Shown: piece by piece, positions 1 through 64,000 of the stretch
How positions within the stretch are numbered: position 1 is the stretch's first letter
Layout of the letters: the number at the start of each line of letters is the position of its first letter
Source: Eubacteriales bacterium
GTDB taxonomy: Bacteria; Bacillota; Clostridia; Oscillospirales; CAG-272
NCBI GenBank assembly: GCA_045658565.1
Contig: JAZOVF010000030.1
Coordinates: 72,893-136,892 of the forward strand
DNA length: 64,000 nucleotides
Direction of reading: 5' to 3'
Notes under the pieces: generated by a model
The model's input: only the letters and a program-made list of their open reading frames with translations
What the model was told of the DNA's origin: nothing
The model's database searches: none
Translations under genes and position numbers: made by a program

Positions 1-4
1 AAAA

Positions 5-1399
5 ATGATAACAGACGGCGTTCTCGTTGGGCTTTCCGGCGGGGCTGATTCTGTTATGCTTCTTTGTTTTTTGATTGAGTACAGACGCAGGACAGTCGAT
101 TTTCCCATTCTTGCCGTGCACATCAATCACTCAATACGCGGTGAATCGGCAGACAGGGATGAAAGGTTTGCAAGAGAGGTGTGCGCTTCTTTAGGTGTTG
201 AATTTATTTCAAGAAAAATTGATGTTCCGGCTATTGCAAAAGAAAACGGACTCGGAATTGAAGAATGCGCGAGAAATGTAAGATATAAAGAATTTCAAGA
301 TATAATTCGCGGCAGAAGCGATATTAAAACTATTTCCGTTGCTCATAATGCTGATGATAATCTTGAAACGGTCATATTTAACATTTTCAGAGGAACAGGT
401 CTCAGAGGAGTTTGCGGAATACCTCCTATAAGAGACAATATTTGCCGTCCGCTTATCGGTGTAAAAAAAGCCGATATTATAAAGTCTCTTTACGAAGCCG
501 AAATCGGTTTTGTCATAGATGAAACAAACAATGAGACAGAGTATCGCAGAAATTATATCCGTCACAAGATTGTGCCTGCCATTTCAGGTATATGCGATGA
601 TCCGGCTGCTATGGTTTCAAGACTTACATCAAATCTCAGGTTCGACGATGAATATATTTCAATGTGCGCGGACAACATAATCGGAGATGAAATATGCATA
701 GAGTGTAAAAAACTTCGAGGGCTTCATCGGGCTGTTTTATCACGCGCTTTAATAAAATTTGCAAAAAACAACTGCACCGATCTTTCTGCCGTTGTTATTG
801 ATGCACTTGTTAATCTTATTGACAAGGATAATTTTTCATACTACCTCACCGGAGAAAAGGTTTTTCTTTGTGAGTCGGGAATGTGCAGGATTGTTCCTTT
901 AGAGGAGGTTTCCCGTTATAATTATTCCTTCAAGATAAATAGTGAAAAAACCATTCTTTCGGGATTTGATGCTGATTTTCTTATCAGCAAAACAAAATTC
1001 GACAAAACTTGTTTAAATGTTTACAAAATATTTATACAAGCGAAAATTTCATCTGCTATAATAGTAGGCGATCTTGTTCTTCGCCCCAGAAGAGATGGAG
1101 ATGTTATTTATTATGGCGGTATGACGAGAAAGGTAAAAAAACTTTTCTCTGATTTAAAAATTCCAAGAAGCTATCGTGAAAGCATTCCGCTTCTTTGCGA
1201 TGACAAGGGCGTTGTCTGGGTGCCGGGACTCGGTGTAAGAGATGACGGAAATAAAGGGGGCGCAGATTTATATGTGTGCCTTGCAATCGGAAAAGGAGAG
1301 CAACCTGAAAAAATCAGAATGCGCTCGGCATCCGAGTTTAAGCAGAAAAGGCTTAAACATTATATTGTTTTTTTAGAGAAAGGCATGGAAAATACTTAA
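5..1399 (+). CDS. tilS: tRNA(Ile)-lysidine synthase TilS (N-terminus may be clipped by the window edge)
   Basis: PP-loop motif SGGADS near the N-terminus. Size of about 460 aa and position immediately upstream of ftsH. Only about 10 aa precede the PP-loop and the frame is open to position 2. Confidence 0.85.
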   Translation: MITDGVLVGLSGGADSVMLLCFLIEYRRRTVDFPILAVHINHSIRGESADRDERFAREVCASLGVEFISRKIDVPAIAKENGLGIEECARNVRYKEFQDIIRGRSDIKTISVAHNADDNLETVIFNIFRGTGLRGVCGIPPIRDNICRPLIGVKKADIIKSLYEAEIGFVIDETNNETEYRRNYIRHKIVPAISGICDDPAAMVSRLTSNLRFDDEYISMCADNIIGDEICIECKKLRGLHRAVLSRALIKFAKNNCTDLSAVVIDALVNLIDKDNFSYYLTGEKVFLCESGMCRIVPLEEVSRYNYSFKINSEKTILSGFDADFLISKTKFDKTCLNVYKIFIQAKISSAIIVGDLVLRPRRDGDVIYYGGMTRKVKKLFSDLKIPRSYRESIPLLCDDKGVVWVPGLGVRDDGNKGGADLYVCLAIGKGEQPEKIRMRSASEFKQKRLKHYIVFLEKGMENT

Positions 1400-3583
1400 A
1401 TGAAGGCAAATTTCAAGAGCATACTTGTGCTCATTATTCTTGTTGGTGCTGTCATTGTCGGTGTTTCGTTCTTTTCTTCTCAAACCGAAGAGGAAGATTT
1501 CATTTACAGTGATTTGATTCAGAAGTTTGAGGAGGATCGTGTTGCATCATTTGTTGTTGATGCGGATAGCGTAATTCACCTTAAGCTTTATGAAATAAAC
1601 GAAGAAGACGGCGACTTTGTTTATGATGAAAAAGGCGAAAAGAAGGTCTCCGACAAGGAATATAGCTATAAATTCACCTATCAGACACAGATAGAGGAAA
1701 TTAACGACATAGCAAGAGAAAAATTTAACAGCGGAGTTCTCTTGGAATATGATTACGAGGCTCCCGAGGAAACACCCTGGTACGTAATGTATCTTCCTTA
1801 TATCATTACGGCTGTTGTAATTATCGGTCTTTTGATCTTCCTTATGAAACAGACAAGCGGCGGCGGAGCAGGTAAGATAGGCTCCTTCTCCAAGTCTAAG
1901 GCTAAGGTTGTAACCAATGATAAAAATGCGGTTAAATTTGCCGATGTTGCAGGCGCTGATGAAGAAAAAGAAGAGCTTGAAGAGGTTGTTGAGTTCTTAA
2001 AGGACCCCGAAAAGTTTGTTAAGCTTGGAGCAAGAATTCCGCGAGGCGTTCTTCTTGTAGGCCCTCCCGGTACAGGTAAAACTCTTCTTGCTAAGGCGGT
2101 TGCCGGAGAAGCCGGTGTTCCGTTCTTCTCGATTTCAGGCTCAGACTTTGTTGAAATGTATGTAGGTGTGGGTGCATCGAGAGTAAGAGACCTCTTTGAC
2201 AATGCGAGAAAAACTCCCGCAAGTATAATATTTATAGACGAGATTGACGCAGTTGGACGTCACAGAGGCGCAGGTCTCGGCGGTGGTCATGATGAAAGAG
2301 AGCAGACCTTAAACCAGCTCCTTGTTGAAATGGACGGCTTCGGCACAAACTCGGGTGTAATTGTTATGGCGGCAACAAACCGCCCCGATATTCTTGACCC
2401 GGCGTTGCTCCGACCCGGACGCTTTGACAGACGTGTAACTGTAAACTATCCCGATATTAAGGGCAGAGAAGAAATTCTTAAGGTTCACTGCCGCAACAAG
2501 CCTCTTGAAGAAACCGTTGACCTCAAGAAAATCGCGCAGACTACCATAGGCTTTACAGGCGCTGAGCTTGCTAACCTTATGAACGAGGCGGCTCTTCGTG
2601 CGGCTAAGAAGAATAAGGCTCTTATTGGTATGGTTGATATCGAGGAATCTTATATGAAGATTCTCCTTGGACCCCAGAAGAAGAGCAAAATAAGAACCGA
2701 TGCAGACAATAAACTTTGCGCTTATCACGAGGCAGGTCACGCGGTTGCTTCTTATTACTGTAAGCATACCGACCCTGTAAAGCATATTACCATTGTTCCC
2801 GCAGGCTCGGCAGGCGGTGTTACACTCAGCGTTCCCACCGAGGACAGAATGACAACCTCAAAGAATGCAATGCTTGACCACATTGTTCTCAGCCTTGGCG
2901 GCAGAGTTGCCGAGGAAATAATTCTTGATGATATTTCAACAGGCGCATCCAGCGATATCCAGCAGGCAACGAGAATTGCTCGAAACATGGTTACAAGATA
3001 CGGTATGAGCGATAAGCTTGGTACTGTGCTTTACGGCTCCGAGCATTCTGATGACGCTGTATTCCTTGGCAGAGACTTCTCCTCGGGTAAAAACTATTCC
3101 GAGAAGACGGCTGCTGATATTGATGATGAGATTCGTACAATTATTTCTTCTTCTTATGAGAAATGCAAATCAATTCTCACCGAGCATATAAACAAGCTTC
3201 ACTTTGTTGCAGAGTTCCTGCTTAAGAATGAGTCTATGGACGAGGAGCAGTTCCGCGCCGCTATGGAAATGGAGAATCCTACAATAGAGTCTATCGAGGA
3301 TATTGCATTCCGCAAAAAGCAGAAGAGCGAGGAAGAAAACCAGACCGCTCACGAAAATAATGCAAAAGCCGAGGAAGAAGAACGTCTGCGTCGCGAGGAG
3401 CTTTCTAAGCGTATGGCAAACGGCGAGCCTCTGTCTGACGAGCTGCTTAACGATATTTTCGGAAAGAGTCATGTTGAGGAAAACTCCGATAAAACCGAAA
3501 ACATTGTAGCTGAAACCAAAGAGGACTTAACTCAGGCAAACGACGAACAAAAATCCGATTCGGATAATAGCGAAAACGAGTAA
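1400..3583 (+). CDS. ftsH: ATP-dependent zinc metalloprotease FtsH
   Basis: N-terminal TM segments, Walker [12 protein letters not shown] second region of homology, and zinc motif HEAGHA. The ATG directly abuts the tilS stop. Confidence 0.95.
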
Positions 3584-3588
3584 TTTTA

Positions 3589-3624
3589 AGCACACGTAAG
3601 AGAAATCCTACGTGTGCTTTTTTG
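3589..3624 (+). terminator. rho-independent terminator of ftsH
   Basis: AGCACACGTA / TACGTGTGCT 10-bp stem followed by a T-run. Confidence 0.7.
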
Positions 3625-3637
3625 TATATAAAAAAAA

Positions 3638-3667
3638 TAAACTGCCACAAAATTTGTGGCAGTTTTT
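3638..3667. terminator. bidirectional hairpin terminator (serves the minus-strand decarboxylase operon)
   Basis: AAACTGCCACAAAATTTGTGGCAGTTTTT flanked by A- and T-runs, between convergent genes. Confidence 0.6.
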
Positions 3668-3677
3668 GAGATTTAAC

Positions 3678-5078
3678 TTAGATAGCATGAACGCCGTCTT
3701 TTGCGTTTGCGTTTTCGTCAAGGTTGTACTTTTGCTGTTTTCTCCAGTCGAAGAACTTGATAGCAACCTGCTCGAAGAGCGCGAGGGAAAGAAGGTCCTC
3801 GTCCTGCTCCTTGTAGGGAGCAACTCTCTGGCGAAGAGAATCAATCTCGGGAGCAATCTTGTCAGCGGGTCTGTAATCAATAACCTCGTCATCACCGATA
3901 ATCTTCTTCTTGAAGTCCTCGGAAATGGGAGCAGGGCATCTGCCGTATCCACCGCGACCAAGACCCTTGAACTCCTTGGTAACTCTTGAGTATCTGCCCT
4001 CGTTAGCAAAGAGCACGTTGTTTACTGCCTGAGTACCAACAATCTGAGAGGTAGGAGTAACGAGAGGAGGGAAGCCCGCGTCCTCACGAACATTTGCAAC
4101 CTCTTCAAGAACCTCGTCGAGCTTGTCAGACTTACCTGCCATCTTAAGCTGGCTGATAAGGTTAGAAAGCATTCCGCCGGGAACCTGGTAACGAAGAGCA
4201 TTAACGTCAACCTTAAGCACCTTGGGGTCGATAAGGCCGGATGCAAGATAGTTTTCTCTAATCTTGTTGAAGTGCTTAGCAACAACATCAAGCTTAGCAA
4301 GGTCGAGACCTGTATCGTAAGGAGTACCCTGAAGAGTAGCAACCATAGCCTCGGTAGGAGCATGCGATGTACCCATTGCAAGAGGAGAAATAGCAGTATC
4401 AACGATGTCAACACCCGCCTCAATAGCCTTAAGCAAAGTCATAGAACCAAGACCTGCTGTGTAGTGGCAGTGGAGGTTAACAGGGATAGAAACGGTGCTC
4501 TTTATAGTCTTAACAAGCTGATATGCTTCGTAAGGCTTAAGAAGACCCGACATATCCTTGATACAAATGGAGTTTGCACCCATTTCCTCAAGCTGCTTTG
4601 CATACTGTGCAAAGCCCTCGTTGGTGTGGAAGGGAGATGTTGTGTAAGAGATAGCAGCCTGTACGTGACCTTTTTCCTTAATAGCTGCCTTGATTGCTGT
4701 TTCAAGGTTTCTTGCATCGTTAAGAGCATCGAATATACGAATGATATCAATACCGTTAGCAATAGACTTCTGAACAAAATATTCAACAACGTCGTCAGCA
4801 TAGTGACGGTAGCCGAGAATGTTCTGACCGCGGAAGAGCATCTGAAGCTTTGTGTTCTTTACGTGATCCTTAATGGTTCTGAGTCTTGCCCAAGGGTCCT
4901 CGTGAAGGAAGCGAAGGCAGGAGTCAAAGGTAGCACCGCCCCAAGCCTCAAGAGAATAATAACCAACTTTATCCATATCCTCGAGAATCGGAATCATTTC
5001 TTCGGTGGTCATTCTTGTTGCCGCCAAGGACTGATGAGCGTCTCTGAGGACTGTTTCTGTAATTAAAACTTTAGACAT
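3678..5078 (-). CDS. pyruvate/oxaloacetate carboxyltransferase (OadA N-terminal / transcarboxylase 5S-like), no biotinyl domain
   Basis: N-terminal TIM-barrel carboxyltransferase signature (ITETVLRDAHQSL...). The 466-aa protein ends without an AMKM biotin domain. Confidence 0.8.
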   Translation of the reverse strand: MSKVLITETVLRDAHQSLAATRMTTEEMIPILEDMDKVGYYSLEAWGGATFDSCLRFLHEDPWARLRTIKDHVKNTKLQMLFRGQNILGYRHYADDVVEYFVQKSIANGIDIIRIFDALNDARNLETAIKAAIKEKGHVQAAISYTTSPFHTNEGFAQYAKQLEEMGANSICIKDMSGLLKPYEAYQLVKTIKSTVSIPVNLHCHYTAGLGSMTLLKAIEAGVDIVDTAISPLAMGTSHAPTEAMVATLQGTPYDTGLDLAKLDVVAKHFNKIRENYLASGLIDPKVLKVDVNALRYQVPGGMLSNLISQLKMAGKSDKLDEVLEEVANVREDAGFPPLVTPTSQIVGTQAVNNVLFANEGRYSRVTKEFKGLGRGGYGRCPAPISEDFKKKIIGDDEVIDYRPADKIAPEIDSLRQRVAPYKEQDEDLLSLALFEQVAIKFFDWRKQQKYNLDENANAKDGVHAI

Positions 5079-5111
5079 TTTAAATTTCCTTTCTGAAATA
5101 TTCCTTCGTTT

Positions 5112-6587
5112 TTATGCGAAGAAGCTGAGGAATACACCTGCCGCAACGGCAGAACCGATAACACCGGCAACGTTGGGGCCCATAGCGTGCATAAGCAAGA
5201 AGTTTGAAGGATCAGCCTTGCGTCCCTCGTCTTGAGCAACTCTTGCCGCCATAGGAACTGCAGAAACACCCGCAGAACCGATAAGGGGGTTAATCTTTCC
5301 GCCCGAGAGCTTGCACATAATCTTACCAACAACAAGACCGCCGCAGGTAGAAATGATAAATGCAGTAAGTCCGAGAGCTATAATGAGAAGTGTATCAAGC
5401 TTTAGGAAGTTCTCCGCATTTGCGGTTGCACCGACCGAAACACCAAGACAGATAGTAACAATGTTGATAAGCTCGTTCTGTGCAGTCTTTGAGAGTCTGT
5501 CAGCAACGCCCGAAACATTAAAGAGGTTACCAAGCATAAGGAAACCTACAAGGGGAGCTGCATCGGGAATGATAAGACATACAATAGCAGTAACAACAAT
5601 GGGGAAGACAACCTTCTCAACCTTAGAAACAGAGCGAAGGTTTGTCATCTTTATTTTTCTTTCCTTCTCGGTTGTAAGCAGACGCATAAACGGAGGCTGG
5701 ATAATAGGAATAAGAGCCATATATGAGTATGCGGCAATTGCAATAGCTCCGAGAAGCTGAGGAGCAAGAGTCTTTGTTACAAGAATAGCGGTAGGACCGT
5801 CTGCTCCGCCTATGATGCCGATAGAAGCAGCTTCCATAGGTGTGAAGTAGAAGAGCGCGCCAAAGAATGCAACAAATACTCCAAGCTGTGCGCCGGCACC
5901 CATAAGGAGAGATTTGGGATTTGCGATAAGGGGAGTAAAGTCGGTCATAGCACCAACTCCAAGGAAGATGAGGGAGGGATAAACACCCAGCTTAACTCCA
6001 AGGTAAAGTATGTCGATAAGACCGCCGTGGTTTATGACTTCGCTTATCATTGTAGACATCTTTACATGTATTGCGCCTTCCGCATCAAGATATGCGGCAC
6101 CCTGTACATAGGAATCAAAGGCGCTTTGAAGCGATGAAACCTGATTGTTGAAGAACTCTTGGATCATTTCTTCGGAAAGTGAGGGGTTGTATTCTCTGAT
6201 AAGATCTTCGAGTGCGGCAAAATCAAGTGAGAAGGTGTCGTTGTTGGCTCCAAACGAAATTATTTCGTTACCGAACGCATTTGCAACCGCTTCCTTGAAA
6301 CCTTCCATCTGAGTTGCAAGTGTACCGATGAATTCACCGTTTGCAGCTCCTATGTAGTGTTCATCGAAGAAATATTCAAGATGAATAAGTTCTGCACCGG
6401 GGAGGTTGGCAAGCAACATACCAAATGCAATGGGCATCAAAAGCAGGGGCTCAAATTTCTTAACAATCGCTAAGTAGAAGAGAGCACCAACTATAACGTA
6501 CATTACAAGGTACTGCCACCAATTAGACTCAGCAAACAACTTGGCAATACCTGTTGTGCCGAGGAAATTTGTGATAGCGTCTAACAT
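5112..6587 (-). CDS. Na+-translocating decarboxylase beta subunit (OadB/MmdB/GcdB family) with a large internal insertion
   Basis: Polytopic membrane protein with family-typical segments (LLLPIAFGMLLANLPGA..., GGADGPTAI, GSAGVSAVPMAARV). At 491 aa it is longer than family members I know. Confidence 0.85.
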   Translation of the reverse strand: MLDAITNFLGTTGIAKLFAESNWWQYLVMYVIVGALFYLAIVKKFEPLLLMPIAFGMLLANLPGAELIHLEYFFDEHYIGAANGEFIGTLATQMEGFKEAVANAFGNEIISFGANNDTFSLDFAALEDLIREYNPSLSEEMIQEFFNNQVSSLQSAFDSYVQGAAYLDAEGAIHVKMSTMISEVINHGGLIDILYLGVKLGVYPSLIFLGVGAMTDFTPLIANPKSLLMGAGAQLGVFVAFFGALFYFTPMEAASIGIIGGADGPTAILVTKTLAPQLLGAIAIAAYSYMALIPIIQPPFMRLLTTEKERKIKMTNLRSVSKVEKVVFPIVVTAIVCLIIPDAAPLVGFLMLGNLFNVSGVADRLSKTAQNELINIVTICLGVSVGATANAENFLKLDTLLIIALGLTAFIISTCGGLVVGKIMCKLSGGKINPLIGSAGVSAVPMAARVAQDEGRKADPSNFLLMHAMGPNVAGVIGSAVAAGVFLSFFA

Positions 6588-6615
6588 TTATTAGTACCTT
6601 TATCTTTCCTTAAGA

Positions 6616-7005
6616 TTAGTTAAGAGATGCAAGAACGTCGTTTGCCGCAACAGATGCGCCCTTCTGAACATTAACGGATGCAACAACACCGTCACAGGGA
6701 GCGGGAATGTCGTTCTCCATTTTCATAGCCTCAAGAACGCAGATAACGTCGCCCTTCTTAACCGACTGACCAACAGAAACCTTAACGTCGAGAATGGTAC
6801 CGGGCATAGGAGCTGTAACCTTGTTTGCACCGGCTGCGCCTGCTGCGGGAGCAGCCTTAGGAGTTGCTGCGGGTGCTGCGGGTGCGGGAGCTGCTGCAGG
6901 AGCAACGGGAGCTGTAAATACAGGAGCTGCGGAGGGAGCGGAGCCTGCCTCTTCTACTACAACCTCGTAGGTTGTGCCATTTACTGTGATATTATATTTT
7001 TTCAT
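6616..7005 (-). CDS. biotin carboxyl carrier subunit (gamma)
   Basis: Ala/Pro-rich linker followed by the biotinyl domain with the EAMKMEN motif. Confidence 0.9.
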   Translation of the reverse strand: MKKYNITVNGTTYEVVVEEAGSAPSAAPVFTAPVAPAAAPAPAAPAATPKAAPAAGAAGANKVTAPMPGTILDVKVSVGQSVKKGDVICVLEAMKMENDIPAPCDGVVASVNVQKGASVAANDVLASLN

Positions 7006-7032
7006 TATCTTAAAATTCCTTTCTGCCTTGAA

Positions 7033-7389
7033 TTATTTTCTTTTAAATGAAACAACATTAAACTTTACACCGCCGGATTCCGACTCGGCCATTGCTATTG
7101 CTGCCGCCAGAACCGCAATTATTTCTGTATCGGAGGTTTCTGTGTATGCTACCTCTTGAGCAGGAACAACAGTAATAGCTTCAGGTGCTTTTGCTTTTCT
7201 TTCAGGGATATCGTGGAAGAATATACGGAACATAACAAGGCACAACCAAAGAATGACAAGTACTGCAAAGACAGTAGCCATACCAATAAGAACCATTGCT
7301 CCACCAAAACCAAAAGCACTTACAATATCTGATGTTTCAAAGTTAGCATAATCTATAATCGGTTTGGTATAATCTGTAACTCCAAACAT
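7033..7389 (-). CDS. small membrane subunit of the decarboxylase (OadG/MmdD-like)
   Basis: 118 aa with a single TM helix, placed between the carboxyltransferase and BCCP genes as in mmd/oad operons. The assignment rests on context only. Confidence 0.55.
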   Translation of the reverse strand: MFGVTDYTKPIIDYANFETSDIVSAFGFGGAMVLIGMATVFAVLVILWLCLVMFRIFFHDIPERKAKAPEAITVVPAQEVAYTETSDTEIIAVLAAAIAMAESESGGVKFNVVSFKRK

Positions 7390-7404
7390 AATATAATCCT
7401 CCGT

Positions 7405-8844
7405 TTACAAGGGAAGAATTTTACGGCGAGCTATAAGCGAAGCATCGCCCTTAGCCGCAAGCATAAGAAGCGCAGAGCAGATTCTTGCTCTCATCTCGTT
7501 TACGCTGATTATGTCATCAATCTCGCCGCTGGATGCAGCATTTGCAGGAGAAGAAACGGATGTTCTCCAATCCTCGATAAGAGAATCGCGAGTTGTTTCC
7601 TCAGTAATGTACTTGTCCCAAGCAAAGGCAACACCGCTTTCGGTAGCAAGAGCGCCAATCTCGGAAGAATCGGTTGCGTAAACAAGGTCTGCGCCGAGAG
7701 CCTTAGAGCCGAGAAGAACGAATGCAGCTCCGATAGCATGACCGGAAATTACAGTAACCTTGGGGCATGTTGATGCCGCGTATGCGGTAGCAAGCTTAGC
7801 AAGCTCGGGAGCAAATCTTGTTTCATTCTCTTTATCTATCGCAAGACCGTAGGAGTCTGCAATTGTAACAACGGGAATAGAGAAGCTGTCACAAAGATTA
7901 ACAAACTTAGCAATCTTTCTTGCTGCATCGGCAGTAATTCTACCCTCATCCTTAGCGAAGGAGGTTGCAACAACACCGCACTTAACACCTGCAATAGTGG
8001 TGAATGCAGTAGAGGCAACGGGAGCGTATGCGCCCGAGAGTTCAAGAAATACACCGTTATCGGCAATAACAGAAATTGCAGCTAATGCTTCACCGGCAAA
8101 GTCAAGGTTGCCAAGCATTCTGTTAAGGTTGTCGGAGCAGATATCAGAGTACTGAATTCCGATAGAGGAATTAGCGGGAAGGAATCCAACAAGAGTTCTG
8201 ATAAATGCAGCGCACTGGTCAAGAGAGCCTGTGTATGCCGCAATAGCATCCTGTGCGTCAGCCGCACCTGTAAGAGCAGGGGAAGAAACGTAGAGCAGAG
8301 CAGACTCATTCTTTACAACTATGTCAAACATAGATGCAATAGCCGCAGATGTTCCGATGCATTTGCCTGAAACATAAGCAATCTGAGGAATAACACCCGA
8401 AGCCTTGGTAACTACACTCATAATTCTGCCGTAAGCAGAGAGCGCAGATGTACCCTGGAAGATGTCCGCACCGTTAGAGTTGAAAACTCCGATAACAGGC
8501 GCACCGTTGCTTAAAGCAAGCTTGTAAAGATCGGTGATCTTCTTTGCGTGACGCTCGTCCATAGCGCCGCCCAGTCTTGATGCATCTTCAACAAATGCAA
8601 ATGTGAGCTTACCGTCGATAGCACCGTATCCGGTAATAACTCCTTCAAGCTCGCAGGATTTTTCGGTATTCAAGAAGTCCGAAAAGCCTCGCTTTGTGTA
8701 TGCCCCTGTTTCAACGAAAGTATTTTCGTCAAAAATTGCTGTGATCTGCGCTCTTGCATCAGAGCTTTCACTCTTTTCAAGGCTGGCGCGCAGTTCTGCG
8801 GCAGTGGGCAGTCCGCAGAATGTTGGTTTTGTGTATTTGTCCAA
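7405..8844 (-). CDS. acyl-CoA carboxyltransferase (MmdA/PccB/GcdA family), divergent; TTG start
   Basis: Carboxyl-transferase domain pattern (GVITGYGAIDG..., ASGVIPQIAYVSG...). TTG is the only start codon after the in-frame TAG. Confidence 0.8.
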   Translation of the reverse strand: MDKYTKPTFCGLPTAAELRASLEKSESSDARAQITAIFDENTFVETGAYTKRGFSDFLNTEKSCELEGVITGYGAIDGKLTFAFVEDASRLGGAMDERHAKKITDLYKLALSNGAPVIGVFNSNGADIFQGTSALSAYGRIMSVVTKASGVIPQIAYVSGKCIGTSAAIASMFDIVVKNESALLYVSSPALTGAADAQDAIAAYTGSLDQCAAFIRTLVGFLPANSSIGIQYSDICSDNLNRMLGNLDFAGEALAAISVIADNGVFLELSGAYAPVASTAFTTIAGVKCGVVATSFAKDEGRITADAARKIAKFVNLCDSFSIPVVTIADSYGLAIDKENETRFAPELAKLATAYAASTCPKVTVISGHAIGAAFVLLGSKALGADLVYATDSSEIGALATESGVAFAWDKYITEETTRDSLIEDWRTSVSSPANAASSGEIDDIISVNEMRARICSALLMLAAKGDASLIARRKILPL

Positions 8845-8942
8845 AACGAATTCCCGATTTGCCTAATCTAGCAAATCTCTCCTTCCTTAAAATTAACATT
8901 TTTTCGGCTATACAGGAAAACAATCCATTTTTCGCCATTTAT

Positions 8943-8971
8943 AATATATCACCAAAATGCAAATAAGTCAA
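8943..8971 (-). promoter_or_regulatory. sigma-A type promoter of the decarboxylase operon
   Basis: On the minus strand: TTGACT, 17 nt, TATATT. Confidence 0.5.
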
Positions 8972-9056
8972 GAGATTTTGACATTATTTTTTTATTATTA
9001 TTATTTAATGTGAAAAACACCCCTAAAAAGAGGTGTTGTTTCGCAAGCTGTTACGA

Positions 9057-9899
9057 TTAGTTGTTGAATTGTTCGATAAGAGTCATTCGTTTTGCTGCAT
9101 ATTTGTATGCGTTTTCAAAATCGGCTATTTGTTTAAAACAATTTTCCATATCGGTATAGAGAGTGAGAACAAGATATGCGTTATAATTCTTTTGGCTTTT
9201 TGCCGCCTCTATCTCTCGTAAAATTCCAAGTGCTTCGGTGTATTTTCTTTCCTTTATCAATTGCTTGGCTTTAATATGTAATGTAAGTATCGGGTCAGCA
9301 TAATTATGCCCGGCATCTCCTGTAATAAATTTAAAAAAATCAAAATCGTAGCTATGTACAACAGAATTCTCAAATTTATCACCGTCAAGCTCAAGAAGAG
9401 GGGATTTTATATTCGTGGCCAAGGATAAATATAGCTCTAAAAGACAATTTATACGTTCTGAATGATATATTGTGCGCTCCTTTTCTGCCTTAGCGAGAGT
9501 AAGCAATTCCATGGCACTCTTAAGTGAGCCGTCAAGCGTCGCTCGTTTACCAAGCTCAAAATAGGAGATCATCAGCATGTACGACAGTTCATCGTCGGTA
9601 TCTCCAAGCGACTTTATTGCTTCAATGCATTTCTTATACTTCTTATCGTTAAAGCTGTTCTTTATCGCTTGGATTTTTTCTGACTTTTTATAAAAGAAAA
9701 GATCATCGCTTTCAGAAACAAGATAGGATAAAGGAAGCTCAAGGGACAGGGCGAGAAATCTTAAAGTGTCAAGCGACGGCATAGCCTTGTCGTTCTCAAT
9801 CTCGCTCAACATATTCCGTGTTATTCTGCCGGCACATAGAGCCTCTTGGGTGATTTTTTTGCTTTTTCTTTCTTTTTTTATCTTTTGTCCTAATGTCAT
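9057..9899 (-). CDS. XRE-family HTH regulator with helical-repeat (TPR-like) C-terminal domain
   Basis: N-terminal HTH_3 pattern (LGQKIKKERKSKKITQEAL...MLSEIENDK..PSLDTL). The start is moved to MTLGQ behind an AAGGTG RBS. Confidence 0.7.
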   Translation of the reverse strand: MTLGQKIKKERKSKKITQEALCAGRITRNMLSEIENDKAMPSLDTLRFLALSLELPLSYLVSESDDLFFYKKSEKIQAIKNSFNDKKYKKCIEAIKSLGDTDDELSYMLMISYFELGKRATLDGSLKSAMELLTLAKAEKERTIYHSERINCLLELYLSLATNIKSPLLELDGDKFENSVVHSYDFDFFKFITGDAGHNYADPILTLHIKAKQLIKERKYTEALGILREIEAAKSQKNYNAYLVLTLYTDMENCFKQIADFENAYKYAAKRMTLIEQFNN

Positions 9900-9943
9900 A
9901 AAGCACCTTAATTTCAAATTATTAAATAAAAAAACGGGCAGAA

Positions 9944-10963
9944 TTACTTTTTACCTACAACAACGTCAGAAAGCGGGTTTGCATCGACCGCACTTTCCAA
10001 ATTTGCGCTTGTAAGGTGTGTATAGATTTGAGTTGTGTTAAGCTGCTCGTGGCCGAGAACATCCTTAAGCACTCTAATATCAACCTTTCCGCTTTGGTAC
10101 ATGAGGGTTGCGGCTGTATGCCTCAGCTTGTGTACCGAGAGTCCTCTGTCACCGAGACCTGCAAGGTCAAGATACTTGTAAATAACCCACTGAACAGTTT
10201 TGTTGGAAATTCGCTGTTGTCTTTTGCTTAAGAAAAACGCCTTATCCGAAGTACGTATAAATCTCGGATCAAGTCTTATCTTAAGATACGATTTAACAGC
10301 AGACTTTGCCGCATTATTGAGGTATATAATACGCTCCTTGTTACCTTTACCGAGCACCTTGACTGTATTAAGCTCGGAATCAAAGCTCGAAAGATTCAAT
10401 CCAACAAGCTCGGACAAACGCATACCTGTGTTTAAGAATAAAACAATTATAGCAAAGTCCCTATCAAGAGTTTTTGACTCGGTGTCTGATTTTACGGTTT
10501 CAAGCAGTCTTACAGATTCCTCAACGCTCAAAAATTTAGGCAGGGTAGAGGCCTTTTTAGGAGGCTCAATTTCAACCGTGGGATTTGTGTCTATATAATG
10601 CTTTTTGTCATGTACAAATTTGTAAAACGACCTAAGGGCTGAAATTTTTCTCATTCTGGTAGAGGAGTTATTACTAAGAGAACTGCGTGTATATACAAGA
10701 AATTCGTAAATTGCCGCAGGGGTAACGCTGCCTATCATTTCGATGCTGAGATCGGATATTTCCACCTTTTCAAGATCCTCCCGCTCGTAAGAGAGAATAT
10801 TATCCTGCACCTTGAAATATCTGAAAAATGTTCTTAAATCAAGAAGATATTCGCATACGGTTTTTTCGCTGTTGCCTTTTATTGTAGACATATATCCCGC
10901 ATACTCTCTCAATATGGGAGGAAATGTTTTAAATTCCCTGCTTTTAAAGGTTAAAACTGCCAT
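9944..10963 (-). CDS. tyrosine site-specific recombinase (XerC/XerD-like)
   Basis: C-terminal catalytic signature HKLRHTAAT...LGHEQLNTTQIYTH, plus an N-terminal SAM-like core-binding domain. Confidence 0.85.
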   Translation of the reverse strand: MAVLTFKSREFKTFPPILREYAGYMSTIKGNSEKTVCEYLLDLRTFFRYFKVQDNILSYEREDLEKVEISDLSIEMIGSVTPAAIYEFLVYTRSSLSNNSSTRMRKISALRSFYKFVHDKKHYIDTNPTVEIEPPKKASTLPKFLSVEESVRLLETVKSDTESKTLDRDFAIIVLFLNTGMRLSELVGLNLSSFDSELNTVKVLGKGNKERIIYLNNAAKSAVKSYLKIRLDPRFIRTSDKAFFLSKRQQRISNKTVQWVIYKYLDLAGLGDRGLSVHKLRHTAATLMYQSGKVDIRVLKDVLGHEQLNTTQIYTHLTSANLESAVDANPLSDVVVGKK

Positions 10964-11103
10964 TTTTTCCTCACAAAAGTCTTTTTATAAACTTATTATA
11001 CAAAATAATTTAGAAAATTTAGTGGATAAAGTGTAAACTTTTTATAAGTACTCTTGTTTTTATTTTTTTATATGATAAAATAGTTAAAAAGACTCTATAT
11101 TGA

Positions 11104-11709
11104 TTGGTGGATTTTTTTGTGAAGCATATAAAAAGTAATTCATATGATATTGTAAGACTTGTTATCAACCAGCTGGGAATATCAATTTTTGCCCTTGTTC
11201 TTTATATTTCCATGAATATTGCAGGGGAGAGCAATCAGGAGCTTGGTTTTTCGCTCAACATAATCGCATCTGCTTTTTCAATTCTGTTTTACTGGGCGCT
11301 TTTGTACTCTGCGGTTTGGGAAATCGGAGCAAAGGATAGGATAAAGATTGATAGCGGAAAAAGCGAAAGGTTTGCACTTAAGGGCGCACTTCTTGCTTTT
11401 GTTGCAAATATCATTAACATAGTTTGCGTAGTAGTTATTATAATCGGTGAGCTTATTAGTCTTTTATCCGGCAGCGAGGTTATGAACGGTATTGTGGCTG
11501 TTTTGATTGTTGTAATTCGTTTTACTTCGGCTATGTTCTTGCGTTCTGTTAATGCTATCTGCTTGCCATTTGAGGATAATGTCATTCTTCTTGCACAGGG
11601 GGTTACTTACCTTGTGTTCTTCCTTCTGACGATAGCTGTTTGCCAGCTTGCATACACTCTCGGTATGAATAATTTTAAAGTTTTTGGAAACAAACATAAA
11701 AATAAGTAA
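11104..11709 (+). CDS. hypothetical polytopic membrane protein (TTG start)
   Basis: A 201-aa ORF with about 5 hydrophobic helices and no recognised motif. Confidence 0.5.
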   Translation: MVDFFVKHIKSNSYDIVRLVINQLGISIFALVLYISMNIAGESNQELGFSLNIIASAFSILFYWALLYSAVWEIGAKDRIKIDSGKSERFALKGALLAFVANIINIVCVVVIIIGELISLLSGSEVMNGIVAVLIVVIRFTSAMFLRSVNAICLPFEDNVILLAQGVTYLVFFLLTIAVCQLAYTLGMNNFKVFGNKHKNK

Positions 11710-11760
11710 TATTTTTTAAAAGGCCTCCATATAGTTTTTTAGCTATGGGAGGTTTTTTTT

Positions 11761-12501
11761 ATGCGTTGGTATATAATAAATGTAAGGAAACACAAGCTTA
11801 CTGTTGCTTTATCAAGCATTGTCATGGTTCTTGTAATTACTTTGGCCATTACAGTAAGCGCTGTTGGCAAGGTGTACGGAAGCGAGCTGTTTTTAACCGC
11901 GGGAACAGAGATTAACAATGAAAAAATTGTTATAATTGATGCGGGACACGGAGGCGAGGATAGCGGTGCGGTGGCAAAAGACGGTACTCTCGAAAAGGAC
12001 ATCGCTATTGAAATAGCTTTTGCGGTGGGCAGAGCCTTTATCGATAAAGGATATGCCGTTGTATACACAAGAACCGAGGATAAACTGCTTTATGAGCCTG
12101 AGGAAAATATCAAAGGAATAAGAAAAATATCCGACCTAAAAAACAGATGCAAGGTTGCCAAGGTATATCCCGAGGCGGTCTTTGTCAGTATACATATGAA
12201 TTCCTTTGGGGATTCAAAATACTCGGGGCTTCAGGTATATTATTCGGAAAATAACGAGAAAAGCCGTATACTTGCTGATTCTGTACAGCAACAAGTTAAA
12301 AAGGATATCCAGAACGAAAATGACAGAACAATAAAGAAAGGAAATGGCATTTACGTTCTTGAAAATATAGAAAATCCTGCAATACTTATCGAGTGCGGAT
12401 TTTTAAGCAACGATACCGAATGTAAAAAACTTTCGGAAAAAGAATATCAAAACAGGTTGAGTTTTTCAATAGTTTGTGGTATTATAGATGTATTAGAATA
12501 A
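11761..12501 (+). CDS. cwlD: N-acetylmuramoyl-L-alanine amidase, CwlD-like (germination-specific)
   Basis: Signal anchor followed by an Amidase_3 pattern (IIDAGHGGEDSGAV, SIHMNS, ECGFLSN). The size matches CwlD. Confidence 0.8.
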   Translation: MRWYIINVRKHKLTVALSSIVMVLVITLAITVSAVGKVYGSELFLTAGTEINNEKIVIIDAGHGGEDSGAVAKDGTLEKDIAIEIAFAVGRAFIDKGYAVVYTRTEDKLLYEPEENIKGIRKISDLKNRCKVAKVYPEAVFVSIHMNSFGDSKYSGLQVYYSENNEKSRILADSVQQQVKKDIQNENDRTIKKGNGIYVLENIENPAILIECGFLSNDTECKKLSEKEYQNRLSFSIVCGIIDVLE

Positions 12502-12523
12502 ATCATTTTTAAGGATGTAAAAA

Positions 12524-13903
12524 ATGAAAGGACCTAAAACAGTTTTTGTTTGCCGTGAGTGCGGAAAAGAAAGCCCCAAATGGCTTGGCAAATGTCCCGA
12601 TTGCGGCTCTTGGAACAGCTTTGATGAAGAGGAAATAATCGAAAAGTCTGTAAAACAGGGATTAAATTCAGGCAGAAACACAAATCGTGAAAAAGCAGAA
12701 CGCTTTTCAGAGCTTGAATTGCCTACATATATTCGCACCGGCACAGGAATGGGGGAGCTTGACCGAGTACTCGGCGGCGGACTTGTCGACCGTTCTGTAG
12801 TGCTTCTTTCGGGTGAGCCGGGAATAGGAAAATCAACACTTCTTTTGCAGATTTGCTCGGTTCTTAGCCGTACAAGAAAGGTTTTGTATGTTTCGGGAGA
12901 GGAATCCAAGGGGCAGCTTAAGATGCGCGCGCAAAGACTCGGAATTGTAGGCGATTCTATTTATTTGCTTACCGAAACCGATGTTGATGCAATTCTTGAC
13001 GAATGCTCCTCGCTTAAGCCCGATGTTATAATCATCGACTCAATACAAACACTATCCTCAATGCGCTTTACCTCAGTACCCGGCAGTATAACCCAGGTAA
13101 GAGAGAGTGCCATGTCGCTTATCAATTACGGAAAAACAAACGGCGCGGCAATTTTTCTTGTTGGCCATGTGAACAAAGAGGGCGGAATTTCAGGTCCTAA
13201 GGTTGTTGAGCATATGGTTGATGCAGTTCTTTACTTTGAGGGTGAAAGAACAAATTCTTACCGTATTATAAGAGCAATTAAAAACAGATTTGGCTCAACA
13301 AACGAAATAGGCGTGTTTGAAATGGGAGATAAAGGACTTGTTGAAATACCTAATCCCAGCGAGCTTGTTATGGCAGAAAGACCAAAAAACACAAGCGGCT
13401 CCTGTGCCGGATGCGTAATGCAGGGATCAAGACCGATGATTTCCGAAATTCAAGCCCTTGTTGCTAAAAGTGTTTATGCAACAGGAAAGCGAACATCCGA
13501 CGGCTTTGATTATAACAGAATGTGCCTTCTTATTGCCGTGCTTGAAAAGCGAATGGGGCTTAAATTCTATGAAAATGACGTATATCTCAATGTTGCGGGC
13601 GGAATAAGACTCGATGAGCCAAGCGCCGACCTTTCTATCGCTATGGCTCTGATAAGCGGAATTACAGACAGAGTGATACCCGATAATCTTATTGCATTTG
13701 GTGAGCTTGGTCTTTCGGGCGAGGTACGGGCTGTTTCTCATATCGAATATCGTGTAAAGGAGGCCGCAAGGCTTGGCTTTACAAAAATTCTTCTCCCCGA
13801 GAAGAACATAACAAAATCACTTAAGGTTCCCGATGGAGTAAAGATATGCGGAGTCAGCAACATTTACCAGGTGCTGGCGCACATGCTTTCAAAGCAAAAT
13901 TGA
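12524..13903 (+). CDS. radA: DNA repair protein RadA
   Basis: N-terminal CxxC...CxxC zinc finger, Walker A GEPGIGKST, KNRFG motif and a Lon-like C-terminal domain. Confidence 0.95.
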   Translation: MKGPKTVFVCRECGKESPKWLGKCPDCGSWNSFDEEEIIEKSVKQGLNSGRNTNREKAERFSELELPTYIRTGTGMGELDRVLGGGLVDRSVVLLSGEPGIGKSTLLLQICSVLSRTRKVLYVSGEESKGQLKMRAQRLGIVGDSIYLLTETDVDAILDECSSLKPDVIIIDSIQTLSSMRFTSVPGSITQVRESAMSLINYGKTNGAAIFLVGHVNKEGGISGPKVVEHMVDAVLYFEGERTNSYRIIRAIKNRFGSTNEIGVFEMGDKGLVEIPNPSELVMAERPKNTSGSCAGCVMQGSRPMISEIQALVAKSVYATGKRTSDGFDYNRMCLLIAVLEKRMGLKFYENDVYLNVAGGIRLDEPSADLSIAMALISGITDRVIPDNLIAFGELGLSGEVRAVSHIEYRVKEAARLGFTKILLPEKNITKSLKVPDGVKICGVSNIYQVLAHMLSKQN

Positions 13904-14020
13904 TTTTTCACTTTAAAAGCAGGGCATAAATATCATATTTTAGTGTTAAACGCGGTTTGTTTTGTGCATTTTTGACAAAGCTGAGCCGCGTTTTTCTACA
14001 TGCCGAATGCACGATTTTCC

Positions 14021-14049
14021 TTGAAAAATATAGCAAAATATTGTATAAT
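14021..14049 (+). promoter_or_regulatory. sigma-A type promoter
   Basis: TTGAAA, 17 nt, TATAAT. Confidence 0.5.
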
Positions 14050-14113
14050 TTAATCAGATGTTTGTGCGAAATCTCGCATTGGCAATTATTTTTTTCACAA
14101 GGAGTATCTTCTC

Positions 14114-16189
14114 ATGGACCAGGTTTACACCAAAAGTATTCGTAACGTAGCCCTGCTTGGACACAGCGGAGGCGGAAAGACATCGCTTGCAGAGTCAATG
14201 CTTTATATTTCAAGACTTACAGACCGTCTTGGAAATATTGCTGACGGAAATACAGTATGCGACTACGATCCCGAGGAGACAAAAAGAGGCTATTCAATTT
14301 CTGCGGCTACCGCTCCTCTTCTTTGGAACGGTGCGAAAATAAATATTCTTGATACCCCCGGCTTCTTTGATTTCGAGGCCGAGGCTAGACAGTGCGTAAG
14401 AGCTGCCGATGCGGCTATTATAGTTATTGACGGTAAGGCAGGTATTGAGGTTGGCTCCGAGCTTGCCTGGAACCTTGCTACCGAGGCCGGTATACCTAAG
14501 GCATTCTTTATTAACCGCTTTGACGACGGCGAGGCTAGATTCTATAAGGTATTTGGCGCTATTCGTGAAAAATATGGCGTTAATGTTTGTCCTATTCAGA
14601 TTCCTATTATCGACGGTGACACCGTTATAGGCTTTGCCAACCTTGTTGAAATGTGTGTTTACACATTCGAGAAAACAACCGGTGAGTATATCCGCAGTGC
14701 AATTCCCGACAAGTTTAAGGACATTTGCGATGAATATCACGCAATGCTTGATGAAGCAATAGCTCAGACAAGCGACGAGCTTATGGAAAAGTTCTTTGGC
14801 GGTGAGCCTATTTCCCGCGAGGAGGCGCTTGAGGCTATTCACCAGGGAATTATAACAGGTGATATTGTTCCCGTATTCTGCGGTGCAGCGCTTAAAAACT
14901 GGGGTATCAAGACTTTCCTTGATACAATAGCAGAGTCCTTCCCGAGACCCACAGCGCGCAAGGTTGAGAAACTTGTTGACGCTGAAGGAAATCTTACAGA
15001 TGTTGCTATCGAGCCTGATAGCGCAGATACATCTCTCTTCGTATTTAAAACCGTTGCCGATCCATTTGTTGGTAAGATGTCCTTCTTCAAGGTTATGAAC
15101 GGTACTCTTAAGAAGGATATGGTACTTAAAAACACAACAAGCGGCGCAAACGAAAAGTTTAATAAGATTTTCATTCTTCGCGGTAAAAAGCAGATAGATG
15201 TTGACCAGCTTGTTTGCGGTGATATCGGTGTTGTTGCAAAGCTTTCCGCAACAAATACAAACGACACACTCACAACTCTTGCAGGCGATATTAAGTATGC
15301 TCCTATCAAGTATCCAAGACCCTATCTCACCATGGCAATTAAGCCTATGGCTAAGGGCGATGAGGATAGAATTTCTACCGGTATATCAAGACTTCTTGAA
15401 GAGGATCTTACTATTAAGTATGTTAACAATTCCGAGACAAAGCAGCTTACCATCTCCGGTCTTGGCGACATTCACCTTGATATAATTGTTTCTAAGCTTA
15501 AGAATCGCTTTGGTGCTAATGTTGAGCTTACAACACCCAAAATCGCATACCGAGAAACTATTAAGAAGAAGGTCGACGTTGAAGGTAAGCATAAAAAGCA
15601 GTCGGGCGGCTCAGGTCAGTACGGTCATGTTAAAATTACATTCTCACCCGGCGAGGCAGAGGGTCTTACCTTTACCGAGAGCGTTTTCGGCGGCGCAGTT
15701 CCCAAGAACTTCTTCCCGGCAGTAGAGCAGGGACTCAGAGAGGCTATGCAGAAGGGTGTGCTTGCAGGTTATCCTGTTGTTCATCTTGCTGCCAACCTTT
15801 ACGACGGCTCTTACCACGATGTTGACTCTAACGAAATTTCATTCAAACTTGCGGCAAACATTGCATACCGCGACGGTCTTCCTCAGGCTAACCCCGTGCT
15901 TCTTGAGCCGGTTGGCGACCTTAAGGTTTATATTCCCGATGCTTATGTTGGTGACGTAATGGGCGACCTTAACAAGCGACGCGGCAGAGTTATGGGTATT
16001 GAGCCTGCAGGCGAGGGAACACAGGTCGTTCTTGCCGAGGTTCCTTTCTCTGAAATGACAGATTATGTAATTTCTCTCAGAGCTGCAACACAGGGACGCG
16101 GAAGATTTGATTTTGACTTTGTTAGATATGACGAGGTTCCTGCTTCTCTTACCGAAAAAATCATTGCTGAAACTAAGCGCGATCAATAA
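14114..16189 (+). CDS. elongation factor G paralogue with deviant G motifs
   Basis: Five-domain EF-G architecture in 691 aa. G1 is GHSGGGKT, G3 is DTPGFFDF and G4 is NRFD. Confidence 0.85.
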   Translation: MDQVYTKSIRNVALLGHSGGGKTSLAESMLYISRLTDRLGNIADGNTVCDYDPEETKRGYSISAATAPLLWNGAKINILDTPGFFDFEAEARQCVRAADAAIIVIDGKAGIEVGSELAWNLATEAGIPKAFFINRFDDGEARFYKVFGAIREKYGVNVCPIQIPIIDGDTVIGFANLVEMCVYTFEKTTGEYIRSAIPDKFKDICDEYHAMLDEAIAQTSDELMEKFFGGEPISREEALEAIHQGIITGDIVPVFCGAALKNWGIKTFLDTIAESFPRPTARKVEKLVDAEGNLTDVAIEPDSADTSLFVFKTVADPFVGKMSFFKVMNGTLKKDMVLKNTTSGANEKFNKIFILRGKKQIDVDQLVCGDIGVVAKLSATNTNDTLTTLAGDIKYAPIKYPRPYLTMAIKPMAKGDEDRISTGISRLLEEDLTIKYVNNSETKQLTISGLGDIHLDIIVSKLKNRFGANVELTTPKIAYRETIKKKVDVEGKHKKQSGGSGQYGHVKITFSPGEAEGLTFTESVFGGAVPKNFFPAVEQGLREAMQKGVLAGYPVVHLAANLYDGSYHDVDSNEISFKLAANIAYRDGLPQANPVLLEPVGDLKVYIPDAYVGDVMGDLNKRRGRVMGIEPAGEGTQVVLAEVPFSEMTDYVISLRAATQGRGRFDFDFVRYDEVPASLTEKIIAETKRDQ

Positions 16190-16204
16190 TTTTATGTATA
16201 AAAT

Positions 16205-16241
16205 GGGGCGGTGCGCCAAAAGCGCCGCCCTTAATAATTTT
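16205..16241 (+). terminator. rho-independent terminator
   Basis: GC-rich hairpin GGGGCGGTGCGCC-AAAA-GCGCCGCCC followed by a T-rich tract. Confidence 0.65.
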
Positions 16242-16347
16242 TATTTTATAAATATTAGGCAAAACTATTGAATTTTTTGTAAGTTGATGTTATAATAAAA
16301 TAGTATTATTATGTGTACACTTATGTACTTTTATGAAAGGATTGTGT

Positions 16348-17511
16348 ATGAATAAGGCGTATATGACAACACTAAAGGTTTTGGCTTTAGTGCTCACATT
16401 TGTTTTAGGTATGCTGTCAACGCTCGCTATTATTATCGGTGTTGGTATTTTTGCAGCAAATGAGGTATCTCTTAATAAGCTGGAGGATGTCGGAGTTAAC
16501 ATTGATACCAGTGCACTCTTTGATGATAATATCGACAGACCTATAAGAGATATGTCAATTCTCACTCTTATTGATGAAATCAACTTCTTAGGAACTATTC
16601 CCGATACAGTAAGTTTTGATTACCTTGCTAAATATTACGGTTTAATTCTTCCGCCTAAGGGTCAGAGCGACTTTTTTGATGCTATGAGAGTAACACCTTT
16701 TTCTATCCTTTTTACCCAAGAGGGTATTGACCAAATGATGAGCGAGCTTTTGCTTGGCGATTTGATTGGATATGAGCAAAGAGATAATCCTAACTACAAT
16801 GCTGATGATAAAGATTCAGGAGAAAAACCTAAAATATGGTTCGACCCGGTAAAGGGGGAAGAGGTTTGGGCTATTGAATCTATCATTTGTGATTATACCA
16901 TATATCAGCTTGTTTATGAAGGAATTGATGTTCCCAAGATTCTTGAAGAAGTTCCGATTGGCGAAATCTTTGGCTATCACCTTGAAAGCGACGGAGTATG
17001 GAAGGACAGCAAAGGTGAGCCTGTTCACGGAATTATGTCTATCGTAGCAGATAAAAACCTTAACAACCTCGAGGGCGCTCTTGACAATGAGCCTATGGGT
17101 CTGCTGCTCGGATACGAATTTGTAAAAGACGATGCACACGCAAACGGCGGATATTGGACTGATCCCGATGCTGAAGAAACCAAAGTTGCTCCATTTATGC
17201 AGTATGTAGCAAACAAGAAATTCAGCGAGCTTGACGACTTGTATGATGAAATCACACTTGCTGATATCGTTCCTGAAGATGAGCGTACGGGTTACATATC
17301 TCTTGTAAACCCCGAAACACATCTTTCCGAGGTCTCCGGAGAGGTAAACCGCGTGTTCGAGGAGTCTACGCTTGAAATGCTTGTTAAATGCGGAGCTATA
17401 GTGCTAACTCCGGAAGAGGCTGCCTCACTTGAAAGCAAGCCTGAGCTTAAAATAATGACTATGAAAGAAATGCTTTCATACATACTTTTACCCCCCATTC
17501 CCGTTTCTTAA
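16348..17511 (+). CDS. hypothetical membrane-anchored acidic protein
   Basis: An N-terminal TM helix is followed by about 350 aa rich in D/E. The start is moved to MNKAY behind an AAAGGA RBS. No motif recognised. Confidence 0.5.
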   Translation: MNKAYMTTLKVLALVLTFVLGMLSTLAIIIGVGIFAANEVSLNKLEDVGVNIDTSALFDDNIDRPIRDMSILTLIDEINFLGTIPDTVSFDYLAKYYGLILPPKGQSDFFDAMRVTPFSILFTQEGIDQMMSELLLGDLIGYEQRDNPNYNADDKDSGEKPKIWFDPVKGEEVWAIESIICDYTIYQLVYEGIDVPKILEEVPIGEIFGYHLESDGVWKDSKGEPVHGIMSIVADKNLNNLEGALDNEPMGLLLGYEFVKDDAHANGGYWTDPDAEETKVAPFMQYVANKKFSELDDLYDEITLADIVPEDERTGYISLVNPETHLSEVSGEVNRVFEESTLEMLVKCGAIVLTPEEAASLESKPELKIMTMKEMLSYILLPPIPVS

Positions 17512-17520
17512 ATAACGTAT

Positions 17521-17553
17521 AAAAAAGAACGCCCCGCAGGACGTTCTTTTTTT
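17521..17553. terminator. bidirectional terminator between convergent genes
   Basis: AAAAAAGAACG...CGTTCTTTTTTT hairpin with A- and T-runs. Confidence 0.65.
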
Positions 17554-17566
17554 GTTTGAAAAAGTA

Positions 17567-18538
17567 TTAATATCCAACCTTTTCCCAGCACTCGAAGGGA
17601 GCAGCAAGCTCCTCGGAGATGTAAACCTGGGTCTTCTTTGTCTGAAGCATAGAAGAGGGGAGGTAAGGAGTAACAGGACCGTGTGTGCAAAGACGGCTGG
17701 TCATTCTCTGCCAAGAGGAGAAGGTGCCGCAGGTTGCAAGTGCGTGAACCTCAATTCTTTCCTTAGCGCGCATTACATCAAGAGGACCGATGGTTGCAGC
17801 GCAGGGAGGAACGTTAGCGATATCACCGGACTGACCAAATGTACCGTTAAGAGAGTTCTGCATAATGGTCATGGGGTGAAGCTTAACGATCTGAGCGGGC
17901 TGGTTGAGCCACTCCTCGATGTCACCGCTACCGATAAATTCGGGAATGGGGTCAACAAATGCCATGTGACCTGCCCATCCGGGAGAGGTAGATGCAATAT
18001 CAGCACCGGTACCCTCGGTGATGTCGTCGATGATCTTGGAGTAATCCTTGATGTTAGCGTTAGTGGGGAAGTGAACATTCTCCATGGGCATTCTGAGCTT
18101 CTCGTCGATCTGGTAGTAGAGATACTTGATCATAGAGTGAGCAAAGCCTGCCTCGTAGGTGATAGGAGCAATGTTGCCGTTCTCGTCAGCCCACTCGTCC
18201 TCTGCAACAAGGTGAACCTTGGAGCAGTCAACCTTGAAGTAGTTAATAAGCTGTGCAAGAGGAATGTAGGTGTCAGGCTCGGGGTTGCCGAGGATCATGG
18301 TGAAGGACTTGCCTGCCTCGGATGCTGCCTTAAGACGTGTAAAGAGGGTGGAGATGAGAACGGGGTGAGGGTTCATCATAACCTTAACCTCAAATTCAGG
18401 GTGCCACCAAGCCTCTCTCTTTTCGAGATCCTTGCCGCTAAGGCTGCGAACATACTCGCAAACCTTCTTGTCCTTGAAGGGAACAAATTCATGAGGCTGG
18501 AAGTCAAACTTGGTTGCGGGATCGGTAATGAAATTCAT
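17567..18538 (-). CDS. glucosamine-6-phosphate deaminase/isomerase superfamily protein (NagB-like, long form)
   Basis: GWAGHMAFVDP resembles the NagB G-DGH-AFNEP motif. 323 aa with a good AAGGAG RBS. Confidence 0.6.
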   Translation of the reverse strand: MNFITDPATKFDFQPHEFVPFKDKKVCEYVRSLSGKDLEKREAWWHPEFEVKVMMNPHPVLISTLFTRLKAASEAGKSFTMILGNPEPDTYIPLAQLINYFKVDCSKVHLVAEDEWADENGNIAPITYEAGFAHSMIKYLYYQIDEKLRMPMENVHFPTNANIKDYSKIIDDITEGTGADIASTSPGWAGHMAFVDPIPEFIGSGDIEEWLNQPAQIVKLHPMTIMQNSLNGTFGQSGDIANVPPCAATIGPLDVMRAKERIEVHALATCGTFSSWQRMTSRLCTHGPVTPYLPSSMLQTKKTQVYISEELAAPFECWEKVGY

Positions 18539-18573
18539 TTCTTTACTCTCCTTTATATTTGATTTTTTGTGGA

Positions 18574-19716
18574 CTAATTGACAAGCTTACCGCCGAGGAA
18601 TACGGACTTAACCTCAAACTCGGGAGTAACAATAATCAGATTGGCAATATTGCCTTTTCTTATAACACCGCGGTCGGTAAGACCAAGCATTGTTGCAGGG
18701 TTGGTTGATGCATATTTAAATACCTGGCAAAGAGATGCGCCGGTATGAACCATCATATTTCTGCAAGAGCCGTCAAGAATCATCTTGCTTCCTGCAATCT
18801 CGCCCGAGAAATCAAAGTTAATGTCGTCAGCACCCTCGTAAAGATCACCTGCAGGAATAGGACCGTGGTCAACGTAAGCATCGGAAATAAGAATAATTCT
18901 GTCATCGCCCTTAATCTTCTTAACAAGACGGAGCAGGTAAGGGGAAACGTGAATACCCACCTTGTCGCAGATAAGCTCGGTATAAATAGAATTGTTGTAA
19001 AGTGCGGTTTCATCAACACAGGCGGTACGGCACTCGGGATATTTCTGAAGAGTTCCGGTAGCATTCATGTGGTGAGTGGCAAGACAGAGACCGTAAGGGA
19101 TAAGAGCCTCGATCTGCGATGGCTCAGCCTCGCTGTGACCGACAGAAAATCTAACCTTTGGGTCAACAGCCTTTGCGTCCTTAACAAACTCCTCGATACC
19201 GTCTCTTTCGGGAGCAACTACCCAAACCTTAACAAAATCCTTACCCGCCTCAAGAACAGGCATATAATCATCCTTGCTTATAGGATATCTCCAAGGGTTA
19301 TTTTCTCTGTTGCATCCAAACTTCGGGTTCATATAAGGAGCTTCCATATAAAGACCGATAATGTTAGGTGCATCACCGGACTCCTTAACCTTTTTTAACA
19401 TATCAATTTGTTCAACAAGCTCGGGACCTGTTGCGCTGAAGTAAAGAGCAGGCATAACGTCGGTAATACCGTGCTTAAGAATACGGTTTGCAGCCTTCAC
19501 AGGATCATCTGTAAAGAATGTATCGCCGTCAGCGTGTGTATGTATATCAACAAGACCGGGTCCTGTATATCCGCCGTTAGCGTCAATGATTTCGCATCCG
19601 TCGGTGCTTATCTTTTTTCCAAAATCAACGATTTTGCCGTCTTCAATTACAATAACACCGTTTGGAATCAAATGGTCGGTCATAACTATTGTTGTGTTAA
19701 TTATTGCAGTTTTCAT
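18574..19716 (-). CDS. amidohydrolase, N-acetylglucosamine-6-phosphate deacetylase-like (NagA-like)
   Basis: Metal-binding pattern GLVDIHTH..., later HHMNATG. The start is moved to MKTAIINT. Confidence 0.7.
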   Translation of the reverse strand: MKTAIINTTIVMTDHLIPNGVIVIEDGKIVDFGKKISTDGCEIIDANGGYTGPGLVDIHTHADGDTFFTDDPVKAANRILKHGITDVMPALYFSATGPELVEQIDMLKKVKESGDAPNIIGLYMEAPYMNPKFGCNRENNPWRYPISKDDYMPVLEAGKDFVKVWVVAPERDGIEEFVKDAKAVDPKVRFSVGHSEAEPSQIEALIPYGLCLATHHMNATGTLQKYPECRTACVDETALYNNSIYTELICDKVGIHVSPYLLRLVKKIKGDDRIILISDAYVDHGPIPAGDLYEGADDINFDFSGEIAGSKMILDGSCRNMMVHTGASLCQVFKYASTNPATMLGLTDRGVIRKGNIANLIIVTPEFEVKSVFLGGKLVN

Positions 19717-19829
19717 TTGTAAATCCTTTCGAAATGCAAACAAAATGTAATCATAACATAATTATAATACATTTAAACACCATTTGCGTATAATATAAAT
19801 CACATTTTGTACAATAAAATATTCAAAGT

Positions 19830-20597
19830 TCAAGTAGTAAAAATCTTAACCCCAAGTTCACGTAAGGCATCAAGCTCCTTTTTGTTTTCAGAAGGGTTTG
19901 TAACCAAAACATCGGTCTTTGATACATCTGTAATTCTAGCAAAAACTCCCTTACCAATCTTTGTGCTATCAGCGACAACAATTGTTTTAGAAGAGGATTC
20001 AATCATTTTTCTAGCAAGCGGTGCTTCGTTTGAATAATAGAGAGTAAGCCCTGCATCTGCGCTTATACCGTCAACCGAAAGAATGCATTTTGCCGCATGG
20101 TAGTTTTCAAGCTGACGCTCGGCATCGGTACCGTGAGTAAACTGATACTTTGAGTCAAGCTCGCCGCCAAGCAAAATTACATTAAATGAAGGGTAGAGAG
20201 CTGCCTCGGTAGCGTTTTGTACAGAGTTTGTAACAAGATTTATATTCTTCTTATTTCTTATCGCTCTGAGAACATAGGTAAGTGTAGTTCCCGCGTTCAT
20301 AAAAATAGTGTCGTTATCGTCTATAAACTCACTTGCAAGCTCCGCAAGAGTCTTTTTTGCACCGGAGTTTGTCAGATACCTCTCACTAAGATCCATGTCG
20401 ATATAAAGCTTATTAAGACCGACAGCACCTCCGTGAACACGTCTTAATTGACCCTGAGCCTCAAGAGCCTCAAGATCCTTGCGTATTGTTACCTCGGATG
20501 TACTGTACTGCTCGCTTAGCTCAGAAACCTTGACCTTGCCGTTTTCATGAATCAAGGCGGCAATTCTTGCTCGCCTGTCCTCGGTTGTAAGCTGCAT
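19830..20597 (-). CDS. DeoR-family transcriptional regulator
   Basis: N-terminal DeoR HTH (VSELSEQYSTSEVTIRKDLEAL) plus a DeoR C-terminal sensor domain. Divergent from the kinase operon. Confidence 0.9.
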   Translation of the reverse strand: MQLTTEDRRARIAALIHENGKVKVSELSEQYSTSEVTIRKDLEALEAQGQLRRVHGGAVGLNKLYIDMDLSERYLTNSGAKKTLAELASEFIDDNDTIFMNAGTTLTYVLRAIRNKKNINLVTNSVQNATEAALYPSFNVILLGGELDSKYQFTHGTDAERQLENYHAAKCILSVDGISADAGLTLYYSNEAPLARKMIESSSKTIVVADSTKIGKGVFARITDVSKTDVLVTNPSENKKELDALRELGVKIFTT

Positions 20598-20699
20598 ATC
20601 CTACCCCCTACACAATTTTATACTCATATTATACCATACTTTGAAGAAAAAGGCAAGAGGCAAACATAAAGTATTTTGTTCATTATTTATAATATACTA

Positions 20700-20728
20700 T
20701 TGACTTTTTTGAATAGATGTGGTATTAT
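20700..20728 (+). promoter_or_regulatory. sigma-A type promoter of the kinase operon
   Basis: TTGACT, 17 nt, TATTAT. It is followed by AAACGAAA and TTTCGGAA direct repeats (20751-20805) that may be operator sites. Confidence 0.5.
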
Positions 20729-20809
20729 ATAAGTAAGAAAATCAAATGTCAAACGAAAGCAAAACGAAACTTCGGAATTTCATTTTTGTCTTTCGGAAGC
20801 AGGAGGAAT

Positions 20810-22234
20810 ATGGCACAAATTAAGAAATATCTTGGAATTGATATTGGTACAACGTCAATGAAGGCGGCCGTTTTTGACAAAGACGGAAACAGGCTTGCTC
20901 TGAGAAACGTTGATTACACGCTTGATACAGATGCCACCACCGGCTTTATTGAATTTGAAGCAACAAAGTATGTTGATATGTGTAAAAAGGTTATTGACGA
21001 GCTGACAGAGGAGTGCGGACAGATAGCCGCATTATCCATTGACACTCAGGGCGAGACTATAATCTTTACCGATGAAAACGGAAATCCTCTTTATCCCGCA
21101 ATTGTCTGGCTTGATAACCGAGCTGTGGATGAAGCAGATGCTATTAAGGCAAAATTCGGAAACGAGCTTGTCTATAATGTAACAGGACAGCCCGAAATTA
21201 CCGCAGGCTGGCCTGCATCTAAGGTTTTGTGGATGAAAAACCACAAGCCCGAGATCTTCTCTAAGATTAAGAAAATATTCATGCTTGAGGACTATATTCT
21301 CTATAGTCTTTCTGGCAACTTTGTAACAGAGCCTACAATCCAGTCATCGACAATTTATTACGATGTGGTAAACGGCGGCTGGTGGCAGGATATGCTTGAT
21401 TTTGTAGGCATTGAAGCATCTCAGCTTCCCCAGGTTGTTAAATCCGCATCATGCGTAGGCGAATACAAGGGTATTAAGGTTGTCAGCGGTATGCTTGACC
21501 AGATAGCAGGAACTCTCGGAGCCGGTGTTTCAGATGAAACAAGAATAAGCGAAATGACAGGAACTATTATGGCTATCTGTGTAATGACAGACAAAATGCC
21601 AAAGTACAACCCCGAAAGCATTATTCCTTGTCACTTACACGCAGTCGATGGCAAATATTGTCTTATTCTCTGGTCATCCACCGCAGGAATGGCTCTTAAG
21701 TGGTTTAAGAACAATTTTGCAGAGGATATGTCCTTCAGAGAGCTTGACGAGCTGGCAGAAAAAATTGCTCCCGGCTCAGACGGACTTACAATGCTTCCTT
21801 ATTTCACAGGCTCAACAATGCCTAAATACAACCCCGAAGCAAGAGCATCCTTCTCGGGCCTTAATCTTTCTCATACACGCGCTCATTTTGCAAGAGCAAT
21901 AATGGAGGCTATCGCCTTTACATTAAAGCAGAATTTGGAGTATGTCGGAGAGGAAGCAATTAAAGAAATTCGTATAACCGGCGGCGGTGCATCAAGCCCC
22001 CTTTGGTCAACTATCAAGTCTGATGTTACAGGAAAGGTGCTTAAAACCCTTTCCGAGAGCGAAACTGCTTGTCTCGGCTCGGCGCTTGCGGCTGCGGTTG
22101 GTATTGGAGATTTCACCTCGCTTAAAGAGGCTGTTGACTCTGTTGTTAAGGTTAAACGGACATACGAGCCAACCGGTGCAGATTACACCAAGGCTTACGA
22201 GGCATACTGCAATCTAGACAAACTCTTGAATTAA
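20810..22234 (+). CDS. FGGY-family carbohydrate kinase (xylulokinase-like)
   Basis: N-terminal LGIDIGTTSMKA and C-terminal ITGGGASS motifs. The start is moved to MAQIKK behind an AGGAGG RBS. Confidence 0.85.
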   Translation: MAQIKKYLGIDIGTTSMKAAVFDKDGNRLALRNVDYTLDTDATTGFIEFEATKYVDMCKKVIDELTEECGQIAALSIDTQGETIIFTDENGNPLYPAIVWLDNRAVDEADAIKAKFGNELVYNVTGQPEITAGWPASKVLWMKNHKPEIFSKIKKIFMLEDYILYSLSGNFVTEPTIQSSTIYYDVVNGGWWQDMLDFVGIEASQLPQVVKSASCVGEYKGIKVVSGMLDQIAGTLGAGVSDETRISEMTGTIMAICVMTDKMPKYNPESIIPCHLHAVDGKYCLILWSSTAGMALKWFKNNFAEDMSFRELDELAEKIAPGSDGLTMLPYFTGSTMPKYNPEARASFSGLNLSHTRAHFARAIMEAIAFTLKQNLEYVGEEAIKEIRITGGGASSPLWSTIKSDVTGKVLKTLSESETACLGSALAAAVGIGDFTSLKEAVDSVVKVKRTYEPTGADYTKAYEAYCNLDKLLN

Positions 22235-22294
22235 GCTGTTAATTCAAGGTAGAAAATGTTTTTAAAATAAATTTACATAGAAAGGCGAAAAAAG

Positions 22295-22999
22295 ATGTTA
22301 AAAAATTACAAAATCAAAGCACCTTATTTTGAAATTGGCCCCAAGTGCTTTATGTGGGGCGAGAGAATGCTCAAGCTTGCTAAAGCGGTTGACAAAATCG
22401 CAATAAAGTATGACCTTGACGTTATTCTCACTCCTCAGTACACCGACATCAGGCTCCTCGCAGAGAACACAGAGAGAGTTCACATTTATGCTCAGCATAT
22501 GGATGCTCTTGTTCCCGGACGCGGACTTGGCTCGGTTCTTCCCGAGGCGGTTAAAGAGGCGGGCGCGGTTGGCGTTATGCTTAACCATGCTGAAAAGAAG
22601 CTTACTCTTGATGAAATCAAGGCAACTATCGCAAGAGCAGATGAGGTTGGTCTTGCTACAATAGTTTGCGCTGACTCTGTTGAGGAGATAAAGCAGGTTG
22701 CTCTTCTTGCTCCTAACCTTATTGTTGCAGAGCCTACCGAGCTTATCGGTACAGGTGTTGCAAGCGATATGGGTTATGTAAGAGACACTATCGCTGCAGT
22801 TCGCGCTATCAACCCCGATATTATGGTTCTTCAAGGAGCAGGAATTTCAGGTCCCGACGATGTTGCAAACGTAATCAGAGCAGGTGCTCAGGCTACAGGA
22901 TGCACCAGCGGTGTTATGAAGGCTGCCGACCCCGAGGCTGCTGCTGAAGAGATGCTTTATACTCTCCGTAAGACCTGGGATGAGGTGAACGGCAAGTAA
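22295..22999 (+). CDS. triose-phosphate isomerase family protein (short, archaeal-type)
   Basis: 234 aa. LNHAEKK (cf. the NHSE motif) and AEPTELIGTG (cf. EPPELIGTG). Confidence 0.65.
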   Translation: MLKNYKIKAPYFEIGPKCFMWGERMLKLAKAVDKIAIKYDLDVILTPQYTDIRLLAENTERVHIYAQHMDALVPGRGLGSVLPEAVKEAGAVGVMLNHAEKKLTLDEIKATIARADEVGLATIVCADSVEEIKQVALLAPNLIVAEPTELIGTGVASDMGYVRDTIAAVRAINPDIMVLQGAGISGPDDVANVIRAGAQATGCTSGVMKAADPEAAAEEMLYTLRKTWDEVNGK

Positions 23000-23592
23000 T
23001 GGAAAACAGTTTGAATTATGCCTTTGACACCTTCCGCATCGAAGCCGAGTCTCTTGCCGAGACTGCAAAGGTTCTTGACAGGGAAGAGGTTAGGCGTGCC
23101 GTTGAGGCACTTGCAAAGGCTGAGAGAATTGCTGCTGCAGGCTGTGGCCACTCGGGTATCGCCTGCCGTCACTTTGCACACCTTATGTGCTGTGCCGAGC
23201 GCCCCGCAAGATTTCTTTCTCCTGCTGAGGCGGTTCACGGCGGTCTCGGTTGTATGAAAAAGGGCGATGTTATGGTTCTTGCATCAAGAGGCGGTAAGAC
23301 CGACGAGCTTATGACCATAATCGACGTTTGCAAGACCAAGGGTGTTACTATTATCGGTGTTACCGAAAATCTTTCGTCTCCTCTTGCTACCGACGCAGAC
23401 ATTGTTCTTGCTATGAAGGTTACAAAGGAGTGTGATAAGTACAACTGCCAGGGAACAACAAGCTTTGCAGTTACCTCTGCAATCTTTGACGCACTTCAGG
23501 CGGCTCTTATCGAGTACACAGGATATCAAAAAATGGACTTTGCCCTTATTCATCCGGGCGGAGCAGTCGGAAAACGACTTAACAACAAGTAA
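22999..23592 (+). CDS. SIS-domain sugar-phosphate isomerase (6-phospho-3-hexuloisomerase-like size)
   Basis: SIS pattern AAGCGHSGIA...VLASRGGKTDEL...GVTIIGVT. The ATG overlaps the upstream stop (TAATG). Confidence 0.8.
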   Translation: MENSLNYAFDTFRIEAESLAETAKVLDREEVRRAVEALAKAERIAAAGCGHSGIACRHFAHLMCCAERPARFLSPAEAVHGGLGCMKKGDVMVLASRGGKTDELMTIIDVCKTKGVTIIGVTENLSSPLATDADIVLAMKVTKECDKYNCQGTTSFAVTSAIFDALQAALIEYTGYQKMDFALIHPGGAVGKRLNNK

Positions 23593-23624
23593 TTAAATTT
23601 TTTATATAAAAGGAGAACAAAAAA

Positions 23625-24251
23625 ATGGAATTTAAGGTTTTTCAAAAGGAAATTGAGCTTCAGTCAAGAGGTTGGATACCCACCTTCCACGACGTAACCA
23701 GTGACATTCTTCACATCGTTGAGGAGTCCGGAATTAAGAACGGTACTGTTTGTATCGCTTCTCACCACACTACCTGCTCCGTAATGGTTCAGGAGTGCTC
23801 TCACGACATCGATTCTTTCGATCTTGAGTACCTTCAGCACGACCTTCTCGACATAATGAGAAAGATGATTCCCGATTTCGCAGAGGAGCATCAGTACCGT
23901 CACCCCGGTCCTATCCACTCTCAGTTCGGCAGATACGTAAACGAGCCCGGTGACTACACCTCTATGAACACCGACGGTCACCTTCGTTCCTGCTTCTTCG
24001 GCAGAAGCGAGACCATGACTATTAAGGACGGCGTTCTTGATGGCGGTGAGTTTGCTCACGTTTACTTCATTGACTGGGACCACGTAAGAGCACGCAGAAG
24101 ACAGCTTAACGTAACCGTTATGGGTACTCCAGAAGCAATCAATGACAGAAAGTATAATGGCGGTGAGGTAGTTGATACTAAGCGTAAGTACACCGCTGAG
24201 GAGAAGGCTTACGACGTTCACTACGAGCTTAACTGGAAAACAGGCAGATAA
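23625..24251 (+). CDS. YjbQ/UPF0047-family protein with insertion and C-terminal extension
   Basis: YjbQ-like segments (VCIASHHTTCSV, NTDGHLRS, GRSETMTIKDGVLDGGEFAHVYF). At 208 aa it is longer than the roughly 140 aa typical of the family. Confidence 0.65.
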   Translation: MEFKVFQKEIELQSRGWIPTFHDVTSDILHIVEESGIKNGTVCIASHHTTCSVMVQECSHDIDSFDLEYLQHDLLDIMRKMIPDFAEEHQYRHPGPIHSQFGRYVNEPGDYTSMNTDGHLRSCFFGRSETMTIKDGVLDGGEFAHVYFIDWDHVRARRRQLNVTVMGTPEAINDRKYNGGEVVDTKRKYTAEEKAYDVHYELNWKTGR

Positions 24252-24280
24252 TTTTAGGCAGATAACGATTTGGGTTAAAA

Positions 24281-24967
24281 ATGAGAATTTTACTTGATAC
24301 AGCAAATCTTGACGATATTCGTTATTTTAATACATACTACCCGATAGAGGGTGTAACCACAAACCCTACAATTCTTGCAAAGGAGGGGGGCGACCCTCTC
24401 GCTACCCTTAAGGCTATCCGCGAGATTATAGGTGAGGATAAGGAGCTTCATGTTCAGGTGACTGAGCGTGATTTTGATAATATAATCGATGAAGCTCGTG
24501 CCATTGTTGATTATCTTGGTATCAACACCTTTGTCAAAATCCCTGTTACCGATATAGGACTCAGAGTTACAAAACATCTTTCCGACAGAGGAATAGGAGT
24601 TACAGTAACTGCTGTTCTTACTGCGGCGCAGGCGATGCTTGCATCAAATGCAGGTGCGTCTTACGTTGCGCCCTACATCAGCCGTTCGGAAAATCTTTGT
24701 GCAGACGGTGTAGGAACCGTTGCGGATATTGCAGAGATTTTTGAGATTTCGGGTACCGATACTCAAATACTTGCAGCCAGCTTCAAGACTGCAAAGGAGG
24801 TTCTTGACGTTGCGGTTGAGGGATGCCATGCGGCAACCATAGGTTCAAGCATTATGAAAATGCTTCTGTCTCACACCACAACCGATACCTCTATTGTAGG
24901 ATTTGAAAATGACTGGAAATCGGCTTTCGGAGACACCACGCTCCTTAAGCTTATCAAAAAGAAATAA
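24281..24967 (+). CDS. fructose-6-phosphate aldolase / transaldolase TalC-FSA family
   Basis: LDTANLDDI, GVTTNPT and FVKIP (Schiff-base Lys) motifs. 228 aa. Confidence 0.85.
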   Translation: MRILLDTANLDDIRYFNTYYPIEGVTTNPTILAKEGGDPLATLKAIREIIGEDKELHVQVTERDFDNIIDEARAIVDYLGINTFVKIPVTDIGLRVTKHLSDRGIGVTVTAVLTAAQAMLASNAGASYVAPYISRSENLCADGVGTVADIAEIFEISGTDTQILAASFKTAKEVLDVAVEGCHAATIGSSIMKMLLSHTTTDTSIVGFENDWKSAFGDTTLLKLIKKK

Positions 24968-24986
24968 TTAAAAAGGAGCTATTTTA

Positions 24987-26315
24987 ATGGCAACATTGGT
25001 AATTATGCCCCGTCAGGGACAAAGCGTTGAAAGCTGCATTATTACCGCTTTTAACAAAAAGGTTGGCGATACCGTTGAAGTAGGTGAGGTTCTTTTCTCC
25101 TACGAAACCGACAAGTCTTCCTTTGATGAGCCTGCTCCCGCGGCAGGTAAAATACTTGCAATTTTCAGAGAAGAGGGCGATGATGTTCCTTGTCTCGAAA
25201 ACGTACTTGTAATTGGAAATGACGGTGAGGATATTTCCGAATTCGCACCTAAAACCGAGGCAGAAGCTGCTCCTGCAGCTGCAGAGGCTGCTCCCGAGGC
25301 TCCAAAGGCTGAGGCTGCACCCGCTGTTGAGGCTGTTGCAACTGCTACCGCAGGCGGCGAGTTTGCTATTTCTCCCAGAGCGAGACTTCTTGCCGAAAAG
25401 ACCCACGCAGACCTTCTTAAGGCTGTTCCCACAGGCCCTAACGGCAGAATAATTGAAAGAGATGTTCAAAAACTCGTAGATATGGGTCTTACCGTTTCTC
25501 CCGCAGCTAAGGACGGTTATGCGTCTGCAGTTGAGGGTAGCGGTATCAGCGGCAAGGTTGTTCTTGCTGACCTTAATGCGCCCAAGGCTGAAGAGGCTGC
25601 GGCTGCTGCAGCTCCTGTGGCAGAATATGAGGATGTTAAGCTTCCCAATATCCGTAAGGTTATTGCAAAGTCCATGCACGCATCTCTCTCTACCATGGCT
25701 CAGCTTACTCTTAACACCTCATTCGATGCTACAAAGCTTCTTGCTCTCAGAGCATCCCTTAAGTCGGGAGCAGAGAAGATGGGTATTGGTAACATTACCC
25801 TTAACGATATGGTACTCTTCGCAGTATCCCGCGTTCTTCTTAACCACAAGGACCTTAACGCACACTACCTTGATGACACCATGAGATATTTCTCTAATGT
25901 TAACCTCGGTGTTGCGGTTGATACTCCTCGCGGACTTATGGTTCCCACCCTCTTTGCGGCTAACAAGATGACTCTTAACGAGATTTCAAAGTCCGCAAAG
26001 GTAGTTATCAATGCGGCTCAGGAGGGAACAATCAATCCCGACCTTCTTAAGGGCGGTTCATTTACTGTAACCAACCTTGGCTCGCTTGGTATCGAGAGCT
26101 TTACTCCCGTTATCAATCCTCCTCAGACCGGTATTCTCGGTGTTGACACTATTACAAAGAGAATTAAGGAAGTAAACGGCGAGGATGTAACCTATCCTGC
26201 AATGGGACTTTCTCTTACATTCGACCACAGAGCTCTTGACGGTGCTCCTGCGGCTAAGTTCTTGAAGGAGCTTGTATTCGCCCTTGAGAACTTTGACCTT
26301 CTTCTTACCAAGTAA
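24987..26315 (+). CDS. dihydrolipoamide acyltransferase (E2)
   Basis: Lipoyl domain with ETDKS, Ala/Pro linkers, a subunit-binding domain, and a catalytic DHRALDG motif. Confidence 0.9.
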   Translation: MATLVIMPRQGQSVESCIITAFNKKVGDTVEVGEVLFSYETDKSSFDEPAPAAGKILAIFREEGDDVPCLENVLVIGNDGEDISEFAPKTEAEAAPAAAEAAPEAPKAEAAPAVEAVATATAGGEFAISPRARLLAEKTHADLLKAVPTGPNGRIIERDVQKLVDMGLTVSPAAKDGYASAVEGSGISGKVVLADLNAPKAEEAAAAAAPVAEYEDVKLPNIRKVIAKSMHASLSTMAQLTLNTSFDATKLLALRASLKSGAEKMGIGNITLNDMVLFAVSRVLLNHKDLNAHYLDDTMRYFSNVNLGVAVDTPRGLMVPTLFAANKMTLNEISKSAKVVINAAQEGTINPDLLKGGSFTVTNLGSLGIESFTPVINPPQTGILGVDTITKRIKEVNGEDVTYPAMGLSLTFDHRALDGAPAAKFLKELVFALENFDLLLTK

Positions 26316-26330
26316 TAGGGAGGCTAAAAA

Positions 26331-27689
26331 ATGTATGATTTAATTATCCTGGGTGGCGGTCCTGCAGGCTACAATGCGGCTGAAAGAGCTGCTCACGGCG
26401 GACTTAAAACCCTTGTAATTGAAGAAAGAGCGCTGGGCGGTGTATGCCTTAACGAGGGATGCATTCCTACCAAGACTCTTCTTTATTCCGCGAAGATTTA
26501 CGACTATGCTAAGCATAGCGCAGACTACGGTGTAACATTCGGCTCTGCATCTATCGACCACAATTTCGTTGTTGAGCGCAAGAACAAGGTTGTAAAGCAG
26601 CTTGTTTCGGGCATCGGCGCAAAGCTTAAAAAAGCAGGGGTTGAGGTTGTAAACGCAACTGCAGCTATCAAAGAAAGAAATGCAGAGGGCTTTGTAGTTA
26701 CCGCTGCCGATAAGGAATATGTTGGTAAGCAGCTTCTTATTTGCACAGGCTCTTCTGCCGCAATTCCTCCTATCGATGGACTTAAGGATTCTCTTGCTTC
26801 CGGCTTTGCTCTTACAAACCGCGAGGTTCTCGACCTTAAGGAAATCCCCAAGACTATCGTTGTAGTTGGAGGCGGCGTTATCGGTCTTGAGATGGCTTCC
26901 TACTTCAATTCCGTAGGCTCAAAGGTTTACGTGCTTGAAATGCTTGACCATATCGCAGGCGCAACCGATGGCGAGATTTCCAAAATGCTCCAGAAGGAGT
27001 ATGCATCCCGCGGTGTTGAGTTTATTCTCGGTGCTAAGGTTACTTCTATAAAGGATAAGGCTGTTTCTTACGAAAAGGATGGCAAGATTTCTAAGCTTGA
27101 TGCTGATTACGCCCTTGTTTCTATCGGCCGCCGTCCCAGAACTCAGGGAATAGGCTGCGAGAACATCGGTCTTAAGCTTGAGCGTGGTGCTATCGTTACC
27201 AACGAGTACGGCAAGACCAATGTACCCGGTGTTTGGGCTGCAGGTGACGTAAACGGCAAGTCTATGCTTGCTCACACCGCATACCGCGAGGGTGAGGTTT
27301 GTATTAACAACATTCTTGGTAAAAAGGATAGAATAAACTACAACTCAATCCCCTCTGTTATTTACGCCAACCCCGAGGTTGCATCTGTTGGTGAAACAGC
27401 AGAATCCTGCAAAGCTAAGGGACTTGATGTTAAGATCGATACCGTAACCCTTAAGTACAGCGGTCGTTATGTTGCTGAAAATGAGCACGGAAACGGTGTT
27501 GTAAAAATCATCACCGACAAGGCTCACAACAACATTATCGGCGTACATATGTACGGCACATACGCATCCGAGATTATCTACGGTGCTGCAATGATGGTTG
27601 AAACCGAAATGCGTGTTACCGATGTACAGAAGCTTGTATTCCCGCACCCCACCGTTTGTGAGGTTATCAGGGAAGCTATGTTTATGTGA
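26331..27689 (+). CDS. lpdA: dihydrolipoyl dehydrogenase (E3)
   Basis: GGGPAGY FAD motif, redox-active CLNEGCIPTK, and a second GGGVIGLE NAD motif. Confidence 0.92.
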   Translation: MYDLIILGGGPAGYNAAERAAHGGLKTLVIEERALGGVCLNEGCIPTKTLLYSAKIYDYAKHSADYGVTFGSASIDHNFVVERKNKVVKQLVSGIGAKLKKAGVEVVNATAAIKERNAEGFVVTAADKEYVGKQLLICTGSSAAIPPIDGLKDSLASGFALTNREVLDLKEIPKTIVVVGGGVIGLEMASYFNSVGSKVYVLEMLDHIAGATDGEISKMLQKEYASRGVEFILGAKVTSIKDKAVSYEKDGKISKLDADYALVSIGRRPRTQGIGCENIGLKLERGAIVTNEYGKTNVPGVWAAGDVNGKSMLAHTAYREGEVCINNILGKKDRINYNSIPSVIYANPEVASVGETAESCKAKGLDVKIDTVTLKYSGRYVAENEHGNGVVKIITDKAHNNIIGVHMYGTYASEIIYGAAMMVETEMRVTDVQKLVFPHPTVCEVIREAMFM

Positions 27690-27766
27690 TAATCATTGTA
27701 TTTTCGTAAGGGAGGGGCTTGCTCCTCCCGCACAAAAATTGAAATCAATAAAGGAGTAAATAAATT

Positions 27767-30253
27767 ATGCCAAAGAGTCAATACGTAGACCCCGGTAAAG
27801 CCTTTGACGCTGGTTTTATCCATTTTGAGGATATTCCTGTTTGCCAGTACAACAAGACTCTTACTGAAGAAAAGAAAATTTATACCAAGGACGACTTCCT
27901 TCGTATCTACCGTGACATGGCCATCATCCGCGAGTTTGAGACCATGCTTAACGATGTAAAAACCAAGTCCCAATACAACGGAGTAGAGTACAACAACCCC
28001 GGTCCTGCTCACCTTTCTATCGGTCAGGAGGCTTCGGCTGTTGGTGAGGCATACTGCCTTGATATCAACGACTTCTCCTTCGGCTCTCACAGAAGCCACG
28101 GCGAAATCCTTGCTAAGGGACTTTCCTCTATTTACAAGCTTACCGACGAAGAGGTTTATGATGTAATGAAGGAGTTCCTCGGCGGTGCAGTTCTTTCTGT
28201 TGTCGAAAAGCACATGAACGCAGGCGGCAATGTTAAGGAGCTTGCTATAAACTTCCTTCTTTACGGCGCACTTGCTGAGATATTCGCTCGTAAGACAGGC
28301 TTTAACCGCGGTCTTGGCGGATCAATGCACGCATTCTTCATTCCTTTCGGACTTATGCCCAACAATGCAATAGTTGGTGCATCTGCTCCTATCGCACTTG
28401 GTGCGGCTCTTTACAAGAGATCTAACAACAAGCCCGGTATCATTATCTCCAACTGCGGAGACGGTGCTACAGGACGCGGACCCGTTCTCGAGTCCTTTAA
28501 CTTCGCTTCTATGGACCAGATCACAAAGCTCTGGGGCATGGACGGCAAGTACTCTGACGGTGGTCTTCCTATCCTCTTCAACGTATTCAACAACCATTAC
28601 GGTATGGGCGGTCAGACCCGCGGTGAGACCATGGGCTTTGATATGGTTGCTCGCCTCGGCGCAGGCTTCAACCCCGACCAGATGCACGCAGAGCGTGTTA
28701 ATGGTTACGATCCTCTCGCAGTTATTGATGCTGTAAGCCGTAAGAAGGAGCTTCTCCTTGCAGGTAAGGGTCCCGCGCTTCTCGACGTTGTTACCTACCG
28801 TGTATCCGGTCACTCTCCCTCTGACTCCTCTACATACAGAACACCCGAGGAGATCGAGGCTTGGAAGGCAGCAGATCCTATCCTCGCATTCAAGAACAAG
28901 CTCGTCAAAGGCAAGATCGCAACCGAAAACGAGATTGCAAAGATGCACGAGGATATCACAGCGCGCATGACCGAGGTTATGAAGCTGGCTATCAATGATG
29001 ACATTTCTCCCAGAATGGACCTTAACAAAGAGCCTGATGCAATTTCTTCAATCATGTTCTCTAACCAGAAGGTTGTTTCTATGGAGCCTGAGCGCAAGGC
29101 TGAAATGCTTATGCCCAAGGAGGAGTGCCCCAGAGTTAAGGAAATCAAGGGTAAGATCCGTACCGCAACCGATGCAAACGGCAAGCCTGTTTCCAAGATG
29201 AAGATGTACAACGTTACTGATGCACTCTTCGAGCCGATTATCGACAAATTCTATGATGACCCCACTCTTATTGCTTACGGTGAAGATAACCGTGACTGGG
29301 GCGGAGCATTCGGTGTTTATAAGAAGATGACCGAGGCTGTTCCTTATCACAGATTCTTCAACTCTCCCATATCCGAGTCTGCTATAGTTGGCTCTGCAGT
29401 AGGTTACGCAATGTGCGGCGGCCGTGCAATTGTTGAGCTTATGTACGCTGACTTCATCGGATGTGCAGGCGACGAGATCTTCAACCAGATGGCCAAGTGG
29501 CAGGCAATGTCTGCCGGCATTCTTAAGATGCCTATCACTCTTCGTGTTTCTGTAGGTTCTAAGTACGGCGCGCAGCACTCTCAGGACTGGACAGCACTTT
29601 GTTCTCACATTCCCGGTCTTAAGGTTGTGTTCCCGGCAACTCCTACAGATGCAAAGGGACTTATGACCTCCGCTCTTGACGGAACAGACCCTGTTGTATT
29701 CTTCGAGAGCCAGAGAATTTACGGCTTCGGCGAGCAATTTGAAAAGAACGGTGTTCCCGAGGGTCACTTTGAAATACCCTTCGGTGAGCCTGACATCAAG
29801 AAAGAGGGTAAGGACGTTACTATTCTTACCATCGGCGCAGTTCTTTACAGAGCTATTGAGGCTGCAAAGATTCTTGAAGAGAAGTACGGTGTTTCCGCAG
29901 AGATAATTGACGCTCGTTCTATCGTACCCTTCAATTACGAGAAGGTTATTGAGTCTGTTAAGAAGACAGGTAAGATTATCCTTGTTGGTGATGCTTGTGA
30001 GCGTAACTCTGTAATGAGAGATATGGCTTCCAATATTACCGAGATGTGCTTCGATTATCTCGACGGTCCTGCAGTTGTTGTTGGTTCTCGTAACTGGATA
30101 ACTCCTGCTTTCGAGCTTGAAAAGTCCTTCTTCCCTCAGGCAGATTGGATTATCGACGCTCTCCACGAGAAGATCATGCCTCTTCCCGGACATGTTCCCA
30201 CAAACAACTTTACCGATATTGAAAAGATAGAGAGAGCTAAGCTCGGTCTTTAA
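27767..30253 (+). CDS. fused E1 alpha-beta component of a 2-oxoacid/acetoin dehydrogenase complex
   Basis: The N-terminal half has an E1-alpha TPP motif (GDGATGRGP...NNHYGMG). The C-terminal half has an E1-beta/transketolase-like pattern (GEDNRDWGGAFG...FNSPISESAIVG). It is a single 828-aa ORF. Confidence 0.85.
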   Translation: MPKSQYVDPGKAFDAGFIHFEDIPVCQYNKTLTEEKKIYTKDDFLRIYRDMAIIREFETMLNDVKTKSQYNGVEYNNPGPAHLSIGQEASAVGEAYCLDINDFSFGSHRSHGEILAKGLSSIYKLTDEEVYDVMKEFLGGAVLSVVEKHMNAGGNVKELAINFLLYGALAEIFARKTGFNRGLGGSMHAFFIPFGLMPNNAIVGASAPIALGAALYKRSNNKPGIIISNCGDGATGRGPVLESFNFASMDQITKLWGMDGKYSDGGLPILFNVFNNHYGMGGQTRGETMGFDMVARLGAGFNPDQMHAERVNGYDPLAVIDAVSRKKELLLAGKGPALLDVVTYRVSGHSPSDSSTYRTPEEIEAWKAADPILAFKNKLVKGKIATENEIAKMHEDITARMTEVMKLAINDDISPRMDLNKEPDAISSIMFSNQKVVSMEPERKAEMLMPKEECPRVKEIKGKIRTATDANGKPVSKMKMYNVTDALFEPIIDKFYDDPTLIAYGEDNRDWGGAFGVYKKMTEAVPYHRFFNSPISESAIVGSAVGYAMCGGRAIVELMYADFIGCAGDEIFNQMAKWQAMSAGILKMPITLRVSVGSKYGAQHSQDWTALCSHIPGLKVVFPATPTDAKGLMTSALDGTDPVVFFESQRIYGFGEQFEKNGVPEGHFEIPFGEPDIKKEGKDVTILTIGAVLYRAIEAAKILEEKYGVSAEIIDARSIVPFNYEKVIESVKKTGKIILVGDACERNSVMRDMASNITEMCFDYLDGPAVVVGSRNWITPAFELEKSFFPQADWIIDALHEKIMPLPGHVPTNNFTDIEKIERAKLGL

Positions 30254-30267
30254 TTTATATTAAAACT

Positions 30268-30301
30268 AATGGCACATCGGGCTTTTACCCGATGTGCCAT
30301 T
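30268..30301 (+). terminator. 14-bp perfect hairpin between E1 and lplA (attenuator or processing site; no T-run)
   Basis: AATGGCACATCGGG-CTTTTA-CCCGATGTGCCATT. Confidence 0.45.
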
Positions 30302-30318
30302 ATAGGAATGAAGGATTT

Positions 30319-31290
30319 ATGAAATTCTTAATTTTGCAAACAAAAAGTCCGTATATAAATCTTGCAATAGAGGAATATCTTTTTGAAAAAACACAAGATG
30401 ACGTATTTATTCTATGGCAGAACGAGCATACTGTTGTTATAGGAAAAAATCAAAACGTAAATTGCGAAATAGATTTTGATTTTGTTAGAGAAAAAAACAT
30501 TCATATCGCAAGACGAATTACAGGCGGCGGTGCAGTCTACCACGACCTGGGAAATGTGAATTATAGCTTTATTTCATCGACGGGTAAAGAGGGAATAGAC
30601 TTTGCCTATTTCACAAAGCCGATAATCGAGGCTCTCAAATCTCTCGGTGTTGATGCAAGACTAACAGGCAGAAACGATATCGAGGTAGAGGGGAAGAAGA
30701 TATCCGGAAATGCCCAGTATTCCAGAAACGGCAGAACTCTTCACCATGGAACACTGCTTTTTGATACCGATTTATCGGTTCTTTCATCAGCTCTTCGGGT
30801 TGATGAAGAAAAAATAAAATCAAAAGCAATAAAATCCACTCGCTCAAGAGTTACAAACCTTAAGTCTCTTATTCCTATAAAAACTGTAGATGAATTTATT
30901 GAATATATCTCTGATTTTGTTATAAAAAAATACTCGCCACAAGTCATAGATGCGCCAAAAAATATTTATATCGATGAATTGGAGAAGAGAAACAAGTCTG
31001 AAGATTGGCTATTTCCCAAAAGCTCCTATCTGTCGGGATACACAGTGCGCAGAAAGAAAAAATACGACTTCGGAATTATTGATATAGAGCTTTCTATGAA
31101 CGGTGATATAATTTCCGATATAAAAATCTACGGTGATTTCTTTGGAATTAAAGATATAGTTGAGCTTTGCGAAATTATAAAAGGCAACAATATAGGTTTA
31201 ATTGATAAAAAACTGGAAAACACAAATCTTTCCGATTATATTCTCGGAATGACTTCCGATGAGCTTTCGGAGCTGATAAAAAGAGGATGA
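30319..31290 (+). CDS. lplA: lipoate-protein ligase A
   Basis: LplA pattern (RRITGGGAVYHDLGN, KISGNAQ). The start is moved to MKFLILQ. Confidence 0.85.
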   Translation: MKFLILQTKSPYINLAIEEYLFEKTQDDVFILWQNEHTVVIGKNQNVNCEIDFDFVREKNIHIARRITGGGAVYHDLGNVNYSFISSTGKEGIDFAYFTKPIIEALKSLGVDARLTGRNDIEVEGKKISGNAQYSRNGRTLHHGTLLFDTDLSVLSSALRVDEEKIKSKAIKSTRSRVTNLKSLIPIKTVDEFIEYISDFVIKKYSPQVIDAPKNIYIDELEKRNKSEDWLFPKSSYLSGYTVRRKKKYDFGIIDIELSMNGDIISDIKIYGDFFGIKDIVELCEIIKGNNIGLIDKKLENTNLSDYILGMTSDELSELIKRG

Positions 31291-31352
31291 AAATTCATTC
31301 TCTTTTTTGCTTGTTTAGTTATTTTTTAAAAAGGCTTTACTATACAAACAAT

Positions 31353-31385
31353 AAAAAAATGCAACTCACTTGAGTTGCATTTTTC
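31353..31385. terminator. bidirectional terminator (lplA / rplA)
   Basis: AAAAAAATGCAACTCACTTGAGTTGCATTTTT. Confidence 0.7.
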
Positions 31386-31397
31386 GTTAATATTAAA

Positions 31398-32093
31398 TTA
31401 ACCGAGCTTAGCGTAGTTGATTTTAACGCCGGGGCCCATAGTAGTTGCGATTACGCAGCTCTTAATGTACTGACCCTTAGCAGCAGCGGGCTTAGCCTTG
31501 ATAACAGCGCCAACGAGAGTGTTGAAGTTCTCGGTGAGCTTCTCAGGACCAAAGGATGCCTTACCGATGGGGCAGTGGATGATGTTGGTCTTGTCAAGAC
31601 GGTACTCGATCTTACCTGCCTTAGCTTCCTGAACAGCCTTAGCAACGTCGGGAGTTACAGTACCTGCCTTGGGGTTGGGCATAAGTCCCTTAGGACCAAG
31701 CACCTTACCAAGTCTACCGATAACACCCATCATATCGGGAGATGCGATTACAACGTCAAAGTCGAACCAGTTCTCGGTTGTGATCTTCTGTACCATATCC
31801 TCAGCGCCAACATAGTCAGCACCTGCTGCGAGAGCAGCCTCAGCCTTGTCGCCACGAGCGAAAACAAGGGTTCTAACAGTTTTACCTGTACCGTTGGGGA
31901 GAACGATAGCGCCTCTAACCTGCTGGTCAGCGTGACGGGAGTCAACACCCAAGCGAATGTGAATCTCAACAGTCTCGTCAAACTTTGCCTTAGCAGTCTG
32001 GCATACAAGGCTTACAGCCTCGTCAACATCATAAAGCTTTGCTTTATCAACAAGCTCAGCACTTGCATTATACTTTTTACCGAATTTAGCCAT
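31398..32093 (-). CDS. rplA: 50S ribosomal protein L1
   Basis: Full-length L1 sequence pattern, downstream of rplK. Confidence 0.97.
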
Positions 32094-32108
32094 CTGTCTG
32101 TCCTCCTA

Positions 32109-32534
32109 TCACTCTTCAACAGTAACGCCCATAGAACGAGCGGTACCAGCCACCATGCTCATAGCAGCCTCGATAGAAGCAGCATTGAGGTCGGGCATCT
32201 TTGTTTCTGCAATCTTGCGAACCTGATCCTTGGTAAGAGATGCAACCTTAGTCTTGTTAGGAACTGCGGAAGCGGTCTCAATGCCTGCAGCCTTCTTAAT
32301 AAGAACTGCTGCGGGGGGAGTCTTAGTGATGAATGTGAAGGAACGGTCTGCGTAAACGGTGATAATAACAGGGATAATAAGACCGATGTCGTTCTTAGTT
32401 CTCTCGTTGAACTCCTTAGTGAAGTTGGGGATAGATACACCGTACTGACCGAGAGCGGGACCTACAGGGGGCTGGGGAGTAGCCTTGCCGGCAGGAAGCT
32501 GCAGTTTAATGTAACCTTGAATTTTCTTAGCCAT
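32109..32534 (-). CDS. rplK: 50S ribosomal protein L11
   Basis: [30 protein letters not shown]... The ORF-track N-terminal extension is trimmed. Confidence 0.97.
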
Positions 32535-32638
32535 AATTAAATAAACCTCCAAATGTGGTAATTTTGTCGGGAGAATTCAAAAATATTTTTCTCCCTCCCA
32601 CGCGTGCTTCAATATATGAAGCGATAAAAGCGGAAAAG

Positions 32639-33181
32639 TTAATCCGCCAGCGCAACATCCTTGGTTTCAACCATGATAGGAATGTCACGTCTTTCAGTAA
32701 CAGCAAGGATAGTAACAGACTTCTTATCGTCGCTGATTTCCTGAAGAGTACCCGAGTATCCCTCAAAGATACCCGAAACAACCTTAACCTTGTCACCGAT
32801 TTTGAACTTCATTTCGTCAGAGATAACCTCAACATTGAACATTTCAATCTCAGCATCGGTAAGAGGAGTAGGTTCTGACCCGGGACCTACAAAGCCCGTA
32901 ACGCCTGTAATGTTTCTTACAACGTGCCAGGACTCGTCGTTCATGGTCATTTTGATAAAGACATAGCTGGGGAAGAGCTTTGTTTCAACAACCTTTTCCT
33001 CACCCTTATCATTAACCTCAACAGTTTCCTCAACAGGAACCTTGATGTCATAGATAAGATGACCGAGGCCGCGGTTTTCAACAATCTTCTCAATGCTGTC
33101 CTTTACCTTGTTTTCATAGCCCGTGTATGTGTGAGCAACGTACCATCTGGGACCTTGGTTTTTTTCATTAATGTTACTCAT
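32639..33181 (-). CDS. nusG: transcription termination/antitermination factor NusG
   Basis: NGN domain (WYVAHTYTGYENKV) and a C-terminal KOW domain. secE-nusG-rplK context. Confidence 0.95.
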   Translation of the reverse strand: MSNINEKNQGPRWYVAHTYTGYENKVKDSIEKIVENRGLGHLIYDIKVPVEETVEVNDKGEEKVVETKLFPSYVFIKMTMNDESWHVVRNITGVTGFVGPGSEPTPLTDAEIEMFNVEVISDEMKFKIGDKVKVVSGIFEGYSGTLQEISDDKKSVTILAVTERRDIPIMVETKDVALAD

Positions 33182-33185
33182 TTTG

Positions 33186-33488
33186 TTATCCGATAAGGCC
33201 GGCTATAAAATTGATGAAGTAAGAAGAAGATACATCAATTATTGCGATAGCAAGGCCAACTGCAACAACAGTAGCAACTACGAGCTTGAAGCTCTTAAAA
33301 ACTTCGCTTCCGGAAAGCCAGGTAACCTTCTTCATCTCACCCTTAGTGTCCTTAAAGAACTTAAAGAGCTTTGAGAACATGCGAACAATGAAGTTGGGCT
33401 TCTTGGTCTTTGCCTTAGCTTTTTCTTTGTCTTCTACCTTCTTAACATTTACGTCATCGGTAGGAAGATTCTTGTTTTCTTCTGCCAT
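33186..33488 (-). CDS. secE: preprotein translocase subunit SecE
   Basis: Lys-rich N-terminus plus a single C-terminal TM helix, between rpmG and nusG. Confidence 0.8.
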   Translation of the reverse strand: MAEENKNLPTDDVNVKKVEDKEKAKAKTKKPNFIVRMFSKLFKFFKDTKGEMKKVTWLSGSEVFKSFKLVVATVVAVGLAIAIIDVSSSYFINFIAGLIG

Positions 33489-33506
33489 CTCGTTATCCTC
33501 TCGAAA

Positions 33507-33656
33507 TTATTTTGTCTCTTTGTGCAAAGTATGCTTGCGACAAAAACGGCAATACTTCTTCATTTCAAGTCTGTCGGGATCGTTTTTCTTGTTTTTCTTT
33601 GTGTCATAATTTCTTTGCTTGCAGTCAGAGCAGGCGAGTGTAATTTTGACTCTCAT
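33507..33656 (-). CDS. rpmG: 50S ribosomal protein L33
   Basis: [25 protein letters not shown]...[14 protein letters not shown]. The 49-aa form is used and the longer track ORF is rejected. Confidence 0.95.
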
Positions 33657-33778
33657 TATATCGGCACCTCCTAGTAGATTTCGGGCTTGGCCCGCTTTAA
33701 TACCTCCCTCAATGCTGTGGGCTGAGCGCAATGTCCCAAATTTGCGCAAAAAAAAGGCCCTCCAACAGAGGTATTGAC

Positions 33779-33807
33779 ATTATAACATATATTTTTTTGT
33801 TTGTCAA
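33779..33807 (-). promoter_or_regulatory. sigma-A promoter of the rpmG-secE-nusG-rplKA block
   Basis: On the minus strand: TTGACA, 17 nt, TATAAT. It leaves a leader of about 115 nt. Confidence 0.55.
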
Positions 33808-33912
33808 TAGTTTTTACAAATTTTTCTATAATATATAATATATTGTAGTAATTTGTTGACTTTTACTTGTCTTTGTAGTAGAATATTATAAAATGATTTT
33901 AGAGGTTTGAAT

Positions 33913-34863
33913 ATGAAAATAGTAATACTTGACAGAGCATCGCTCGGTGCTGATACACCTGTTGACAGGCTCTCCGATTTAGGCGAGGTTGTGATATATA
34001 ATAACTCAACTCCTAAAGAGGTGCCTGAAAGAGTCTCCGATGCCGATGTCATTGTACTGAATAAAATTAAAATTACAAGAGAGGTTATGGATAGCGCAAA
34101 GGCTTTAAAGCTTGTTTGCGTTTTTGCCACAGGCTTTGATAACATTGATATTGCCAGTGCAAAAGAGCGCGGAATTGCTGTTTGTAATGTACCCGGGTAC
34201 TCCTCCGACAGCGTTGCGCTTTTCACCGCAGCAAAGGTTACAGCTCTTTTAACACACCTTTTTGAATACAGAAGATTTGTAACAAGCGGAGAATATACAG
34301 CCTCGGGAGTTCCAAACAGACTGATACCCGTTTATCATGAGCTTGCAGGAAAAACCTGGGGAATTATAGGCTATGGCGGAATAGGCAAGGCGGTGGCAAA
34401 AATTGCAAAAGGCTTTGGCGCGAATGTTCTGGTAAACAAAAGAACACCCCTAGACATTGCAGAATGTGTTGATATTGATACTTTGTGCAAAAAGAGTGAT
34501 ATAATTACGCTCCACTGTCCTTTAAACGACGGCACACGCGGACTTATCTGCAAAGAAAAAATCAATTTAATGAAGAAAGACGTTATTATTGTTAACGAGG
34601 CAAGAGGAGCTGTTGTTAACGAGGAAGATATCAGAGATGCTATTCTTGAAGGCAGAATAGGCGGCTACGGCTGCGACGTATATTCATCAGAGCCGTTCTC
34701 CGAAAACCACCCCTATAACGATATAATGAAGCTGGATAACGTAATACTCACCCCTCATGCTGCCTGGGGTGCATACGAAGCAAGAGAGCGTTGCCTCAGT
34801 ATCATTATGAATAATATAAAATCCTTCTTCAACGGAGAATTCTTAAATCGAGTAGATAAATAA
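33913..34863 (+). CDS. D-isomer-specific 2-hydroxyacid dehydrogenase
   Basis: NAD motif GIIGYGGIGKAV and catalytic region pattern (ARG...TPH). ATG at 33913 behind an AGAGG RBS. Confidence 0.85.
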   Translation: MKIVILDRASLGADTPVDRLSDLGEVVIYNNSTPKEVPERVSDADVIVLNKIKITREVMDSAKALKLVCVFATGFDNIDIASAKERGIAVCNVPGYSSDSVALFTAAKVTALLTHLFEYRRFVTSGEYTASGVPNRLIPVYHELAGKTWGIIGYGGIGKAVAKIAKGFGANVLVNKRTPLDIAECVDIDTLCKKSDIITLHCPLNDGTRGLICKEKINLMKKDVIIVNEARGAVVNEEDIRDAILEGRIGGYGCDVYSSEPFSENHPYNDIMKLDNVILTPHAAWGAYEARERCLSIIMNNIKSFFNGEFLNRVDK

Positions 34864-34910
34864 GGGCAGAAGTTAAAACGGATAGAGCAAAAGAACTCTA
34901 TCCGTTATTT

Positions 34911-36083
34911 TTATTCTCTATCAACAGTAATTACGCAGAAATGATTTGGCTTCTTTTCGGAAACATGAGATTCAATCCTCGAAATAAGCTCTTTTTCTGT
35001 AACAGGAGCATCAAAGGGAAGAACAACATCAAAAATAAGATTTGTATGTGTGTTTCCGATAACAACCCTGAAGTCGTGGATGTGATAGTTAAATTCAAGC
35101 TCAGCCATAACCTCGTTGATAAAATCTTTTAGTCTTGTAACATCCTCGTCATCTGTTACAATAGGGTCAAGGTGAATTGTGCAGGCTATGCCAAGTTTCT
35201 CTTTTATTTCACGCTCTGCGTTATCTATCATATCGTGGAGCATATAAATATCCTTTGCTCCGTCAACCTCCGCGTGGAAAGAAGCTATAAATCTTCCGGG
35301 ACCGTAATTATGAACAAGCAGGTCATGCATACCAATAATATCGGGGTAGCTCTCAACAACAGTTTTTATATCATCAACAATTTCCTGAACAGGCGCTTCG
35401 CCAAGAAGTGCATTTTTTGTCTCATTAAGTATTTTAATACCTGCGATAATAATTATTACAGAAACACCTATACCAACAATTGCATCAAGAATTACAAGTC
35501 CTGTAAGCTTTATTACAACTGATGAAACCAGAACCGCACCGGTCGAAATTGAATCTGTAAGCGAATCTGTCGAGGTTGCCATTATAATTTTCGAGTCTAT
35601 CTTTTTGCCGATTCCTCTGTAAAAAATACCAAGCCATAGCTTTAGCGCAATTGAAATTGAAAGAATAACAAAGGTCAACTCGTTGATAACTGTCTTTTCG
35701 CCCTCGGAAATCCCAAGAACAATTTCAAGCGAGCCTACAAAAAGCTCAAAGCCTACAAGCAGTATAAGGAATGAAACAATCATTGAGGCGATATACTCAA
35801 ACCTCGCGTGTCCAAAAGGGTGCTCCTTGTCTGCCGGCTTTGCAGAGAGCTTAAAGCTGATAAGAGTGATAAGGGAAGAGCCTGCATCCGATAAATTATT
35901 AAACGCATCGGCGATTATCGCCACAGACGAGGCCAAAAATCCAGCCAGGAGCTTTATCAGCGCAAGGATAATATTGGTAACGATTCCAACACCGCTTGAC
36001 ATTGTTCCATAGCTTTTTCTTACGTCGGGATTTTTATAATCCTTGTGATTTTTAACAAATATTTTCGATATAATTTCTGTCAT
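34911..36083 (-). CDS. cation diffusion facilitator family transporter
   Basis: Six TM helices plus a cytoplasmic C-terminal domain. CDF-like signature around IIADAFNNLSD. Confidence 0.85.
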   Translation of the reverse strand: MTEIISKIFVKNHKDYKNPDVRKSYGTMSSGVGIVTNIILALIKLLAGFLASSVAIIADAFNNLSDAGSSLITLISFKLSAKPADKEHPFGHARFEYIASMIVSFLILLVGFELFVGSLEIVLGISEGEKTVINELTFVILSISIALKLWLGIFYRGIGKKIDSKIIMATSTDSLTDSISTGAVLVSSVVIKLTGLVILDAIVGIGVSVIIIIAGIKILNETKNALLGEAPVQEIVDDIKTVVESYPDIIGMHDLLVHNYGPGRFIASFHAEVDGAKDIYMLHDMIDNAEREIKEKLGIACTIHLDPIVTDDEDVTRLKDFINEVMAELEFNYHIHDFRVVIGNTHTNLIFDVVLPFDAPVTEKELISRIESHVSEKKPNHFCVITVDRE

Positions 36084-36167
36084 TTTTTCTGCCTATATAG
36101 TATTTACTTTCTTAAAAATATATGATAAAATATATGTATATATTATTCTTTCGGGAGATTTTGTGAT

Positions 36168-36506
36168 TTGAATTATAAGGTTATTGAAATCGAAAGCCTG
36201 ACCGCTGATGATGCTGCGGTAGAAATGCGATTTGCTATTGCCGGTGCCAGGGCAGACGGAGCAGAGCTTTTACGCTTTGATATTCCTTTCGGAAATGATG
36301 AAAAGGAGTATAAAAAGCTTTTTAATTCACTTGTTCGTTTGTTAAAGGGAATGAAGGAAGAGCGACTTATTCAGTTTTATGCAACAGAGAAGAGCTTTTC
36401 CGACAAGTCAACAGAGGCGGCATTTCTTTTAAATAAATACCCAAGTGTATTTATCTGCGACTTAACCGATAACAGGGCAGCAGGATTTATATATATTAAA
36501 ATTTAG
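36168..36506 (+). CDS. hypothetical protein (TTG start)
   Basis: A 112-aa ORF with no confident motif. Confidence 0.4.
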   Translation: MNYKVIEIESLTADDAAVEMRFAIAGARADGAELLRFDIPFGNDEKEYKKLFNSLVRLLKGMKEERLIQFYATEKSFSDKSTEAAFLLNKYPSVFICDLTDNRAAGFIYIKI

Positions 36507-36576
36507 CATAACTAAGATAAAGGTTGCTTCTGTGAATAATCAAAAGCAACCTTTTCTTTAACACAATATATACAGA

Positions 36577-36801
36577 TTAAACCTTGGACTCAAGGTATTT
36601 AACAACATCGCCTACGGTAACAAAATTACGCAGATCATCGTCATCAATTTCAACACCAAACTTTTCTTCACAAGCATATACAAGATCAGCAAGCTCAAGA
36701 GAATTGATGCCAAGATCACCGGTAAGCTCTGCTTCCATAGTGACAGAATCAGCATTAACACCCAGTTCTTCAACCATAAACTTCTTTAAAGTTTCGAACA
36801 T
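36577..36801 (-). CDS. acyl carrier protein (stand-alone)
   Basis: 74 aa with the phosphopantetheine attachment context LGINSLELADLV. Confidence 0.8.
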   Translation of the reverse strand: MFETLKKFMVEELGVNADSVTMEAELTGDLGINSLELADLVYACEEKFGVEIDDDDLRNFVTVGDVVKYLESKV

Positions 36802-37031
36802 AACTATTCCTCCTTTGTTAGTTTAGTCTGTCTACGCCTCAAATATAATACTATATCTTTTACATTTTGTCAAGAGTTTTTTACTAAATATTAACTTTTG
36901 AACCACAAAATTAGTAAAATTATAGGAATTTTTGTAAAAAAAGAACAAATTTAAAGTTTATTTTTATAAATCAGCCCCACTTTTATTGACAAATATCACT
37001 CGGTATGCTATCATTTAATTGATAAAATTAT

Positions 37032-37469
37032 ATGGAGGAAGAGACTATGATATACGGTTGGTATTGGATAGCTGTAATAGTTATCGCCATTATTGCCGAG
37101 CTTGTTACCGAGCAGCTTATTTCTATTTGGTTTGTTCCCGGTGCTATGGCTGCTACAATTCTTGACTTTTTATATCCGTCACTTGCTTTGGAGATTATTC
37201 TTTTTCTTGTTCTCTCCGGTGTCGGCATTATACTTACAAAACTTGTATTTACAAAGCATAACAAAGATACAAGAACAAACATCGATGCAATTATTGGCGA
37301 AAAATGTATTGTAACCGAAAAAATCGATAATTTTGCAGGCTGCGGTCAAGCTCGTGTAAACGGGCAGGTATGGTCTGCAAGAGGTTCGCTTGAAAGCGAT
37401 ACTTTCGAGGTTGGCGAATCGCTTACAGTTGTTGCCATTGAGGGAGTTAAGCTCATTTGCAAGAAATAG
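37032..37469 (+). CDS. NfeD-family membrane protein
   Basis: N-terminal TM helices plus a C-terminal OB-like domain, immediately upstream of an SPFH gene. The start could instead be 37047. Confidence 0.75.
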   Translation: MEEETMIYGWYWIAVIVIAIIAELVTEQLISIWFVPGAMAATILDFLYPSLALEIILFLVLSGVGIILTKLVFTKHNKDTRTNIDAIIGEKCIVTEKIDNFAGCGQARVNGQVWSARGSLESDTFEVGESLTVVAIEGVKLICKK

Positions 37470-37512
37470 CTCTAAAGGTATATAATAATATTAGAAAGGT
37501 AGGTAATCTATT

Positions 37513-38487
37513 ATGATATTTAATTTTACTCCGCTTCTTGCGGCCATGCCCGCTCCGATATTATTTGTAATTATTTTGCTTGCGCTTATTGTTGTGGTTC
37601 TTATTCTGAATATCAAAATTGTTCCGCAGGCAACAGCGCAGGTTGTTGAGCGCCTTGGCAGTTATACAAAGACCTGGCACACAGGAGTTCACTTTAAAAT
37701 TCCATTTATTGAACGTATTGCAATGAAGATTACTCTTATGGAGCAGGTTGTTGATTTTCCGCCTCAGCCCGTTATTACTAAGGATAATGTAAGAATGCAG
37801 ATTGATACTGTTGTCTTTTATCAGATAACCGACTGCAAGCTATACGCCTACGGTGTAACAAATCCGCTTATGGCTATTGAAAATCTTACAGCAACAACAC
37901 TTCGTAACATTATAGGTGAGCTTGACCTTGACCAGACCTTAACCTCGCGTGATATAATAAACACAAAAATGCGTTCCATCCTCGATGAAGCGACCGACCC
38001 CTGGGGAATTAAGGTTAACAGAGTTGAGTTAAAGAACATTATACCCCCTAAGGAAATTCAGGATGCTATGGAAAAGCAGATGAAAGCCGAGCGTGAGCGT
38101 CGCGAGCTTATCCTTAAGGCCGAGGGAGAAAAGAATTCAACCATCCTTATTGCAGAGGGTAATAAGCAACAGCTTATTTTGGCAGCAGAGGCAGAGAAGG
38201 AGTCTGCAATTTTGAGAGCCGAAGCGGCAAGAGAGGCTAAAATCAAAGAGGCTGAGGGAGAAGCCGAGGCTATTCTCAAGATACAAGAAGCGACAGCCCG
38301 GGGAATTAAGATGATAAACGATGTGTCGCCAAGTGATGCCGTTCTTACCTTAAAGAGCCTTGAGGCCTTTGAAAAAGCAGCAGACGGTAAGGCTACAAAG
38401 ATTATTATCCCCTCAAATATTCAAGGAATCGCAGGTCTTGCAAGTGCTCTGACGGAATCGGTAAAAGAACCTGATAATCAATATTAA
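37513..38487 (+). CDS. SPFH/band-7 (stomatin-like) protein
   Basis: TM anchor, SPFH domain and an Ala/Glu-rich coiled coil. The NfeD-SPFH pairing supports the call. Confidence 0.9.
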   Translation: MIFNFTPLLAAMPAPILFVIILLALIVVVLILNIKIVPQATAQVVERLGSYTKTWHTGVHFKIPFIERIAMKITLMEQVVDFPPQPVITKDNVRMQIDTVVFYQITDCKLYAYGVTNPLMAIENLTATTLRNIIGELDLDQTLTSRDIINTKMRSILDEATDPWGIKVNRVELKNIIPPKEIQDAMEKQMKAERERRELILKAEGEKNSTILIAEGNKQQLILAAEAEKESAILRAEAAREAKIKEAEGEAEAILKIQEATARGIKMINDVSPSDAVLTLKSLEAFEKAADGKATKIIIPSNIQGIAGLASALTESVKEPDNQY

Positions 38488-38526
38488 AGATAAAGAAAAA
38501 ATCCAAGCAAAATGCTTGGATTTTTT

Positions 38527-38604
38527 TGGGGTGAAATATGGGATTCGAACCCACGACCTCCAGGGCCACAACCTGGCGCTCTAACCAGCTGAGCTAATTC
38601 CACC
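38527..38604 (-). tRNA. tRNA-His (GTG)
   Basis: Manual cloverleaf: G-1, acceptor GTGGAAT/ATTTCAC, anticodon loop TTGTGGC, T arm GTGGG-TTCGAAT-CCCAT, encoded CCA. Confidence 0.95.
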
Positions 38605-38612
38605 GTATGTGT

Positions 38613-38689
38613 TGGCGTGCCTTGAGGGACTCGAACCCCCGACCTACTGCTTAGAAGGCAGTTGCTCTATCCAGCTGAGCTAAAGGCAC
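38613..38689 (-). tRNA. tRNA-Arg (TCT)
   Basis: Manual cloverleaf: acceptor GTGCCTT/AAGGCAC, anticodon loop CTTCTAA, T arm GGGGG-TTCGAGT-CCCTC, encoded CCA. Confidence 0.95.
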
Positions 38690-38708
38690 ATGCTTGACAA
38701 CGTCAATT

Positions 38709-38737
38709 ATTATAGCAGAACATTTGAATTTTGTCAA
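38709..38737 (-). promoter_or_regulatory. sigma-A promoter of the tRNA-Arg/tRNA-His pair
   Basis: On the minus strand: TTGACA, 17 nt, TATAAT, ending about 20 nt before the tRNA-Arg 5' end. Confidence 0.6.
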
Positions 38738-38876
38738 TAGATTTTTTTATTTTTTTTTAAAAAGTGCAAATATCTTTGGTTGAGAATATTTATCCGGTTA
38801 TCACATACGGTCGTATTTGCATACTATTATAAGGATACAGCATATTACAGCTTTTAATTTATATTTTAACAATTTG

Positions 38877-38905
38877 TTGACATTGCTTCATTTTAGTGCT
38901 ATAAT
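38877..38905 (+). promoter_or_regulatory. sigma-A promoter
   Basis: TTGACA, 17 nt, TATAAT. Confidence 0.6.
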
Positions 38906-38936
38906 GTGATTGTAAATCAAACTTAGGAGGTTTGTT

Positions 38937-39200
38937 ATGGAAATTTTAAAGAAGTATTTTCCGCTTTCCTGGAAGTATTCCAATGACGTTGCTAATGTTA
39001 TCATTGGTATAATAGTTCAGCTTATTGTCGGTATTCTTGCAGGTGCCTTGATTGTGCTTTCAACATTTATTGTTGGTTGGATTCCTGTTGTTGGCGCGCT
39101 TGTTGGATGGGCTCTCGGTATTATCGGCTCTCTTGTTGACATTTATGTTCTTGCAGGAATTATTATCCAGCTTCTTGTTTTCTTTAAGGTTATTAAGTAA
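38937..39200 (+). CDS. small hydrophobic membrane protein
   Basis: 87 aa with two or three Gly/Ile/Val-rich TM helices, a GGAGG RBS and a consensus promoter. Confidence 0.5.
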   Translation: MEILKKYFPLSWKYSNDVANVIIGIIVQLIVGILAGALIVLSTFIVGWIPVVGALVGWALGIIGSLVDIYVLAGIIIQLLVFFKVIK

Positions 39201-39376
39201 CCAGGCTTAGCATTGTGTCATTAAGGACACAACGCATCGATATCAATCCCTTGCAGTATTGTCGATATGTTGCTGATGCAAACGAGGGATTGATATCATA
39301 TCAAGTTTTAGCGTAGCAAAAAAACATATCTACCAGCTAAATATTGGCATTTGTATCTACAAATGCCGTGCTTGTC

Positions 39377-39412
39377 AAGAAAAGAGGGCAGAGAAATTTA
39401 CATTCTCTGTCC
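39377..39412 (-). terminator. rho-independent terminator of clpC-like gene
   Basis: On the minus strand: GGACAGAGAA-TGTAAAT-TTCTCTGCCC followed by a T-rich run. Confidence 0.65.
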
Positions 39413-39500
39413 TTTTCCTGTTTGTAGGTGTTTTATTTACTTTTAATTTTAAAACTGTCCTTTAGAGTACACACCTTTTGATGTATCTTTTTTCTTAGTT

Positions 39501-41786
39501 TTAAATTGCAAGTAATGTATCACCGATTTTGAAGCTTAATTTATTATCCTCAACATAAATATCTATTTTTAATTCGTCTACACCGTTTTTTTCGGACAAA
39601 AGCGTGGCAATTTTGTTTTCAATATCAGATGCAATAAGTCTGAGAAGCGGTCTTGCTCCCAGCCCTCTTATTTCCGATTGTTTAGCGATATATTCTATAG
39701 CTTCATCCGCAACATAAAGTTTTATGCCTCGTTTTTTCAGTCTCATTTCCAGCTCAGCAAGCTTCATAGACGCAATCTCATAAAGAGCATTTTTATCAAG
39801 AGAAGAGAAAACTACAATATCATCTATCCTGTTAATAAATTCACCCGAAAAATGCTCCTTAAGTCTTTCGGTTATATTATTCCCGATTTCTCTTGAAACA
39901 AAGCCTATATCTCCTTTAAAAGAAGCTGCCACCGCGTTTGATGTCATTATTATATATGTGTTTCTGAAATTGATTTTTCTGCCCTTAGAGTCGGTAATAT
40001 AACCGTTATCAAAAATCTGCAGAAGCAGAGAAAGAACATCGGGATGGGCTTTTTCAATTTCATCGAACAATATAACCGAATTTGTATGAAGCCTAACTTT
40101 ATCAAAAGCAGAGCCGTGTTCCTCGTAACCAACATATCCGGGCGCTGAGCCTATAAGCTTTGAAACAGAAAATGATTCAGAATACTCAGACATATCAAAC
40201 CTAATAAGCGTATCTTTTCCAAACATCTCCTCCGCAAAGGCTGATGCAAGCGCTGTTTTTCCTACACCGCTTTCTCCGAGAAACAAAAAAATTCCTCTGG
40301 GCCTATCCTCGCTTGATATTCCCGACCTGCTTCGCCTCATAGCTGAGGCAAGTCTTTCAACAGCTTCTCTTTGTCCTTTTATTTTATACATAAGCCGTTT
40401 TTCGATGTCGTCTGTGTTATCCGAGTTGTAAAGTGATATATCAAAACCCAGCATTTCAGACATTACATCTATTACGGTTTTTTCGTTAACACAGGATTTT
40501 ACAACAGGGAAAATAGCATTCTGCTCGATTATATTGCTGATATTTTCTAATTTTGCAACACCGGAGCCGGGATTTACATTAGCCATAGCGCAGGCCTCAT
40601 CAAGTATATCTATCGCCTTATCGGGAAAATGTCTGTCCTGAATATATTTGTTTGAAAGCTCGATTGCCGCAACAAGCGCCGAGTCATCAATTTTAATCTT
40701 GTGGTGCTCCTCGTACCTCGGGCTAATACCTCTCATAATGCTTAGCATTTCTTCTTTTTTAGGCTCATTTATCATAACAGGCTGAAATCTTCGCTCAAGA
40801 GCCGAGTCCTTCTCGATATATTTCTTGTATTCATCAAGAGTTGTAGCGCCGATAAGCTGTATATTTCCTCTTGCAAGCTCGGGCTTCATAATGTTCGAGG
40901 CGTCAATCGCCCCCTCGGCAGAGCCTGCGCCCACAATGCTGTGTATCTCATCTATAAATAAAATCACAGACTTGTTTTTTGTAGCCTCGTCAAGAATATT
41001 TTTTATTCGTTCTTCAAAATCTCCTCTGTATTTTGCGCCTGCAACCATTGCGGAAAGATCAATTGATATAATAATTTTTCCAAGCATAGAGGAGGGAACA
41101 TCTCCCTTGGCAATTCTTTCTGCCAGTCCCTCAATTATTGCCGTTTTACCAACTCCCGCCTCGCCGATAAGACAGGGGTTGTTTTTTCTTTTTCTTGACA
41201 GTATACGTATTATTCTGTCGGTTTCCTTTTCTCTGCCGATTACGGGGTCATAGCATCCGAGAGCCGCCGATGATGTCATATTTATTCCGTACTTTGTTAA
41301 ATTAGGTATATTTATATTTGTAGGCTCGGCTATTTTTACAATCTCTCTTTGTGTAAGTCTGATATACCCGATTATATCATCTCTTAAAACCGATATGTTA
41401 GCTTCCGATTTTAAAATTATTCGTCCTGCAACGCTATCCTTTTCTTCAAGCAGGGCAAAAAGCAGATGTTCTGTTCCTGTAAGCTCCGTGCCGTATCTTA
41501 AAGATATTTTATAAGCCTCTTCAATTATCTTTCTGAGTCTTGGGGTTGTGTCGTGGGATGTTAGATTACTTTTAGTTCCCAGACCCGAATATTCCTTTAT
41601 TGCGGCGCGGAGCATTTTCTCGTTTATTTTATTCTTTGCAAGTAACACCGCAGCGTAGGTTCCCGCCTCGGTGGCAAGTGCCAAAAGCAGATGCTCCGTA
41701 CCGATATACGTATGACCAAACTCCTCGGCAAGACTTACCGATTTGTTTAATACAATTTCTGCCTTTTCTGTAAATTTACTACTCAT
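39501..41786 (-). CDS. Clp/Hsp100 ATPase, ClpC-like
   Basis: Double Clp_N repeat, two AAA modules (GEAGVGKTA, GESGVGKTA) and the sensor motif GARPL. Confidence 0.88.
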   Translation of the reverse strand: MSSKFTEKAEIVLNKSVSLAEEFGHTYIGTEHLLLALATEAGTYAAVLLAKNKINEKMLRAAIKEYSGLGTKSNLTSHDTTPRLRKIIEEAYKISLRYGTELTGTEHLLFALLEEKDSVAGRIILKSEANISVLRDDIIGYIRLTQREIVKIAEPTNINIPNLTKYGINMTSSAALGCYDPVIGREKETDRIIRILSRKRKNNPCLIGEAGVGKTAIIEGLAERIAKGDVPSSMLGKIIISIDLSAMVAGAKYRGDFEERIKNILDEATKNKSVILFIDEIHSIVGAGSAEGAIDASNIMKPELARGNIQLIGATTLDEYKKYIEKDSALERRFQPVMINEPKKEEMLSIMRGISPRYEEHHKIKIDDSALVAAIELSNKYIQDRHFPDKAIDILDEACAMANVNPGSGVAKLENISNIIEQNAIFPVVKSCVNEKTVIDVMSEMLGFDISLYNSDNTDDIEKRLMYKIKGQREAVERLASAMRRSRSGISSEDRPRGIFLFLGESGVGKTALASAFAEEMFGKDTLIRFDMSEYSESFSVSKLIGSAPGYVGYEEHGSAFDKVRLHTNSVILFDEIEKAHPDVLSLLLQIFDNGYITDSKGRKINFRNTYIIMTSNAVAASFKGDIGFVSREIGNNITERLKEHFSGEFINRIDDIVVFSSLDKNALYEIASMKLAELEMRLKKRGIKLYVADEAIEYIAKQSEIRGLGARPLLRLIASDIENKIATLLSEKNGVDELKIDIYVEDNKLSFKIGDTLLAI

Positions 41787-41854
41787 TTTTTCTCCGTATA
41801 GTTTTGTTGTACCGTGATTATACCCGCCTCACAAAGGAATAAAACAGTTAAAAA

Positions 41855-42337
41855 TTAAATTTTACCGCCCCCAATATTTTTGTAGTCCTTATCTATTCTG
41901 GAATACAACTTCATATCAATCCCGTCGGAATTATCTGAATTGTATATCTGCCTGATTTTTTCCACGCATAATTCCGTTTCTTTAGAATAATATGGCGAGG
42001 AACGCAAACGGTGATATACACCGTAATAATCAAGCAAAGCACCGATTTTTTTATTTATTTCTCGGATATTATCGCCATAGCTTCCGGGAAGCAACGGAAA
42101 TTTTATATCATCGGGTATTTTTACCTCATTAAAATTGTATTCTTCATAAAGCAGCTCAAATGTTTCTCTGTCAACAATTCCTGTTTGTTTTATTTCTTTT
42201 TGTTTTTGAAATTCCATAACCTCCATGCGGGTATTTTCATCATAGTTACCGCTTACCGATATATGATTATCCGAGATTCCAAGCAAATAACGCTGCAACT
42301 CCTTAACGGCATTTCTTTTATTACTTATATCGTACAC
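41855..42337 (-). CDS. peptidoglycan-binding-domain protein (GTG start)
   Basis: A single PG_binding_1-like segment (VKELQRYL...DENTRMEVMEFQ...TGIVDRETFELL). Confidence 0.55.
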   Translation of the reverse strand: MYDISNKRNAVKELQRYLLGISDNHISVSGNYDENTRMEVMEFQKQKEIKQTGIVDRETFELLYEEYNFNEVKIPDDIKFPLLPGSYGDNIREINKKIGALLDYYGVYHRLRSSPYYSKETELCVEKIRQIYNSDNSDGIDMKLYSRIDKDYKNIGGGKI

Positions 42338-42348
42338 AAGCTTTCTCC

Positions 42349-43746
42349 TTATGATATATCGTATCCGGGGTATTGTCCCGCTGATGCAATGTTTCCTGTA
42401 TAGAGGTCATCATATATACTTGTAATCGCGTTCCAGGTTGGCGCAGAAACTCTGTCAGGCTCTCCTGTCAGATTAAATATTTCCTTGAAAACACGTACTT
42501 GCTCGGCGGTTGCATTTCCGAATATTCCGTCAACATTAACCTTAGGTATTTCGGGATAGCTTTCGGCAATAAAGTTTAAATACTCCTGCAAGGCTCTTAC
42601 ATCGTTTCCCTCTATACCCGGTCTTAATATACGTCCCGGAAAGGGAAGAATTCTGCCGCTGTAAAACTCATAATCAATTTCGGCAATAAAGCTTTGGTAC
42701 ACGCTTTCGATTTTATCAAAGGTCTCGCGGTTGACTACACCTGTTTCTGGGAGGCCATAGGTTTTCTGGAATGAACGGACAGAGGCCTCGGTAATCGGTC
42801 CGAATGAGCCGTCAAAGCCTGCAGACTGAACACTCTGTACAAAAAGGGCGATATAGCTTAAATAATACTGCACAGTCAGCACGCCGTCACCGCTTGCACC
42901 CTCGCTAAGCTCTCCTGAATATCTGTTTGTTATATCATCAACAGTAAGTCCCTCGGAGCTTACTGTATAAAGCTTTTTTACCGCATTATATATTGACTGT
43001 ATGCTGTTCCAGGTAGCGCGTCCCACAAGCCCGTCGGGTGTGAGGTTAAATACCTCCTGAAATTTTCTTACACTATCTGTTGTACTGCTGCCAAAAAATC
43101 CGTCAACGGGATAAATTTTCGGAATACCGGGGAAATTTGCCGATATTCTGTTAAGACGCCTTTGTATAAGCTCGACCTCAAAGCCCGTGTCGCCCTCGCT
43201 TAAAGTAAACGAAGGGGCAAGGGCAGGGGCATCTCCTACCGGAACATTTTCGACAATGGTTATATCATCGCCATAATATCTCTTTAAAATTGAAAGATAA
43301 TCAAGCCCCTGCTCGGCAAGTCTTACGCTGCCCCATTGCTCAAGTCCGTTGCAGCTTATCTCAACTCCGTCGCAGAACTCTGCAAAAAGCGGCTCGATAT
43401 TTTCGTCACGTCTTATATAGCTGTTAAATATCTCGTCAACAATCTCAGAAATGTTTGAATAAATTTCTCTCTGGTATATATACGTCTGGTCGTAGGCGGG
43501 GGAATTGGTTATATCAAAGTTATAGCCGCGGTTTCGGTAAAATCCTGTATAAAAGCGATTAAGCGCAACAGAAATCTGCGCCAGAATATTTGCTCTCAAA
43601 GCCTCCTCGGGCCATGTTGGGTATATTTCGCTTGATGCCACATTTTTTATGTATGAAGCAAAGCTTTCGGTTACGTTCATTGCATCTGAGTCGGGGGAAC
43701 CAAGATGAACAACAATTTCTTCGGGTATTATAGGTTCAAACGCCAT
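42349..43746 (-). CDS. protein with three peptidoglycan-binding repeats and an unassigned ~170-aa N-terminal domain (SleC-like?)
   Basis: Three PG_binding_1 patterns (DGFFGSSTTDSVRKFQ..., DGSFGPITEASVRSFQ..., DGIFGNATAEQVRVFK...). Confidence 0.65.
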   Translation of the reverse strand: MAFEPIIPEEIVVHLGSPDSDAMNVTESFASYIKNVASSEIYPTWPEEALRANILAQISVALNRFYTGFYRNRGYNFDITNSPAYDQTYIYQREIYSNISEIVDEIFNSYIRRDENIEPLFAEFCDGVEISCNGLEQWGSVRLAEQGLDYLSILKRYYGDDITIVENVPVGDAPALAPSFTLSEGDTGFEVELIQRRLNRISANFPGIPKIYPVDGFFGSSTTDSVRKFQEVFNLTPDGLVGRATWNSIQSIYNAVKKLYTVSSEGLTVDDITNRYSGELSEGASGDGVLTVQYYLSYIALFVQSVQSAGFDGSFGPITEASVRSFQKTYGLPETGVVNRETFDKIESVYQSFIAEIDYEFYSGRILPFPGRILRPGIEGNDVRALQEYLNFIAESYPEIPKVNVDGIFGNATAEQVRVFKEIFNLTGEPDRVSAPTWNAITSIYDDLYTGNIASAGQYPGYDIS

Positions 43747-43769
43747 TGTTTTCTCCTTCTGTAATTTAG

Positions 43770-44165
43770 TCAGATTGGGACATTTTCTTCATTTGCATTT
43801 ATATTTCCCATGGGAAAGTTTTCTGGGTTTTCGGAAGAGGGAATCATAGCTATAAGCTGCTCCGAATTTATTCCGTCAAAGACAGGTACATTATATATTC
43901 TTTTTGTAAAATACCCCTCCTTTATAATTTCTATGTCGTAAATTGCAAACGGTACATCTGTCGGGTCGGGGTACTCGGACAGCTCTCTTGGCGGCGCGGG
44001 GAGGCTCACCCTCTCCGTAACTCCGTCTCTGTCTGTCAAAAGAGAGTATACAATATCTCTGTTTCCCTCCTCAGCACCTCTTATCCTGACTGTTGCTCCC
44101 TCCACCGGCAGTGCGCCCCCTGCGGTATAGGCTCTAACAGTCATATAACCGTTTTTGTTTAACAT
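43770..44165 (-). CDS. hypothetical beta-rich protein (carboxypeptidase-regulatory-like fold suspected)
   Basis: The start is moved to MLNKN behind an AGGAGG RBS. The call is weak and pattern-level only. Confidence 0.4.
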   Translation of the reverse strand: MLNKNGYMTVRAYTAGGALPVEGATVRIRGAEEGNRDIVYSLLTDRDGVTERVSLPAPPRELSEYPDPTDVPFAIYDIEIIKEGYFTKRIYNVPVFDGINSEQLIAMIPSSENPENFPMGNINANEENVPI

Positions 44166-44293
44166 ATAAAAGACCTCCTGCGTCAAATTTCGATTATTTA
44201 TGCTTCTTTTTGGTATTATTTCTATTGACTTTGGCGAATCAATAATATATAATATATGTGTATGACTATTTTATTTTGAATGGGAGATTAAAA

Positions 44294-45409
44294 ATGAGGG
44301 AAAATATGTACGGTGAGCTTAGTGTTATCGGCATGAAAGGCTGCGAGGATTTCGCAAATCAGGTTGATTTTTACCTTAAGGAGTGGCGTCGCCATGATAA
44401 TGACGGAACCTTCCTTGTTGATGCATGCTGCCCGAGATTTGGTAGCGGTGAGGCAAAGGGAACTATAAAGCACTCGCTCAGAGGAAACGACGTTTATATT
44501 ATTTGCGACGTTTTCAACCACGGTGTTACATATAAAATGTACGGCAACACCGTTCCTATGAGTCCTGACGACCATTTCCAGGACCTTAAGCGTATTATCG
44601 GCGCTATAGGCGGTAAGGCGCGCAGAATCAGCGTTATTATGCCTATGCTTTACGAGGGCAGACAGCACAAGCGTTCCGGCAGAGAGTCTCTTGACTGCGC
44701 TCTTGCGCTCCAGGAGCTTACCAACATGGGTGTTACCAATATTATCACCTTTGACGCTCACGACCCAAGAGTTCAGAACTCTATTCCTCTTAACGGCTTT
44801 GAGGATGTTCGCTCCTCTTATCAGATGATTAAGGCAATGCTCCGCAAGTATCCCGACATCAATATCGACCCCGATACAACAATGATCATTTCTCCCGACG
44901 AGGGCGGTATGGGCAAGTGCATGTACTACTCCTCTGTTATGGGTATCGATCTCGGTATGTTCTATAAGAGACGCGACTATTCTGTTATTATCAACGGCAA
45001 GAACCCCATTGTTGCTCACGAGTATCTCGGACGCGATGTTAAGGATAAGGACGTTATCATCGTTGACGATATGATATCCTCGGGCGACTCTGTTATCGAC
45101 GTTGCAAAGCAGCTTAAGGACAAGGGTGCTAAGCGTATCTTTGTATTTGCTACCTTCGGACTGTTCTGTAACGGTCTTGAAAATCTGGACAAGGCTTTCG
45201 AGGAAGGCGTTATTACTCAGATATTCACAACAAACCTTGTTTACAGAACTCCTGAGCTTCTTGCAAGAGAATGGTACTCCGAGGTTAATATGTGCAAGTA
45301 TGTTGCATATATTGTTGACACACTTAACCATGACAGAACTATAAGCCACCTTCTTGACCAGTCTAAGAAGATTCACGCTGTTCTTGATAAGCACAAGACA
45401 TGTAAGTAA
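44294..45409 (+). CDS. prs: ribose-phosphate pyrophosphokinase (long form)
   Basis: DAHD motif and PRPP-binding loop VIIVDDMISSGDS. GGGAGA RBS. Confidence 0.85.
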   Translation: MRENMYGELSVIGMKGCEDFANQVDFYLKEWRRHDNDGTFLVDACCPRFGSGEAKGTIKHSLRGNDVYIICDVFNHGVTYKMYGNTVPMSPDDHFQDLKRIIGAIGGKARRISVIMPMLYEGRQHKRSGRESLDCALALQELTNMGVTNIITFDAHDPRVQNSIPLNGFEDVRSSYQMIKAMLRKYPDINIDPDTTMIISPDEGGMGKCMYYSSVMGIDLGMFYKRRDYSVIINGKNPIVAHEYLGRDVKDKDVIIVDDMISSGDSVIDVAKQLKDKGAKRIFVFATFGLFCNGLENLDKAFEEGVITQIFTTNLVYRTPELLAREWYSEVNMCKYVAYIVDTLNHDRTISHLLDQSKKIHAVLDKHKTCK

Positions 45410-45420
45410 TATATATTCAA

Positions 45421-45457
45421 GTGAGGCGTGCAACCTGCGCTGCGCCTCACTTCTTTT
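45421..45457 (+). terminator. terminator of prs
   Basis: GTGAGGCG...CGCCTCAC stem followed by TTCTTTT. Confidence 0.6.
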
Positions 45458-45475
45458 AAAAAAGGGGGAGGCTCT

Positions 45476-45889
45476 ATGAGAATAACCTCAGAGTCTGACT
45501 ACGCACTCAGAATTCTTGCATCTATGGCTATGCACGAGGGCGTAACCGATGCTAAAACGCTTTCCGAAGAGACCTCGGTTACTCAGCGATTTGCATTAAA
45601 AATACTTCACAAGCTTGTTACAGGCGGTATTGTTGAGTCTTACAAGGGCGCAAGAGGCGGATATAAGCTAAGACTTAATCCATCCGAGATAACACTAAAA
45701 ATGGTTATAGAGCTTATTGACGGTCCTATTGCTATAGCAAGATGTGTTGACACAGCAGAAAACTGCTCGCTTAATTGCGATAAAACAGCATGTGCATTTC
45801 ATCATATTTTTGACTCCATAAGTATAGACCTTGCATCAAGACTTGAAAAAATTTCTATATTTGATGTTATAAACGGAAACTACCGCTAA
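45476..45889 (+). CDS. Rrf2-family transcriptional regulator
   Basis: MRITSESDYALRIL... winged-helix pattern with C-terminal Cys residues. Confidence 0.88.
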   Translation: MRITSESDYALRILASMAMHEGVTDAKTLSEETSVTQRFALKILHKLVTGGIVESYKGARGGYKLRLNPSEITLKMVIELIDGPIAIARCVDTAENCSLNCDKTACAFHHIFDSISIDLASRLEKISIFDVINGNYR

Positions 45890-45916
45890 GCGGTAGCTAT
45901 CAGAACGGAGAACTAT

Positions 45917-46822
45917 ATGTTAAGAATATCAACTATAAGCTTTCCGGGGCTTGGTATCGGCGATTTTACAGTCAACAGTGTTGCCTTTGAAATTTTCGGT
46001 ACTACAATTGCCTGGTATGCTTTAATAATAACAATGGGAATGGTTGCTGCCGTTGCTTATACCGTTTTCCAGGCAAAAAAGATTGGAATAACATTTGAGG
46101 ATGTTATCGACATTGCACTGTTTACAATTCCCATAGGAATAGTCGGTGCAAGACTTTATTACGTATTGACCTCACTCGATAAATTCAAAACCTTAGCATC
46201 GGTTTTTGATATCAGAAGCGGCGGTCTTGCAATTTACGGTGGAATTATAGCGGGCGGTATAACCGTTCTTGCTGTTTGCTACTACAAAAAGATAAATTTC
46301 CTTGCGTTTGCCGACTGTGTTTCTCCCGGAGTGCTTTTAGCACAGGGAATAGGACGTTGGGGTAACTTTATGAACGGCGAGGCGTACGGAGCTACTACCG
46401 ACAGCTTTATCCGTATGGGACTTTATAATGCCAACACAATGACTGACGAAAAGCTTATCGAAGCAGGCGCCGATGTCACAAAAATGGTATTTGTTCACCC
46501 GACCTTCCTGTATGAATCACTTTGGAATTTGCTCGGTGTTTTGCTCGTTTATCTTTTTGCAAAATTCATACACAAAAAATATGACGGCCAGCTCTTTATT
46601 ATGATATTCGGCTGGTACGGTCTTGGTAGAATGTTTATTGAGGGACTCAGAACAGACAGTCTCTATTTTGGTCCTGAGGAGTGGGGAATCAGAGTTTCTC
46701 AGGCTCTTGCGGCTTTAATTTTTGTTGCCGCCGTTGCGGCTCTAATATACTTCGGGATAAAAAAACCGAGCCGTCCGTTCTATCACAAAGAAATCAAAAA
46801 TGTCAAGAAAGGCAAGAAATAA
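45917..46822 (+). CDS. lgt: prolipoprotein diacylglyceryl transferase
   Basis: GRWGNFMNGEAYG signature in a polytopic membrane protein. Confidence 0.92.
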   Translation: MLRISTISFPGLGIGDFTVNSVAFEIFGTTIAWYALIITMGMVAAVAYTVFQAKKIGITFEDVIDIALFTIPIGIVGARLYYVLTSLDKFKTLASVFDIRSGGLAIYGGIIAGGITVLAVCYYKKINFLAFADCVSPGVLLAQGIGRWGNFMNGEAYGATTDSFIRMGLYNANTMTDEKLIEAGADVTKMVFVHPTFLYESLWNLLGVLLVYLFAKFIHKKYDGQLFIMIFGWYGLGRMFIEGLRTDSLYFGPEEWGIRVSQALAALIFVAAVAALIYFGIKKPSRPFYHKEIKNVKKGKK

Positions 46823-46823
46823 T

Positions 46824-47675
46824 ATGGCAGAACTCATAAGCGGCAAAATTGTGTCGGCTAAAGTAAGAGAAGATATAAAGAAAGAGACTGAAGCGTTTAA
46901 AGCAAAATACGGCACAGCTCCCGGTCTTGCTGTAATAATGGTTGGAGACAATCCTGCAAGCGCGGTTTATGTAAGAAACAAGCACAAGGCATGTCTTGAG
47001 GTTGGTATGACATCTTACGAAATTAAGTTTGATGCCGATATATCCGAAAGCGAGCTTCTCCAAAAAATTGATGAGCTGAATAACGATGATAATGTTGACG
47101 GAATTCTCGTTCAGCTTCCTCTCTCAAAAACCATCGATGAACAAAAGGTTATAAACCGTATATCTCCTACCAAGGATGTTGATGCCTTTCATCCCGAAAA
47201 TGTTGGAAAAATTATGATAGGCAACTACACATTCCTGCCTTGCACTCCTGCGGGAATAGTTGAGCTTCTTAACTATTACAATGTTGAGATTGCAGGAAAA
47301 AAATGTGTTGTTATAGGTCGCAGCAACATTGTAGGTAAGCCTATGGCACACCTTCTTATGGAGCGTAACGGTACTGTAACCGTATGTCACTCGAGAACAA
47401 AGGAGCTTAAGGAATATACAAAAGAAGCCGATATACTTGTTGTTGCAATAGGCAAGGCTGAATTCCTTACAGCAGATATGGTTAAGCCCGGTGCCGTGGT
47501 TATCGACGTTGGCATTAACAGAAAAGAGGACGGAACACTCGCAGGAGATGTTGATTTTAACGCGGTTGAGCCTATCGCATCGATGATAACTCCCGTTCCC
47601 GGCGGTGTAGGTCCTATGACAATAACCATGCTTCTTAAGAATACTCTTACAGCTGCGAGAATGCACAAAATATAA
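46824..47675 (+). CDS. folD: bifunctional methylenetetrahydrofolate dehydrogenase/cyclohydrolase
   Basis: MAELISGK...PGLAVIMVGDNPAS...ITPVPGGVGPMT. The start is moved to 46824, right after the lgt stop. Confidence 0.95.
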   Translation: MAELISGKIVSAKVREDIKKETEAFKAKYGTAPGLAVIMVGDNPASAVYVRNKHKACLEVGMTSYEIKFDADISESELLQKIDELNNDDNVDGILVQLPLSKTIDEQKVINRISPTKDVDAFHPENVGKIMIGNYTFLPCTPAGIVELLNYYNVEIAGKKCVVIGRSNIVGKPMAHLLMERNGTVTVCHSRTKELKEYTKEADILVVAIGKAEFLTADMVKPGAVVIDVGINRKEDGTLAGDVDFNAVEPIASMITPVPGGVGPMTITMLLKNTLTAARMHKI

Positions 47676-47715
47676 GAATAATTTCTAATTTTTAGAAAAA
47701 AACTGAAAAAAGCTC

Positions 47716-47744
47716 TTGACAAATATTATAATATGTTTTATAAT
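47716..47744 (+). promoter_or_regulatory. sigma-A promoter of rpsU
   Basis: TTGACA, 17 nt, TATAAT. Confidence 0.6.
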
Positions 47745-47805
47745 AATTAAGAAAAAATTTTTGAGATTTATATCTCTTTGCACAGCGAAGGGAGGGGAAA
47801 TAAAG

Positions 47806-47982
47806 ATGGCAGAAATCAGAGTTAAAGAAAACGAGACTCTCGACAACGCGCTTCGTCGTTTCAAGAGACAGTGCGTAAAGTCCGGTATTCTTACCGAGCT
47901 TCGTAAGAGAGAGCATTACGAGAAGCCCAGCGTTAAGCGCAAGAAGAAGGCTGAGGCAGCTAGAAAGCGTAAGTTTAAGTAA
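47806..47982 (+). CDS. rpsU: 30S ribosomal protein S21
   Basis: [22 protein letters not shown]... The 58-aa form is used. Confidence 0.95.
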
Positions 47983-48090
47983 TTTATGAGAGCGGATGTA
48001 ATTATGTTACATCCGTTCTTTATTTTTCCACATATATTTTTTCTTTATTTACAAATGTTATTATTAAGTAATAAAGAAAGAAATATATAT

Positions 48091-48864
48091 ATGAAAAGCT
48101 TTTTAAAAACATTAACAATTGCTTTTTTGGTAATCTCGATTTTCTCTCTTAATATATCCGCAAAATCCCAAGACTCTTTATCATGGTATATAAAAAGAAA
48201 CGGAAATAACACGCCATATTTTCCAACCGGCGCCGAGGAGCTGAAAGAATATAACTGCTATTATGTAGACGAGGAGTGCGCCAAGCGCTCAGAGCATCGA
48301 CTGTATCTTACCTTTGATGCAGGATACTCTAACGAAAGCTTTGAAGAAATACTTGATATTCTACGTGACGAAAACGTGCCCGCCGCATTTTTTCTTCTTG
48401 ACAATATAATATTAAAAAACACAGATTTGGTTAACAGGCTTGAAGATGAAGGGCATCTTGTATGCAATCATACAAAAAATCATAAAAATTTATCATATGC
48501 TACAAAGGAAGAAATAGCCGAGGATTTATCAGCATTAGAAAATATATACCGTGAAAAAACGGGCAGGGAAATGTCAAAGTATTTCAGATTCCCCGAGGGT
48601 AAATACAGCGTTGAGGCAATCAAATCGGTTAACGAGCTGGGATACACCACCGTATTCTGGAGCTTTGGCTATGACGACTGGGATAACGCAAGACAAATGA
48701 ATCCCGAAAAGGCAAAAAAGAAAATATTAGAAAATACCCACGACGGAGCAATTATTTTGCTGCACCCAACATCAAAAACCAACGCAACTATATTAAAAGA
48801 CTTAATTCACACCTGGCGGGATATGGGATATGAATTTTACTCGCTAGAGAATTTTGGGAAATAG
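48091..48864 (+). CDS. polysaccharide deacetylase, PdaA-like (spore cortex delta-lactam)
   Basis: Signal peptide plus NodB motifs (LTFDAGY, HTKNH). The start is moved to MKSFLK. Confidence 0.8.
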   Translation: MKSFLKTLTIAFLVISIFSLNISAKSQDSLSWYIKRNGNNTPYFPTGAEELKEYNCYYVDEECAKRSEHRLYLTFDAGYSNESFEEILDILRDENVPAAFFLLDNIILKNTDLVNRLEDEGHLVCNHTKNHKNLSYATKEEIAEDLSALENIYREKTGREMSKYFRFPEGKYSVEAIKSVNELGYTTVFWSFGYDDWDNARQMNPEKAKKKILENTHDGAIILLHPTSKTNATILKDLIHTWRDMGYEFYSLENFGK

Positions 48865-48906
48865 AAAAAAAGGATAGAACCTAAAAAATTCTATCCTTTT
48901 TATTAG

Positions 48907-49959
48907 TTAATGAATATTATTTCTTTTTTTTATTTCTTCAAGTCTTTCGCGCTCGGTTACATCGTCGCGCATAATTATCTCGTCGTCCTGCTTCTCCTCC
49001 TCGGGGTAAAGCTCGGGGTGCTCCGCCTTATAAGGGTCGATAATTATTTCCTTTATCTTAAAGTATGACGCATAAACCTTCATATAAGCAGATAGGGAGA
49101 AGAAGATTATAAGAGGCATAGCAACAGCAAAGGACATAAGAATTCCGCCCGGAACAAATAAGAACATAAGCTCAAAGAATATAAGCAGAACAAGTCCTAA
49201 GAGCGCAAGTATATTACGTTTAAGCCCGATAAGTGAGAAAATAAATGAGTTCTTTAAAATCTTAAAGAATGAAAGATTAAAGGATACTATCTGAACATAG
49301 AAATAGCATCTCATAGAGAAATAAATCAATATAAGAACAACATTTGACCAGAACATTAGCGAAACAGCAAAGTTCTCGGCAGCCATTGTTGTATAAAGAT
49401 TAAAAATAAGAAGCGCATTAACAAGCGCATCAAAAATACCAAAGGGAATTGCCTGCTTCAGGTTTCGCTTTACGCTATACCAGAAGTCTGTCCATACAAA
49501 TACAGGCTCACCCATAGCAATGTTTCTCAGCACATATGCGGTTCCCGTATTAACAATACCAAAGGTAAATAATGTAAGCGCTCCGATACCGTAAAATACA
49601 TATGTAAGCACAGAGTCTACAAGAACCGGCTGCTGCATTCCCGCAACGGCATAAAGGGACATATTTGCAGGTGTTTTTCCCGCAATATCAACAAGTCCGA
49701 AAATATTCTGTGCAATATCGCTTATAGGAAGAAAGACGGTGTTCTTTGTATATCCGGAAAGTGTAGCAATAATAAAGAGCAGGGGCAAATTACCAAGCAC
49801 CATTATAATATTAACAAGAATAAGCTTGTTAAAGCTATTTTTTGTAGTAATAAAAAATCTTTTTAAACCCGAGGGGCTTAATGGCTCTTTTTTGCTGATT
49901 CCTTTTCCGTCTCTTGCGATATCAAGCTTTAAAATTTTGTTTTTATTCTGTTCTTTCAA
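48907..49959 (-). CDS. polytopic membrane protein (YesL/DUF624-like?)
   Basis: About 7 TM helices. The likely start is a TTG behind a GGAGG RBS rather than the track ATG at 49998. Confidence 0.5.
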   Translation of the reverse strand: MKEQNKNKILKLDIARDGKGISKKEPLSPSGLKRFFITTKNSFNKLILVNIIMVLGNLPLLFIIATLSGYTKNTVFLPISDIAQNIFGLVDIAGKTPANMSLYAVAGMQQPVLVDSVLTYVFYGIGALTLFTFGIVNTGTAYVLRNIAMGEPVFVWTDFWYSVKRNLKQAIPFGIFDALVNALLIFNLYTTMAAENFAVSLMFWSNVVLILIYFSMRCYFYVQIVSFNLSFFKILKNSFIFSLIGLKRNILALLGLVLLIFFELMFLFVPGGILMSFAVAMPLIIFFSLSAYMKVYASYFKIKEIIIDPYKAEHPELYPEEEKQDDEIIMRDDVTERERLEEIKKRNNIH

Positions 49960-50140
49960 AGTGAGATACCTCCAACTAAAACATATATATAATACCATAA
50001 TTCATCGGTAAATACAAGATGATTTCAAAAAAAGTTTCAAATCTGTAACATATAAAGACAAACCACATCGTTAGATTTACGAATATATTTGAACACACAC
50101 AAATATAATAAACTAAATAAAAAGGACAAGGGAGAGTTAT

Positions 50141-51331
50141 ATGAAAAAAACAGTCGTAATATTAACATCATTTTTGCTTACCGTTTCACTACTGTGTATT
50201 AACGTTTTTGCAACTTTTAGACCAAAAACAAGGGCAGAAAGTATAAGCGCAGGATTAGAGTTTCCGCAGTTTGAGCTTACCGACGAAGCCTTTTCTACCT
50301 ATCTTATCGAAGCATCCACAGGAAAGGTGCTGCACGCAAACAATGAATTTGCATCTGCCGCTCCTGCATCGGTTACAAAAATAATGACACTTTTACTTAT
50401 TTGCGAGGCGATAGATTCGGGAAAAATAAGTCTCAATGATACAGTTAGTGTAAGTGCCAACGCCGCCTCAAAGGGCGGAAGCCAGGTGTTTTTAAAGGAA
50501 GGGGAGCGAATGAGCGTTCTCGACCTCTTAAAAAGCACAGTAATAGCCAGCGCAAATGATGCTGCCGTTGCTCTTGCAGAGCTTGTTGCGGGCAGTGAAT
50601 CATCTTTTGTAAAGCTGATGAACAAGCGCTCTGCCGAGCTTGGTCTAAAAAACACAGCCTTTGAAAATCCCACAGGCCTTGATGATACAACAACAAATCA
50701 CTACACCTGCGCTGCGGATATTGCGGCAATGTCAAGAGAGCTGATAAAGCACGATGTTATTCTCGAATACAGCTCTATGTGGCAGGATAGCATAAGAAAC
50801 GGCGAATTTATATTAACAAACACAAACCGTCTCGTAAGATATTACGACGGCTGTAACGGGCTTAAAACAGGCTCAACCGACAAGGCCGGCTTTTGCATTA
50901 GCGCAACGGCAAAAAGAGGAGATATGCAGCTTATTGCCGTTGTTATGGGCTCTCCCACAAAGGATGTAAGAAATAATATTGCAAGACAAATGCTGGACTT
51001 TGGATTTGCTAATTTCGGATTGTATAACTGCCCCGAGGCTTTTCTTGAAAAAATACCTGTAGTAAAGGGAAAGGTAAGGGAAGTCAACGCTGTATGCTCC
51101 GAATTCTCTGTTGTAGTTCCCAAATCTCATATTTCCGAAATAGAAAAAGTGTATGAAATGCCCGAAAAGATAAGCGCGCCAATGAAGTCAGGCGACAAAA
51201 TAGGACGTGTAATATACAAAATAAACGGTAATCAGATTGGTTTTTCGGATGTTTTTATTGAATCGGAGATTCCGGAGATAAAATATTTTGATGTTTTTTC
51301 GGAAATACTGAAAAAATTATTCTGTATTTAA
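50141..51331 (+). CDS. D-alanyl-D-alanine carboxypeptidase (PBP5 family)
   Basis: Signal peptide plus SVTK, SAND and KTGS motifs. Confidence 0.88.
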   Translation: MKKTVVILTSFLLTVSLLCINVFATFRPKTRAESISAGLEFPQFELTDEAFSTYLIEASTGKVLHANNEFASAAPASVTKIMTLLLICEAIDSGKISLNDTVSVSANAASKGGSQVFLKEGERMSVLDLLKSTVIASANDAAVALAELVAGSESSFVKLMNKRSAELGLKNTAFENPTGLDDTTTNHYTCAADIAAMSRELIKHDVILEYSSMWQDSIRNGEFILTNTNRLVRYYDGCNGLKTGSTDKAGFCISATAKRGDMQLIAVVMGSPTKDVRNNIARQMLDFGFANFGLYNCPEAFLEKIPVVKGKVREVNAVCSEFSVVVPKSHISEIEKVYEMPEKISAPMKSGDKIGRVIYKINGNQIGFSDVFIESEIPEIKYFDVFSEILKKLFCI

Positions 51332-51412
51332 GTGTTTTTTTGAAAATCTATTGAAAAAAAACGGTAATAGTTGTATAATTATTGTGTTAAAAAACATTAT
51401 AGGAGCATAAAA

Positions 51413-52756
51413 ATGAGTGTAAAATTAAACTGTAAATTTGCTGATGGATTTGTTGCAGCCCACGAAGTTGAATATATGATGCCCTTTGCCAAGGTGGCAC
51501 ACAAAATGCTGACCTCCTGCTCGGGTCAGGGTAATGACTTTACCGGTTGGGTAAATCTGCCCGAAAATTATGATAAAGATGAATTTGCCCGCATCAAGGT
51601 AGCGGCTGAAAAGATAAAGAAGAACGCAGATATACTTATAGTTATCGGTATTGGCGGCTCGTATCTCGGTGCAAGAGCAGTTATAGAGTTTGTAAAAAGC
51701 CCTCTTTACAACAATCTTAAAAAGGACACCCCCGACATCTATTTTGCAGGTAACAATATTTCTACCACAGCTCTTACCGAGCTTCTCTCTATCTGCGAGG
51801 GCAAGGATATTGCCGTAAACGTAATTTCAAAGTCGGGTACAACAACCGAGCCGGCTATTGCTTTCAGAGTATTCAAGGCGCTTTTAACCGAGAAGTACGG
51901 CGAGGCAGGTGCAAAGGATAGAATCTTTGTTACAACAGATAAGGCTCGCGGAACTTTAAAGAAATTCTCCGACGATGCAGGATACGAGACATTCGTTGTT
52001 CCCGATGATGTTGGCGGCAGATATTCTGTTCTTACAGCCGTTGGACTTCTTCCTATCGCTGTTGCGGGAATAGACATTGATGCACTTATGGCAGGCGCTG
52101 CCGATGCAATGAAAAAGTTCAACTCTGACGATATTGATAATAACGACGCACTTAAATATGCAATAATGCGTAACATCCTTTACAGAAAGGGCAAAACAAC
52201 CGAGATACTTGTAGGCTATGAGCCATATCTTCTTATGCTCAACGAGTGGTGGAAGCAGCTTTACGGAGAAAGTACAGGTAAAGACGGCAAGGGCCTGTTC
52301 CCAAGCTCTGTAATCTTCTCAACCGACCTCCATTCTCTCGGTCAGTATATCCAAGAGGGTCAGCGTAACCAGTTTGAAACGGTTATCAACGTTTTGGATT
52401 CGGGCGCAAAGTTTGTAATTCCCGACGACCCCGCAAATGTTGACGGACTTAACTTTATTTCGGGACGTGAGCTTGATTATGTGAACAAAACCGCAATGCT
52501 CGCAACCCTTATGGCTCACAATGACGGCGGTGTTCCAAACCTTATGCTTGAGGTTTGTGACAAGGGTGAGCATTCTCTCGGATATCTTATTTATTTCTTT
52601 GAGTTTGCCTGCGCCATGTCCGGTTATCTCCTCGGAGTAAATCCCTTCGACCAGCCCGGAGTTGAGGCTTATAAGAAAAATATGTTCGCTCTTCTCGGAA
52701 AACCCGGTTATGAGGAGCAAAGAGATGCACTTGAAAAAAGGATATCTAATAAATAA
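51413..52756 (+). CDS. pgi: glucose-6-phosphate isomerase
   Basis: Firmicute-type PGI pattern ([22 protein letters not shown]). The start is moved to MSVKLN. Confidence 0.93.
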
Positions 52757-52897
52757 TTGAGCACATAATTGTGAAAGTTCCACAAATATAATTTTTAGGT
52801 GAGAAAAATGCAATAAAACTATTGCATTTTTCTCTTATTTCGTGTACAATAATGGTAGAAGATATAATATCTTCAAAATACAGGAGGAATTTGAAAT

Positions 52898-53299
52898 ATG
52901 ATTAAATTATTCATCGGTGGCAAAGGCTCGGGTAAAACCAAAACCCTTATAGAAATGGTTAACAATGCAACTTCCGCATCTAATGGCAACGTAGTTTGTA
53001 TTGAGAAGGGCGACAAGCTTATCCACGATATTACATATAAGGCCAGACTTATCGATACAGATGCATATTCTGTTGCTGATGCTGATGCTCTTTACGGCTT
53101 TATTGCCGGTATCCTCGCATCAAATGCTGATATTACCGACATCTTTGTAGACTCTGCTCTTAAAATTGTTGGCAACGACACTGCAGCATTTGAAAATATG
53201 CTTAAGAAGCTTGAGGCTATTACCAAGGAAGTTAACCTCATTATGACCGCTTCTATCGCTGTTGAGGAGTGCCCCGAGGCTATCAAGGCTTTTGCCTAA
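52898..53299 (+). CDS. small P-loop protein of unknown function
   Basis: 133 aa with Walker A GGKGSGKT at residues 7-14. Confidence 0.45.
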   Translation: MIKLFIGGKGSGKTKTLIEMVNNATSASNGNVVCIEKGDKLIHDITYKARLIDTDAYSVADADALYGFIAGILASNADITDIFVDSALKIVGNDTAAFENMLKKLEAITKEVNLIMTASIAVEECPEAIKAFA

Positions 53300-53321
53300 A
53301 TCAAAGCTGAATTAAATTTTT

Positions 53322-53351
53322 CTCCCCGCTTTTTTTGCGGGGAGTTTTTTT
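53322..53351 (+). terminator. rho-independent terminator
   Basis: CTCCCCGC-TTTTTTT-GCGGGGAG followed by T7. Confidence 0.75.
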
Positions 53352-53434
53352 GTAACCTATTTTGCTTTTTTGACATAATATGCTAATAAGATAGGTTTTT
53401 CCTATCGAATATTGCATAAGGAATGGTCATAACA

Positions 53435-54283
53435 ATGCAAGAAAACAAAAACACATCCTTCTGCCAGGGTTCAGGCGGCCACAACGGCGGAGCGATTTGT
53501 ATAGACACTATGAGGGTACTTGACGGTTGCCGTGACAGAGACTGTTTCGAGGACGTAAGAGTTTATCTTGGTGCTTGCGGTGAACAGATTCTCGCAAACT
53601 CAAATAACGTAAGAACCCGCAGCGCAAAGCTGCTTTGGGCGTTTGTGGGCGTAAACGAAGTGCCTTTCAACAACGGATTTTATCAGATTACAGTAAGATA
53701 CTACATTGAAATTGAGTTTGAGGCCTGCGTTGGCGGCGGCAGAAGTCATTGCTTCAAGGGACTTGTAGTAGTTGAAAAGGATGTAATTCTTTACGGCGGC
53801 GAGGGCAGGGCATACAGCTTTAGATCCAGCCCCGAAAGCAGCTATTGCGGTGTACCCGATTACAACAACTGCGGAAACAACGACCCCGTAGCAATAGTAG
53901 AGACCGTTGAGCCTATTATTCTCGGTACAAAGGTTGTTGATTGCAACTGCCCCTGCGCCTGCACCTGTAACGAATATTACGATATTCCCGAGGGTATAAG
54001 AAATGCATTCGGCGAAGAGCTGCTCATAAACACCGACGGTCCTAAAATCTACGTTTCGCTCGGTATCTTCTCGGTAATCCGAATAGAGCGTCCTGCACAG
54101 CTTCTTGTTCAGGCAACAGATTACTGCGTGCCCGACAAGGAATGTACCGCAGCAACAAACAACGATAACCCCTGCGCTCTCTTTAGAAATATAGCGTTCC
54201 CGATAAATCAGTTCAAAGGAACGGGCGATACTTCGCCTCAAGCTCATACCGAGCGAGGCGGTGGCTGCGGCTGCAAGGGATAA
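53435..54283 (+). CDS. cysteine-rich hypothetical protein
   Basis: More than 20 Cys residues, including DCNCPCACTCN and a C-terminal GGGCGCKG. No family recognised. Confidence 0.5.
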   Translation: MQENKNTSFCQGSGGHNGGAICIDTMRVLDGCRDRDCFEDVRVYLGACGEQILANSNNVRTRSAKLLWAFVGVNEVPFNNGFYQITVRYYIEIEFEACVGGGRSHCFKGLVVVEKDVILYGGEGRAYSFRSSPESSYCGVPDYNNCGNNDPVAIVETVEPIILGTKVVDCNCPCACTCNEYYDIPEGIRNAFGEELLINTDGPKIYVSLGIFSVIRIERPAQLLVQATDYCVPDKECTAATNNDNPCALFRNIAFPINQFKGTGDTSPQAHTERGGGCGCKG

Positions 54284-54297
54284 TATAGCGCTAAAAC

Positions 54298-54328
54298 AAA
54301 ACTGCCACAACTTTTGTGGCAGTTTTTT
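54298..54328. terminator. bidirectional terminator
   Basis: AAAACTGCCACAACTTTTGTGGCAGTTTTTT between convergent genes. Confidence 0.7.
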
Positions 54329-54332
54329 AATA

Positions 54333-55106
54333 TTACTTGTTTTGACGTCTTATTTCATAAGCAAACATAGTAACCGCAGATGCAGCAGAAAGAGATGCAT
54401 TAAAGTCGCGTCCGTAGTCAATTTTTACTAGTGTATCGGCAACAGACAAAACACCTTTAGATATTCCGCGCTTTTCGCCGCCGACAATAAGTAAAAGCGG
54501 CTTTTTCATTTCGCAGCTTCCAAGAACATTGTCTGTACGCTCGTCAGCACAAACGATACTGTATCCGCCCTCTTTAAAGAACTCGGCAGCGAATAAAGCT
54601 GATGATGTATACATATCAAGCATCTCGGAAGCTCCTGCAGAGCTTCTGGCAACAACACCGGCAGCGCTCATCCAGTTGCGCTCAGTAAGAATAATTCCAT
54701 CGCACCCCATAGCATAAAGGGACCTTAATGCATAGCCAAAATTATAAGGGTCCTCAATACCTTCAATCATAGCATAAAATCCGTTTTTCTTGATAGGGGA
54801 GTCCGCGGCAAGGCAGGGAATAGTACGAGCAGAGCATATCGCTATTATTCCGCCATGAGATGTACCGAGAGTCTGCTTTTCAATTTCCCCACCGTCCGAT
54901 TCGATAACTAAAAAACCGTATTTTTCCGAAACTGCCTTTAAATATCCTATTTCTTTTGCTATTTTCTTGATTTTTTCTTTGTCAAAAAGTATTTTTTCAA
55001 TTCGTCTGTCAGAAATTCCCGAATCAATAGACTTTATAATAGCTCTTATTGATGTCATTCCTTCAAAAATCAAAGAATCGGAGAATTTTATAGTTTCCTT
55101 TTGCAT
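54333..55106 (-). CDS. TrmH/SpoU-family RNA 2'-O-methyltransferase
   Basis: SpoU methylase C-terminal pattern (LLIVGGEKRGIS...SLSAASA). Confidence 0.85.
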   Translation of the reverse strand: MQKETIKFSDSLIFEGMTSIRAIIKSIDSGISDRRIEKILFDKEKIKKIAKEIGYLKAVSEKYGFLVIESDGGEIEKQTLGTSHGGIIAICSARTIPCLAADSPIKKNGFYAMIEGIEDPYNFGYALRSLYAMGCDGIILTERNWMSAAGVVARSSAGASEMLDMYTSSALFAAEFFKEGGYSIVCADERTDNVLGSCEMKKPLLLIVGGEKRGISKGVLSVADTLVKIDYGRDFNASLSAASAVTMFAYEIRRQNK

Positions 55107-55162
55107 TTTATTAAAAGGCCTTTCATATAATTTATTAAAACTATCTTATAATGGAGATAAAT

Positions 55163-55429
55163 ATGATAGATTTGTTAGGCAGAGAGCGAGCCGAGGTTCT
55201 CGGAGAATATGTCCTTGATACAGGAGCAACGGTTAGAGCTGCAGCGGCAAAATTCGGAGTAAGTAAAAGCACAGTACATAAAGACCTTTCGTATCGGCTA
55301 AAAAGGATAAATCCCGCATTAGGAGAGCAGGTAAGAGAAGTACTGGCACTCAACAAGTCCGAGAGACATCTGAGAGGCGGAGAAGCAACAAGACAAAAAT
55401 ATCAAAGAGAGCGAGAAAAAAGAAAATAA
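55163..55429 (+). CDS. spoIIID: stage III sporulation transcriptional regulator SpoIIID
   Basis: FGVSKSTVHKDL...INP...HLRGGEAT closely matches the SpoIIID HTH and C-terminal signature. About 88 aa. Confidence 0.9.
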   Translation: MIDLLGRERAEVLGEYVLDTGATVRAAAAKFGVSKSTVHKDLSYRLKRINPALGEQVREVLALNKSERHLRGGEATRQKYQREREKRK

Positions 55430-55434
55430 AAATT

Positions 55435-55472
55435 GCAGGGAAGCGCCCTGCCCCAAATTTTTGCTGATATTT
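55435..55472 (+). terminator. terminator of spoIIID
   Basis: GCAGGG-AAGCG-CCCTGC followed by CCCAAATTTTT. Confidence 0.6.
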
Positions 55473-56033
55473 TTGTTTTATCGGACTTTTTGTGATTTTT
55501 AATTTTTCTTTCATATATATTATATATGATTTGCTTTGTTTTTTCAAGTAAAATCCATATAATCGTTAAAAATATAATTGATAAAAATTTATTTTATGTA
55601 AATCCTTCTGTATAATCAAATACCAACAGCCTTATAATAATATTTCTGCAGAACTTGCCGCGTACAGATTATTGCGGATAAAATATAAAAAACAATATAC
55701 CGATAAGCTGTACAAAAAACAACCGGTAAAAAAACACAAAACTAATATAAGACATAGAAAATATCAAAAAGCATTTATAAAGCATTAAAATGACGAAAAA
55801 CAATTATAAAGCATTAAAATATCAAAAAATATTTATATAACAGAAAAAACAGCACAATATAGCTTTATAGCCTTTTTTGGCTTCCCTGTATTATACAAAA
55901 TTTCCCTTTTGTATAATTGCTGTTATACTTTTATATACTGCCCTATTAAGGGGTTTTAGGGGAATTGGGGTTTAAAAACGAATTTCAAGCAGGGCATCAT
56001 TTTTCTCTTCGATTTAAATAAAAACAAAATCTA

Positions 56034-56062
56034 TTGATTTTTGCTTCAATCTATGGTACAAT
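56034..56062 (+). promoter_or_regulatory. sigma-A type promoter
   Basis: TTGATT, 17 nt, TACAAT. Confidence 0.5.
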
Positions 56063-56135
56063 ATAAGCGATAAAAACAGAAGCTGTATTTTCTCTGTTCT
56101 GTTTTTGGATTTATATTTTGGAGGATTTTTAAATT

Positions 56136-56558
56136 ATGAGAATGCGTGTTCTTACAAAAACAAACAAAGGAAAGCTTCTTACCATTGCAGACGAGGTTAC
56201 AAAGCTTATTGAGGCTGATAAGGCTACCGACGTAATTCCCTCTGCTTACCCCTGCGACGGTGAGCGTCTTGTTGTTATTGTTGCAACTGCAAAGCCCGAG
56301 ATGCCCGAGGACTTCTGCCGCTTTGTACGCTCGCTTAAGAGATCTATGACCGCAAATGTTGCTTTTATTATCGACGGTACTCCCGAAAATGCCGCAAAGA
56401 TTGTTGAAATGGCAAAGACCGGTAATTCCAAGGTATTTGAGGACAATGTTCTTTACATAGAGGGTGGACTTCCCTTCAAGTTCCTCTCTAGGGTTACTCC
56501 CGAGGAGATGGAAAAGGTTCGCGCCTGGGTTGCTGACATCAGAGCAAATCTTGCATAA
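56136..56558 (+). CDS. hypothetical protein
   Basis: A 140-aa ORF with a GGAGG RBS and no motif recognised. Confidence 0.45.
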   Translation: MRMRVLTKTNKGKLLTIADEVTKLIEADKATDVIPSAYPCDGERLVVIVATAKPEMPEDFCRFVRSLKRSMTANVAFIIDGTPENAAKIVEMAKTGNSKVFEDNVLYIEGGLPFKFLSRVTPEEMEKVRAWVADIRANLA

Positions 56559-56786
56559 AGCACTTCCCTATTATTTATAAAAACAGACTTGTATTTTAGG
56601 TTAAAAAAGCAATCCTAACGTACAAGTCTTTTTTATTATTTAATATATGATTTTTTTAATACTTCGACTAAAAAGGAAACAAAAGCGACAGAAATCATTC
56701 TGCCGCTTTTTATATGCAAAATATTAAACAATTACTATATTATTTAAGCCGCTATTGGAAACAAATCCGTCAAGCGGCTTTTTAAT

Positions 56787-58100
56787 TTATTTTACAAATT
56801 CCTCGTAGATTGCGTTAAGAGCAGTTATATAGTCGTTAGAATCAACTCCGACAATAATGTTAAGCTCACTTGAGCCTTGGTCGATCATACGAATGTTTAC
56901 CCCAGCGTTTGCAAGAGCAACAAAGATGCGGGCTGCAGTTCCCTTCGCCTTAACCATTCCACGACCAACGATAGCAACAAGAGCAAGGTTCTCCTCAACA
57001 TAAACATTGTCGGGATTGATGTTTTTACAAATTCCCGCAAGCACGTCTGCCCTCTTCTCCTGCAGACACTTGGTGGATACGATAACAGTCATTGTATCAA
57101 TACCCGAGGGGAAATGCTCAAAGGAAATTCCGTTCTCCTCAAGAACCTGAAGAACCTTTCTACCAAGGCCAAGCTCTGAGTTCATCATCGCCTTTTCGAT
57201 AGTGATGTTGGAGAACCCGGTTTTTCCTGCTATACCGGTAATGGTATAGTCGCTGAGATCGTCTGTTTCGGGAACAATAAATGTACCGGGATCAGCGGGA
57301 CTGTTTGTATTTTTAATATTTATTGGAATCTTGGAGTATCTTACAGGGAAAATTGCGTCCTCGTGGAGAACGGTTGCACCCATGTAAGAAAGCTCGCGAA
57401 GCTCCTTGTAGGTAATAGTCTTTATTGGCTTAGGATCTGATATGATTCTGGGGTCTGCCATAAGGAAGCCCGAAACGTCAGTCCAGTTCTCGTAGAGGGT
57501 TGCAGATGCCGCTCTTGCAACAATAGAGCCTGTTATATCAGAGCCTCCGCGAGAGAAGGTCTTGATTGTTCCGTTGGGCATAGAGCCGTAAAATCCGGGA
57601 ATAACCGCATACTCACGAATAGAAAGCGCATCGCGCATTACATCATTTGTCCTCTCGGGGTTAAAGCTTCCGTCCTCGTTAAAGAACACAACCTTCTTAG
57701 CATCGAGAAAGTCAAAGCCAAGATATTTTGCAAGAATCATAGCATTAAGATACTCGCCACGGGAGGCAACATAGTCTCTGCCCGAGTTATGAAGCATAGA
57801 AAATCTTATCTTCTCAAATGCCTCGGTAAGGTCGAGGTCGATTCCGAGATCGGTGATTATACTGTTATATCTGTTCTTTATTTCTTCAAATATCTCGGTG
57901 ATATCCTCTTCGTCACAAGCAAGAGCATAGCACTTGTAAAGAAGGTCGGTAATTTTTGTATCACCGCTATTACGCTTTCCGGGGGCGGAAGCAACAACAT
58001 ATCTTCTGTTAGGGTCGCTTTTAACTATTTCGGCAACCTGGCGGAAGTGCTCAGCATCAGCAAGCGAGCTACCTCCAAACTTTAAAACCTTGAGGCTCAT
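56787..58100 (-). CDS. aspartate kinase
   Basis: N-terminal VLKFGGSSLA and two C-terminal ACT-like repeats. 437 aa. Confidence 0.92.
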   Translation of the reverse strand: MSLKVLKFGGSSLADAEHFRQVAEIVKSDPNRRYVVASAPGKRNSGDTKITDLLYKCYALACDEEDITEIFEEIKNRYNSIITDLGIDLDLTEAFEKIRFSMLHNSGRDYVASRGEYLNAMILAKYLGFDFLDAKKVVFFNEDGSFNPERTNDVMRDALSIREYAVIPGFYGSMPNGTIKTFSRGGSDITGSIVARAASATLYENWTDVSGFLMADPRIISDPKPIKTITYKELRELSYMGATVLHEDAIFPVRYSKIPINIKNTNSPADPGTFIVPETDDLSDYTITGIAGKTGFSNITIEKAMMNSELGLGRKVLQVLEENGISFEHFPSGIDTMTVIVSTKCLQEKRADVLAGICKNINPDNVYVEENLALVAIVGRGMVKAKGTAARIFVALANAGVNIRMIDQGSSELNIIVGVDSNDYITALNAIYEEFVK

Positions 58101-58135
58101 TTCTAAAAAAATCTCCTATTATAAAAGATATTTAT

Positions 58136-58164
58136 ATTATATGAGATTTTGTGTTATTTGTCAA
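58136..58164 (-). promoter_or_regulatory. sigma-A promoter of aspartate kinase
   Basis: On the minus strand: TTGACA, 17 nt, TATAAT, about 30 nt upstream of the ATG. The leader is therefore too short for a riboswitch. Confidence 0.6.
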
Positions 58165-58269
58165 GTGGTAAAAAGACAAAAAAGGTAGAAAAAAGAAGAC
58201 CTATATTTTCAAAAAATAAGACATATTGCACATAGTGTAAAAAACTGTACAAAAGCTAGTTGCTTTGAA

Positions 58270-58761
58270 GTGGCTTTCTCTCCGCCACATACAAAATTTC
58301 AAAATGTACACGTACATAACAAAAAAACCTCCCTACCCGGAGGTTTCGTATGTGGCTTAAGAAAAGGGGTATTCACCTATGGTGAAGATACCCACGCTTG
58401 ACGCTTACAAGTAAACTTGACGCGCTCTTCGCGGGGTATGCGAACCCTTAGCGCTAAAGCGCAGGGCTAGAAAGTGGCTTTCTCTCCGCCACATATAAAA
58501 TTGCAAAATGTGCACGTACATAACAAAAAACCTCCCTACCCGGAGGTTTCGTATGTGGCTTAAGAAAAGGGGTATTCACCCATGGTGAAGATATACCCAC
58601 GCTTGACGCTTACAAGTAAACTTGACGCGCTCTTCGCGGGGTATGCGAACCCTTAGCGCTAAAGCGCAGGGCTAGAAAGTGGCTTTCTCTCCGCCACATA
58701 CAAAATTGCAAAATGTACACGTACATAACAAAAAAACCTCCCTACCCGGAGGTTTCGTATG
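58270..58761 (-). repeat. tandem repeat of about 2.4 copies (period 204/205 bp) of a tRNA-Ser-derived structured element plus terminator
   Basis: Copies at 58270-58473, 58474-58678 and 58679-58761 (partial). Terminator hairpins at 58328-58343, 58531-58546 and 58737-58752. See the first finding for the full analysis. Confidence 0.9.
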
Positions 58762-58852
58762 TGGCGGAGAGAAAGGGATTCGAACCCTTGATACCGGTTA
58801 GGGTATACACGATTTCCAGTCGTGCGCCTTAGACCAACTCGGCCATCTCTCC
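58762..58852 (-). tRNA. tRNA-Ser (GGA)
   Basis: Manual cloverleaf: acceptor GGAGAGA/TCTCTCC, anticodon loop CTGGAAA, long variable arm ATACC...GGTAT, T arm AAGGG-TTCGAAT-CCCTT, encoded CCA. Confidence 0.93.
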
Positions 58853-58865
58853 ACGCGACTTCTAT

Positions 58866-58894
58866 ATTATACCAAAGAAGTTTTAAAAAGTCAA
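58866..58894 (-). promoter_or_regulatory. sigma-A promoter of tRNA-Ser
   Basis: On the minus strand: TTGACT, 17 nt, TATAAT, about 13 nt before the tRNA 5' end. Confidence 0.6.
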
Positions 58895-59056
58895 GAGTTT
58901 TTTTATCTTTTTTTGCGTCTTTTTTGTGTTTTGTTTTTGTTTTTTTCAATTGTCATTTGCAGAAGATATAATTTTCTTTTTTATATTGATTTTTTGTACG
59001 TTTTGATATATAATCGTATATAATTCTGCATTCTTGTTATTAGAAAGGGTTATTTC

Positions 59057-59953
59057 GTGGAAGTAATACAAAAGAATTTAAAGCAGCCTGACGTTCATCG
59101 AACAATTTCAATAGATTATATTTCGGCTATACATTATTTCGAGTTTGATGACACCTTTGTTGACAGAGCCGAGTCTCACAACACATGGGAGTTAGTTTAT
59201 GTTGACAGAGGAAGATGTGATGTTATCAGCGATGAGGATACCATTCACTTAAAGCAAGGAGAAATGTTTTTCCATAAGCCTGGCGAGGTACATCTTTTAG
59301 AGGTGTGTAAAGGAGCAACACCAAATATTATTATTGTATCTTTTTATTCCGAGTCGGAAGCCATGAGGTATTTTGAAAAGCAAAAGATTGTTGCCTCAAT
59401 GACAACAAAGCAATATATTGCCGCCATAATTCACGAGGCATCAAACACATTTGATTTACCATTTAATAATCCTAGAATAACAAAGCTGAAGCTAAAACCC
59501 GAGGACGGTCTGTGGGCAGGACAGCAATCTATTGTTCTTCGTCTTGAGCTTATGCTTATTGAGCTTGTCAGAGAGAATCACTATTATTTAACAAACAGAA
59601 AGATGGTTGTACCTAAGGATATAATAGAAGATAGCTTTATACTTAAAATTGTTGAATTTATGGAATCAAGACTCTACGGCAAGTTCACTATGGACGAATT
59701 AAGCCGTGAAATGAATTTCGGTAAAACTCATATATCAAGAGCATTCTCCAAGGCCTGCGGCTGCACGGTTATAGACTATTTCACAAAAATGAAGGTGAAA
59801 GAAGCCAAACGTCTGATAAGAGAATCCAGATATAATTTCTTTGAGATATCCGAGATGCTTATGTTCTCAAATTCTCATTATTTCTCAACAGTATTCAAGA
59901 AGAATACAGGAATGACTCCCTCACAGTACAAAAAATCCTGCAAAAAAGCATAA
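59057..59953 (+). CDS. AraC-family transcriptional regulator (GTG start)
   Basis: N-terminal cupin-like sensor and a C-terminal double HTH (…FSNSHYFSTVFKKNTGMTPSQY). Confidence 0.85.
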   Translation: MEVIQKNLKQPDVHRTISIDYISAIHYFEFDDTFVDRAESHNTWELVYVDRGRCDVISDEDTIHLKQGEMFFHKPGEVHLLEVCKGATPNIIIVSFYSESEAMRYFEKQKIVASMTTKQYIAAIIHEASNTFDLPFNNPRITKLKLKPEDGLWAGQQSIVLRLELMLIELVRENHYYLTNRKMVVPKDIIEDSFILKIVEFMESRLYGKFTMDELSREMNFGKTHISRAFSKACGCTVIDYFTKMKVKEAKRLIRESRYNFFEISEMLMFSNSHYFSTVFKKNTGMTPSQYKKSCKKA

Positions 59954-60047
59954 ATTGTATTCTGCCTCTCAATATCTCGTTATTTTTTAAAAATGCAATC
60001 AATGATTTTGGGGTTGCATTTTTTTGTTTTTTCTATTAAATTTAATG

Positions 60048-60076
60048 TTGACAAATATCCGTTTTTATGTTATACT
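60048..60076 (+). promoter_or_regulatory. sigma-A promoter of the riboswitch-transporter unit
   Basis: TTGACA, 17 nt, TATACT. Confidence 0.6.
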
Positions 60077-60096
60077 AAATTAACAAAAAATTCATA

Positions 60097-60306
60097 ATAG
60101 AGGCGCGGTTTTCATGATAAGCGGTTGAATAGGGCTATATTTCTGCGTGGTAAAGGGAAAATCGCCGAGAACATATTCTGTTTGCCCTGACAGATTTGTT
60201 CGGGCGCTGCGAGAATATTGTTGCGACTGTCATTCTGTAAAGAATGGAGAGCTATTGGATATTTTGACTCTTTTGTCACAGTATTTGATAGTACTGTGGC
60301 TTTTTT
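60097..60306 (+). promoter_or_regulatory. lysine riboswitch (L-box) with terminator expression platform
   Basis: L-box landmarks in order: AGAGGCGC, GGTAAAGGGAAAATCGCCGAG, ACTGTCA, ATGGAGAGCTA. They are followed by a CACAGTA/TACTGTG hairpin and T6 (60277-60306). Confidence 0.8.
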
Positions 60307-60336
60307 GTTAAAAAAATTTAAGGAGAAAATAAAAAA

Positions 60337-62199
60337 ATGGTAGGTACTCTATGGGCCTTTATGCCCGCAATTATCGCCATAGTGCTTGCACTCGTTACAA
60401 AGCAGGTTTATATTTCCCTGTTCTTTGGTATTGTTGTCGGTGCTTTGATGTTTGTTGGCGGTAATCCTCTTCATGCGCTCTTTACCGTTTATGAGGTAAT
60501 GAGTGACAAGGTTGGAGCGAATGTTCCAATCATAGTATTCCTTGTAGTTCTTGGAATTCTCGTTGTCCTGATGCAGAAGTCAGGCGGTGCCAAGGCTTAC
60601 GGCGACTGGGCAGGAAAGAAGATTAAGTCTAAGGGTGGCGCGCTTGCAGCAACTGCAGGTCTTGGTTCGCTTATCTTTGTTGACGACTACTTCAACTGTC
60701 TCACCGTTGGTTCTGTTATGCGTCCTGTAACAGACAAGTTTAAAATCTCACGCGCAAAGCTTGCGTACATAATTGACGCAACTGCTGCTCCCGTTTGTAT
60801 CATAGCTCCCATATCCAGCTGGGCTGCTGCTGTTGCAGGCGAGCTTGAGGGCGACGGTCTTATGGTGTTTATCAGCACTATTCCCTTTAACGTATATGCT
60901 CTTCTCACTCTTGTTATGGTGTTCACTCTTTGCTTCATCAAGTTCGACTTTGGTAAGATGAAGAAGAACGACTATATCGCACAGACAACAGGCGACCTTC
61001 ACGCAGGCGAGGGTGGAAATGATGAACAAACCGCAGAGGTTAAGGCAAACCCCAAGGGTAAGGTAAGACATCTTCTTATCCCTGTTATAATCCTTATTGT
61101 TTGCTGTATCGGCGGTATGCTCTACACCGGCTTCTTCTATAACTGGGGCTCTGATATTGAAATGACCTTTGATGCAGATGATGTTGTTGCTTATGACTCT
61201 GACGAAAACGGTATTCGTGTTATTCTCCGCAACAATGATGATGTTTTTGCAGCTCTTGACGGTATTCCTTCTTCCTTCGCGGACAGCGGTAACGACTACT
61301 TCTACTATATCGATGACCAGACATACACCGACCCCGTGACTCAAAACGAGCTTCCTTATGTAAGATTCCAGATCAACAGACCCGCAACCATCACACCCGA
61401 TGAAACTTCCGTTACAGTTTATGCTGAGCTTGAGGCGGCCGGCTACACCGACGTTCCTCAGTCTGAGGATGTTATTTCCGCATTCTCCAACTGTGATGCA
61501 GGTATGTCTCTTGCTATCGGCTCTACAATAGCTCTTATCATTATTGCCGCTTATTACATGCTCTCCGGTGTTGTTTCCTTCACAGAGATAACCGGTAGCT
61601 TTACCGAGGGCTTCAAGGCTATGGTTCCCGCTATTCTTATCCTTACCTTTGCTTGGTCTATTTCCGGTATTATGGGTGCTAAGGGCGGATACCTTGATGC
61701 TCAGGCATTTGTTGAAACAAATCTTGCGAACAGCTCCTTCCCCGAATTCCTCTTCCCTGCTATATTCTTTGTTCTTGCAGGCGCTATTGCCTTTGCAACC
61801 GGTACAAGCTGGGGTACATTCGGAGTACTTGTTCCTATCGCTGTTACAATTCTTGGCGGCAGCGGAACAATGGCTATCCTCACCGTTTCTGCTACTCTTG
61901 GCGGCGCGGTATTCGGAGACCACGTTTCTCCCATCTCGGATACAACAATCCTTGCATCCGCGGGCGCGCAGTGTAACCACGTAGACCACGTTAACACTCA
62001 GCTTCCTTATGCTTCTCTTGTTGCGGGAATTGCTGCTGTTGCATATATTATCGGCGGTCTTATGGCTGATCTTGAGCTTGGCGGTATTATTACAGGCCTC
62101 ATACTTTGGGCTGTAGCACTTCTTCTCTTTGCCGGCGCAGTTGTACTTATTAAGTTCTTAAACAAGCGCGCTGAAGCTAAGAATGCTGATGCTGAATAA
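60337..62199 (+). CDS. NhaC-family transporter (putative lysine-related transporter) with a hydrophilic central insertion
   Basis: Polytopic NhaC-like N- and C-terminal halves are separated by about 130 acidic, non-membrane residues. The gene sits downstream of the L-box. Confidence 0.8.
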   Translation: MVGTLWAFMPAIIAIVLALVTKQVYISLFFGIVVGALMFVGGNPLHALFTVYEVMSDKVGANVPIIVFLVVLGILVVLMQKSGGAKAYGDWAGKKIKSKGGALAATAGLGSLIFVDDYFNCLTVGSVMRPVTDKFKISRAKLAYIIDATAAPVCIIAPISSWAAAVAGELEGDGLMVFISTIPFNVYALLTLVMVFTLCFIKFDFGKMKKNDYIAQTTGDLHAGEGGNDEQTAEVKANPKGKVRHLLIPVIILIVCCIGGMLYTGFFYNWGSDIEMTFDADDVVAYDSDENGIRVILRNNDDVFAALDGIPSSFADSGNDYFYYIDDQTYTDPVTQNELPYVRFQINRPATITPDETSVTVYAELEAAGYTDVPQSEDVISAFSNCDAGMSLAIGSTIALIIIAAYYMLSGVVSFTEITGSFTEGFKAMVPAILILTFAWSISGIMGAKGGYLDAQAFVETNLANSSFPEFLFPAIFFVLAGAIAFATGTSWGTFGVLVPIAVTILGGSGTMAILTVSATLGGAVFGDHVSPISDTTILASAGAQCNHVDHVNTQLPYASLVAGIAAVAYIIGGLMADLELGGIITGLILWAVALLLFAGAVVLIKFLNKRAEAKNADAE

Positions 62200-62218
62200 A
62201 TATTTTTTATAAAGCTTT

Positions 62219-62251
62219 ACGGCTGTCCCTTAAATCGGGACAGCCGTTTTT
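62219..62251 (+). terminator. rho-independent terminator
   Basis: CGGCTGTCCC-TTAAATC-GGGACAGCCG followed by T5. Confidence 0.75.
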
Positions 62252-62255
62252 ATAC

Positions 62256-62290
62256 AAAAAAGGAACAGATAAAAATCTGTTCCTAATTTT
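62256..62290 (-). terminator. terminator of comFC-like gene
   Basis: AGGAACAGAT...ATCTGTTCCT stem with flanking A and T runs. Confidence 0.6.
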
Positions 62291-62295
62291 AATAT

Positions 62296-63045
62296 TTAGT
62301 TTAGAGAAATAATCTTTTCGTCCTTATATGCTATCGCAACCGCGGCGCCGTATATGCACTTAGGTCTCAGAATTCTTAACACAGCGGCAGAGTTACCCAT
62401 AGATGCACCGCTTGTAACTACATCGTCGATTATAAGAACAGTACGCCCCTTAATATCAGGCTCACCGATAAGGTCAAAGCGCGCGTTAGCTTGTCTTTCT
62501 TGCTGTGTCAAAGACTTTTGCGCAATGCTTGCCATTGAAACAAGCAAAGGCATATATTCTAACCCCAGCTTTTTAGCAACAGCTTCGGACAGAACACCTG
62601 CGTGGTCAAAGCCTCTTTCCCTTATGGCGGATTTTCTGTTAGGCACGTTGGTTACTATTGTATCTAAAGGGAGTGTGGGAAAGGCATTGTTTATTGCCTC
62701 GGCCATCTCTCCTGAAACAAAATCCAAAACATCCCAACGTCTTTTGTTCTTCATTTTAAAAATCAACCTAAGGGTTACATCTCCATTTTGTCCTGTGTTA
62801 TAGCGCACAAGCTTTGATAGACCTTTAACAAAATGCGTTTTAAGATAATAGTTCGGACAGGTACATTCGGAAAGCACCCTAGAACAAACAGAGCAGCTTC
62901 TGGTTCTTGCTTCTTTATATTTACCAAGGCAGCTCTTGCAAAGCGCCAAATCCTCAGGCAAAAGCTTTTTCCTGCAGGCAACGCACTTCGGTACAGAGAG
63001 CTTAAAAAGCAAAGATTTTATAGATTCATCTATTCTGCCAAGCAT
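62296..63045 (-). CDS. comFC: ComF-family protein (ComFC-like phosphoribosyltransferase)
   Basis: N-terminal CxxC...CxxC zinc-finger pairs and a PRT motif VLIIDDVVTSGAS. Confidence 0.85.
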   Translation of the reverse strand: MLGRIDESIKSLLFKLSVPKCVACRKKLLPEDLALCKSCLGKYKEARTRSCSVCSRVLSECTCPNYYLKTHFVKGLSKLVRYNTGQNGDVTLRLIFKMKNKRRWDVLDFVSGEMAEAINNAFPTLPLDTIVTNVPNRKSAIRERGFDHAGVLSEAVAKKLGLEYMPLLVSMASIAQKSLTQQERQANARFDLIGEPDIKGRTVLIIDDVVTSGASMGNSAAVLRILRPKCIYGAAVAIAYKDEKIISLN

Positions 63046-64000
63046 TATTTAGCGGTTTTTGGAAAGCTATCCTTAAGACCAACTATTCTGTTGAATGTAC
63101 CCTCGTGCTTTGTATCCTTAACAAAATAACCAACTCTTACAAACTGGAATCTCTCACCGGGCTTAGCTTCGGCAAGAGAGCCTTCAATCTTAACTCCCGA
63201 AATTTCGGTAACAGAGTTCTTGTTAAGATAGTCATCATAGGTCTTGTCCTCGGGAATATCTGCTGTGTTCTCTATATCAAAGAGGAAGTCATAAAGCATT
63301 ACCTTGGTGTCAAGGGCGTGAGATGCAGAGAGCCAATGAATTGTTCCCTTTACCTTTCTGCCATCGGTAGGCATACCGTTTCCTGTTTCAAGGTCTGCGG
63401 TGCAACGAATTTCGGTAATATTACCGTCGTTATCCTTTACAACCTCGTTACACTTAACGATGTATGCACCCATAAGACGAACCTCGCCCTCGGGCTTCAT
63501 TCTGAAGAACTTAGGAGGCGGAACCTCAGCAAAGTCCTCGGCATCGATATAAAGCTCTCTTGTGAAAGGAACCTTTCTTGTACCTGTTTCGGGGTGAGCG
63601 GGATTGTTGGGAAGCTCGAAGTATTCAACCTTATCCTCGGGATAGTTGGTGATAACAACCTTAATAGGCTTAAGAATTGCCACACGTCTTTCGGCGGTGT
63701 CGTTAAGCTCTTCTCTGATACAATGCTCGAGAAGCTCGTAGTCAACAACGCTATATGCCTTTGCAACGCCTGCTCTTGAAACAAAGTCAAAGATAGATGC
63801 GGGAGTGTATCCGCGACGTCTCAGACCGCAAAGGGTGGGCATTCTGGGGTCATCCCAGCCGTCTACAAGTTTTTCTTCAACAAGTTTTCTGAGATATCTC
63901 TTTGACATTACGGTGTGAGTAACATTAAGTCTTGCAAACTCACGCTGCTTAGGCTTAATCTCAAAGCCGATATTGTCAACAACCCACTCGTAGAGGGGTC
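63045..64000 (-). CDS. glnS: glutaminyl-tRNA synthetase, C-terminal part (gene continues beyond the window)
   Basis: VMSKR (KMSKS-type) motif followed by the GlnRS anticodon-binding beta-barrel region. The frame stays open to 64000, and the stop overlaps the comFC ATG (TAATG). Confidence 0.92.
   Translation of the reverse strand, partial: PLYEWVVDNIGFEIKPKQREFARLNVTHTVMSKRYLRKLVEEKLVDGWDDPRMPTLCGLRRRGYTPASIFDFVSRAGVAKAYSVVDYELLEHCIREELNDTAERRVAILKPIKVVITNYPEDKVEYFELPNNPAHPETGTRKVPFTRELYIDAEDFAEVPPPKFFRMKPEGEVRLMGAYIVKCNEVVKDNDGNITEIRCTADLETGNGMPTDGRKVKGTIHWLSASHALDTKVMLYDFLFDIENTADIPEDKTYDDYLNKNSVTEISGVKIEGSLAEAKPGERFQFVRVGYFVKDTKHEGTFNRIVGLKDSFPKTAK

Follow-up and report, generated by a model that had tools for sequence, protein, structure and literature searches.

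A putative sugar-utilization divergon joined to a 2-oxoacid dehydrogenase operon in an uncultured Clostridia bacterium

In the 64 kb stretch of DNA analyzed here (the window), which comes from an uncultured Clostridia bacterium of the ruminant gut, twelve genes form a locus that we read as two separable units joined in one sub-lineage, namely a sugar divergon and a general 2-oxoacid dehydrogenase operon. We assign a probability of about 0.55 to this reading. The original prediction had suggested that the genes may form a single dedicated pathway; its gene content, packing and DeoR regulation were recovered, the dehydrogenase complex as a dedicated step was not. Since both parts are also found apart in related genomes, the dehydrogenase probably shares the regulation of the sugar route without being a dedicated step of it.

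The rightward genes stand in the order FGGY kinase, TIM paralog, SIS, YjbQ, FSA, E2, E3, fused E1αβ and LplA and are separated, from kinase to lplA, by 60, −1, 32, 29, 19, 15, 77 and 65 nt. The twelve predicted genes, their order and the eight gaps were reproduced exactly from the list of open reading frames and the sequence reading. Chance does not account for this arrangement: genes stand in this order in 15 species-level genomes and in additional metagenome contigs too. For the species comparisons we used 80 species-level loci, all from MAG contigs. Families were assigned with Pfam and NCBIfam models, applying the equivalog cut-offs for the latter, and the assignments agree with the predicted families except for the NagB-like gene, for which Pfam gave no match. 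As had been claimed, no transporter gene adjoins the locus, which is flanked by the genes for EF-G and a single-pass membrane protein and by rplA-rplK-nusG.

The putative sugar divergon

The minus strand carries three genes. The regulator (19830..20597) has HTH_DeoR and DeoRC domains, is divergent from the kinase operon and is AgaR-like, scoring 186.9 bits against the AgaR model, below the cut-off of 260. The NagA-like amidohydrolase (18574..19743, 389 aa) aligns over its full length with the nagA model TIGR00221 although it stays below the cut-off (168.6 versus 225.65 bits), and NagA structures match it at E 1e-24. This protein differs among close relatives: two of them (L001 and L004) have a copy that is 62% identical, and a third (L002) gave no match. 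The NagB-like deaminase/isomerase (17567..18538, 323 aa) belongs to a small family without a Pfam model; its label, which Pfam did not bear out, is supported by a profile of diverse relatives matching GlcN6P deaminases (E 5e-28) and by an AF2 model (pLDDT 91.8) with the NagB fold, whose best Foldseek matches are NagB proteins at E 1e-16. Compared with NagB, the protein still has the residues that align with the catalytic Asp (D114) and His (H191), whereas Leu230 and Pro245 stand where NagB has its phosphate-binding Arg and Lys, and another sequence takes the place of the TGGT loop. The protein is 85–99% identical in most related loci and about 70% identical in a second subgroup. A homolog with 41% identity (L104) again lies beside genes for SIS, YjbQ, DeoR and an amidohydrolase together with a complete CUT2 ABC importer, and remoter homologs have other amidohydrolases and CUT2 ABC importers as neighbors.

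The rightward sugar genes lie on the plus strand and begin with the kinase (20810..22234, 474 aa, FGGY_N and FGGY_C domains), whose reading frame opens at 20717 and whose probable start is the ATG at 20810, preceded by GGAGGA. It reaches 313.7 bits with the XylB model (cut-off 380), its PDB matches at 138–156 bits are spread evenly across gluconate, glycerol, AI-2 and xylulose kinases, and it is just 51–64% identical in relatives that are otherwise near-identical. The following triosephosphate isomerase paralog (22295..22999, 234 aa) is of the archaeal type (NF003302, 203 bits versus a cut-off of 132; P. woesei TIM structure 1hg3, E 1e-47). Lys17, His98 and Glu146 are retained, the substrate-binding Asn of the N-x-K motif is a Gly (GPK) invariant across the family, and identity over the 80 species is 82–100%; a canonical bacterial tpiA is also present in the lineage (L089). 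The start of the SIS gene (22999..23592) overlaps the stop codon of the TIM gene. It encodes a KpsF/GutQ-like single-domain sugar-phosphate isomerase without a CBS pair, matched best in the PDB by the Listeria SIS protein 3fxa (E 1.5e-49) and then by the single-domain arabinose-5-P isomerases 5uqi, 3etn and 2xhz. Relative to KdsD, Lys59 is changed to His and the positions of His88 and Glu152 are retained; the HPGG motif is shared with 5uqi. The long YjbQ/UPF0047 protein (23625..24251, 208 aa; PF01894, E 2.8e-24) falls just below the TIGR00149 cut-off (65.5 versus 67.75 bits) and accompanies the SIS gene even at the distant locus L104. The last enzyme is a class I aldolase (24281..24967, 228 aa, TAL_FSA domain) with the Schiff-base Lys86. 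Gln59, Lys86 and Tyr132 are invariant in 49 orthologs, and Gln59 and Tyr132 are the signature of FSA, transaldolases having Glu and Phe there.

The unit of TIM paralog, SIS, YjbQ and FSA is conserved in nearly all 80 loci and is combined with one of two front ends, either the NagA-like gene with the divergent NagB-like gene (48 loci) or a FucI/AraA-like isomerase (16 loci). The two are mutually exclusive (0 loci with both; Fisher p = 2e-8). AraC regulators are found in 22 loci.

We suggest that the divergon, under control of the DeoR/AgaR-like regulator, would serve the use of an (N-acyl)amino sugar or a ketose. The NagA-like enzyme would deacylate a free N-acyl amino sugar, and the NagB-like enzyme, which lacks the phosphate binders of NagB, would deaminate and isomerize it to a ketose. 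After phosphorylation by the FGGY kinase the SIS protein would act as aldose-ketose isomerase on the phosphorylated ketose, and the aldolase would cleave the product, releasing a ketol without phosphate (dihydroxyacetone or glycolaldehyde type) and an aldehyde carrying the phosphate, the latter to be isomerized by the TIM paralog.

Promoters, candidate operator and terminators

The consensus-like promoter claimed for the rightward operon was found at 20700..20728 (plus strand; TTGACT-17-TATTAT, sigma-70 type with extended −10 TG) and agrees with the consensus at 10 of 12 positions. The leftward promoter for deoR-nagA-nagB (20724..20752, minus strand; TTGACA-17-TATAAT) is a perfect 12/12 match, and the −10 hexamers of the two overlap. 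Within the kinase leader and overlapping the leftward −35 lies a candidate DeoR operator (20751..20795), consisting of the tandem AAACGAAA-N3-AAACGAAA at 20751–20769 and an inverted partial copy at 20785–20795. The tandem occurs once in the window (0 expected) and is found again, with a spacing of about 11 bp, in at least 14 loci where the divergent DeoR gene or its intergenic region is present; where the divergent DeoR is missing the motif is missing too, against a background of 0.11 per kb. The predicted divergent DeoR gene is present and its regulatory role is supported by the conserved candidate operator. Sugar phosphates are the signals typically sensed by this family.

A plus-strand scan between the operon genes for a stem followed by a T-run gave none before 31278–31307, in line with the claim that no such terminator occurs until past lplA. 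The operon is closed by two terminator hairpins (31278..31384, plus strand), at 31278–31307 and 31355–31384, the second being bidirectional and common to the operon and rplA. A hairpin between E1 and lplA (30267..30302; 16-bp stem, −27 kcal/mol, z = −6.3) is without a T-run on the plus strand; an equivalent in the same position with the stem core ACATCGGG is found in four related loci (L005, L006, L010 and L030), and one locus (L056) has a canonical terminator there. A weak terminator-like site inside fsa (24448–24471) is not meaningful on its own, as 22 such sites were found in the scan and 14 are expected from shuffled sequences. The 19-nt spacer between fsa and E2 holds a ribosome binding site as its sole content. 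Given this spacer, the tight packing and the lack of a plus-strand terminator between the genes, fsa and E2 are likely to be co-transcribed from the DeoR-controlled promoter.

The dehydrogenase complex in the window and in related genomes

The four distal genes, all on the plus strand, encode a complete E2-E3-E1αβ-LplA complex. E2 (24987..26315) has lipoyl, E3-binding and catalytic domains, with the lipoyl Lys43 within ETDKS and DHRALDG from residue 413. E3 (26331..27689) carries the disulfide motif CLNEGC and exceeds the TIGR01350 cut-off (468 versus 408.8 bits), as does LplA (30319..31290, start ATG 30319) for TIGR00545 (352 versus 280 bits), even though LplA is only 47–76% identical among the relatives with the joined arrangement. 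The ThDP-dependent E1 is a fused alpha-beta protein of 828 aa (27767..30253) with E1_dh, Transket_pyr and Transketolase_C domains, GDG at residue 231 and an apparent insertion within the ThDP motif. PDH-type models are the best NCBIfam matches for E1 (alpha and beta) and E2, and both proteins stay under every PDH equivalog cut-off. Pyruvate is most likely the substrate. The order E2-E3-E1, the alpha-beta fusion and the apparent ThDP-motif insertion are atypical of PDH, so that acetoin or another alpha-hydroxyketone is also a possible substrate.

The original prediction held that this complex oxidizes the aldolase product. We found the two modules to be distributed independently, an outcome named beforehand as refuting that claim. 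Of 54 informative loci, 15 have E2-E3-E1αβ after FSA; in the other 39 no complex follows the sugar core over a downstream distance of up to 8 kb, and the remaining 26 of the 80 species loci are uninformative. All 16 loci with the FucI-like front end lack the complex. Elsewhere it forms a stand-alone operon of the layout DeoR2-E2-E3-E1αβ(-LplA) at five distinct loci (L085-L088, L112 and L113), behind a different DeoR paralog that is just 23–27% identical to the DeoR of the window. At L089 it stands behind housekeeping genes without a regulator. No sugar-module gene lies within 9–10 kb of the complex in L085-L088, L089 and L112. E1αβ is 91–99% identical to the window copy in fused loci and 80–88% in unfused ones (80–89% counting all stand-alone operons), which fits a single fusion event.

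These data weaken the view of one dedicated route, in which the ThDP/lipoate complex would, like acetoin dehydrogenase, oxidize a C2-C4 carbonyl or alpha-hydroxyketone from the sugar module to an acyl-CoA; candidate substrates would be a hydroxyacetone- or acetoin-like fragment, a deoxy-ketose phosphate or a diketone such as phospho-DPD. Against it also speaks that the AcoC-type model matches the lipoyl domain only (45 bits versus a cut-off of 307). It appears weakened only, because the fusion persists, all but one of the six distinct unfused loci lie behind a DeoR-family regulator, and in L113 the complex directly follows an FGGY kinase gene and two AP_endonuc_2 sugar isomerase/epimerase-type genes. 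At least 15 species have retained the joined arrangement, and it reappears beside other flanking genes (L081-83 and L026), which argues for selective value. Further points in its favor are the nine genes packed behind one promoter, the PDH-atypical E1 and E2 and the established biochemistry of FSA-type aldolases, whose products are unphosphorylated ketols not directly usable by glycolysis. We regard a dedicated route as doubtful, with a chance of about one in four.

According to the two-unit reading, the dehydrogenase operon would encode a self-sufficient 2-oxoacid dehydrogenase of the lipoate-dependent kind together with the enzyme that lipoylates it, and in relatives it is an independent operon with its own DeoR paralog. 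In the clade of the window it may have been placed directly 3′ of fsa with loss of its own regulator, so that the sugar promoter would now drive it and the DeoR of the sugar module, acting on the AAACGAAA repeats, would repress it. It would have a general role, the conversion of sugar-derived pyruvate to acetyl-CoA.

Salvage, tetrose metabolism and known pathways

Rather improbable is the idea that the sugar divergon does not serve catabolism of an imported sugar but works within the cell, either in salvage or repair (of amino sugars from the cell wall or glycans, or of damaged sugar phosphates, for example) or as a carbon-rearrangement shunt, its adjacency to dehydrogenase and ribosomal genes simply reflecting constitutive, highly expressed housekeeping neighborhoods. 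A transporter gene is lacking next to the locus in most of the 80 loci as well as in the window, TIM, NagB-like, YjbQ and E1 are conserved to the same degree as the ribosomal proteins L1 and L11, the neighbors are EF-G and rplA-rplK-nusG, and YjbQ belongs to a family without an assigned primary function, a literature search having given no defining study. However, a DeoR regulator specific to the locus, its conserved operator and the AraC regulators at 22 loci are typical of inducible catabolism, the distant NagB-like/SIS/YjbQ locus has its CUT2 importer, and one kinase or NagA-like gene has been swapped for another among close relatives, as expected of substrate-specific front-end enzymes.

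Least probable of all is a counterpart to the tetrose (erythritol/erythrulose/threitol) route, with the FGGY kinase yielding a tetrulose phosphate, the TIM paralog shifting the carbonyl like EryH/LerI, SIS standing in for the RpiB-type DerI/EryI to give tetrose-4-phosphate and FSA linking to central metabolism: one operon does combine an FGGY kinase, a TIM-family isomerase additional to canonical tpiA and changed from Asn to Gly at a substrate contact, and an aldose-ketose isomerase, but a polyol dehydrogenase and an RpiB-type protein are both absent, the tight link of the core to the NagA-like/NagB-like pair or the FucI-like isomerase points to aldose or amino-aldose entry and not to a polyol, the TIM is of the archaeal and not the bacterial TpiA2 type, and the aldolase residues are those of FSA and not of transaldolase.

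As had been claimed, the sugar module differs from the layouts known for nag/aga, xyl, RuMP and erythritol, most of its enzymes being below the NCBIfam equivalog cut-offs. It fits no characterized pathway.

Gene order and control region of the locus

The gene map on which the original prediction was based was matched to the base by ORF mapping and direct reading of the sequence. On the minus strand lie the nagB-like gene (17567-18538), the nagA-like gene (18574-19743) and deoR (19830-20597). On the plus strand an FGGY kinase gene (ORF from 20717, probable start ATG 20810 behind GGAGGA, end at 22234) is followed by the genes of a TIM-like protein (22295-22999), a SIS protein (22999-23592), YjbQ (23625-24251), an FSA-type aldolase (24281-24967), E2 (24987-26315), E3 (26331-27689), a fused E1αβ of 828 aa (27767-30253) and the lipoate-protein ligase LplA (30319-31290). 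The eight gaps from the kinase gene to lplA had been given correctly as 60, -1, 32, 29, 19, 15, 77 and 65 nt, and the family labels agree with Pfam and NCBIfam except for the NagB-like gene, which has no match in Pfam. The predicted rightward promoter is present at 20700-20728 (TTGACT-17-TATTAT, with extended -10), and a leftward promoter of perfect consensus faces deoR at 20752-20724 on the minus strand. Also the claim that a T-run terminator occurs only after lplA was borne out, the first convincing plus-strand terminators being located at 31278-31307 and 31355-31384. A sub-threshold Rfam match to Phe_leader at 31289-31387 (31 bits with a gathering score of 55) coincides with these terminator hairpins and is almost certainly a false positive; no riboswitch or leader scored above threshold in an Rfam search of 16000-34000.

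In agreement with the prediction no transporter gene adjoins the locus, its neighbours being EF-G, a single-pass membrane protein and rplA-rplK-nusG. The hypothetical protein hyp392 (16333-17511) was ruled out as a transporter since it has one N-terminal transmembrane helix only. Elsewhere in the window, at 3678-8844 on the minus strand, there is a cluster of a carboxyltransferase, two small ORFs, an OAD_beta membrane subunit and an HMGL/PYC_OADA alpha-type subunit, which looks like a Na+-translocating (methylmalonyl-CoA or oxaloacetate) decarboxylase.

The regulator encoded by deoR carries HTH_DeoR and DeoRC domains. Between the divergent genes we find a tandem motif, AAACGAAA-N3-AAACGAAA (20751-20769), which is unique in the 64-kb window with 0 occurrences expected by chance, and an inverted partial copy of it at 20785-20795. 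The tandem site is placed some 17-35 nt behind the inferred rightward transcription start and overlaps the -35 element of the leftward deoR promoter. The tandem, at a spacing of about 11 bp, recurs in at least 14 related loci that have this DeoR or its intergenic region, over a background of 0.11 per kb; the orthologous intergenic regions carrying it are those of L001-L004, L006, L007, L010, L014, L018, L026, L030, L037 and L052. It is missing from the related loci that have neither this DeoR nor its intergenic region. We take the motif to resemble the TTTCGTTT-rich AgaR operator, and the region 20751-20795 between the divergent promoters is a candidate operator of the AgaR-like DeoR.

Conservation and enzymes of the sugar module

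Relatives were collected with a pattern-limited scan for the TIM subfamily, using one genome per species, which gave 169 stretches; the best 80 loci (L001-L080) were analyzed. All comparison material consists of MAG contigs. Because the gene calls in the relatives are heuristic (a codon-usage-scored caller was used and some FSA and SIS genes of distant loci were mis-called), counts were taken from tblastn. Close relatives found in the scan of one genome per species are MAGs from ruminant, deer and horse guts, labeled as Clostridia, Eubacteriales, Oscillospiraceae, "uncultured Ruminococcus" or Candidatus Flemingiibacterium, and the nearest one, L002, is a water-deer colon MAG with EF-G 98% and L1 99% identical to the window. 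A metagenome scan with E2 returned only 15 loci, mostly short.

Across the best 80 of the 169 loci the genes for TIM, SIS, YjbQ and FSA form a constant core, with the TIM and SIS genes overlapping by 1 or 4 nt in almost every locus. The genes around this core vary. NagA-like and/or NagB-like genes are present in 48/80 loci, placed either divergently upstream or co-directionally just after fsa, and a FucI/AraA-like isomerase gene, frequently preceded by a ceramidase-like amidohydrolase homolog, is found between kinase and TIM in another 16 of the 80. These two front ends are mutually exclusive, with both in none and neither in 16 of the 80 loci (Fisher p = 2e-8). Recurrent additions in the 80 loci are DeoR (36 loci), an AraC regulator (22 loci), a glycerate kinase, a CBM9-like protein and GH39.

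TIM, NagB-like, YjbQ and E1 are conserved to the same degree as ribosomal proteins, and the genes for kinase, NagA-like protein and LplA are swapped even among near-identical genomes. In L002 and L004, where relative to the window L1 is 99%, SIS 97-99% and TIM 100% identical, the kinase is only 51-64% identical; the NagA-like protein is about 63% identical in L004 with none detected in L002, and LplA is 76% identical in L002 and 47-66% in the other loci with the fused gene order. The divergence of the kinase (20810-22234), nagA-like (18574-19743) and lplA (30319-31290) genes looks like gene-specific allele replacement by recombination within a conserved operon. That the kinases belong to unrelated FGGY families was rejected, since 44/45 of them join by single linkage at ≥60% identity and therefore represent one fast-evolving, recombining group. 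The window kinase itself stands at an equal distance from the kinases for gluconate, glycerol, AI-2 and xylulose.

Three residues of the aldolase, Gln59, Tyr132 and the Lys86 that forms the Schiff base, are found without exception in 49 orthologs. The Gln and Tyr align with the same residues of the engineered Thermoplasma acidophilum transaldolase variant E60Q/F132Y (4xz9), at positions where the Thermotoga maritima transaldolase (1vpx) has Glu and Phe. The protein stays below the equivalog cut-offs for FSA (192.2 bits versus 214 for NF009299; 191.9 versus 245.95 for TIGR00875). A transaldolase was ruled out by the Gln and Tyr, and by these active-site residues the window aldolase is of the FSA type.

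The TIM-like protein is archaeal-type (NF003302, 203 bits with a cut-off of 132; P. woesei TIM 1hg3, E 1e-47), and its K17, H98 and E146 occupy the positions of the catalytic Lys, His and Glu in the P. woesei enzyme. The substrate-contacting Asn of the N-x-K motif is missing; the protein has G-P-K, which is invariant in 11 aligned family members. We rejected the possibility that it is the sole TIM of the organism since a canonical pgk-tpiA-gpmI cluster is present on a contig from its lineage, so that the TIM-like gene is an extra paralog, probably with an altered substrate.

The SIS protein groups with the Listeria structural-genomics protein 3fxa, the single-domain arabinose-5-phosphate isomerases being more distant. 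It keeps the residues aligned with His88 and Glu152 of KdsD as well as the HPGG also present in 5uqi. The catalytic Lys expected for an arabinose-5-phosphate isomerase is replaced, KdsD Lys59 aligning with the His in GCGHSG, and the kpsF score of 127 bits is below the cut-off of 203.7. This His defines a separate SIS subfamily. The protein was rejected as phosphoglucose isomerase because a separate PGI is encoded at 51371-52756.

The protein family of the NagB-like enzyme (17567-18538; P0244-P0390) is small: a search of 1.84 billion proteins gave 390 representatives at E ≤ 1e-3. Diverse members combined into a profile match GlcN6P deaminases at E 5e-28, and an AF2 model computed on a diverse alignment reached a pLDDT of 91.8 (single-sequence model: 32) and matched 5hj5 in Foldseek (E 1e-16, TM 0.76 normalized to the target). 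The protein as modeled has the NagB fold. In E. coli NagB the 6-phosphate is bound by Arg172, Lys208 and the TGGT loop. According to the profile alignment the NagB-like protein keeps the catalytic Asp72 and His143 ("EDEW", MDEY in NagB, and "GHMAF") and has Leu at the position of Arg172 and Pro at that of Lys208; in place of the TGGT loop it has a stretch with a two-residue deletion (GNPEPDT in the window). The NagA-like protein scores below the NagA cut-off (TIGR00221, 168.6 bits versus 225.65) and aligns over its full length with NagA structures (E 1e-24).

More distant homologs of the NagB-like protein recur in a similar gene setting: a 41% identical homolog in L104 sits with SIS, YjbQ, DeoR, an amidohydrolase and a complete CUT2 ABC importer, and homologs of 30-33% identity adjoin other amidohydrolases, among them one in L111 which has also a CUT2 ABC importer and an AraC regulator. 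Taken together, the importer context, the exclusive FucI-like isomerase, a member of a family acting on aldoses in the free form, and the missing phosphate site of the NagB-like protein suggest that the early steps would use free, unphosphorylated sugars and that the FGGY kinase would then act on the resulting ketose. A literature search gave no description of this gene combination nor of a defined function for YjbQ. The combination matches no characterized pathway that we found, all proteins coming from known superfamilies and several departing at defining residues.

The dehydrogenase complex and its linkage to the sugar module

The second group of genes encodes a complete dehydrogenase complex which seems to be functional. 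E1 has PF00676, PF02779 and PF02780 in its single chain, with GDG at residue 231, and E2 has PF00364, PF02817 and PF00198 with the lipoyl Lys43 in ETDKS and DHRALDG from residue 413. E3 (TIGR01350, 468 bits with a cut-off of 408.8) carries the redox disulfide motif CLNEGC, and LplA (TIGR00545, 352 bits with a cut-off of 280) has both PF21948 and PF10437. For E1 and E2 the best matches are PDH models, all of them below cut-off (E2 262.6 bits versus 722 and 251 versus 445; E1 beta 247.9 versus 321; E1 alpha 207.5 versus 393.85). Acetoin dehydrogenases are recognized by an AcoC-type E2, the gene order acoA-B-C-L and AcoR; here the AcoC-type model PRK14875 matches the lipoyl domain only (45.5 bits versus 307), the order is E2-E3-E1 and the regulators are of the DeoR family. 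PDH, BCKDH and acetoin specificities are not separable from sequence, and a literature search gave nothing on a fused-E1 complex in gut Clostridia. In the fused E1 (27767-30253) the ThDP motif GDG...NN at residues ~231-280 is apparently lengthened by an insertion of about 15 residues (DQITKLWGMDGKYSDGG), and the alpha part appears longer at its N-terminus; we know of no study of these two features in any characterized E1.

Between E1 and lplA the window forms a plus-strand hairpin (30267-30302; 16-bp stem, -27 kcal/mol, z = -6.3), whose conserved stem core ACATCGGG...CCCGATGT is found at the same position after the E1 stop codon in L005, L006, L010 and L030. As there is no U-tract on the plus strand, it may be a stabilizer of the mRNA 3′ end or an attenuator and not a full terminator. 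Instead of the simple hairpin, the E1-lplA spacer of L014 (18141-18482) contains a GC-rich unit of 90 nt repeated 3.8 times in tandem (92% matches). Since a hairpin or terminator after E1 is usual across the relatives and lplA alleles are exchanged, LplA would be a loosely attached accessory gene.

The original prediction had tentatively read the whole locus as one dedicated route, with the dehydrogenase oxidizing the aldolase product, and had itself named independent distribution of the two modules among the observations that would refute it. Such a distribution is what we found. E2-E3-E1 follows fsa directly (in L010 it follows YjbQ) in 15/80 loci and is missing in 39 that have at least 1.5 kb of downstream sequence, the other 26 being too short to score. 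The fused order with different flanks occurs in L081-83 and L026 and also on the metagenome contigs L093, L094 and L098. In 5/5 further places examined, where the E1αβ homolog is 80-89% identical (L085, L086/87, L088, L112 and L113), the complex forms a stand-alone operon, DeoR2-E2-E3-E1αβ(-LplA), where DeoR2 is a separate paralog only 23-27% identical to the window DeoR. These five operons stand in unrelated contexts of housekeeping type. In L089 E2-E3-E1 comes after gpmI-rnr-smpB-HAD-GDSL without a regulator. In L113 (1792-11487) the operon DeoR2-E2-E3-E1αβ-LplA comes immediately after an FGGY kinase gene and two AP_endonuc_2 genes (TIM barrels of xylose-isomerase-like type), which gives the dehydrogenase complex another sugar-type neighborhood, different from that in the window.

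When E1 identities to the window protein were compared, fused loci (91-99%) were cleanly separated from unfused ones (80-88%). This split fits a single fusion in which the complex would have lost DeoR2 and landed behind fsa. The fsa-E2 junction of the window clade has 17-19 nt with a ribosome-binding site only, and in some fused relatives it has 54-78 nt with a hairpin without U-tract. We favor, with a probability of roughly 55%, an operon capture in one sub-lineage, which would have placed a general, probably pyruvate-oxidizing lipoate-dependent complex under the control of the sugar-specific DeoR. The captured complex would be co-transcribed with the catabolic module, and the chemistry of the sugar module itself would stop at triose-level products.

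That the complex acts within the sugar pathway after all appears rather unlikely to us given the independent distribution, even though the fusion is stable, a DeoR-family protein also controls five of six distinct unfused loci, the L113 operon follows an FGGY kinase and two genes of sugar isomerase/epimerase type, E1 is atypical, and the ketols released by FSA are unphosphorylated and have to be processed further. The most far-reaching reading, which we put forward just as tentatively, joins the core (FGGY kinase, TIM paralog with Asn exchanged for Gly, SIS protein with His for Lys, long YjbQ and FSA-type aldolase) and either front end (NagA-like with the phosphate-site-less NagB-like protein, or the FucI-like isomerase) into an undescribed pathway by which herbivore-gut Clostridia would use (N-acyl)amino sugars that carry no phosphate, or the corresponding aldoses, with the E1 ThDP/lipoate complex of the fused sub-lineage taking its ketol or alpha-hydroxyketone directly to acyl-CoA. 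If true, this would give the first physiological roles for YjbQ/UPF0047 and for a bacterial archaeal-type TIM paralog. Weaker than these, and improbable in our opinion, is a housekeeping or salvage role for the sugar module.

Should the module work as proposed, it would represent a new route of sugar or amino-sugar catabolism that is widespread among uncultured Oscillospiraceae-type bacteria living in ruminant and equine guts, and would provide functions for YjbQ/UPF0047, the Pfam-less NagB-like family and the archaeal-type TIM paralogs in bacteria. Operon capture, the reading we prefer, would make the fusion a clean natural case of a central-metabolism complex brought under a sugar-specific repressor. 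Strict gut anaerobes keep here a lipoate-dependent dehydrogenase that is highly conserved and comes with a scavenging ligase of its own. For annotation the locus is a warning that tight operon packing is no proof of a shared pathway unless the distribution of the modules is checked.

Comparison with known systems

Like the GlcNAc and GalNAc pathways (NagA-NagB; AgaR-AgaA-AgaS/AgaI) the locus has a NagA-family amidohydrolase and a NagB-fold deaminase/isomerase, an AgaR-like DeoR with repeated TTTCGTTT-type candidate operator half-sites and a divergent gene organization. Unlike there, the NagB-like protein comes from a small family of its own that no Pfam model covers and lacks the phosphate binders Arg172 and Lys208, the kinase is FGGY and not ROK or PTS, PfkB and tagatose-bisphosphate aldolase are absent, and the TIM paralog, the KpsF-like SIS protein, YjbQ and FSA have no counterpart.

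With the erythritol and erythrulose routes (Brucella EryA-EryH/TpiA2-EryI/RpiB; M. smegmatis LerK-LerI-DerI) the locus shares an FGGY kinase, an extra TIM-family isomerase and an aldose-ketose isomerase. A tetrose route by analogy is the weakest explanation of the sugar module and very improbable: the TIM protein is archaeal-type, SIS takes the place of RpiB, the front-end enzymes are of amino-sugar type, and neither a polyol dehydrogenase/racemase nor an RpiB-type isomerase was found in the window region or the 80 loci.

The SIS protein resembles the single-domain arabinose-5-phosphate isomerases (E. coli c3406, B. fragilis API), the SIS domain of KdsD and 3fxa in having one SIS domain of about 200 aa without CBS, and shares with the isomerases the residues aligned with His88 and Glu152 and the HPGG common to 5uqi; it differs from KdsD in the exchange of Lys59 for His (Thr in 3fxa). 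The aldolase has the length of about 220 aa, the class I aldolase fold, the Schiff-base Lys and, at the transaldolase Glu/Phe positions, the Gln59 and Tyr131 of E. coli FsaA/FsaB (TalC/MipB subfamily), from which it is set apart by scores below the NCBIfam equivalog cut-offs (192 bits versus 214 and 246) and by its place in a conserved operon with TIM, SIS and YjbQ.

Finally, the dehydrogenase complex has the same three components as the Gram-positive PDH (pdhABCD) and acetoin dehydrogenase (acoABCL): a ThDP-dependent E1 showing the "HL..GQEA" type of PDH/Aco in its alpha part, an E2 that combines lipoyl and E3-binding domains with a DHRxxDG catalytic site, and an E3 of the FAD/NAD kind. It differs from both in the fusion of E1 alpha and beta to 828 aa with an apparent insertion in the ThDP motif, in the order E2-E3-E1 with lplA attached, in scores below all PDH, OGDH and Aco equivalog cut-offs, and in being under DeoR-family control and not under AcoR/sigma-54.

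Follow-up and report, generated by a model that had tools for sequence, protein, structure and literature searches.

An apparently undescribed tRNA-linked repeat family of uncultured gut Clostridia, built around a hairpin module in partial tRNA copies

The window, which is the whole 64-kb stretch of DNA analysed, contains a tandem array next to a tRNA-Ser(GGA) gene on the minus strand. ARAGORN and Rfam place the tRNA at 58762–58852, minus strand, and the array abuts this genuine gene, as a sequence-only reading of the region had proposed. Tandem Repeats Finder delimits the array to 58268–58765, with a period of 205, 2.4 copies and 96% matches. Alignment of 58270–58473 to 58474–58678 yields four substitutions and two indels (1 nt and 2 nt), which reproduces the earlier count for two full copies with a period of 204/205 bp. 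The earlier statement that each unit is followed by the same terminator as the tRNA also holds, with three identical copies of a hairpin and T run on the minus strand. The array is composed of two bodies and three terminator-plus-inverted-copy segments. In the tRNA sense, the features are as follows.

58866–58894, minus strand: tRNA-Ser promoter of the sigma-70 type, TTGACT-17-TATAAT with a TG extension (from sequence)
58762–58852, minus strand: intact tRNA-Ser(GGA) (ARAGORN; Rfam tRNA, 62 bits; 100% identical in relatives L001–L013)
58733–58756, minus strand: terminator copy 1, GAAACCTCCGGGTAGGGAGGTTTT and a T run, directly 3' of the tRNA trailer CATAC
58668–58704, minus strand: A1, inverted copy of the tRNA 3' end and trailer (TTTGTATGTGGCGGAGAGAAAGCCACTTTCTAGCCCT; I2 repeat; identical to the reverse-complemented tRNA end at 30/37 positions)
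58650–58671, minus strand: unit 1 hairpin H, GCGC-TTTA-GCGC, between CCCT and AGGG (sequence, fold and compensatory variants in relatives)
58576–58645, minus strand: unit 1 module E, about 70 nt, CATACCCCGCG...GGGTATATC followed by TTCACC-ATG-GGTGAA (nhmmer 58560–58655; covariance model, 81.9 bits)
58556–58575, minus strand: unit 1 S copy (TACCCCTTTTCTTAAGCCA), a direct degenerate copy of the T-stem 3' strand, acceptor 3' strand and GCCA (20/24 identity to the tRNA 3' end and trailer)
58527–58550, minus strand: terminator copy 2
58463–58495, minus strand: A2, second inverted copy of the tRNA 3' end and trailer (I3 repeat 58478–58500, 91%)
58445–58466, minus strand: unit 2 hairpin H and cognate T-stem 5' strand (sequence and fold)
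58372–58440, minus strand: unit 2 module E, about 69 nt, between TTCG (58441–58444) and TACCCC (nhmmer 58357–58450; covariance model, 91.9 bits)
58353–58371, minus strand: unit 2 S copy of the tRNA 3' end (TACCCCTTTTCTTAAGCCA; alignment to the tRNA end)
58324–58347, minus strand: terminator copy 3
58268–58296, minus strand: A3, third inverted copy, truncated (I1 repeat 58274–58296, 96%; Tandem Repeats Finder)

The first ~23 nt of A1 are near-perfect (58683–58705 versus 58753–58775, 96%), and its anti-T-arm part has diverged. The 3' side of the unit 1 hairpin H, AAGGG, is the T-stem 5' strand of the cognate tRNA, and compensatory variants of H are found in relatives L001 and L016 (GCGCC-GAAC-GGCGC and GCGCC-GTTGG-GGCGC). 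Module E of unit 1 is placed between TTCG (58646–58649) and TACCCC. The array stops at A3, which lies at the edge of a segment inverted relative to relatives (inversion edge near 58271). No promoter-like site was found inside the array. The second tRNA operon of the window has a plain terminator and no inverted copy.

The units are not cloverleaf tRNAs, as had been recognized from the sequence: ARAGORN calls only 58762–58852 here, and the Rfam tRNA model hits the real gene alone, even at E≤10. They also match no Rfam family: a search of the window and five type-1 loci against Rfam 15, at the gathering score and at E≤10, returned only tRNA; every sub-threshold match (E≤10) overlaps a tRNA or terminators. 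In blastn 'distant' searches of phage and plasmid records with the whole region and a type-1 array, the tRNA part was matched and the units were not, and a scan of viral contigs with the core pattern gave 0 matches. A protein-coding reading was rejected on account of the 1-nt and 2-nt indels between copies. ORF clustering revealed no transposase, recombinase or other recurrent protein gene within 3.5 kb of the units; the 'proteins' that did recur near them are spurious ORFs running through the repeat, or products of syntenic genes, lysC among them. No Ro, aminoacyl-tRNA synthetase or reverse-transcriptase genes are linked to the units. A T-box leader was rejected because Rfam gave no T-box match and because the genes that follow are unrelated and do not keep one orientation from relative to relative. 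A full-text literature search found no description of such an element.

The same architecture is present downstream of Ser(gga/tga/cga), Gln, Arg(cct/acg), Gly, Glu, Tyr and Thr tRNA genes, at about 45 loci in uncultured Clostridia, and the flanks agree with the local tRNA in each case. When one genome per species was scanned with the core pattern, 47 loci were found; 46 of these are real, all in Eubacteriales, Oscillospiraceae or Clostridia MAGs, and a metagenome scan added further loci. L050, L070, L074, L078, L081–L083, L089, L090, L092 and L094 were dropped as chance pattern matches; L073 and L095 have marginal nhmmer scores only and look like chance. Wherever the fetched DNA includes a tRNA, the element lies 75–140 nt downstream on the same strand. 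Several copies occur per MAG, many of them at contig ends. The sequence-only reading had called the element tRNA-Ser-derived. The units here do carry tRNA-Ser-derived sequence, but the conserved core adjoins 10 tRNA species, with flanks matching each local tRNA. The units belong to an apparently undescribed, tRNA-linked repeat family of uncultured gut Clostridia, which adjoins at least ten distinct tRNA genes.

The matching of the flanks involves an inverted and a direct copy of the tRNA 3' end. A 9-bp inverted repeat had been noted as closing each element; it is present, but GTATGTGGC is a mere part of a 19–23-nt inverted repeat, CTTTCTCTCCGCCACATAC(AAAA)/(TTTC)GTATGTGGCGGAGAGAAAG, that pairs each unit start with the tRNA 3' end and trailer. 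The 5' GGAGAGA of the element had been equated with the tRNA 5' end. This assignment fails because the match runs on into TGGC and GTATG upstream and AAG downstream, and the segment is therefore the reverse complement of the tRNA 3' end and trailer. At tRNA-Arg(cct), whose acceptor stem contains G-U pairs, the matching segment ACCCGCA is the reverse complement of the 3' strand and does not correspond to the 5' strand GCCTGCA. Across the family, the reverse complement of the acceptor 3' strand, NCCA and 8 nt of trailer reappears directly past the terminator. In 42 distinct loci it has a median of 3/19 mismatches, compared with about 9 for shuffled queries, and gapped alignments concur. The unit flanks change together with the local tRNA (CATTCTCTCC in L018 versus CTTTCTCTCC in the tRNA-Ser(GGA) array). 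The direct repeat of the tRNA 3' segment, S, shows 20/24 identity in the array and up to 19/19 in L069. Nothing but the trailer, terminator, A and H, about 100 bp in total, separates this copy from the tRNA. The acceptor-like 3' strand of the units has decayed in many lineages, and a closing 'acceptor' stem within a unit was rejected because it is often impossible to form. Of the family's features, none is more intriguing than this inverted copy of the tRNA 3' end, so precise and so closely matched to the local tRNA.

The conserved centre of the unit does not derive from tRNA-Ser; it is the hairpin module E, which spans 66–80 nt and reads YATACC...GGTATC followed by TTCG-n-CGAA. E is seated in the T loop of the spare partial tRNA copy, which is split at TTCG^A. 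The left junction is TTCG|YATACC without exception. The right junction, CGAA|ATTCCC in TTCGATT T loops and CGAA|ATATTCC at a D-arm site, continues as uninterrupted tRNA sequence, and in TTCGAAT T loops it is CGAA|TACCCC or CGAA|TATCCC, one base off. E is a discrete module with identical junctions in fragments of 10 tRNA species. TTCG, found at the left junction, recurs where helix C starts; no duplication is needed to account for the D-arm or the TTCGATT junctions. At the D-arm TTCG^ATAT site, E is found in reverse orientation in 5'-half copies of tRNA-Ser(tga) at six loci, one 38-nt short form among them. In these 5'-type copies, E runs opposite to tRNA transcription and lies upstream of the tRNA promoter. 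The orientation of E tracks the TTCG^A motif and not tRNA transcription. E is 86–88% identical between the Thr(ggt) T loop and the Ser(tga) D arm and 90–92% identical among Ser(cga), Gly, Gln and Glu. L041 and L026 each contain two insertions in a tRNA-like gene. Hairpins lie near both ends of E, the right one flush with the element end. The long-range helix A of E resembles terminal inverted repeats, and its arms, CATACCCCGCC and GGCGTGGGTATC, could be such repeats, though they can also be read as RNA or DNA hairpins.

The number of units at the tRNA-Ser(GGA) locus varies among close relatives, from 0 (L017) through 1 (L001/L004) and 2 (L011/L013) to 3 (L018), and the tandem junctions are unlike between lineages. 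In L002/L030, a large-serine-recombinase element lies inside the terminator loop, and in L003/L006 another island begins directly after CCA. These arrangements demonstrate that the locus is an integration hotspot. The L002 and L006 islands insert between the tRNA and the units and separate them on the kilobase scale in some strains. The cassette is flipped with respect to its neighbours in different lineages, and with respect to lysC in most relatives. Cis-regulation of lysC was rejected on account of this inversion and of the islands that may intervene. Rolling-circle Rep genes are located a few kb from the units in some relatives.

The units are rich in hairpins, in line with the sequence-only reading, and the motifs and local helices that it quoted are in the sequence, most of them recurring in the minimum-free-energy fold. 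In the fold of an array unit, CCCU of A pairs with AGGG of S across hairpin H. Compared with shuffled sequence, the tRNA-sense strand folds with z-scores of -3.2 and -2.6 and the other strand with -1.9 and -1.5. Covariation analysis identified 15 pairs with double changes; 149 such cells were counted against 57.6 in shuffles (0/500 as high), and pairing in helices is 89.7%, compared with 36–54% in slid controls. Covariation extends to four helices, among them the long-range helix A with some 45 nt between its arms. The wobble-pair test for the transcribed strand showed no bias in helices A–C, with G-U and A-C cells numbering 15 versus 12, distinct events 11 versus 10, and cells over 90 distinct copies 23 versus 21. 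The units are 77–79% identical, while the four-fold sites of the neighbouring lysC are 47–67% identical, and the junction sequences are highly conserved.

The reading that we favour, at a probability of roughly 45%, is that E is a small, non-autonomous, site-specific DNA insertion module in tRNA-gene fragments that was amplified here by tandem duplication. In the tRNA sense, a unit comprises a trailer and terminator copy, A, hairpin H, and S split by E. A is an inverted copy of the last ~30 nt of the host tRNA and its trailer, making the terminator a long palindrome; H is a short variable hairpin, and S repeats part of the host tRNA's T arm and 3' end in direct orientation. E itself, a long quasi-palindromic hairpin with an inner hairpin, followed by a second hairpin (TTCG-n-CGAA), splits the T loop of S at TTCG^A. 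It would act at the DNA level, its hairpins being recognized on DNA by an enzyme supplied in trans. This mobilizing activity is hypothetical, given that no recurrent protein gene lies within 3.5 kb. E would persist only in spare tRNA-gene fragments because insertion into a working tRNA would do harm. The 205-bp periodicity is probably secondary, the repeated terminator and 3'-end segments having recombined unequally or slipped against one another. This proposal would cover E and the periodicity; the origin and local matching of A lie outside its scope.

The DNA-insertion reading draws on the cognate flanks, fixed junctions, reverse copies, copy-number variation and lack of wobble bias, together with the absence of Rfam, phage, plasmid and viral matches. 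The distribution across tRNAs, the identity of E between contexts, the several copies per MAG and the plain second tRNA operon also count in its favour. Against it, neither a clean target-site duplication at E nor unambiguous empty and filled alleles of one site were found among the loci compared. No E was found outside tRNA-derived DNA among the loci found, which means that recognition must need more than TTCG. The family-conserved H and GAAT, which lie left of a 4–5-nt cognate segment, are not explained by simple insertion of E into host DNA. The sense strand folds somewhat better than the antisense strand, and the constraint on the units and the helix covariation would fit a functional RNA equally well.

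The main rival, which we consider somewhat unlikely, is a structured non-coding RNA family that mimics the neighbouring tRNA, each unit being transcribed in the same direction as that tRNA through read-through or a promoter of its own. Such an RNA would fold into several arms: besides an anti-T hairpin and hairpin H, a T stem would close the three-way junction that E makes. Its target or partner would be the cognate tRNA or the enzymes of that tRNA, for instance through pairing of a 5' UGGN and anti-acceptor segment to the tRNA 3' end or through a decoy role. The four covarying helices with helix A among them, the conserved junctions, a constraint beyond neutral expectation and the sense-strand z-scores (-3.2 and -2.6) all suit this explanation. 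The 3'-type units are also co-oriented with the upstream tRNA in all cases, and a consensus-like promoter and a terminator surround the E-bearing tRNA-Gln-like copy of L041. Other observations oppose it. In the covarying helices, G-U and A-C occur at about equal frequency. Strong terminators, often bidirectional ones, precede the units, which lack an internal promoter, and about half of the single units lack a terminator of their own. With the acceptor-like 3' strand decayed in many lineages, no closing stem is possible there. The 5'-type copies with E reversed upstream of the tRNA promoter, the kilobase-scale islands between tRNA and units and the inversion of the cassette relative to its neighbours in different lineages are further difficulties. 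A small RNA produced by read-through, which the sequence-only reading had listed, is accordingly possible and not favoured, given the good terminators ahead, the lack of a G-U excess over A-C and the occurrence of the core in reverse.

Another proposal, which appears doubtful, is a new class of tRNA-specific RNA with a conserved scaffold of H and E and variable antisense (A) and sense (S) segments that base-pair with the cognate tRNA or the 3' end of its gene. Its role could be that of a regulator or decoy aimed at the tRNA, or it could lead a recombinase to attachment sites in tRNA genes in the manner of a bridge or guide RNA.

Stand-alone tRNA genes with their own terminator are typical island targets, and most host tRNAs of the family are of this kind. 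The units could be passive debris, att duplications and partial tRNA pseudogenes left by repeated island integration and excision, with no function or mobility of their own and with hairpins maintained by palindrome-correcting template-switch mutation; we judge this improbable. The islands at this hotspot (L002/L030 and L003/L006) favour it, the absence of a wobble strand bias is expected of a DNA-level mutational process, and integration is known to produce partial tRNA genes (PMC9897764). However, only ~100 bp separates the tRNA from the partial copy with no integrase nearby, the same 66–80-nt E with identical junctions adjoins 10 different tRNAs, and ordinary att recombination does not yield the inverted copy A. 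The earlier suggestion of decaying pseudogenes or integration scars is only partly compatible with the data, being at odds with the 77–79% unit identity, well above the 47–67% of four-fold sites, and with compensatory changes in the helices, including helix A with arms about 45 nt apart.

Finally, the units could be folded single-stranded attachment sites, in which an A-H-S palindrome recreates the duplex 3' end of the tRNA gene with E as an extra-helical branch and a tyrosine recombinase joins the fold to the tRNA gene to give tandem arrays, by analogy with integron attC and CTX-phage attP(+). Although the zig-zag order of sense, terminator, antisense, hairpin and sense, the CCCU–AGGG pairing across H, the existence of tandem arrays, the strand-neutral hairpin conservation and the Rep genes a few kb off in some relatives agree with such a site, it is very improbable, as the tandem junctions vary by lineage with no single shared crossover point, A-to-S pairing is poor in the T-arm part, no recombinase is linked within 3.5 kb and we know of no circular or free form of the unit.

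If the DNA-insertion reading is correct, E would be a small mobile module with an unusual niche, the T loop, or a D-arm look-alike, of spare tRNA fragments that always stand beside an intact copy, and whose range is a family-level clade of uncultured gut Clostridia. It would imply a site-specific activity that recognizes tRNA-gene DNA and would help to account for contig breaks and spurious ORF calls beside tRNA genes in these MAGs. The module would also mark a hotspot of genome rearrangement, with islands, an inversion and copy-number change at one locus. Should the RNA reading hold instead, the units would represent a new family of tRNA-mimicking or tRNA-targeting RNAs.

The T loop is a classical crossover position, and tRNA integration sites are classified by sublocation. 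The units resemble the att duplications and partial tRNA genes of integrative elements (PMC9897764) in carrying, downstream of an intact tRNA, a direct repeat of part of its 3' end, and they do so at an integration hotspot. Unlike att duplications, the units have no integrated element or integrase between the copies, which are only about 100 bp apart, and they add an inverted copy and a T-loop module of 66–80 nt common to 10 tRNA species. E resembles MITEs, PATEs and REP/REPIN sequences in being short, non-coding and hairpin-forming, in occurring several times per genome and in keeping its hairpins by compensatory change. PATEs are palindrome-associated transposable elements derived from IS200/IS605, and the partners of these families are TnpA (IS200/IS605) and RAYT (REP). 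As in IS200/IS605-type insertion, E appears to be orientation-specific and to lie beside a fixed tetranucleotide without a clear target duplication. Its long-range helix and its flush right-hand hairpin suit a PATE, with hairpins in sub-terminal position, less well. E differs from MITEs, PATEs and REPINs in targeting only tRNA-derived DNA (the T loop and D-arm look-alike), in travelling with or acquiring sense and antisense copies of the local tRNA end, in having no TnpA or RAYT partner within 3.5 kb and in its apparent limitation to one uncultured Clostridia clade. The units share a T-stem/T-loop-like GGGUUCG and, in some copies, an NCCA-like end with the tRNA-like domain of tmRNA and with the bacterial Y-RNA-like YrlA, and they share a 5' UGGN and anti-acceptor segment complementary to the tRNA 3' end with the T-box UGGN and retroviral primer-binding sites. 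In contrast, they show no Rfam match to tmRNA, Y RNA, the T-box or any other family, no G-U excess and an acceptor-like stem that usually cannot form. Discrete insertions in the T loop, D arm and anticodon loop (two each in L041 and L026) recall the disrupted and multi-intron tRNA genes of archaea, but here the host is bacterial, the interrupted copies have no working acceptor stem and an intact tRNA stands alongside.

The array next to tRNA-Ser proposed in the sequence-only reading was confirmed by Tandem Repeats Finder as a single tandem array (period 205, 2.4 copies, 96% matches), and realignment of its two full copies returned the same 4 substitutions and 2 small indels. The locus contains the following features.

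58268-58765: tandem array of approximately 205-bp units, read here in the tRNA sense (minus strand)
58762-58852, minus strand: intact tRNA-Ser(gga) by ARAGORN and Rfam, with a near-consensus promoter in front

Three identical hairpin-plus-T-run terminators are present, one after the tRNA and one after each unit. The units begin with GTATGTGGCGGAGAGAAAG, which matches exactly, in reverse complement, CTTTCTCTCC-GCCA and the trailer CATAC of the tRNA. The initial GGAGAGA, previously taken as a copy of the tRNA 5' end, is therefore an inverted copy of the 3' end (inverted copy A). After the tRNA, the array consists of a first block (trailer, terminator, spacer and inverted copy A) that occurs three times and a second block (hairpin H, AAGGG-TTCG, core and TACCCC-TTTTCTTAAGCCA) that occurs twice. 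The inverted repeats of the array (I1-I3) span 23 nt with 91-96% identity. The Arg(tct)-His tRNA operon near 38.5 kb in the window has a plain terminator and none of the features of the array.

The units belong to a family located beside ten tRNA species. A core-pattern scan of one genome per species identified 47 loci, including one chance hit, and all of the others come from Eubacteriales, Oscillospiraceae or Clostridia MAGs. The same pattern found a few additional loci in metagenomes and none in viral contigs. In all fetched DNA that includes a tRNA, the element is on the tRNA strand, 75-140 nt downstream of the gene; the host tRNAs comprise Ser(gga), Ser(tga), Ser(cga), Gln(ctg), Arg(cct), Arg(acg), Gly(ccc), Glu(ctc), Tyr(gta) and Thr(ggt). 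The anatomy is identical at all loci. The intact tRNA, trailer and terminator are followed by an inverted segment (trailer, NCCA, acceptor 3' strand and diverged T arm), the variable hairpin H, a T-stem 5' strand largely matching the local tRNA, TTCG, the conserved core, and a T-stem 3' strand with an acceptor 3' strand of varying extent. Hairpin H plus GAAT, conserved across the family, directly adjoins the short cognate segment on its left side. The first part of the inverted segment differs from the local tRNA at a median of 3 of 19 positions, compared with approximately 9 in shuffled controls (42 distinct loci). At tRNA-Arg(cct), which has G-U pairs in its acceptor stem, the inverted segment agrees with the 3' strand in reverse complement and does not agree with the 5' strand itself. 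Because this anatomy recurs at ten tRNA species, the conserved centre is not derived from tRNA-Ser; the earlier description of a tRNA-Ser-derived element holds only for the flanks, which come from the tRNA.

The units match no Rfam family, in agreement with the initial impression of an undescribed class, and neither Rfam nor the searched literature describes such an element. Phage and plasmid records contained nothing similar to the units, and the proteins encoded near them include no recurrent family. Gene callers place 90-185-aa ORFs through the repeat arrays (L011:3348-3770, L004:2742-3020 and several other loci; L numbers denote contig pieces of relatives and other carriers), and these ORFs are artefacts of the repeats.

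The core (E) is a 66-80-nt hairpin module with fixed junctions (marked by a slash). The left junction is invariably TTCG/YATACC, and the right junction is ...TTCG-n-CGAA/, followed by the rest of the local sequence, namely ATTCCC at TTCGATT T loops and TACCCC or TATCCC at TTCGAAT T loops. At six loci, an extra tRNA 5' half with its 5' flank lies upstream of tRNA-Ser(tga) and contains E at TTCG^ATATTCC.

L023:2250-2375, 5'-half copy with reverse E
L046:3925-4050, 5'-half copy with reverse E
L061:4005-4115, 5'-half copy with reverse E
L069:6355-6470, 5'-half copy with reverse E
L068:3200-3345, 5'-half copy with reverse E
L037:3880-3960, 5'-half copy with reverse E

This site corresponds to the D-arm ATATCGAA in reverse complement, and E is therefore oriented opposite to tRNA transcription in these copies. 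E is full-length (68-69 nt), 38 nt or approximately 21 nt in this series. Between a Thr(ggt) T loop and the Ser(tga) D arm of other organisms, E copies share 86-88% identity, and the copies at Ser(cga), Gly, Gln and Glu share 90-92%. E appears to have moved as DNA, since it is alike across unrelated contexts and is tied to a sequence motif, not to the direction of transcription. E is also found within longer tRNA-Ser(tga) remnants (L065 and L033) and in the T loop of a tRNA-Gln-like copy (L041:4650-5000 and L026:1130-1400 (minus strand)). The latter copy harbors a second insertion of approximately 100 nt in the anticodon loop, which in L026 starts with the E-like hairpin CATACCGCC...GGCGGTAT. 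The L041 copy possesses a promoter (TTGACA/TAAAAT) and a terminator of its own, and its surroundings lack an intact tRNA.

The dense structure initially read from the units is reflected in their folding, which is more stable than that of shuffled sequence (z = -3.2 and -2.6 on the tRNA-sense strand; -1.9 and -1.5 on the opposite strand). Sixty distinct cores, aligned with MAFFT and analyzed using RNAalifold and a four-helix model (split T stem, long-range helix A, inner hairpin B and hairpin C), exhibit clear covariation. Paired cells amount to 89.7% versus 80.9% in shuffles, and double-change cells number 149 versus 57.6, with 149 reached in 0 of 500 shuffles; sliding the 3' partners left 36-54% paired. 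A covariance model derived from these aligned cores detected approximately 95 copies on the expected strand (∼25-113 bits) and only the quasi-palindromic centre on the opposite strand (∼20 bits). Diverged copies covary even at seemingly invariant pairs (e.g. A-U/U-A 78:12 and C-G/U-A 78:10 in helix A). Hairpins are likewise compensated in relatives of the window, with CAAGT/ACTTG replaced by CAAGC/GCTTG, TTCACC/GGTGAA by TTCGC/GCGAA and GCGC/GCGC by GCGCC/GGCGC.

The main rival reading, a structured RNA family that mimics or pairs with tRNA, is rather unlikely. An RNA selected on one strand is expected to show a clear G-U excess. In helices A-C, however, G-U is about as common as A-C (15 versus 12 cells, 11 versus 10 distinct events, and 23 versus 21 cells in 90 copies), and the wobble test for strand bias is thus neutral. 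This lack of excess, the position of the units behind good terminators and the reverse-oriented E copies argue for a constraint that acts at the DNA level. The absent wobble bias could equally result from a palindrome-maintaining mutational process.

Relatives of the locus were found by tracing homologues of the adjacent lysC gene (aspartate kinase) to their contigs, all from uncultured "Clostridia bacterium" MAGs. The tRNA-Ser counterpart is followed by no unit in L017, one in L001, L004 and L016, two in L011 and L013, and three in L018. These units are ∼78% identical to those of the window, whereas lysC four-fold degenerate sites are 67% (L001/L011) and only 47% (L016) identical. The units are therefore constrained and not freely decaying, which agrees only in part with their earlier interpretation as possible decaying pseudogenes. 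Passive integration debris is an improbable source of the units, less likely than an RNA family. In L018, the tRNA T stem is divergent (CATTCTCTCC), and the inverted and direct copies in its units track that change. Tandem junctions vary by lineage: the window retains the full GCCA and trailer, ...TTCTCT is fused to GCACCC in L018, and ...TTCCGC is fused to ACTCTAC in L048. This variation is consistent with tandem duplications that arose independently, through slippage or unequal recombination, rather than with a single site-specific crossover. In L014 (3560-3900), where lysC is 94% identical, no intact tRNA-Ser accompanies the two diverged units that lie upstream of lysC; before them come a promoter-like site and ∼70 nt that end in ...GAACCTCCGCCA and resemble a decayed tRNA 3' end. 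In many relatives (L008-L010 and L019-L022), the contig ends within or next to the tRNA or array.

The tRNA-Ser locus is a rearrangement hotspot. In L002 (3560-3700), an element with genes for a large serine recombinase and a relaxase interrupts the terminator-hairpin loop and separates the tRNA from the units. One junction, just after tRNA-Ser, reads GAGCACTCCAATCGG / TGCACCTGCGATAGAGCAGGT..., and the opposite end of the element, ...ACCTGCTCTATCGCAGGTTCCC / TTCGGAGTGC, borders repeat units in L030 (820-900). A different island with five ORFs lacking Pfam hits and its own terminator directly follows the CCA of the tRNA-Ser counterpart in L003 (1-3305) and L006 (1-3700), and the units of this MAG (JAGATD) are on the separate contig L030. 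Moreover, the promoter-tRNA-units cassette (window ∼58199-58980) is oriented as in L017 and inverted relative to lysC and an AraC-family regulator gene (59057-59953) in comparison with L001, L011, L016 and L018 (counterpart region 3237-3902 in L001/L011). The cassette is edged by A/T-rich inverted repeats (58171-58194/58909-58932 and 58186-58197/58974-58985), and the truncated third repeat copy terminates at one inversion edge. The islands and the inversion indicate that the units are separable from the tRNA promoter and rule them out as a cis-regulator of lysC.

The lysC gene has a perfect TTGACA-17-TATAAT promoter (58136-58164) and no riboswitch of its own. A lysine riboswitch (60090-60262, 82.5 bits) precedes a 620-aa gene (60337-62199), whose orthologue in relatives contains a Na+/H+ antiporter Pfam domain. 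In some relatives, small rolling-circle replication genes (REP_ORF2-G2P; Rep_OBD with a phage-integrase-family gene) are situated ∼3 kb past lysC, which suggests a second insertion hotspot near the tRNA-Ser locus.

L001:8210-9276, rolling-circle replication genes
L003:7816-8882, rolling-circle replication genes
L008:4467-5533, rolling-circle replication genes
L016:7798-9043, rolling-circle replication genes

The 205-bp units are best, if tentatively, interpreted (probability of roughly 0.45) as the local amplification of a tRNA-linked composite repeat. Its conserved centre would be a site-specific insertion module, small and non-autonomous, at TTCG^A of spare tRNA-gene fragments. E would be mobile at the DNA level through an enzyme acting in trans and would survive only in spare tRNA-gene fragments, and the arrays would grow by unequal recombination. 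A folded single-stranded-DNA attachment site is a far more doubtful reading of the units than an RNA family. The units are akin to two known kinds of sequence, small palindromic insertion elements and tRNA-gene fragments.
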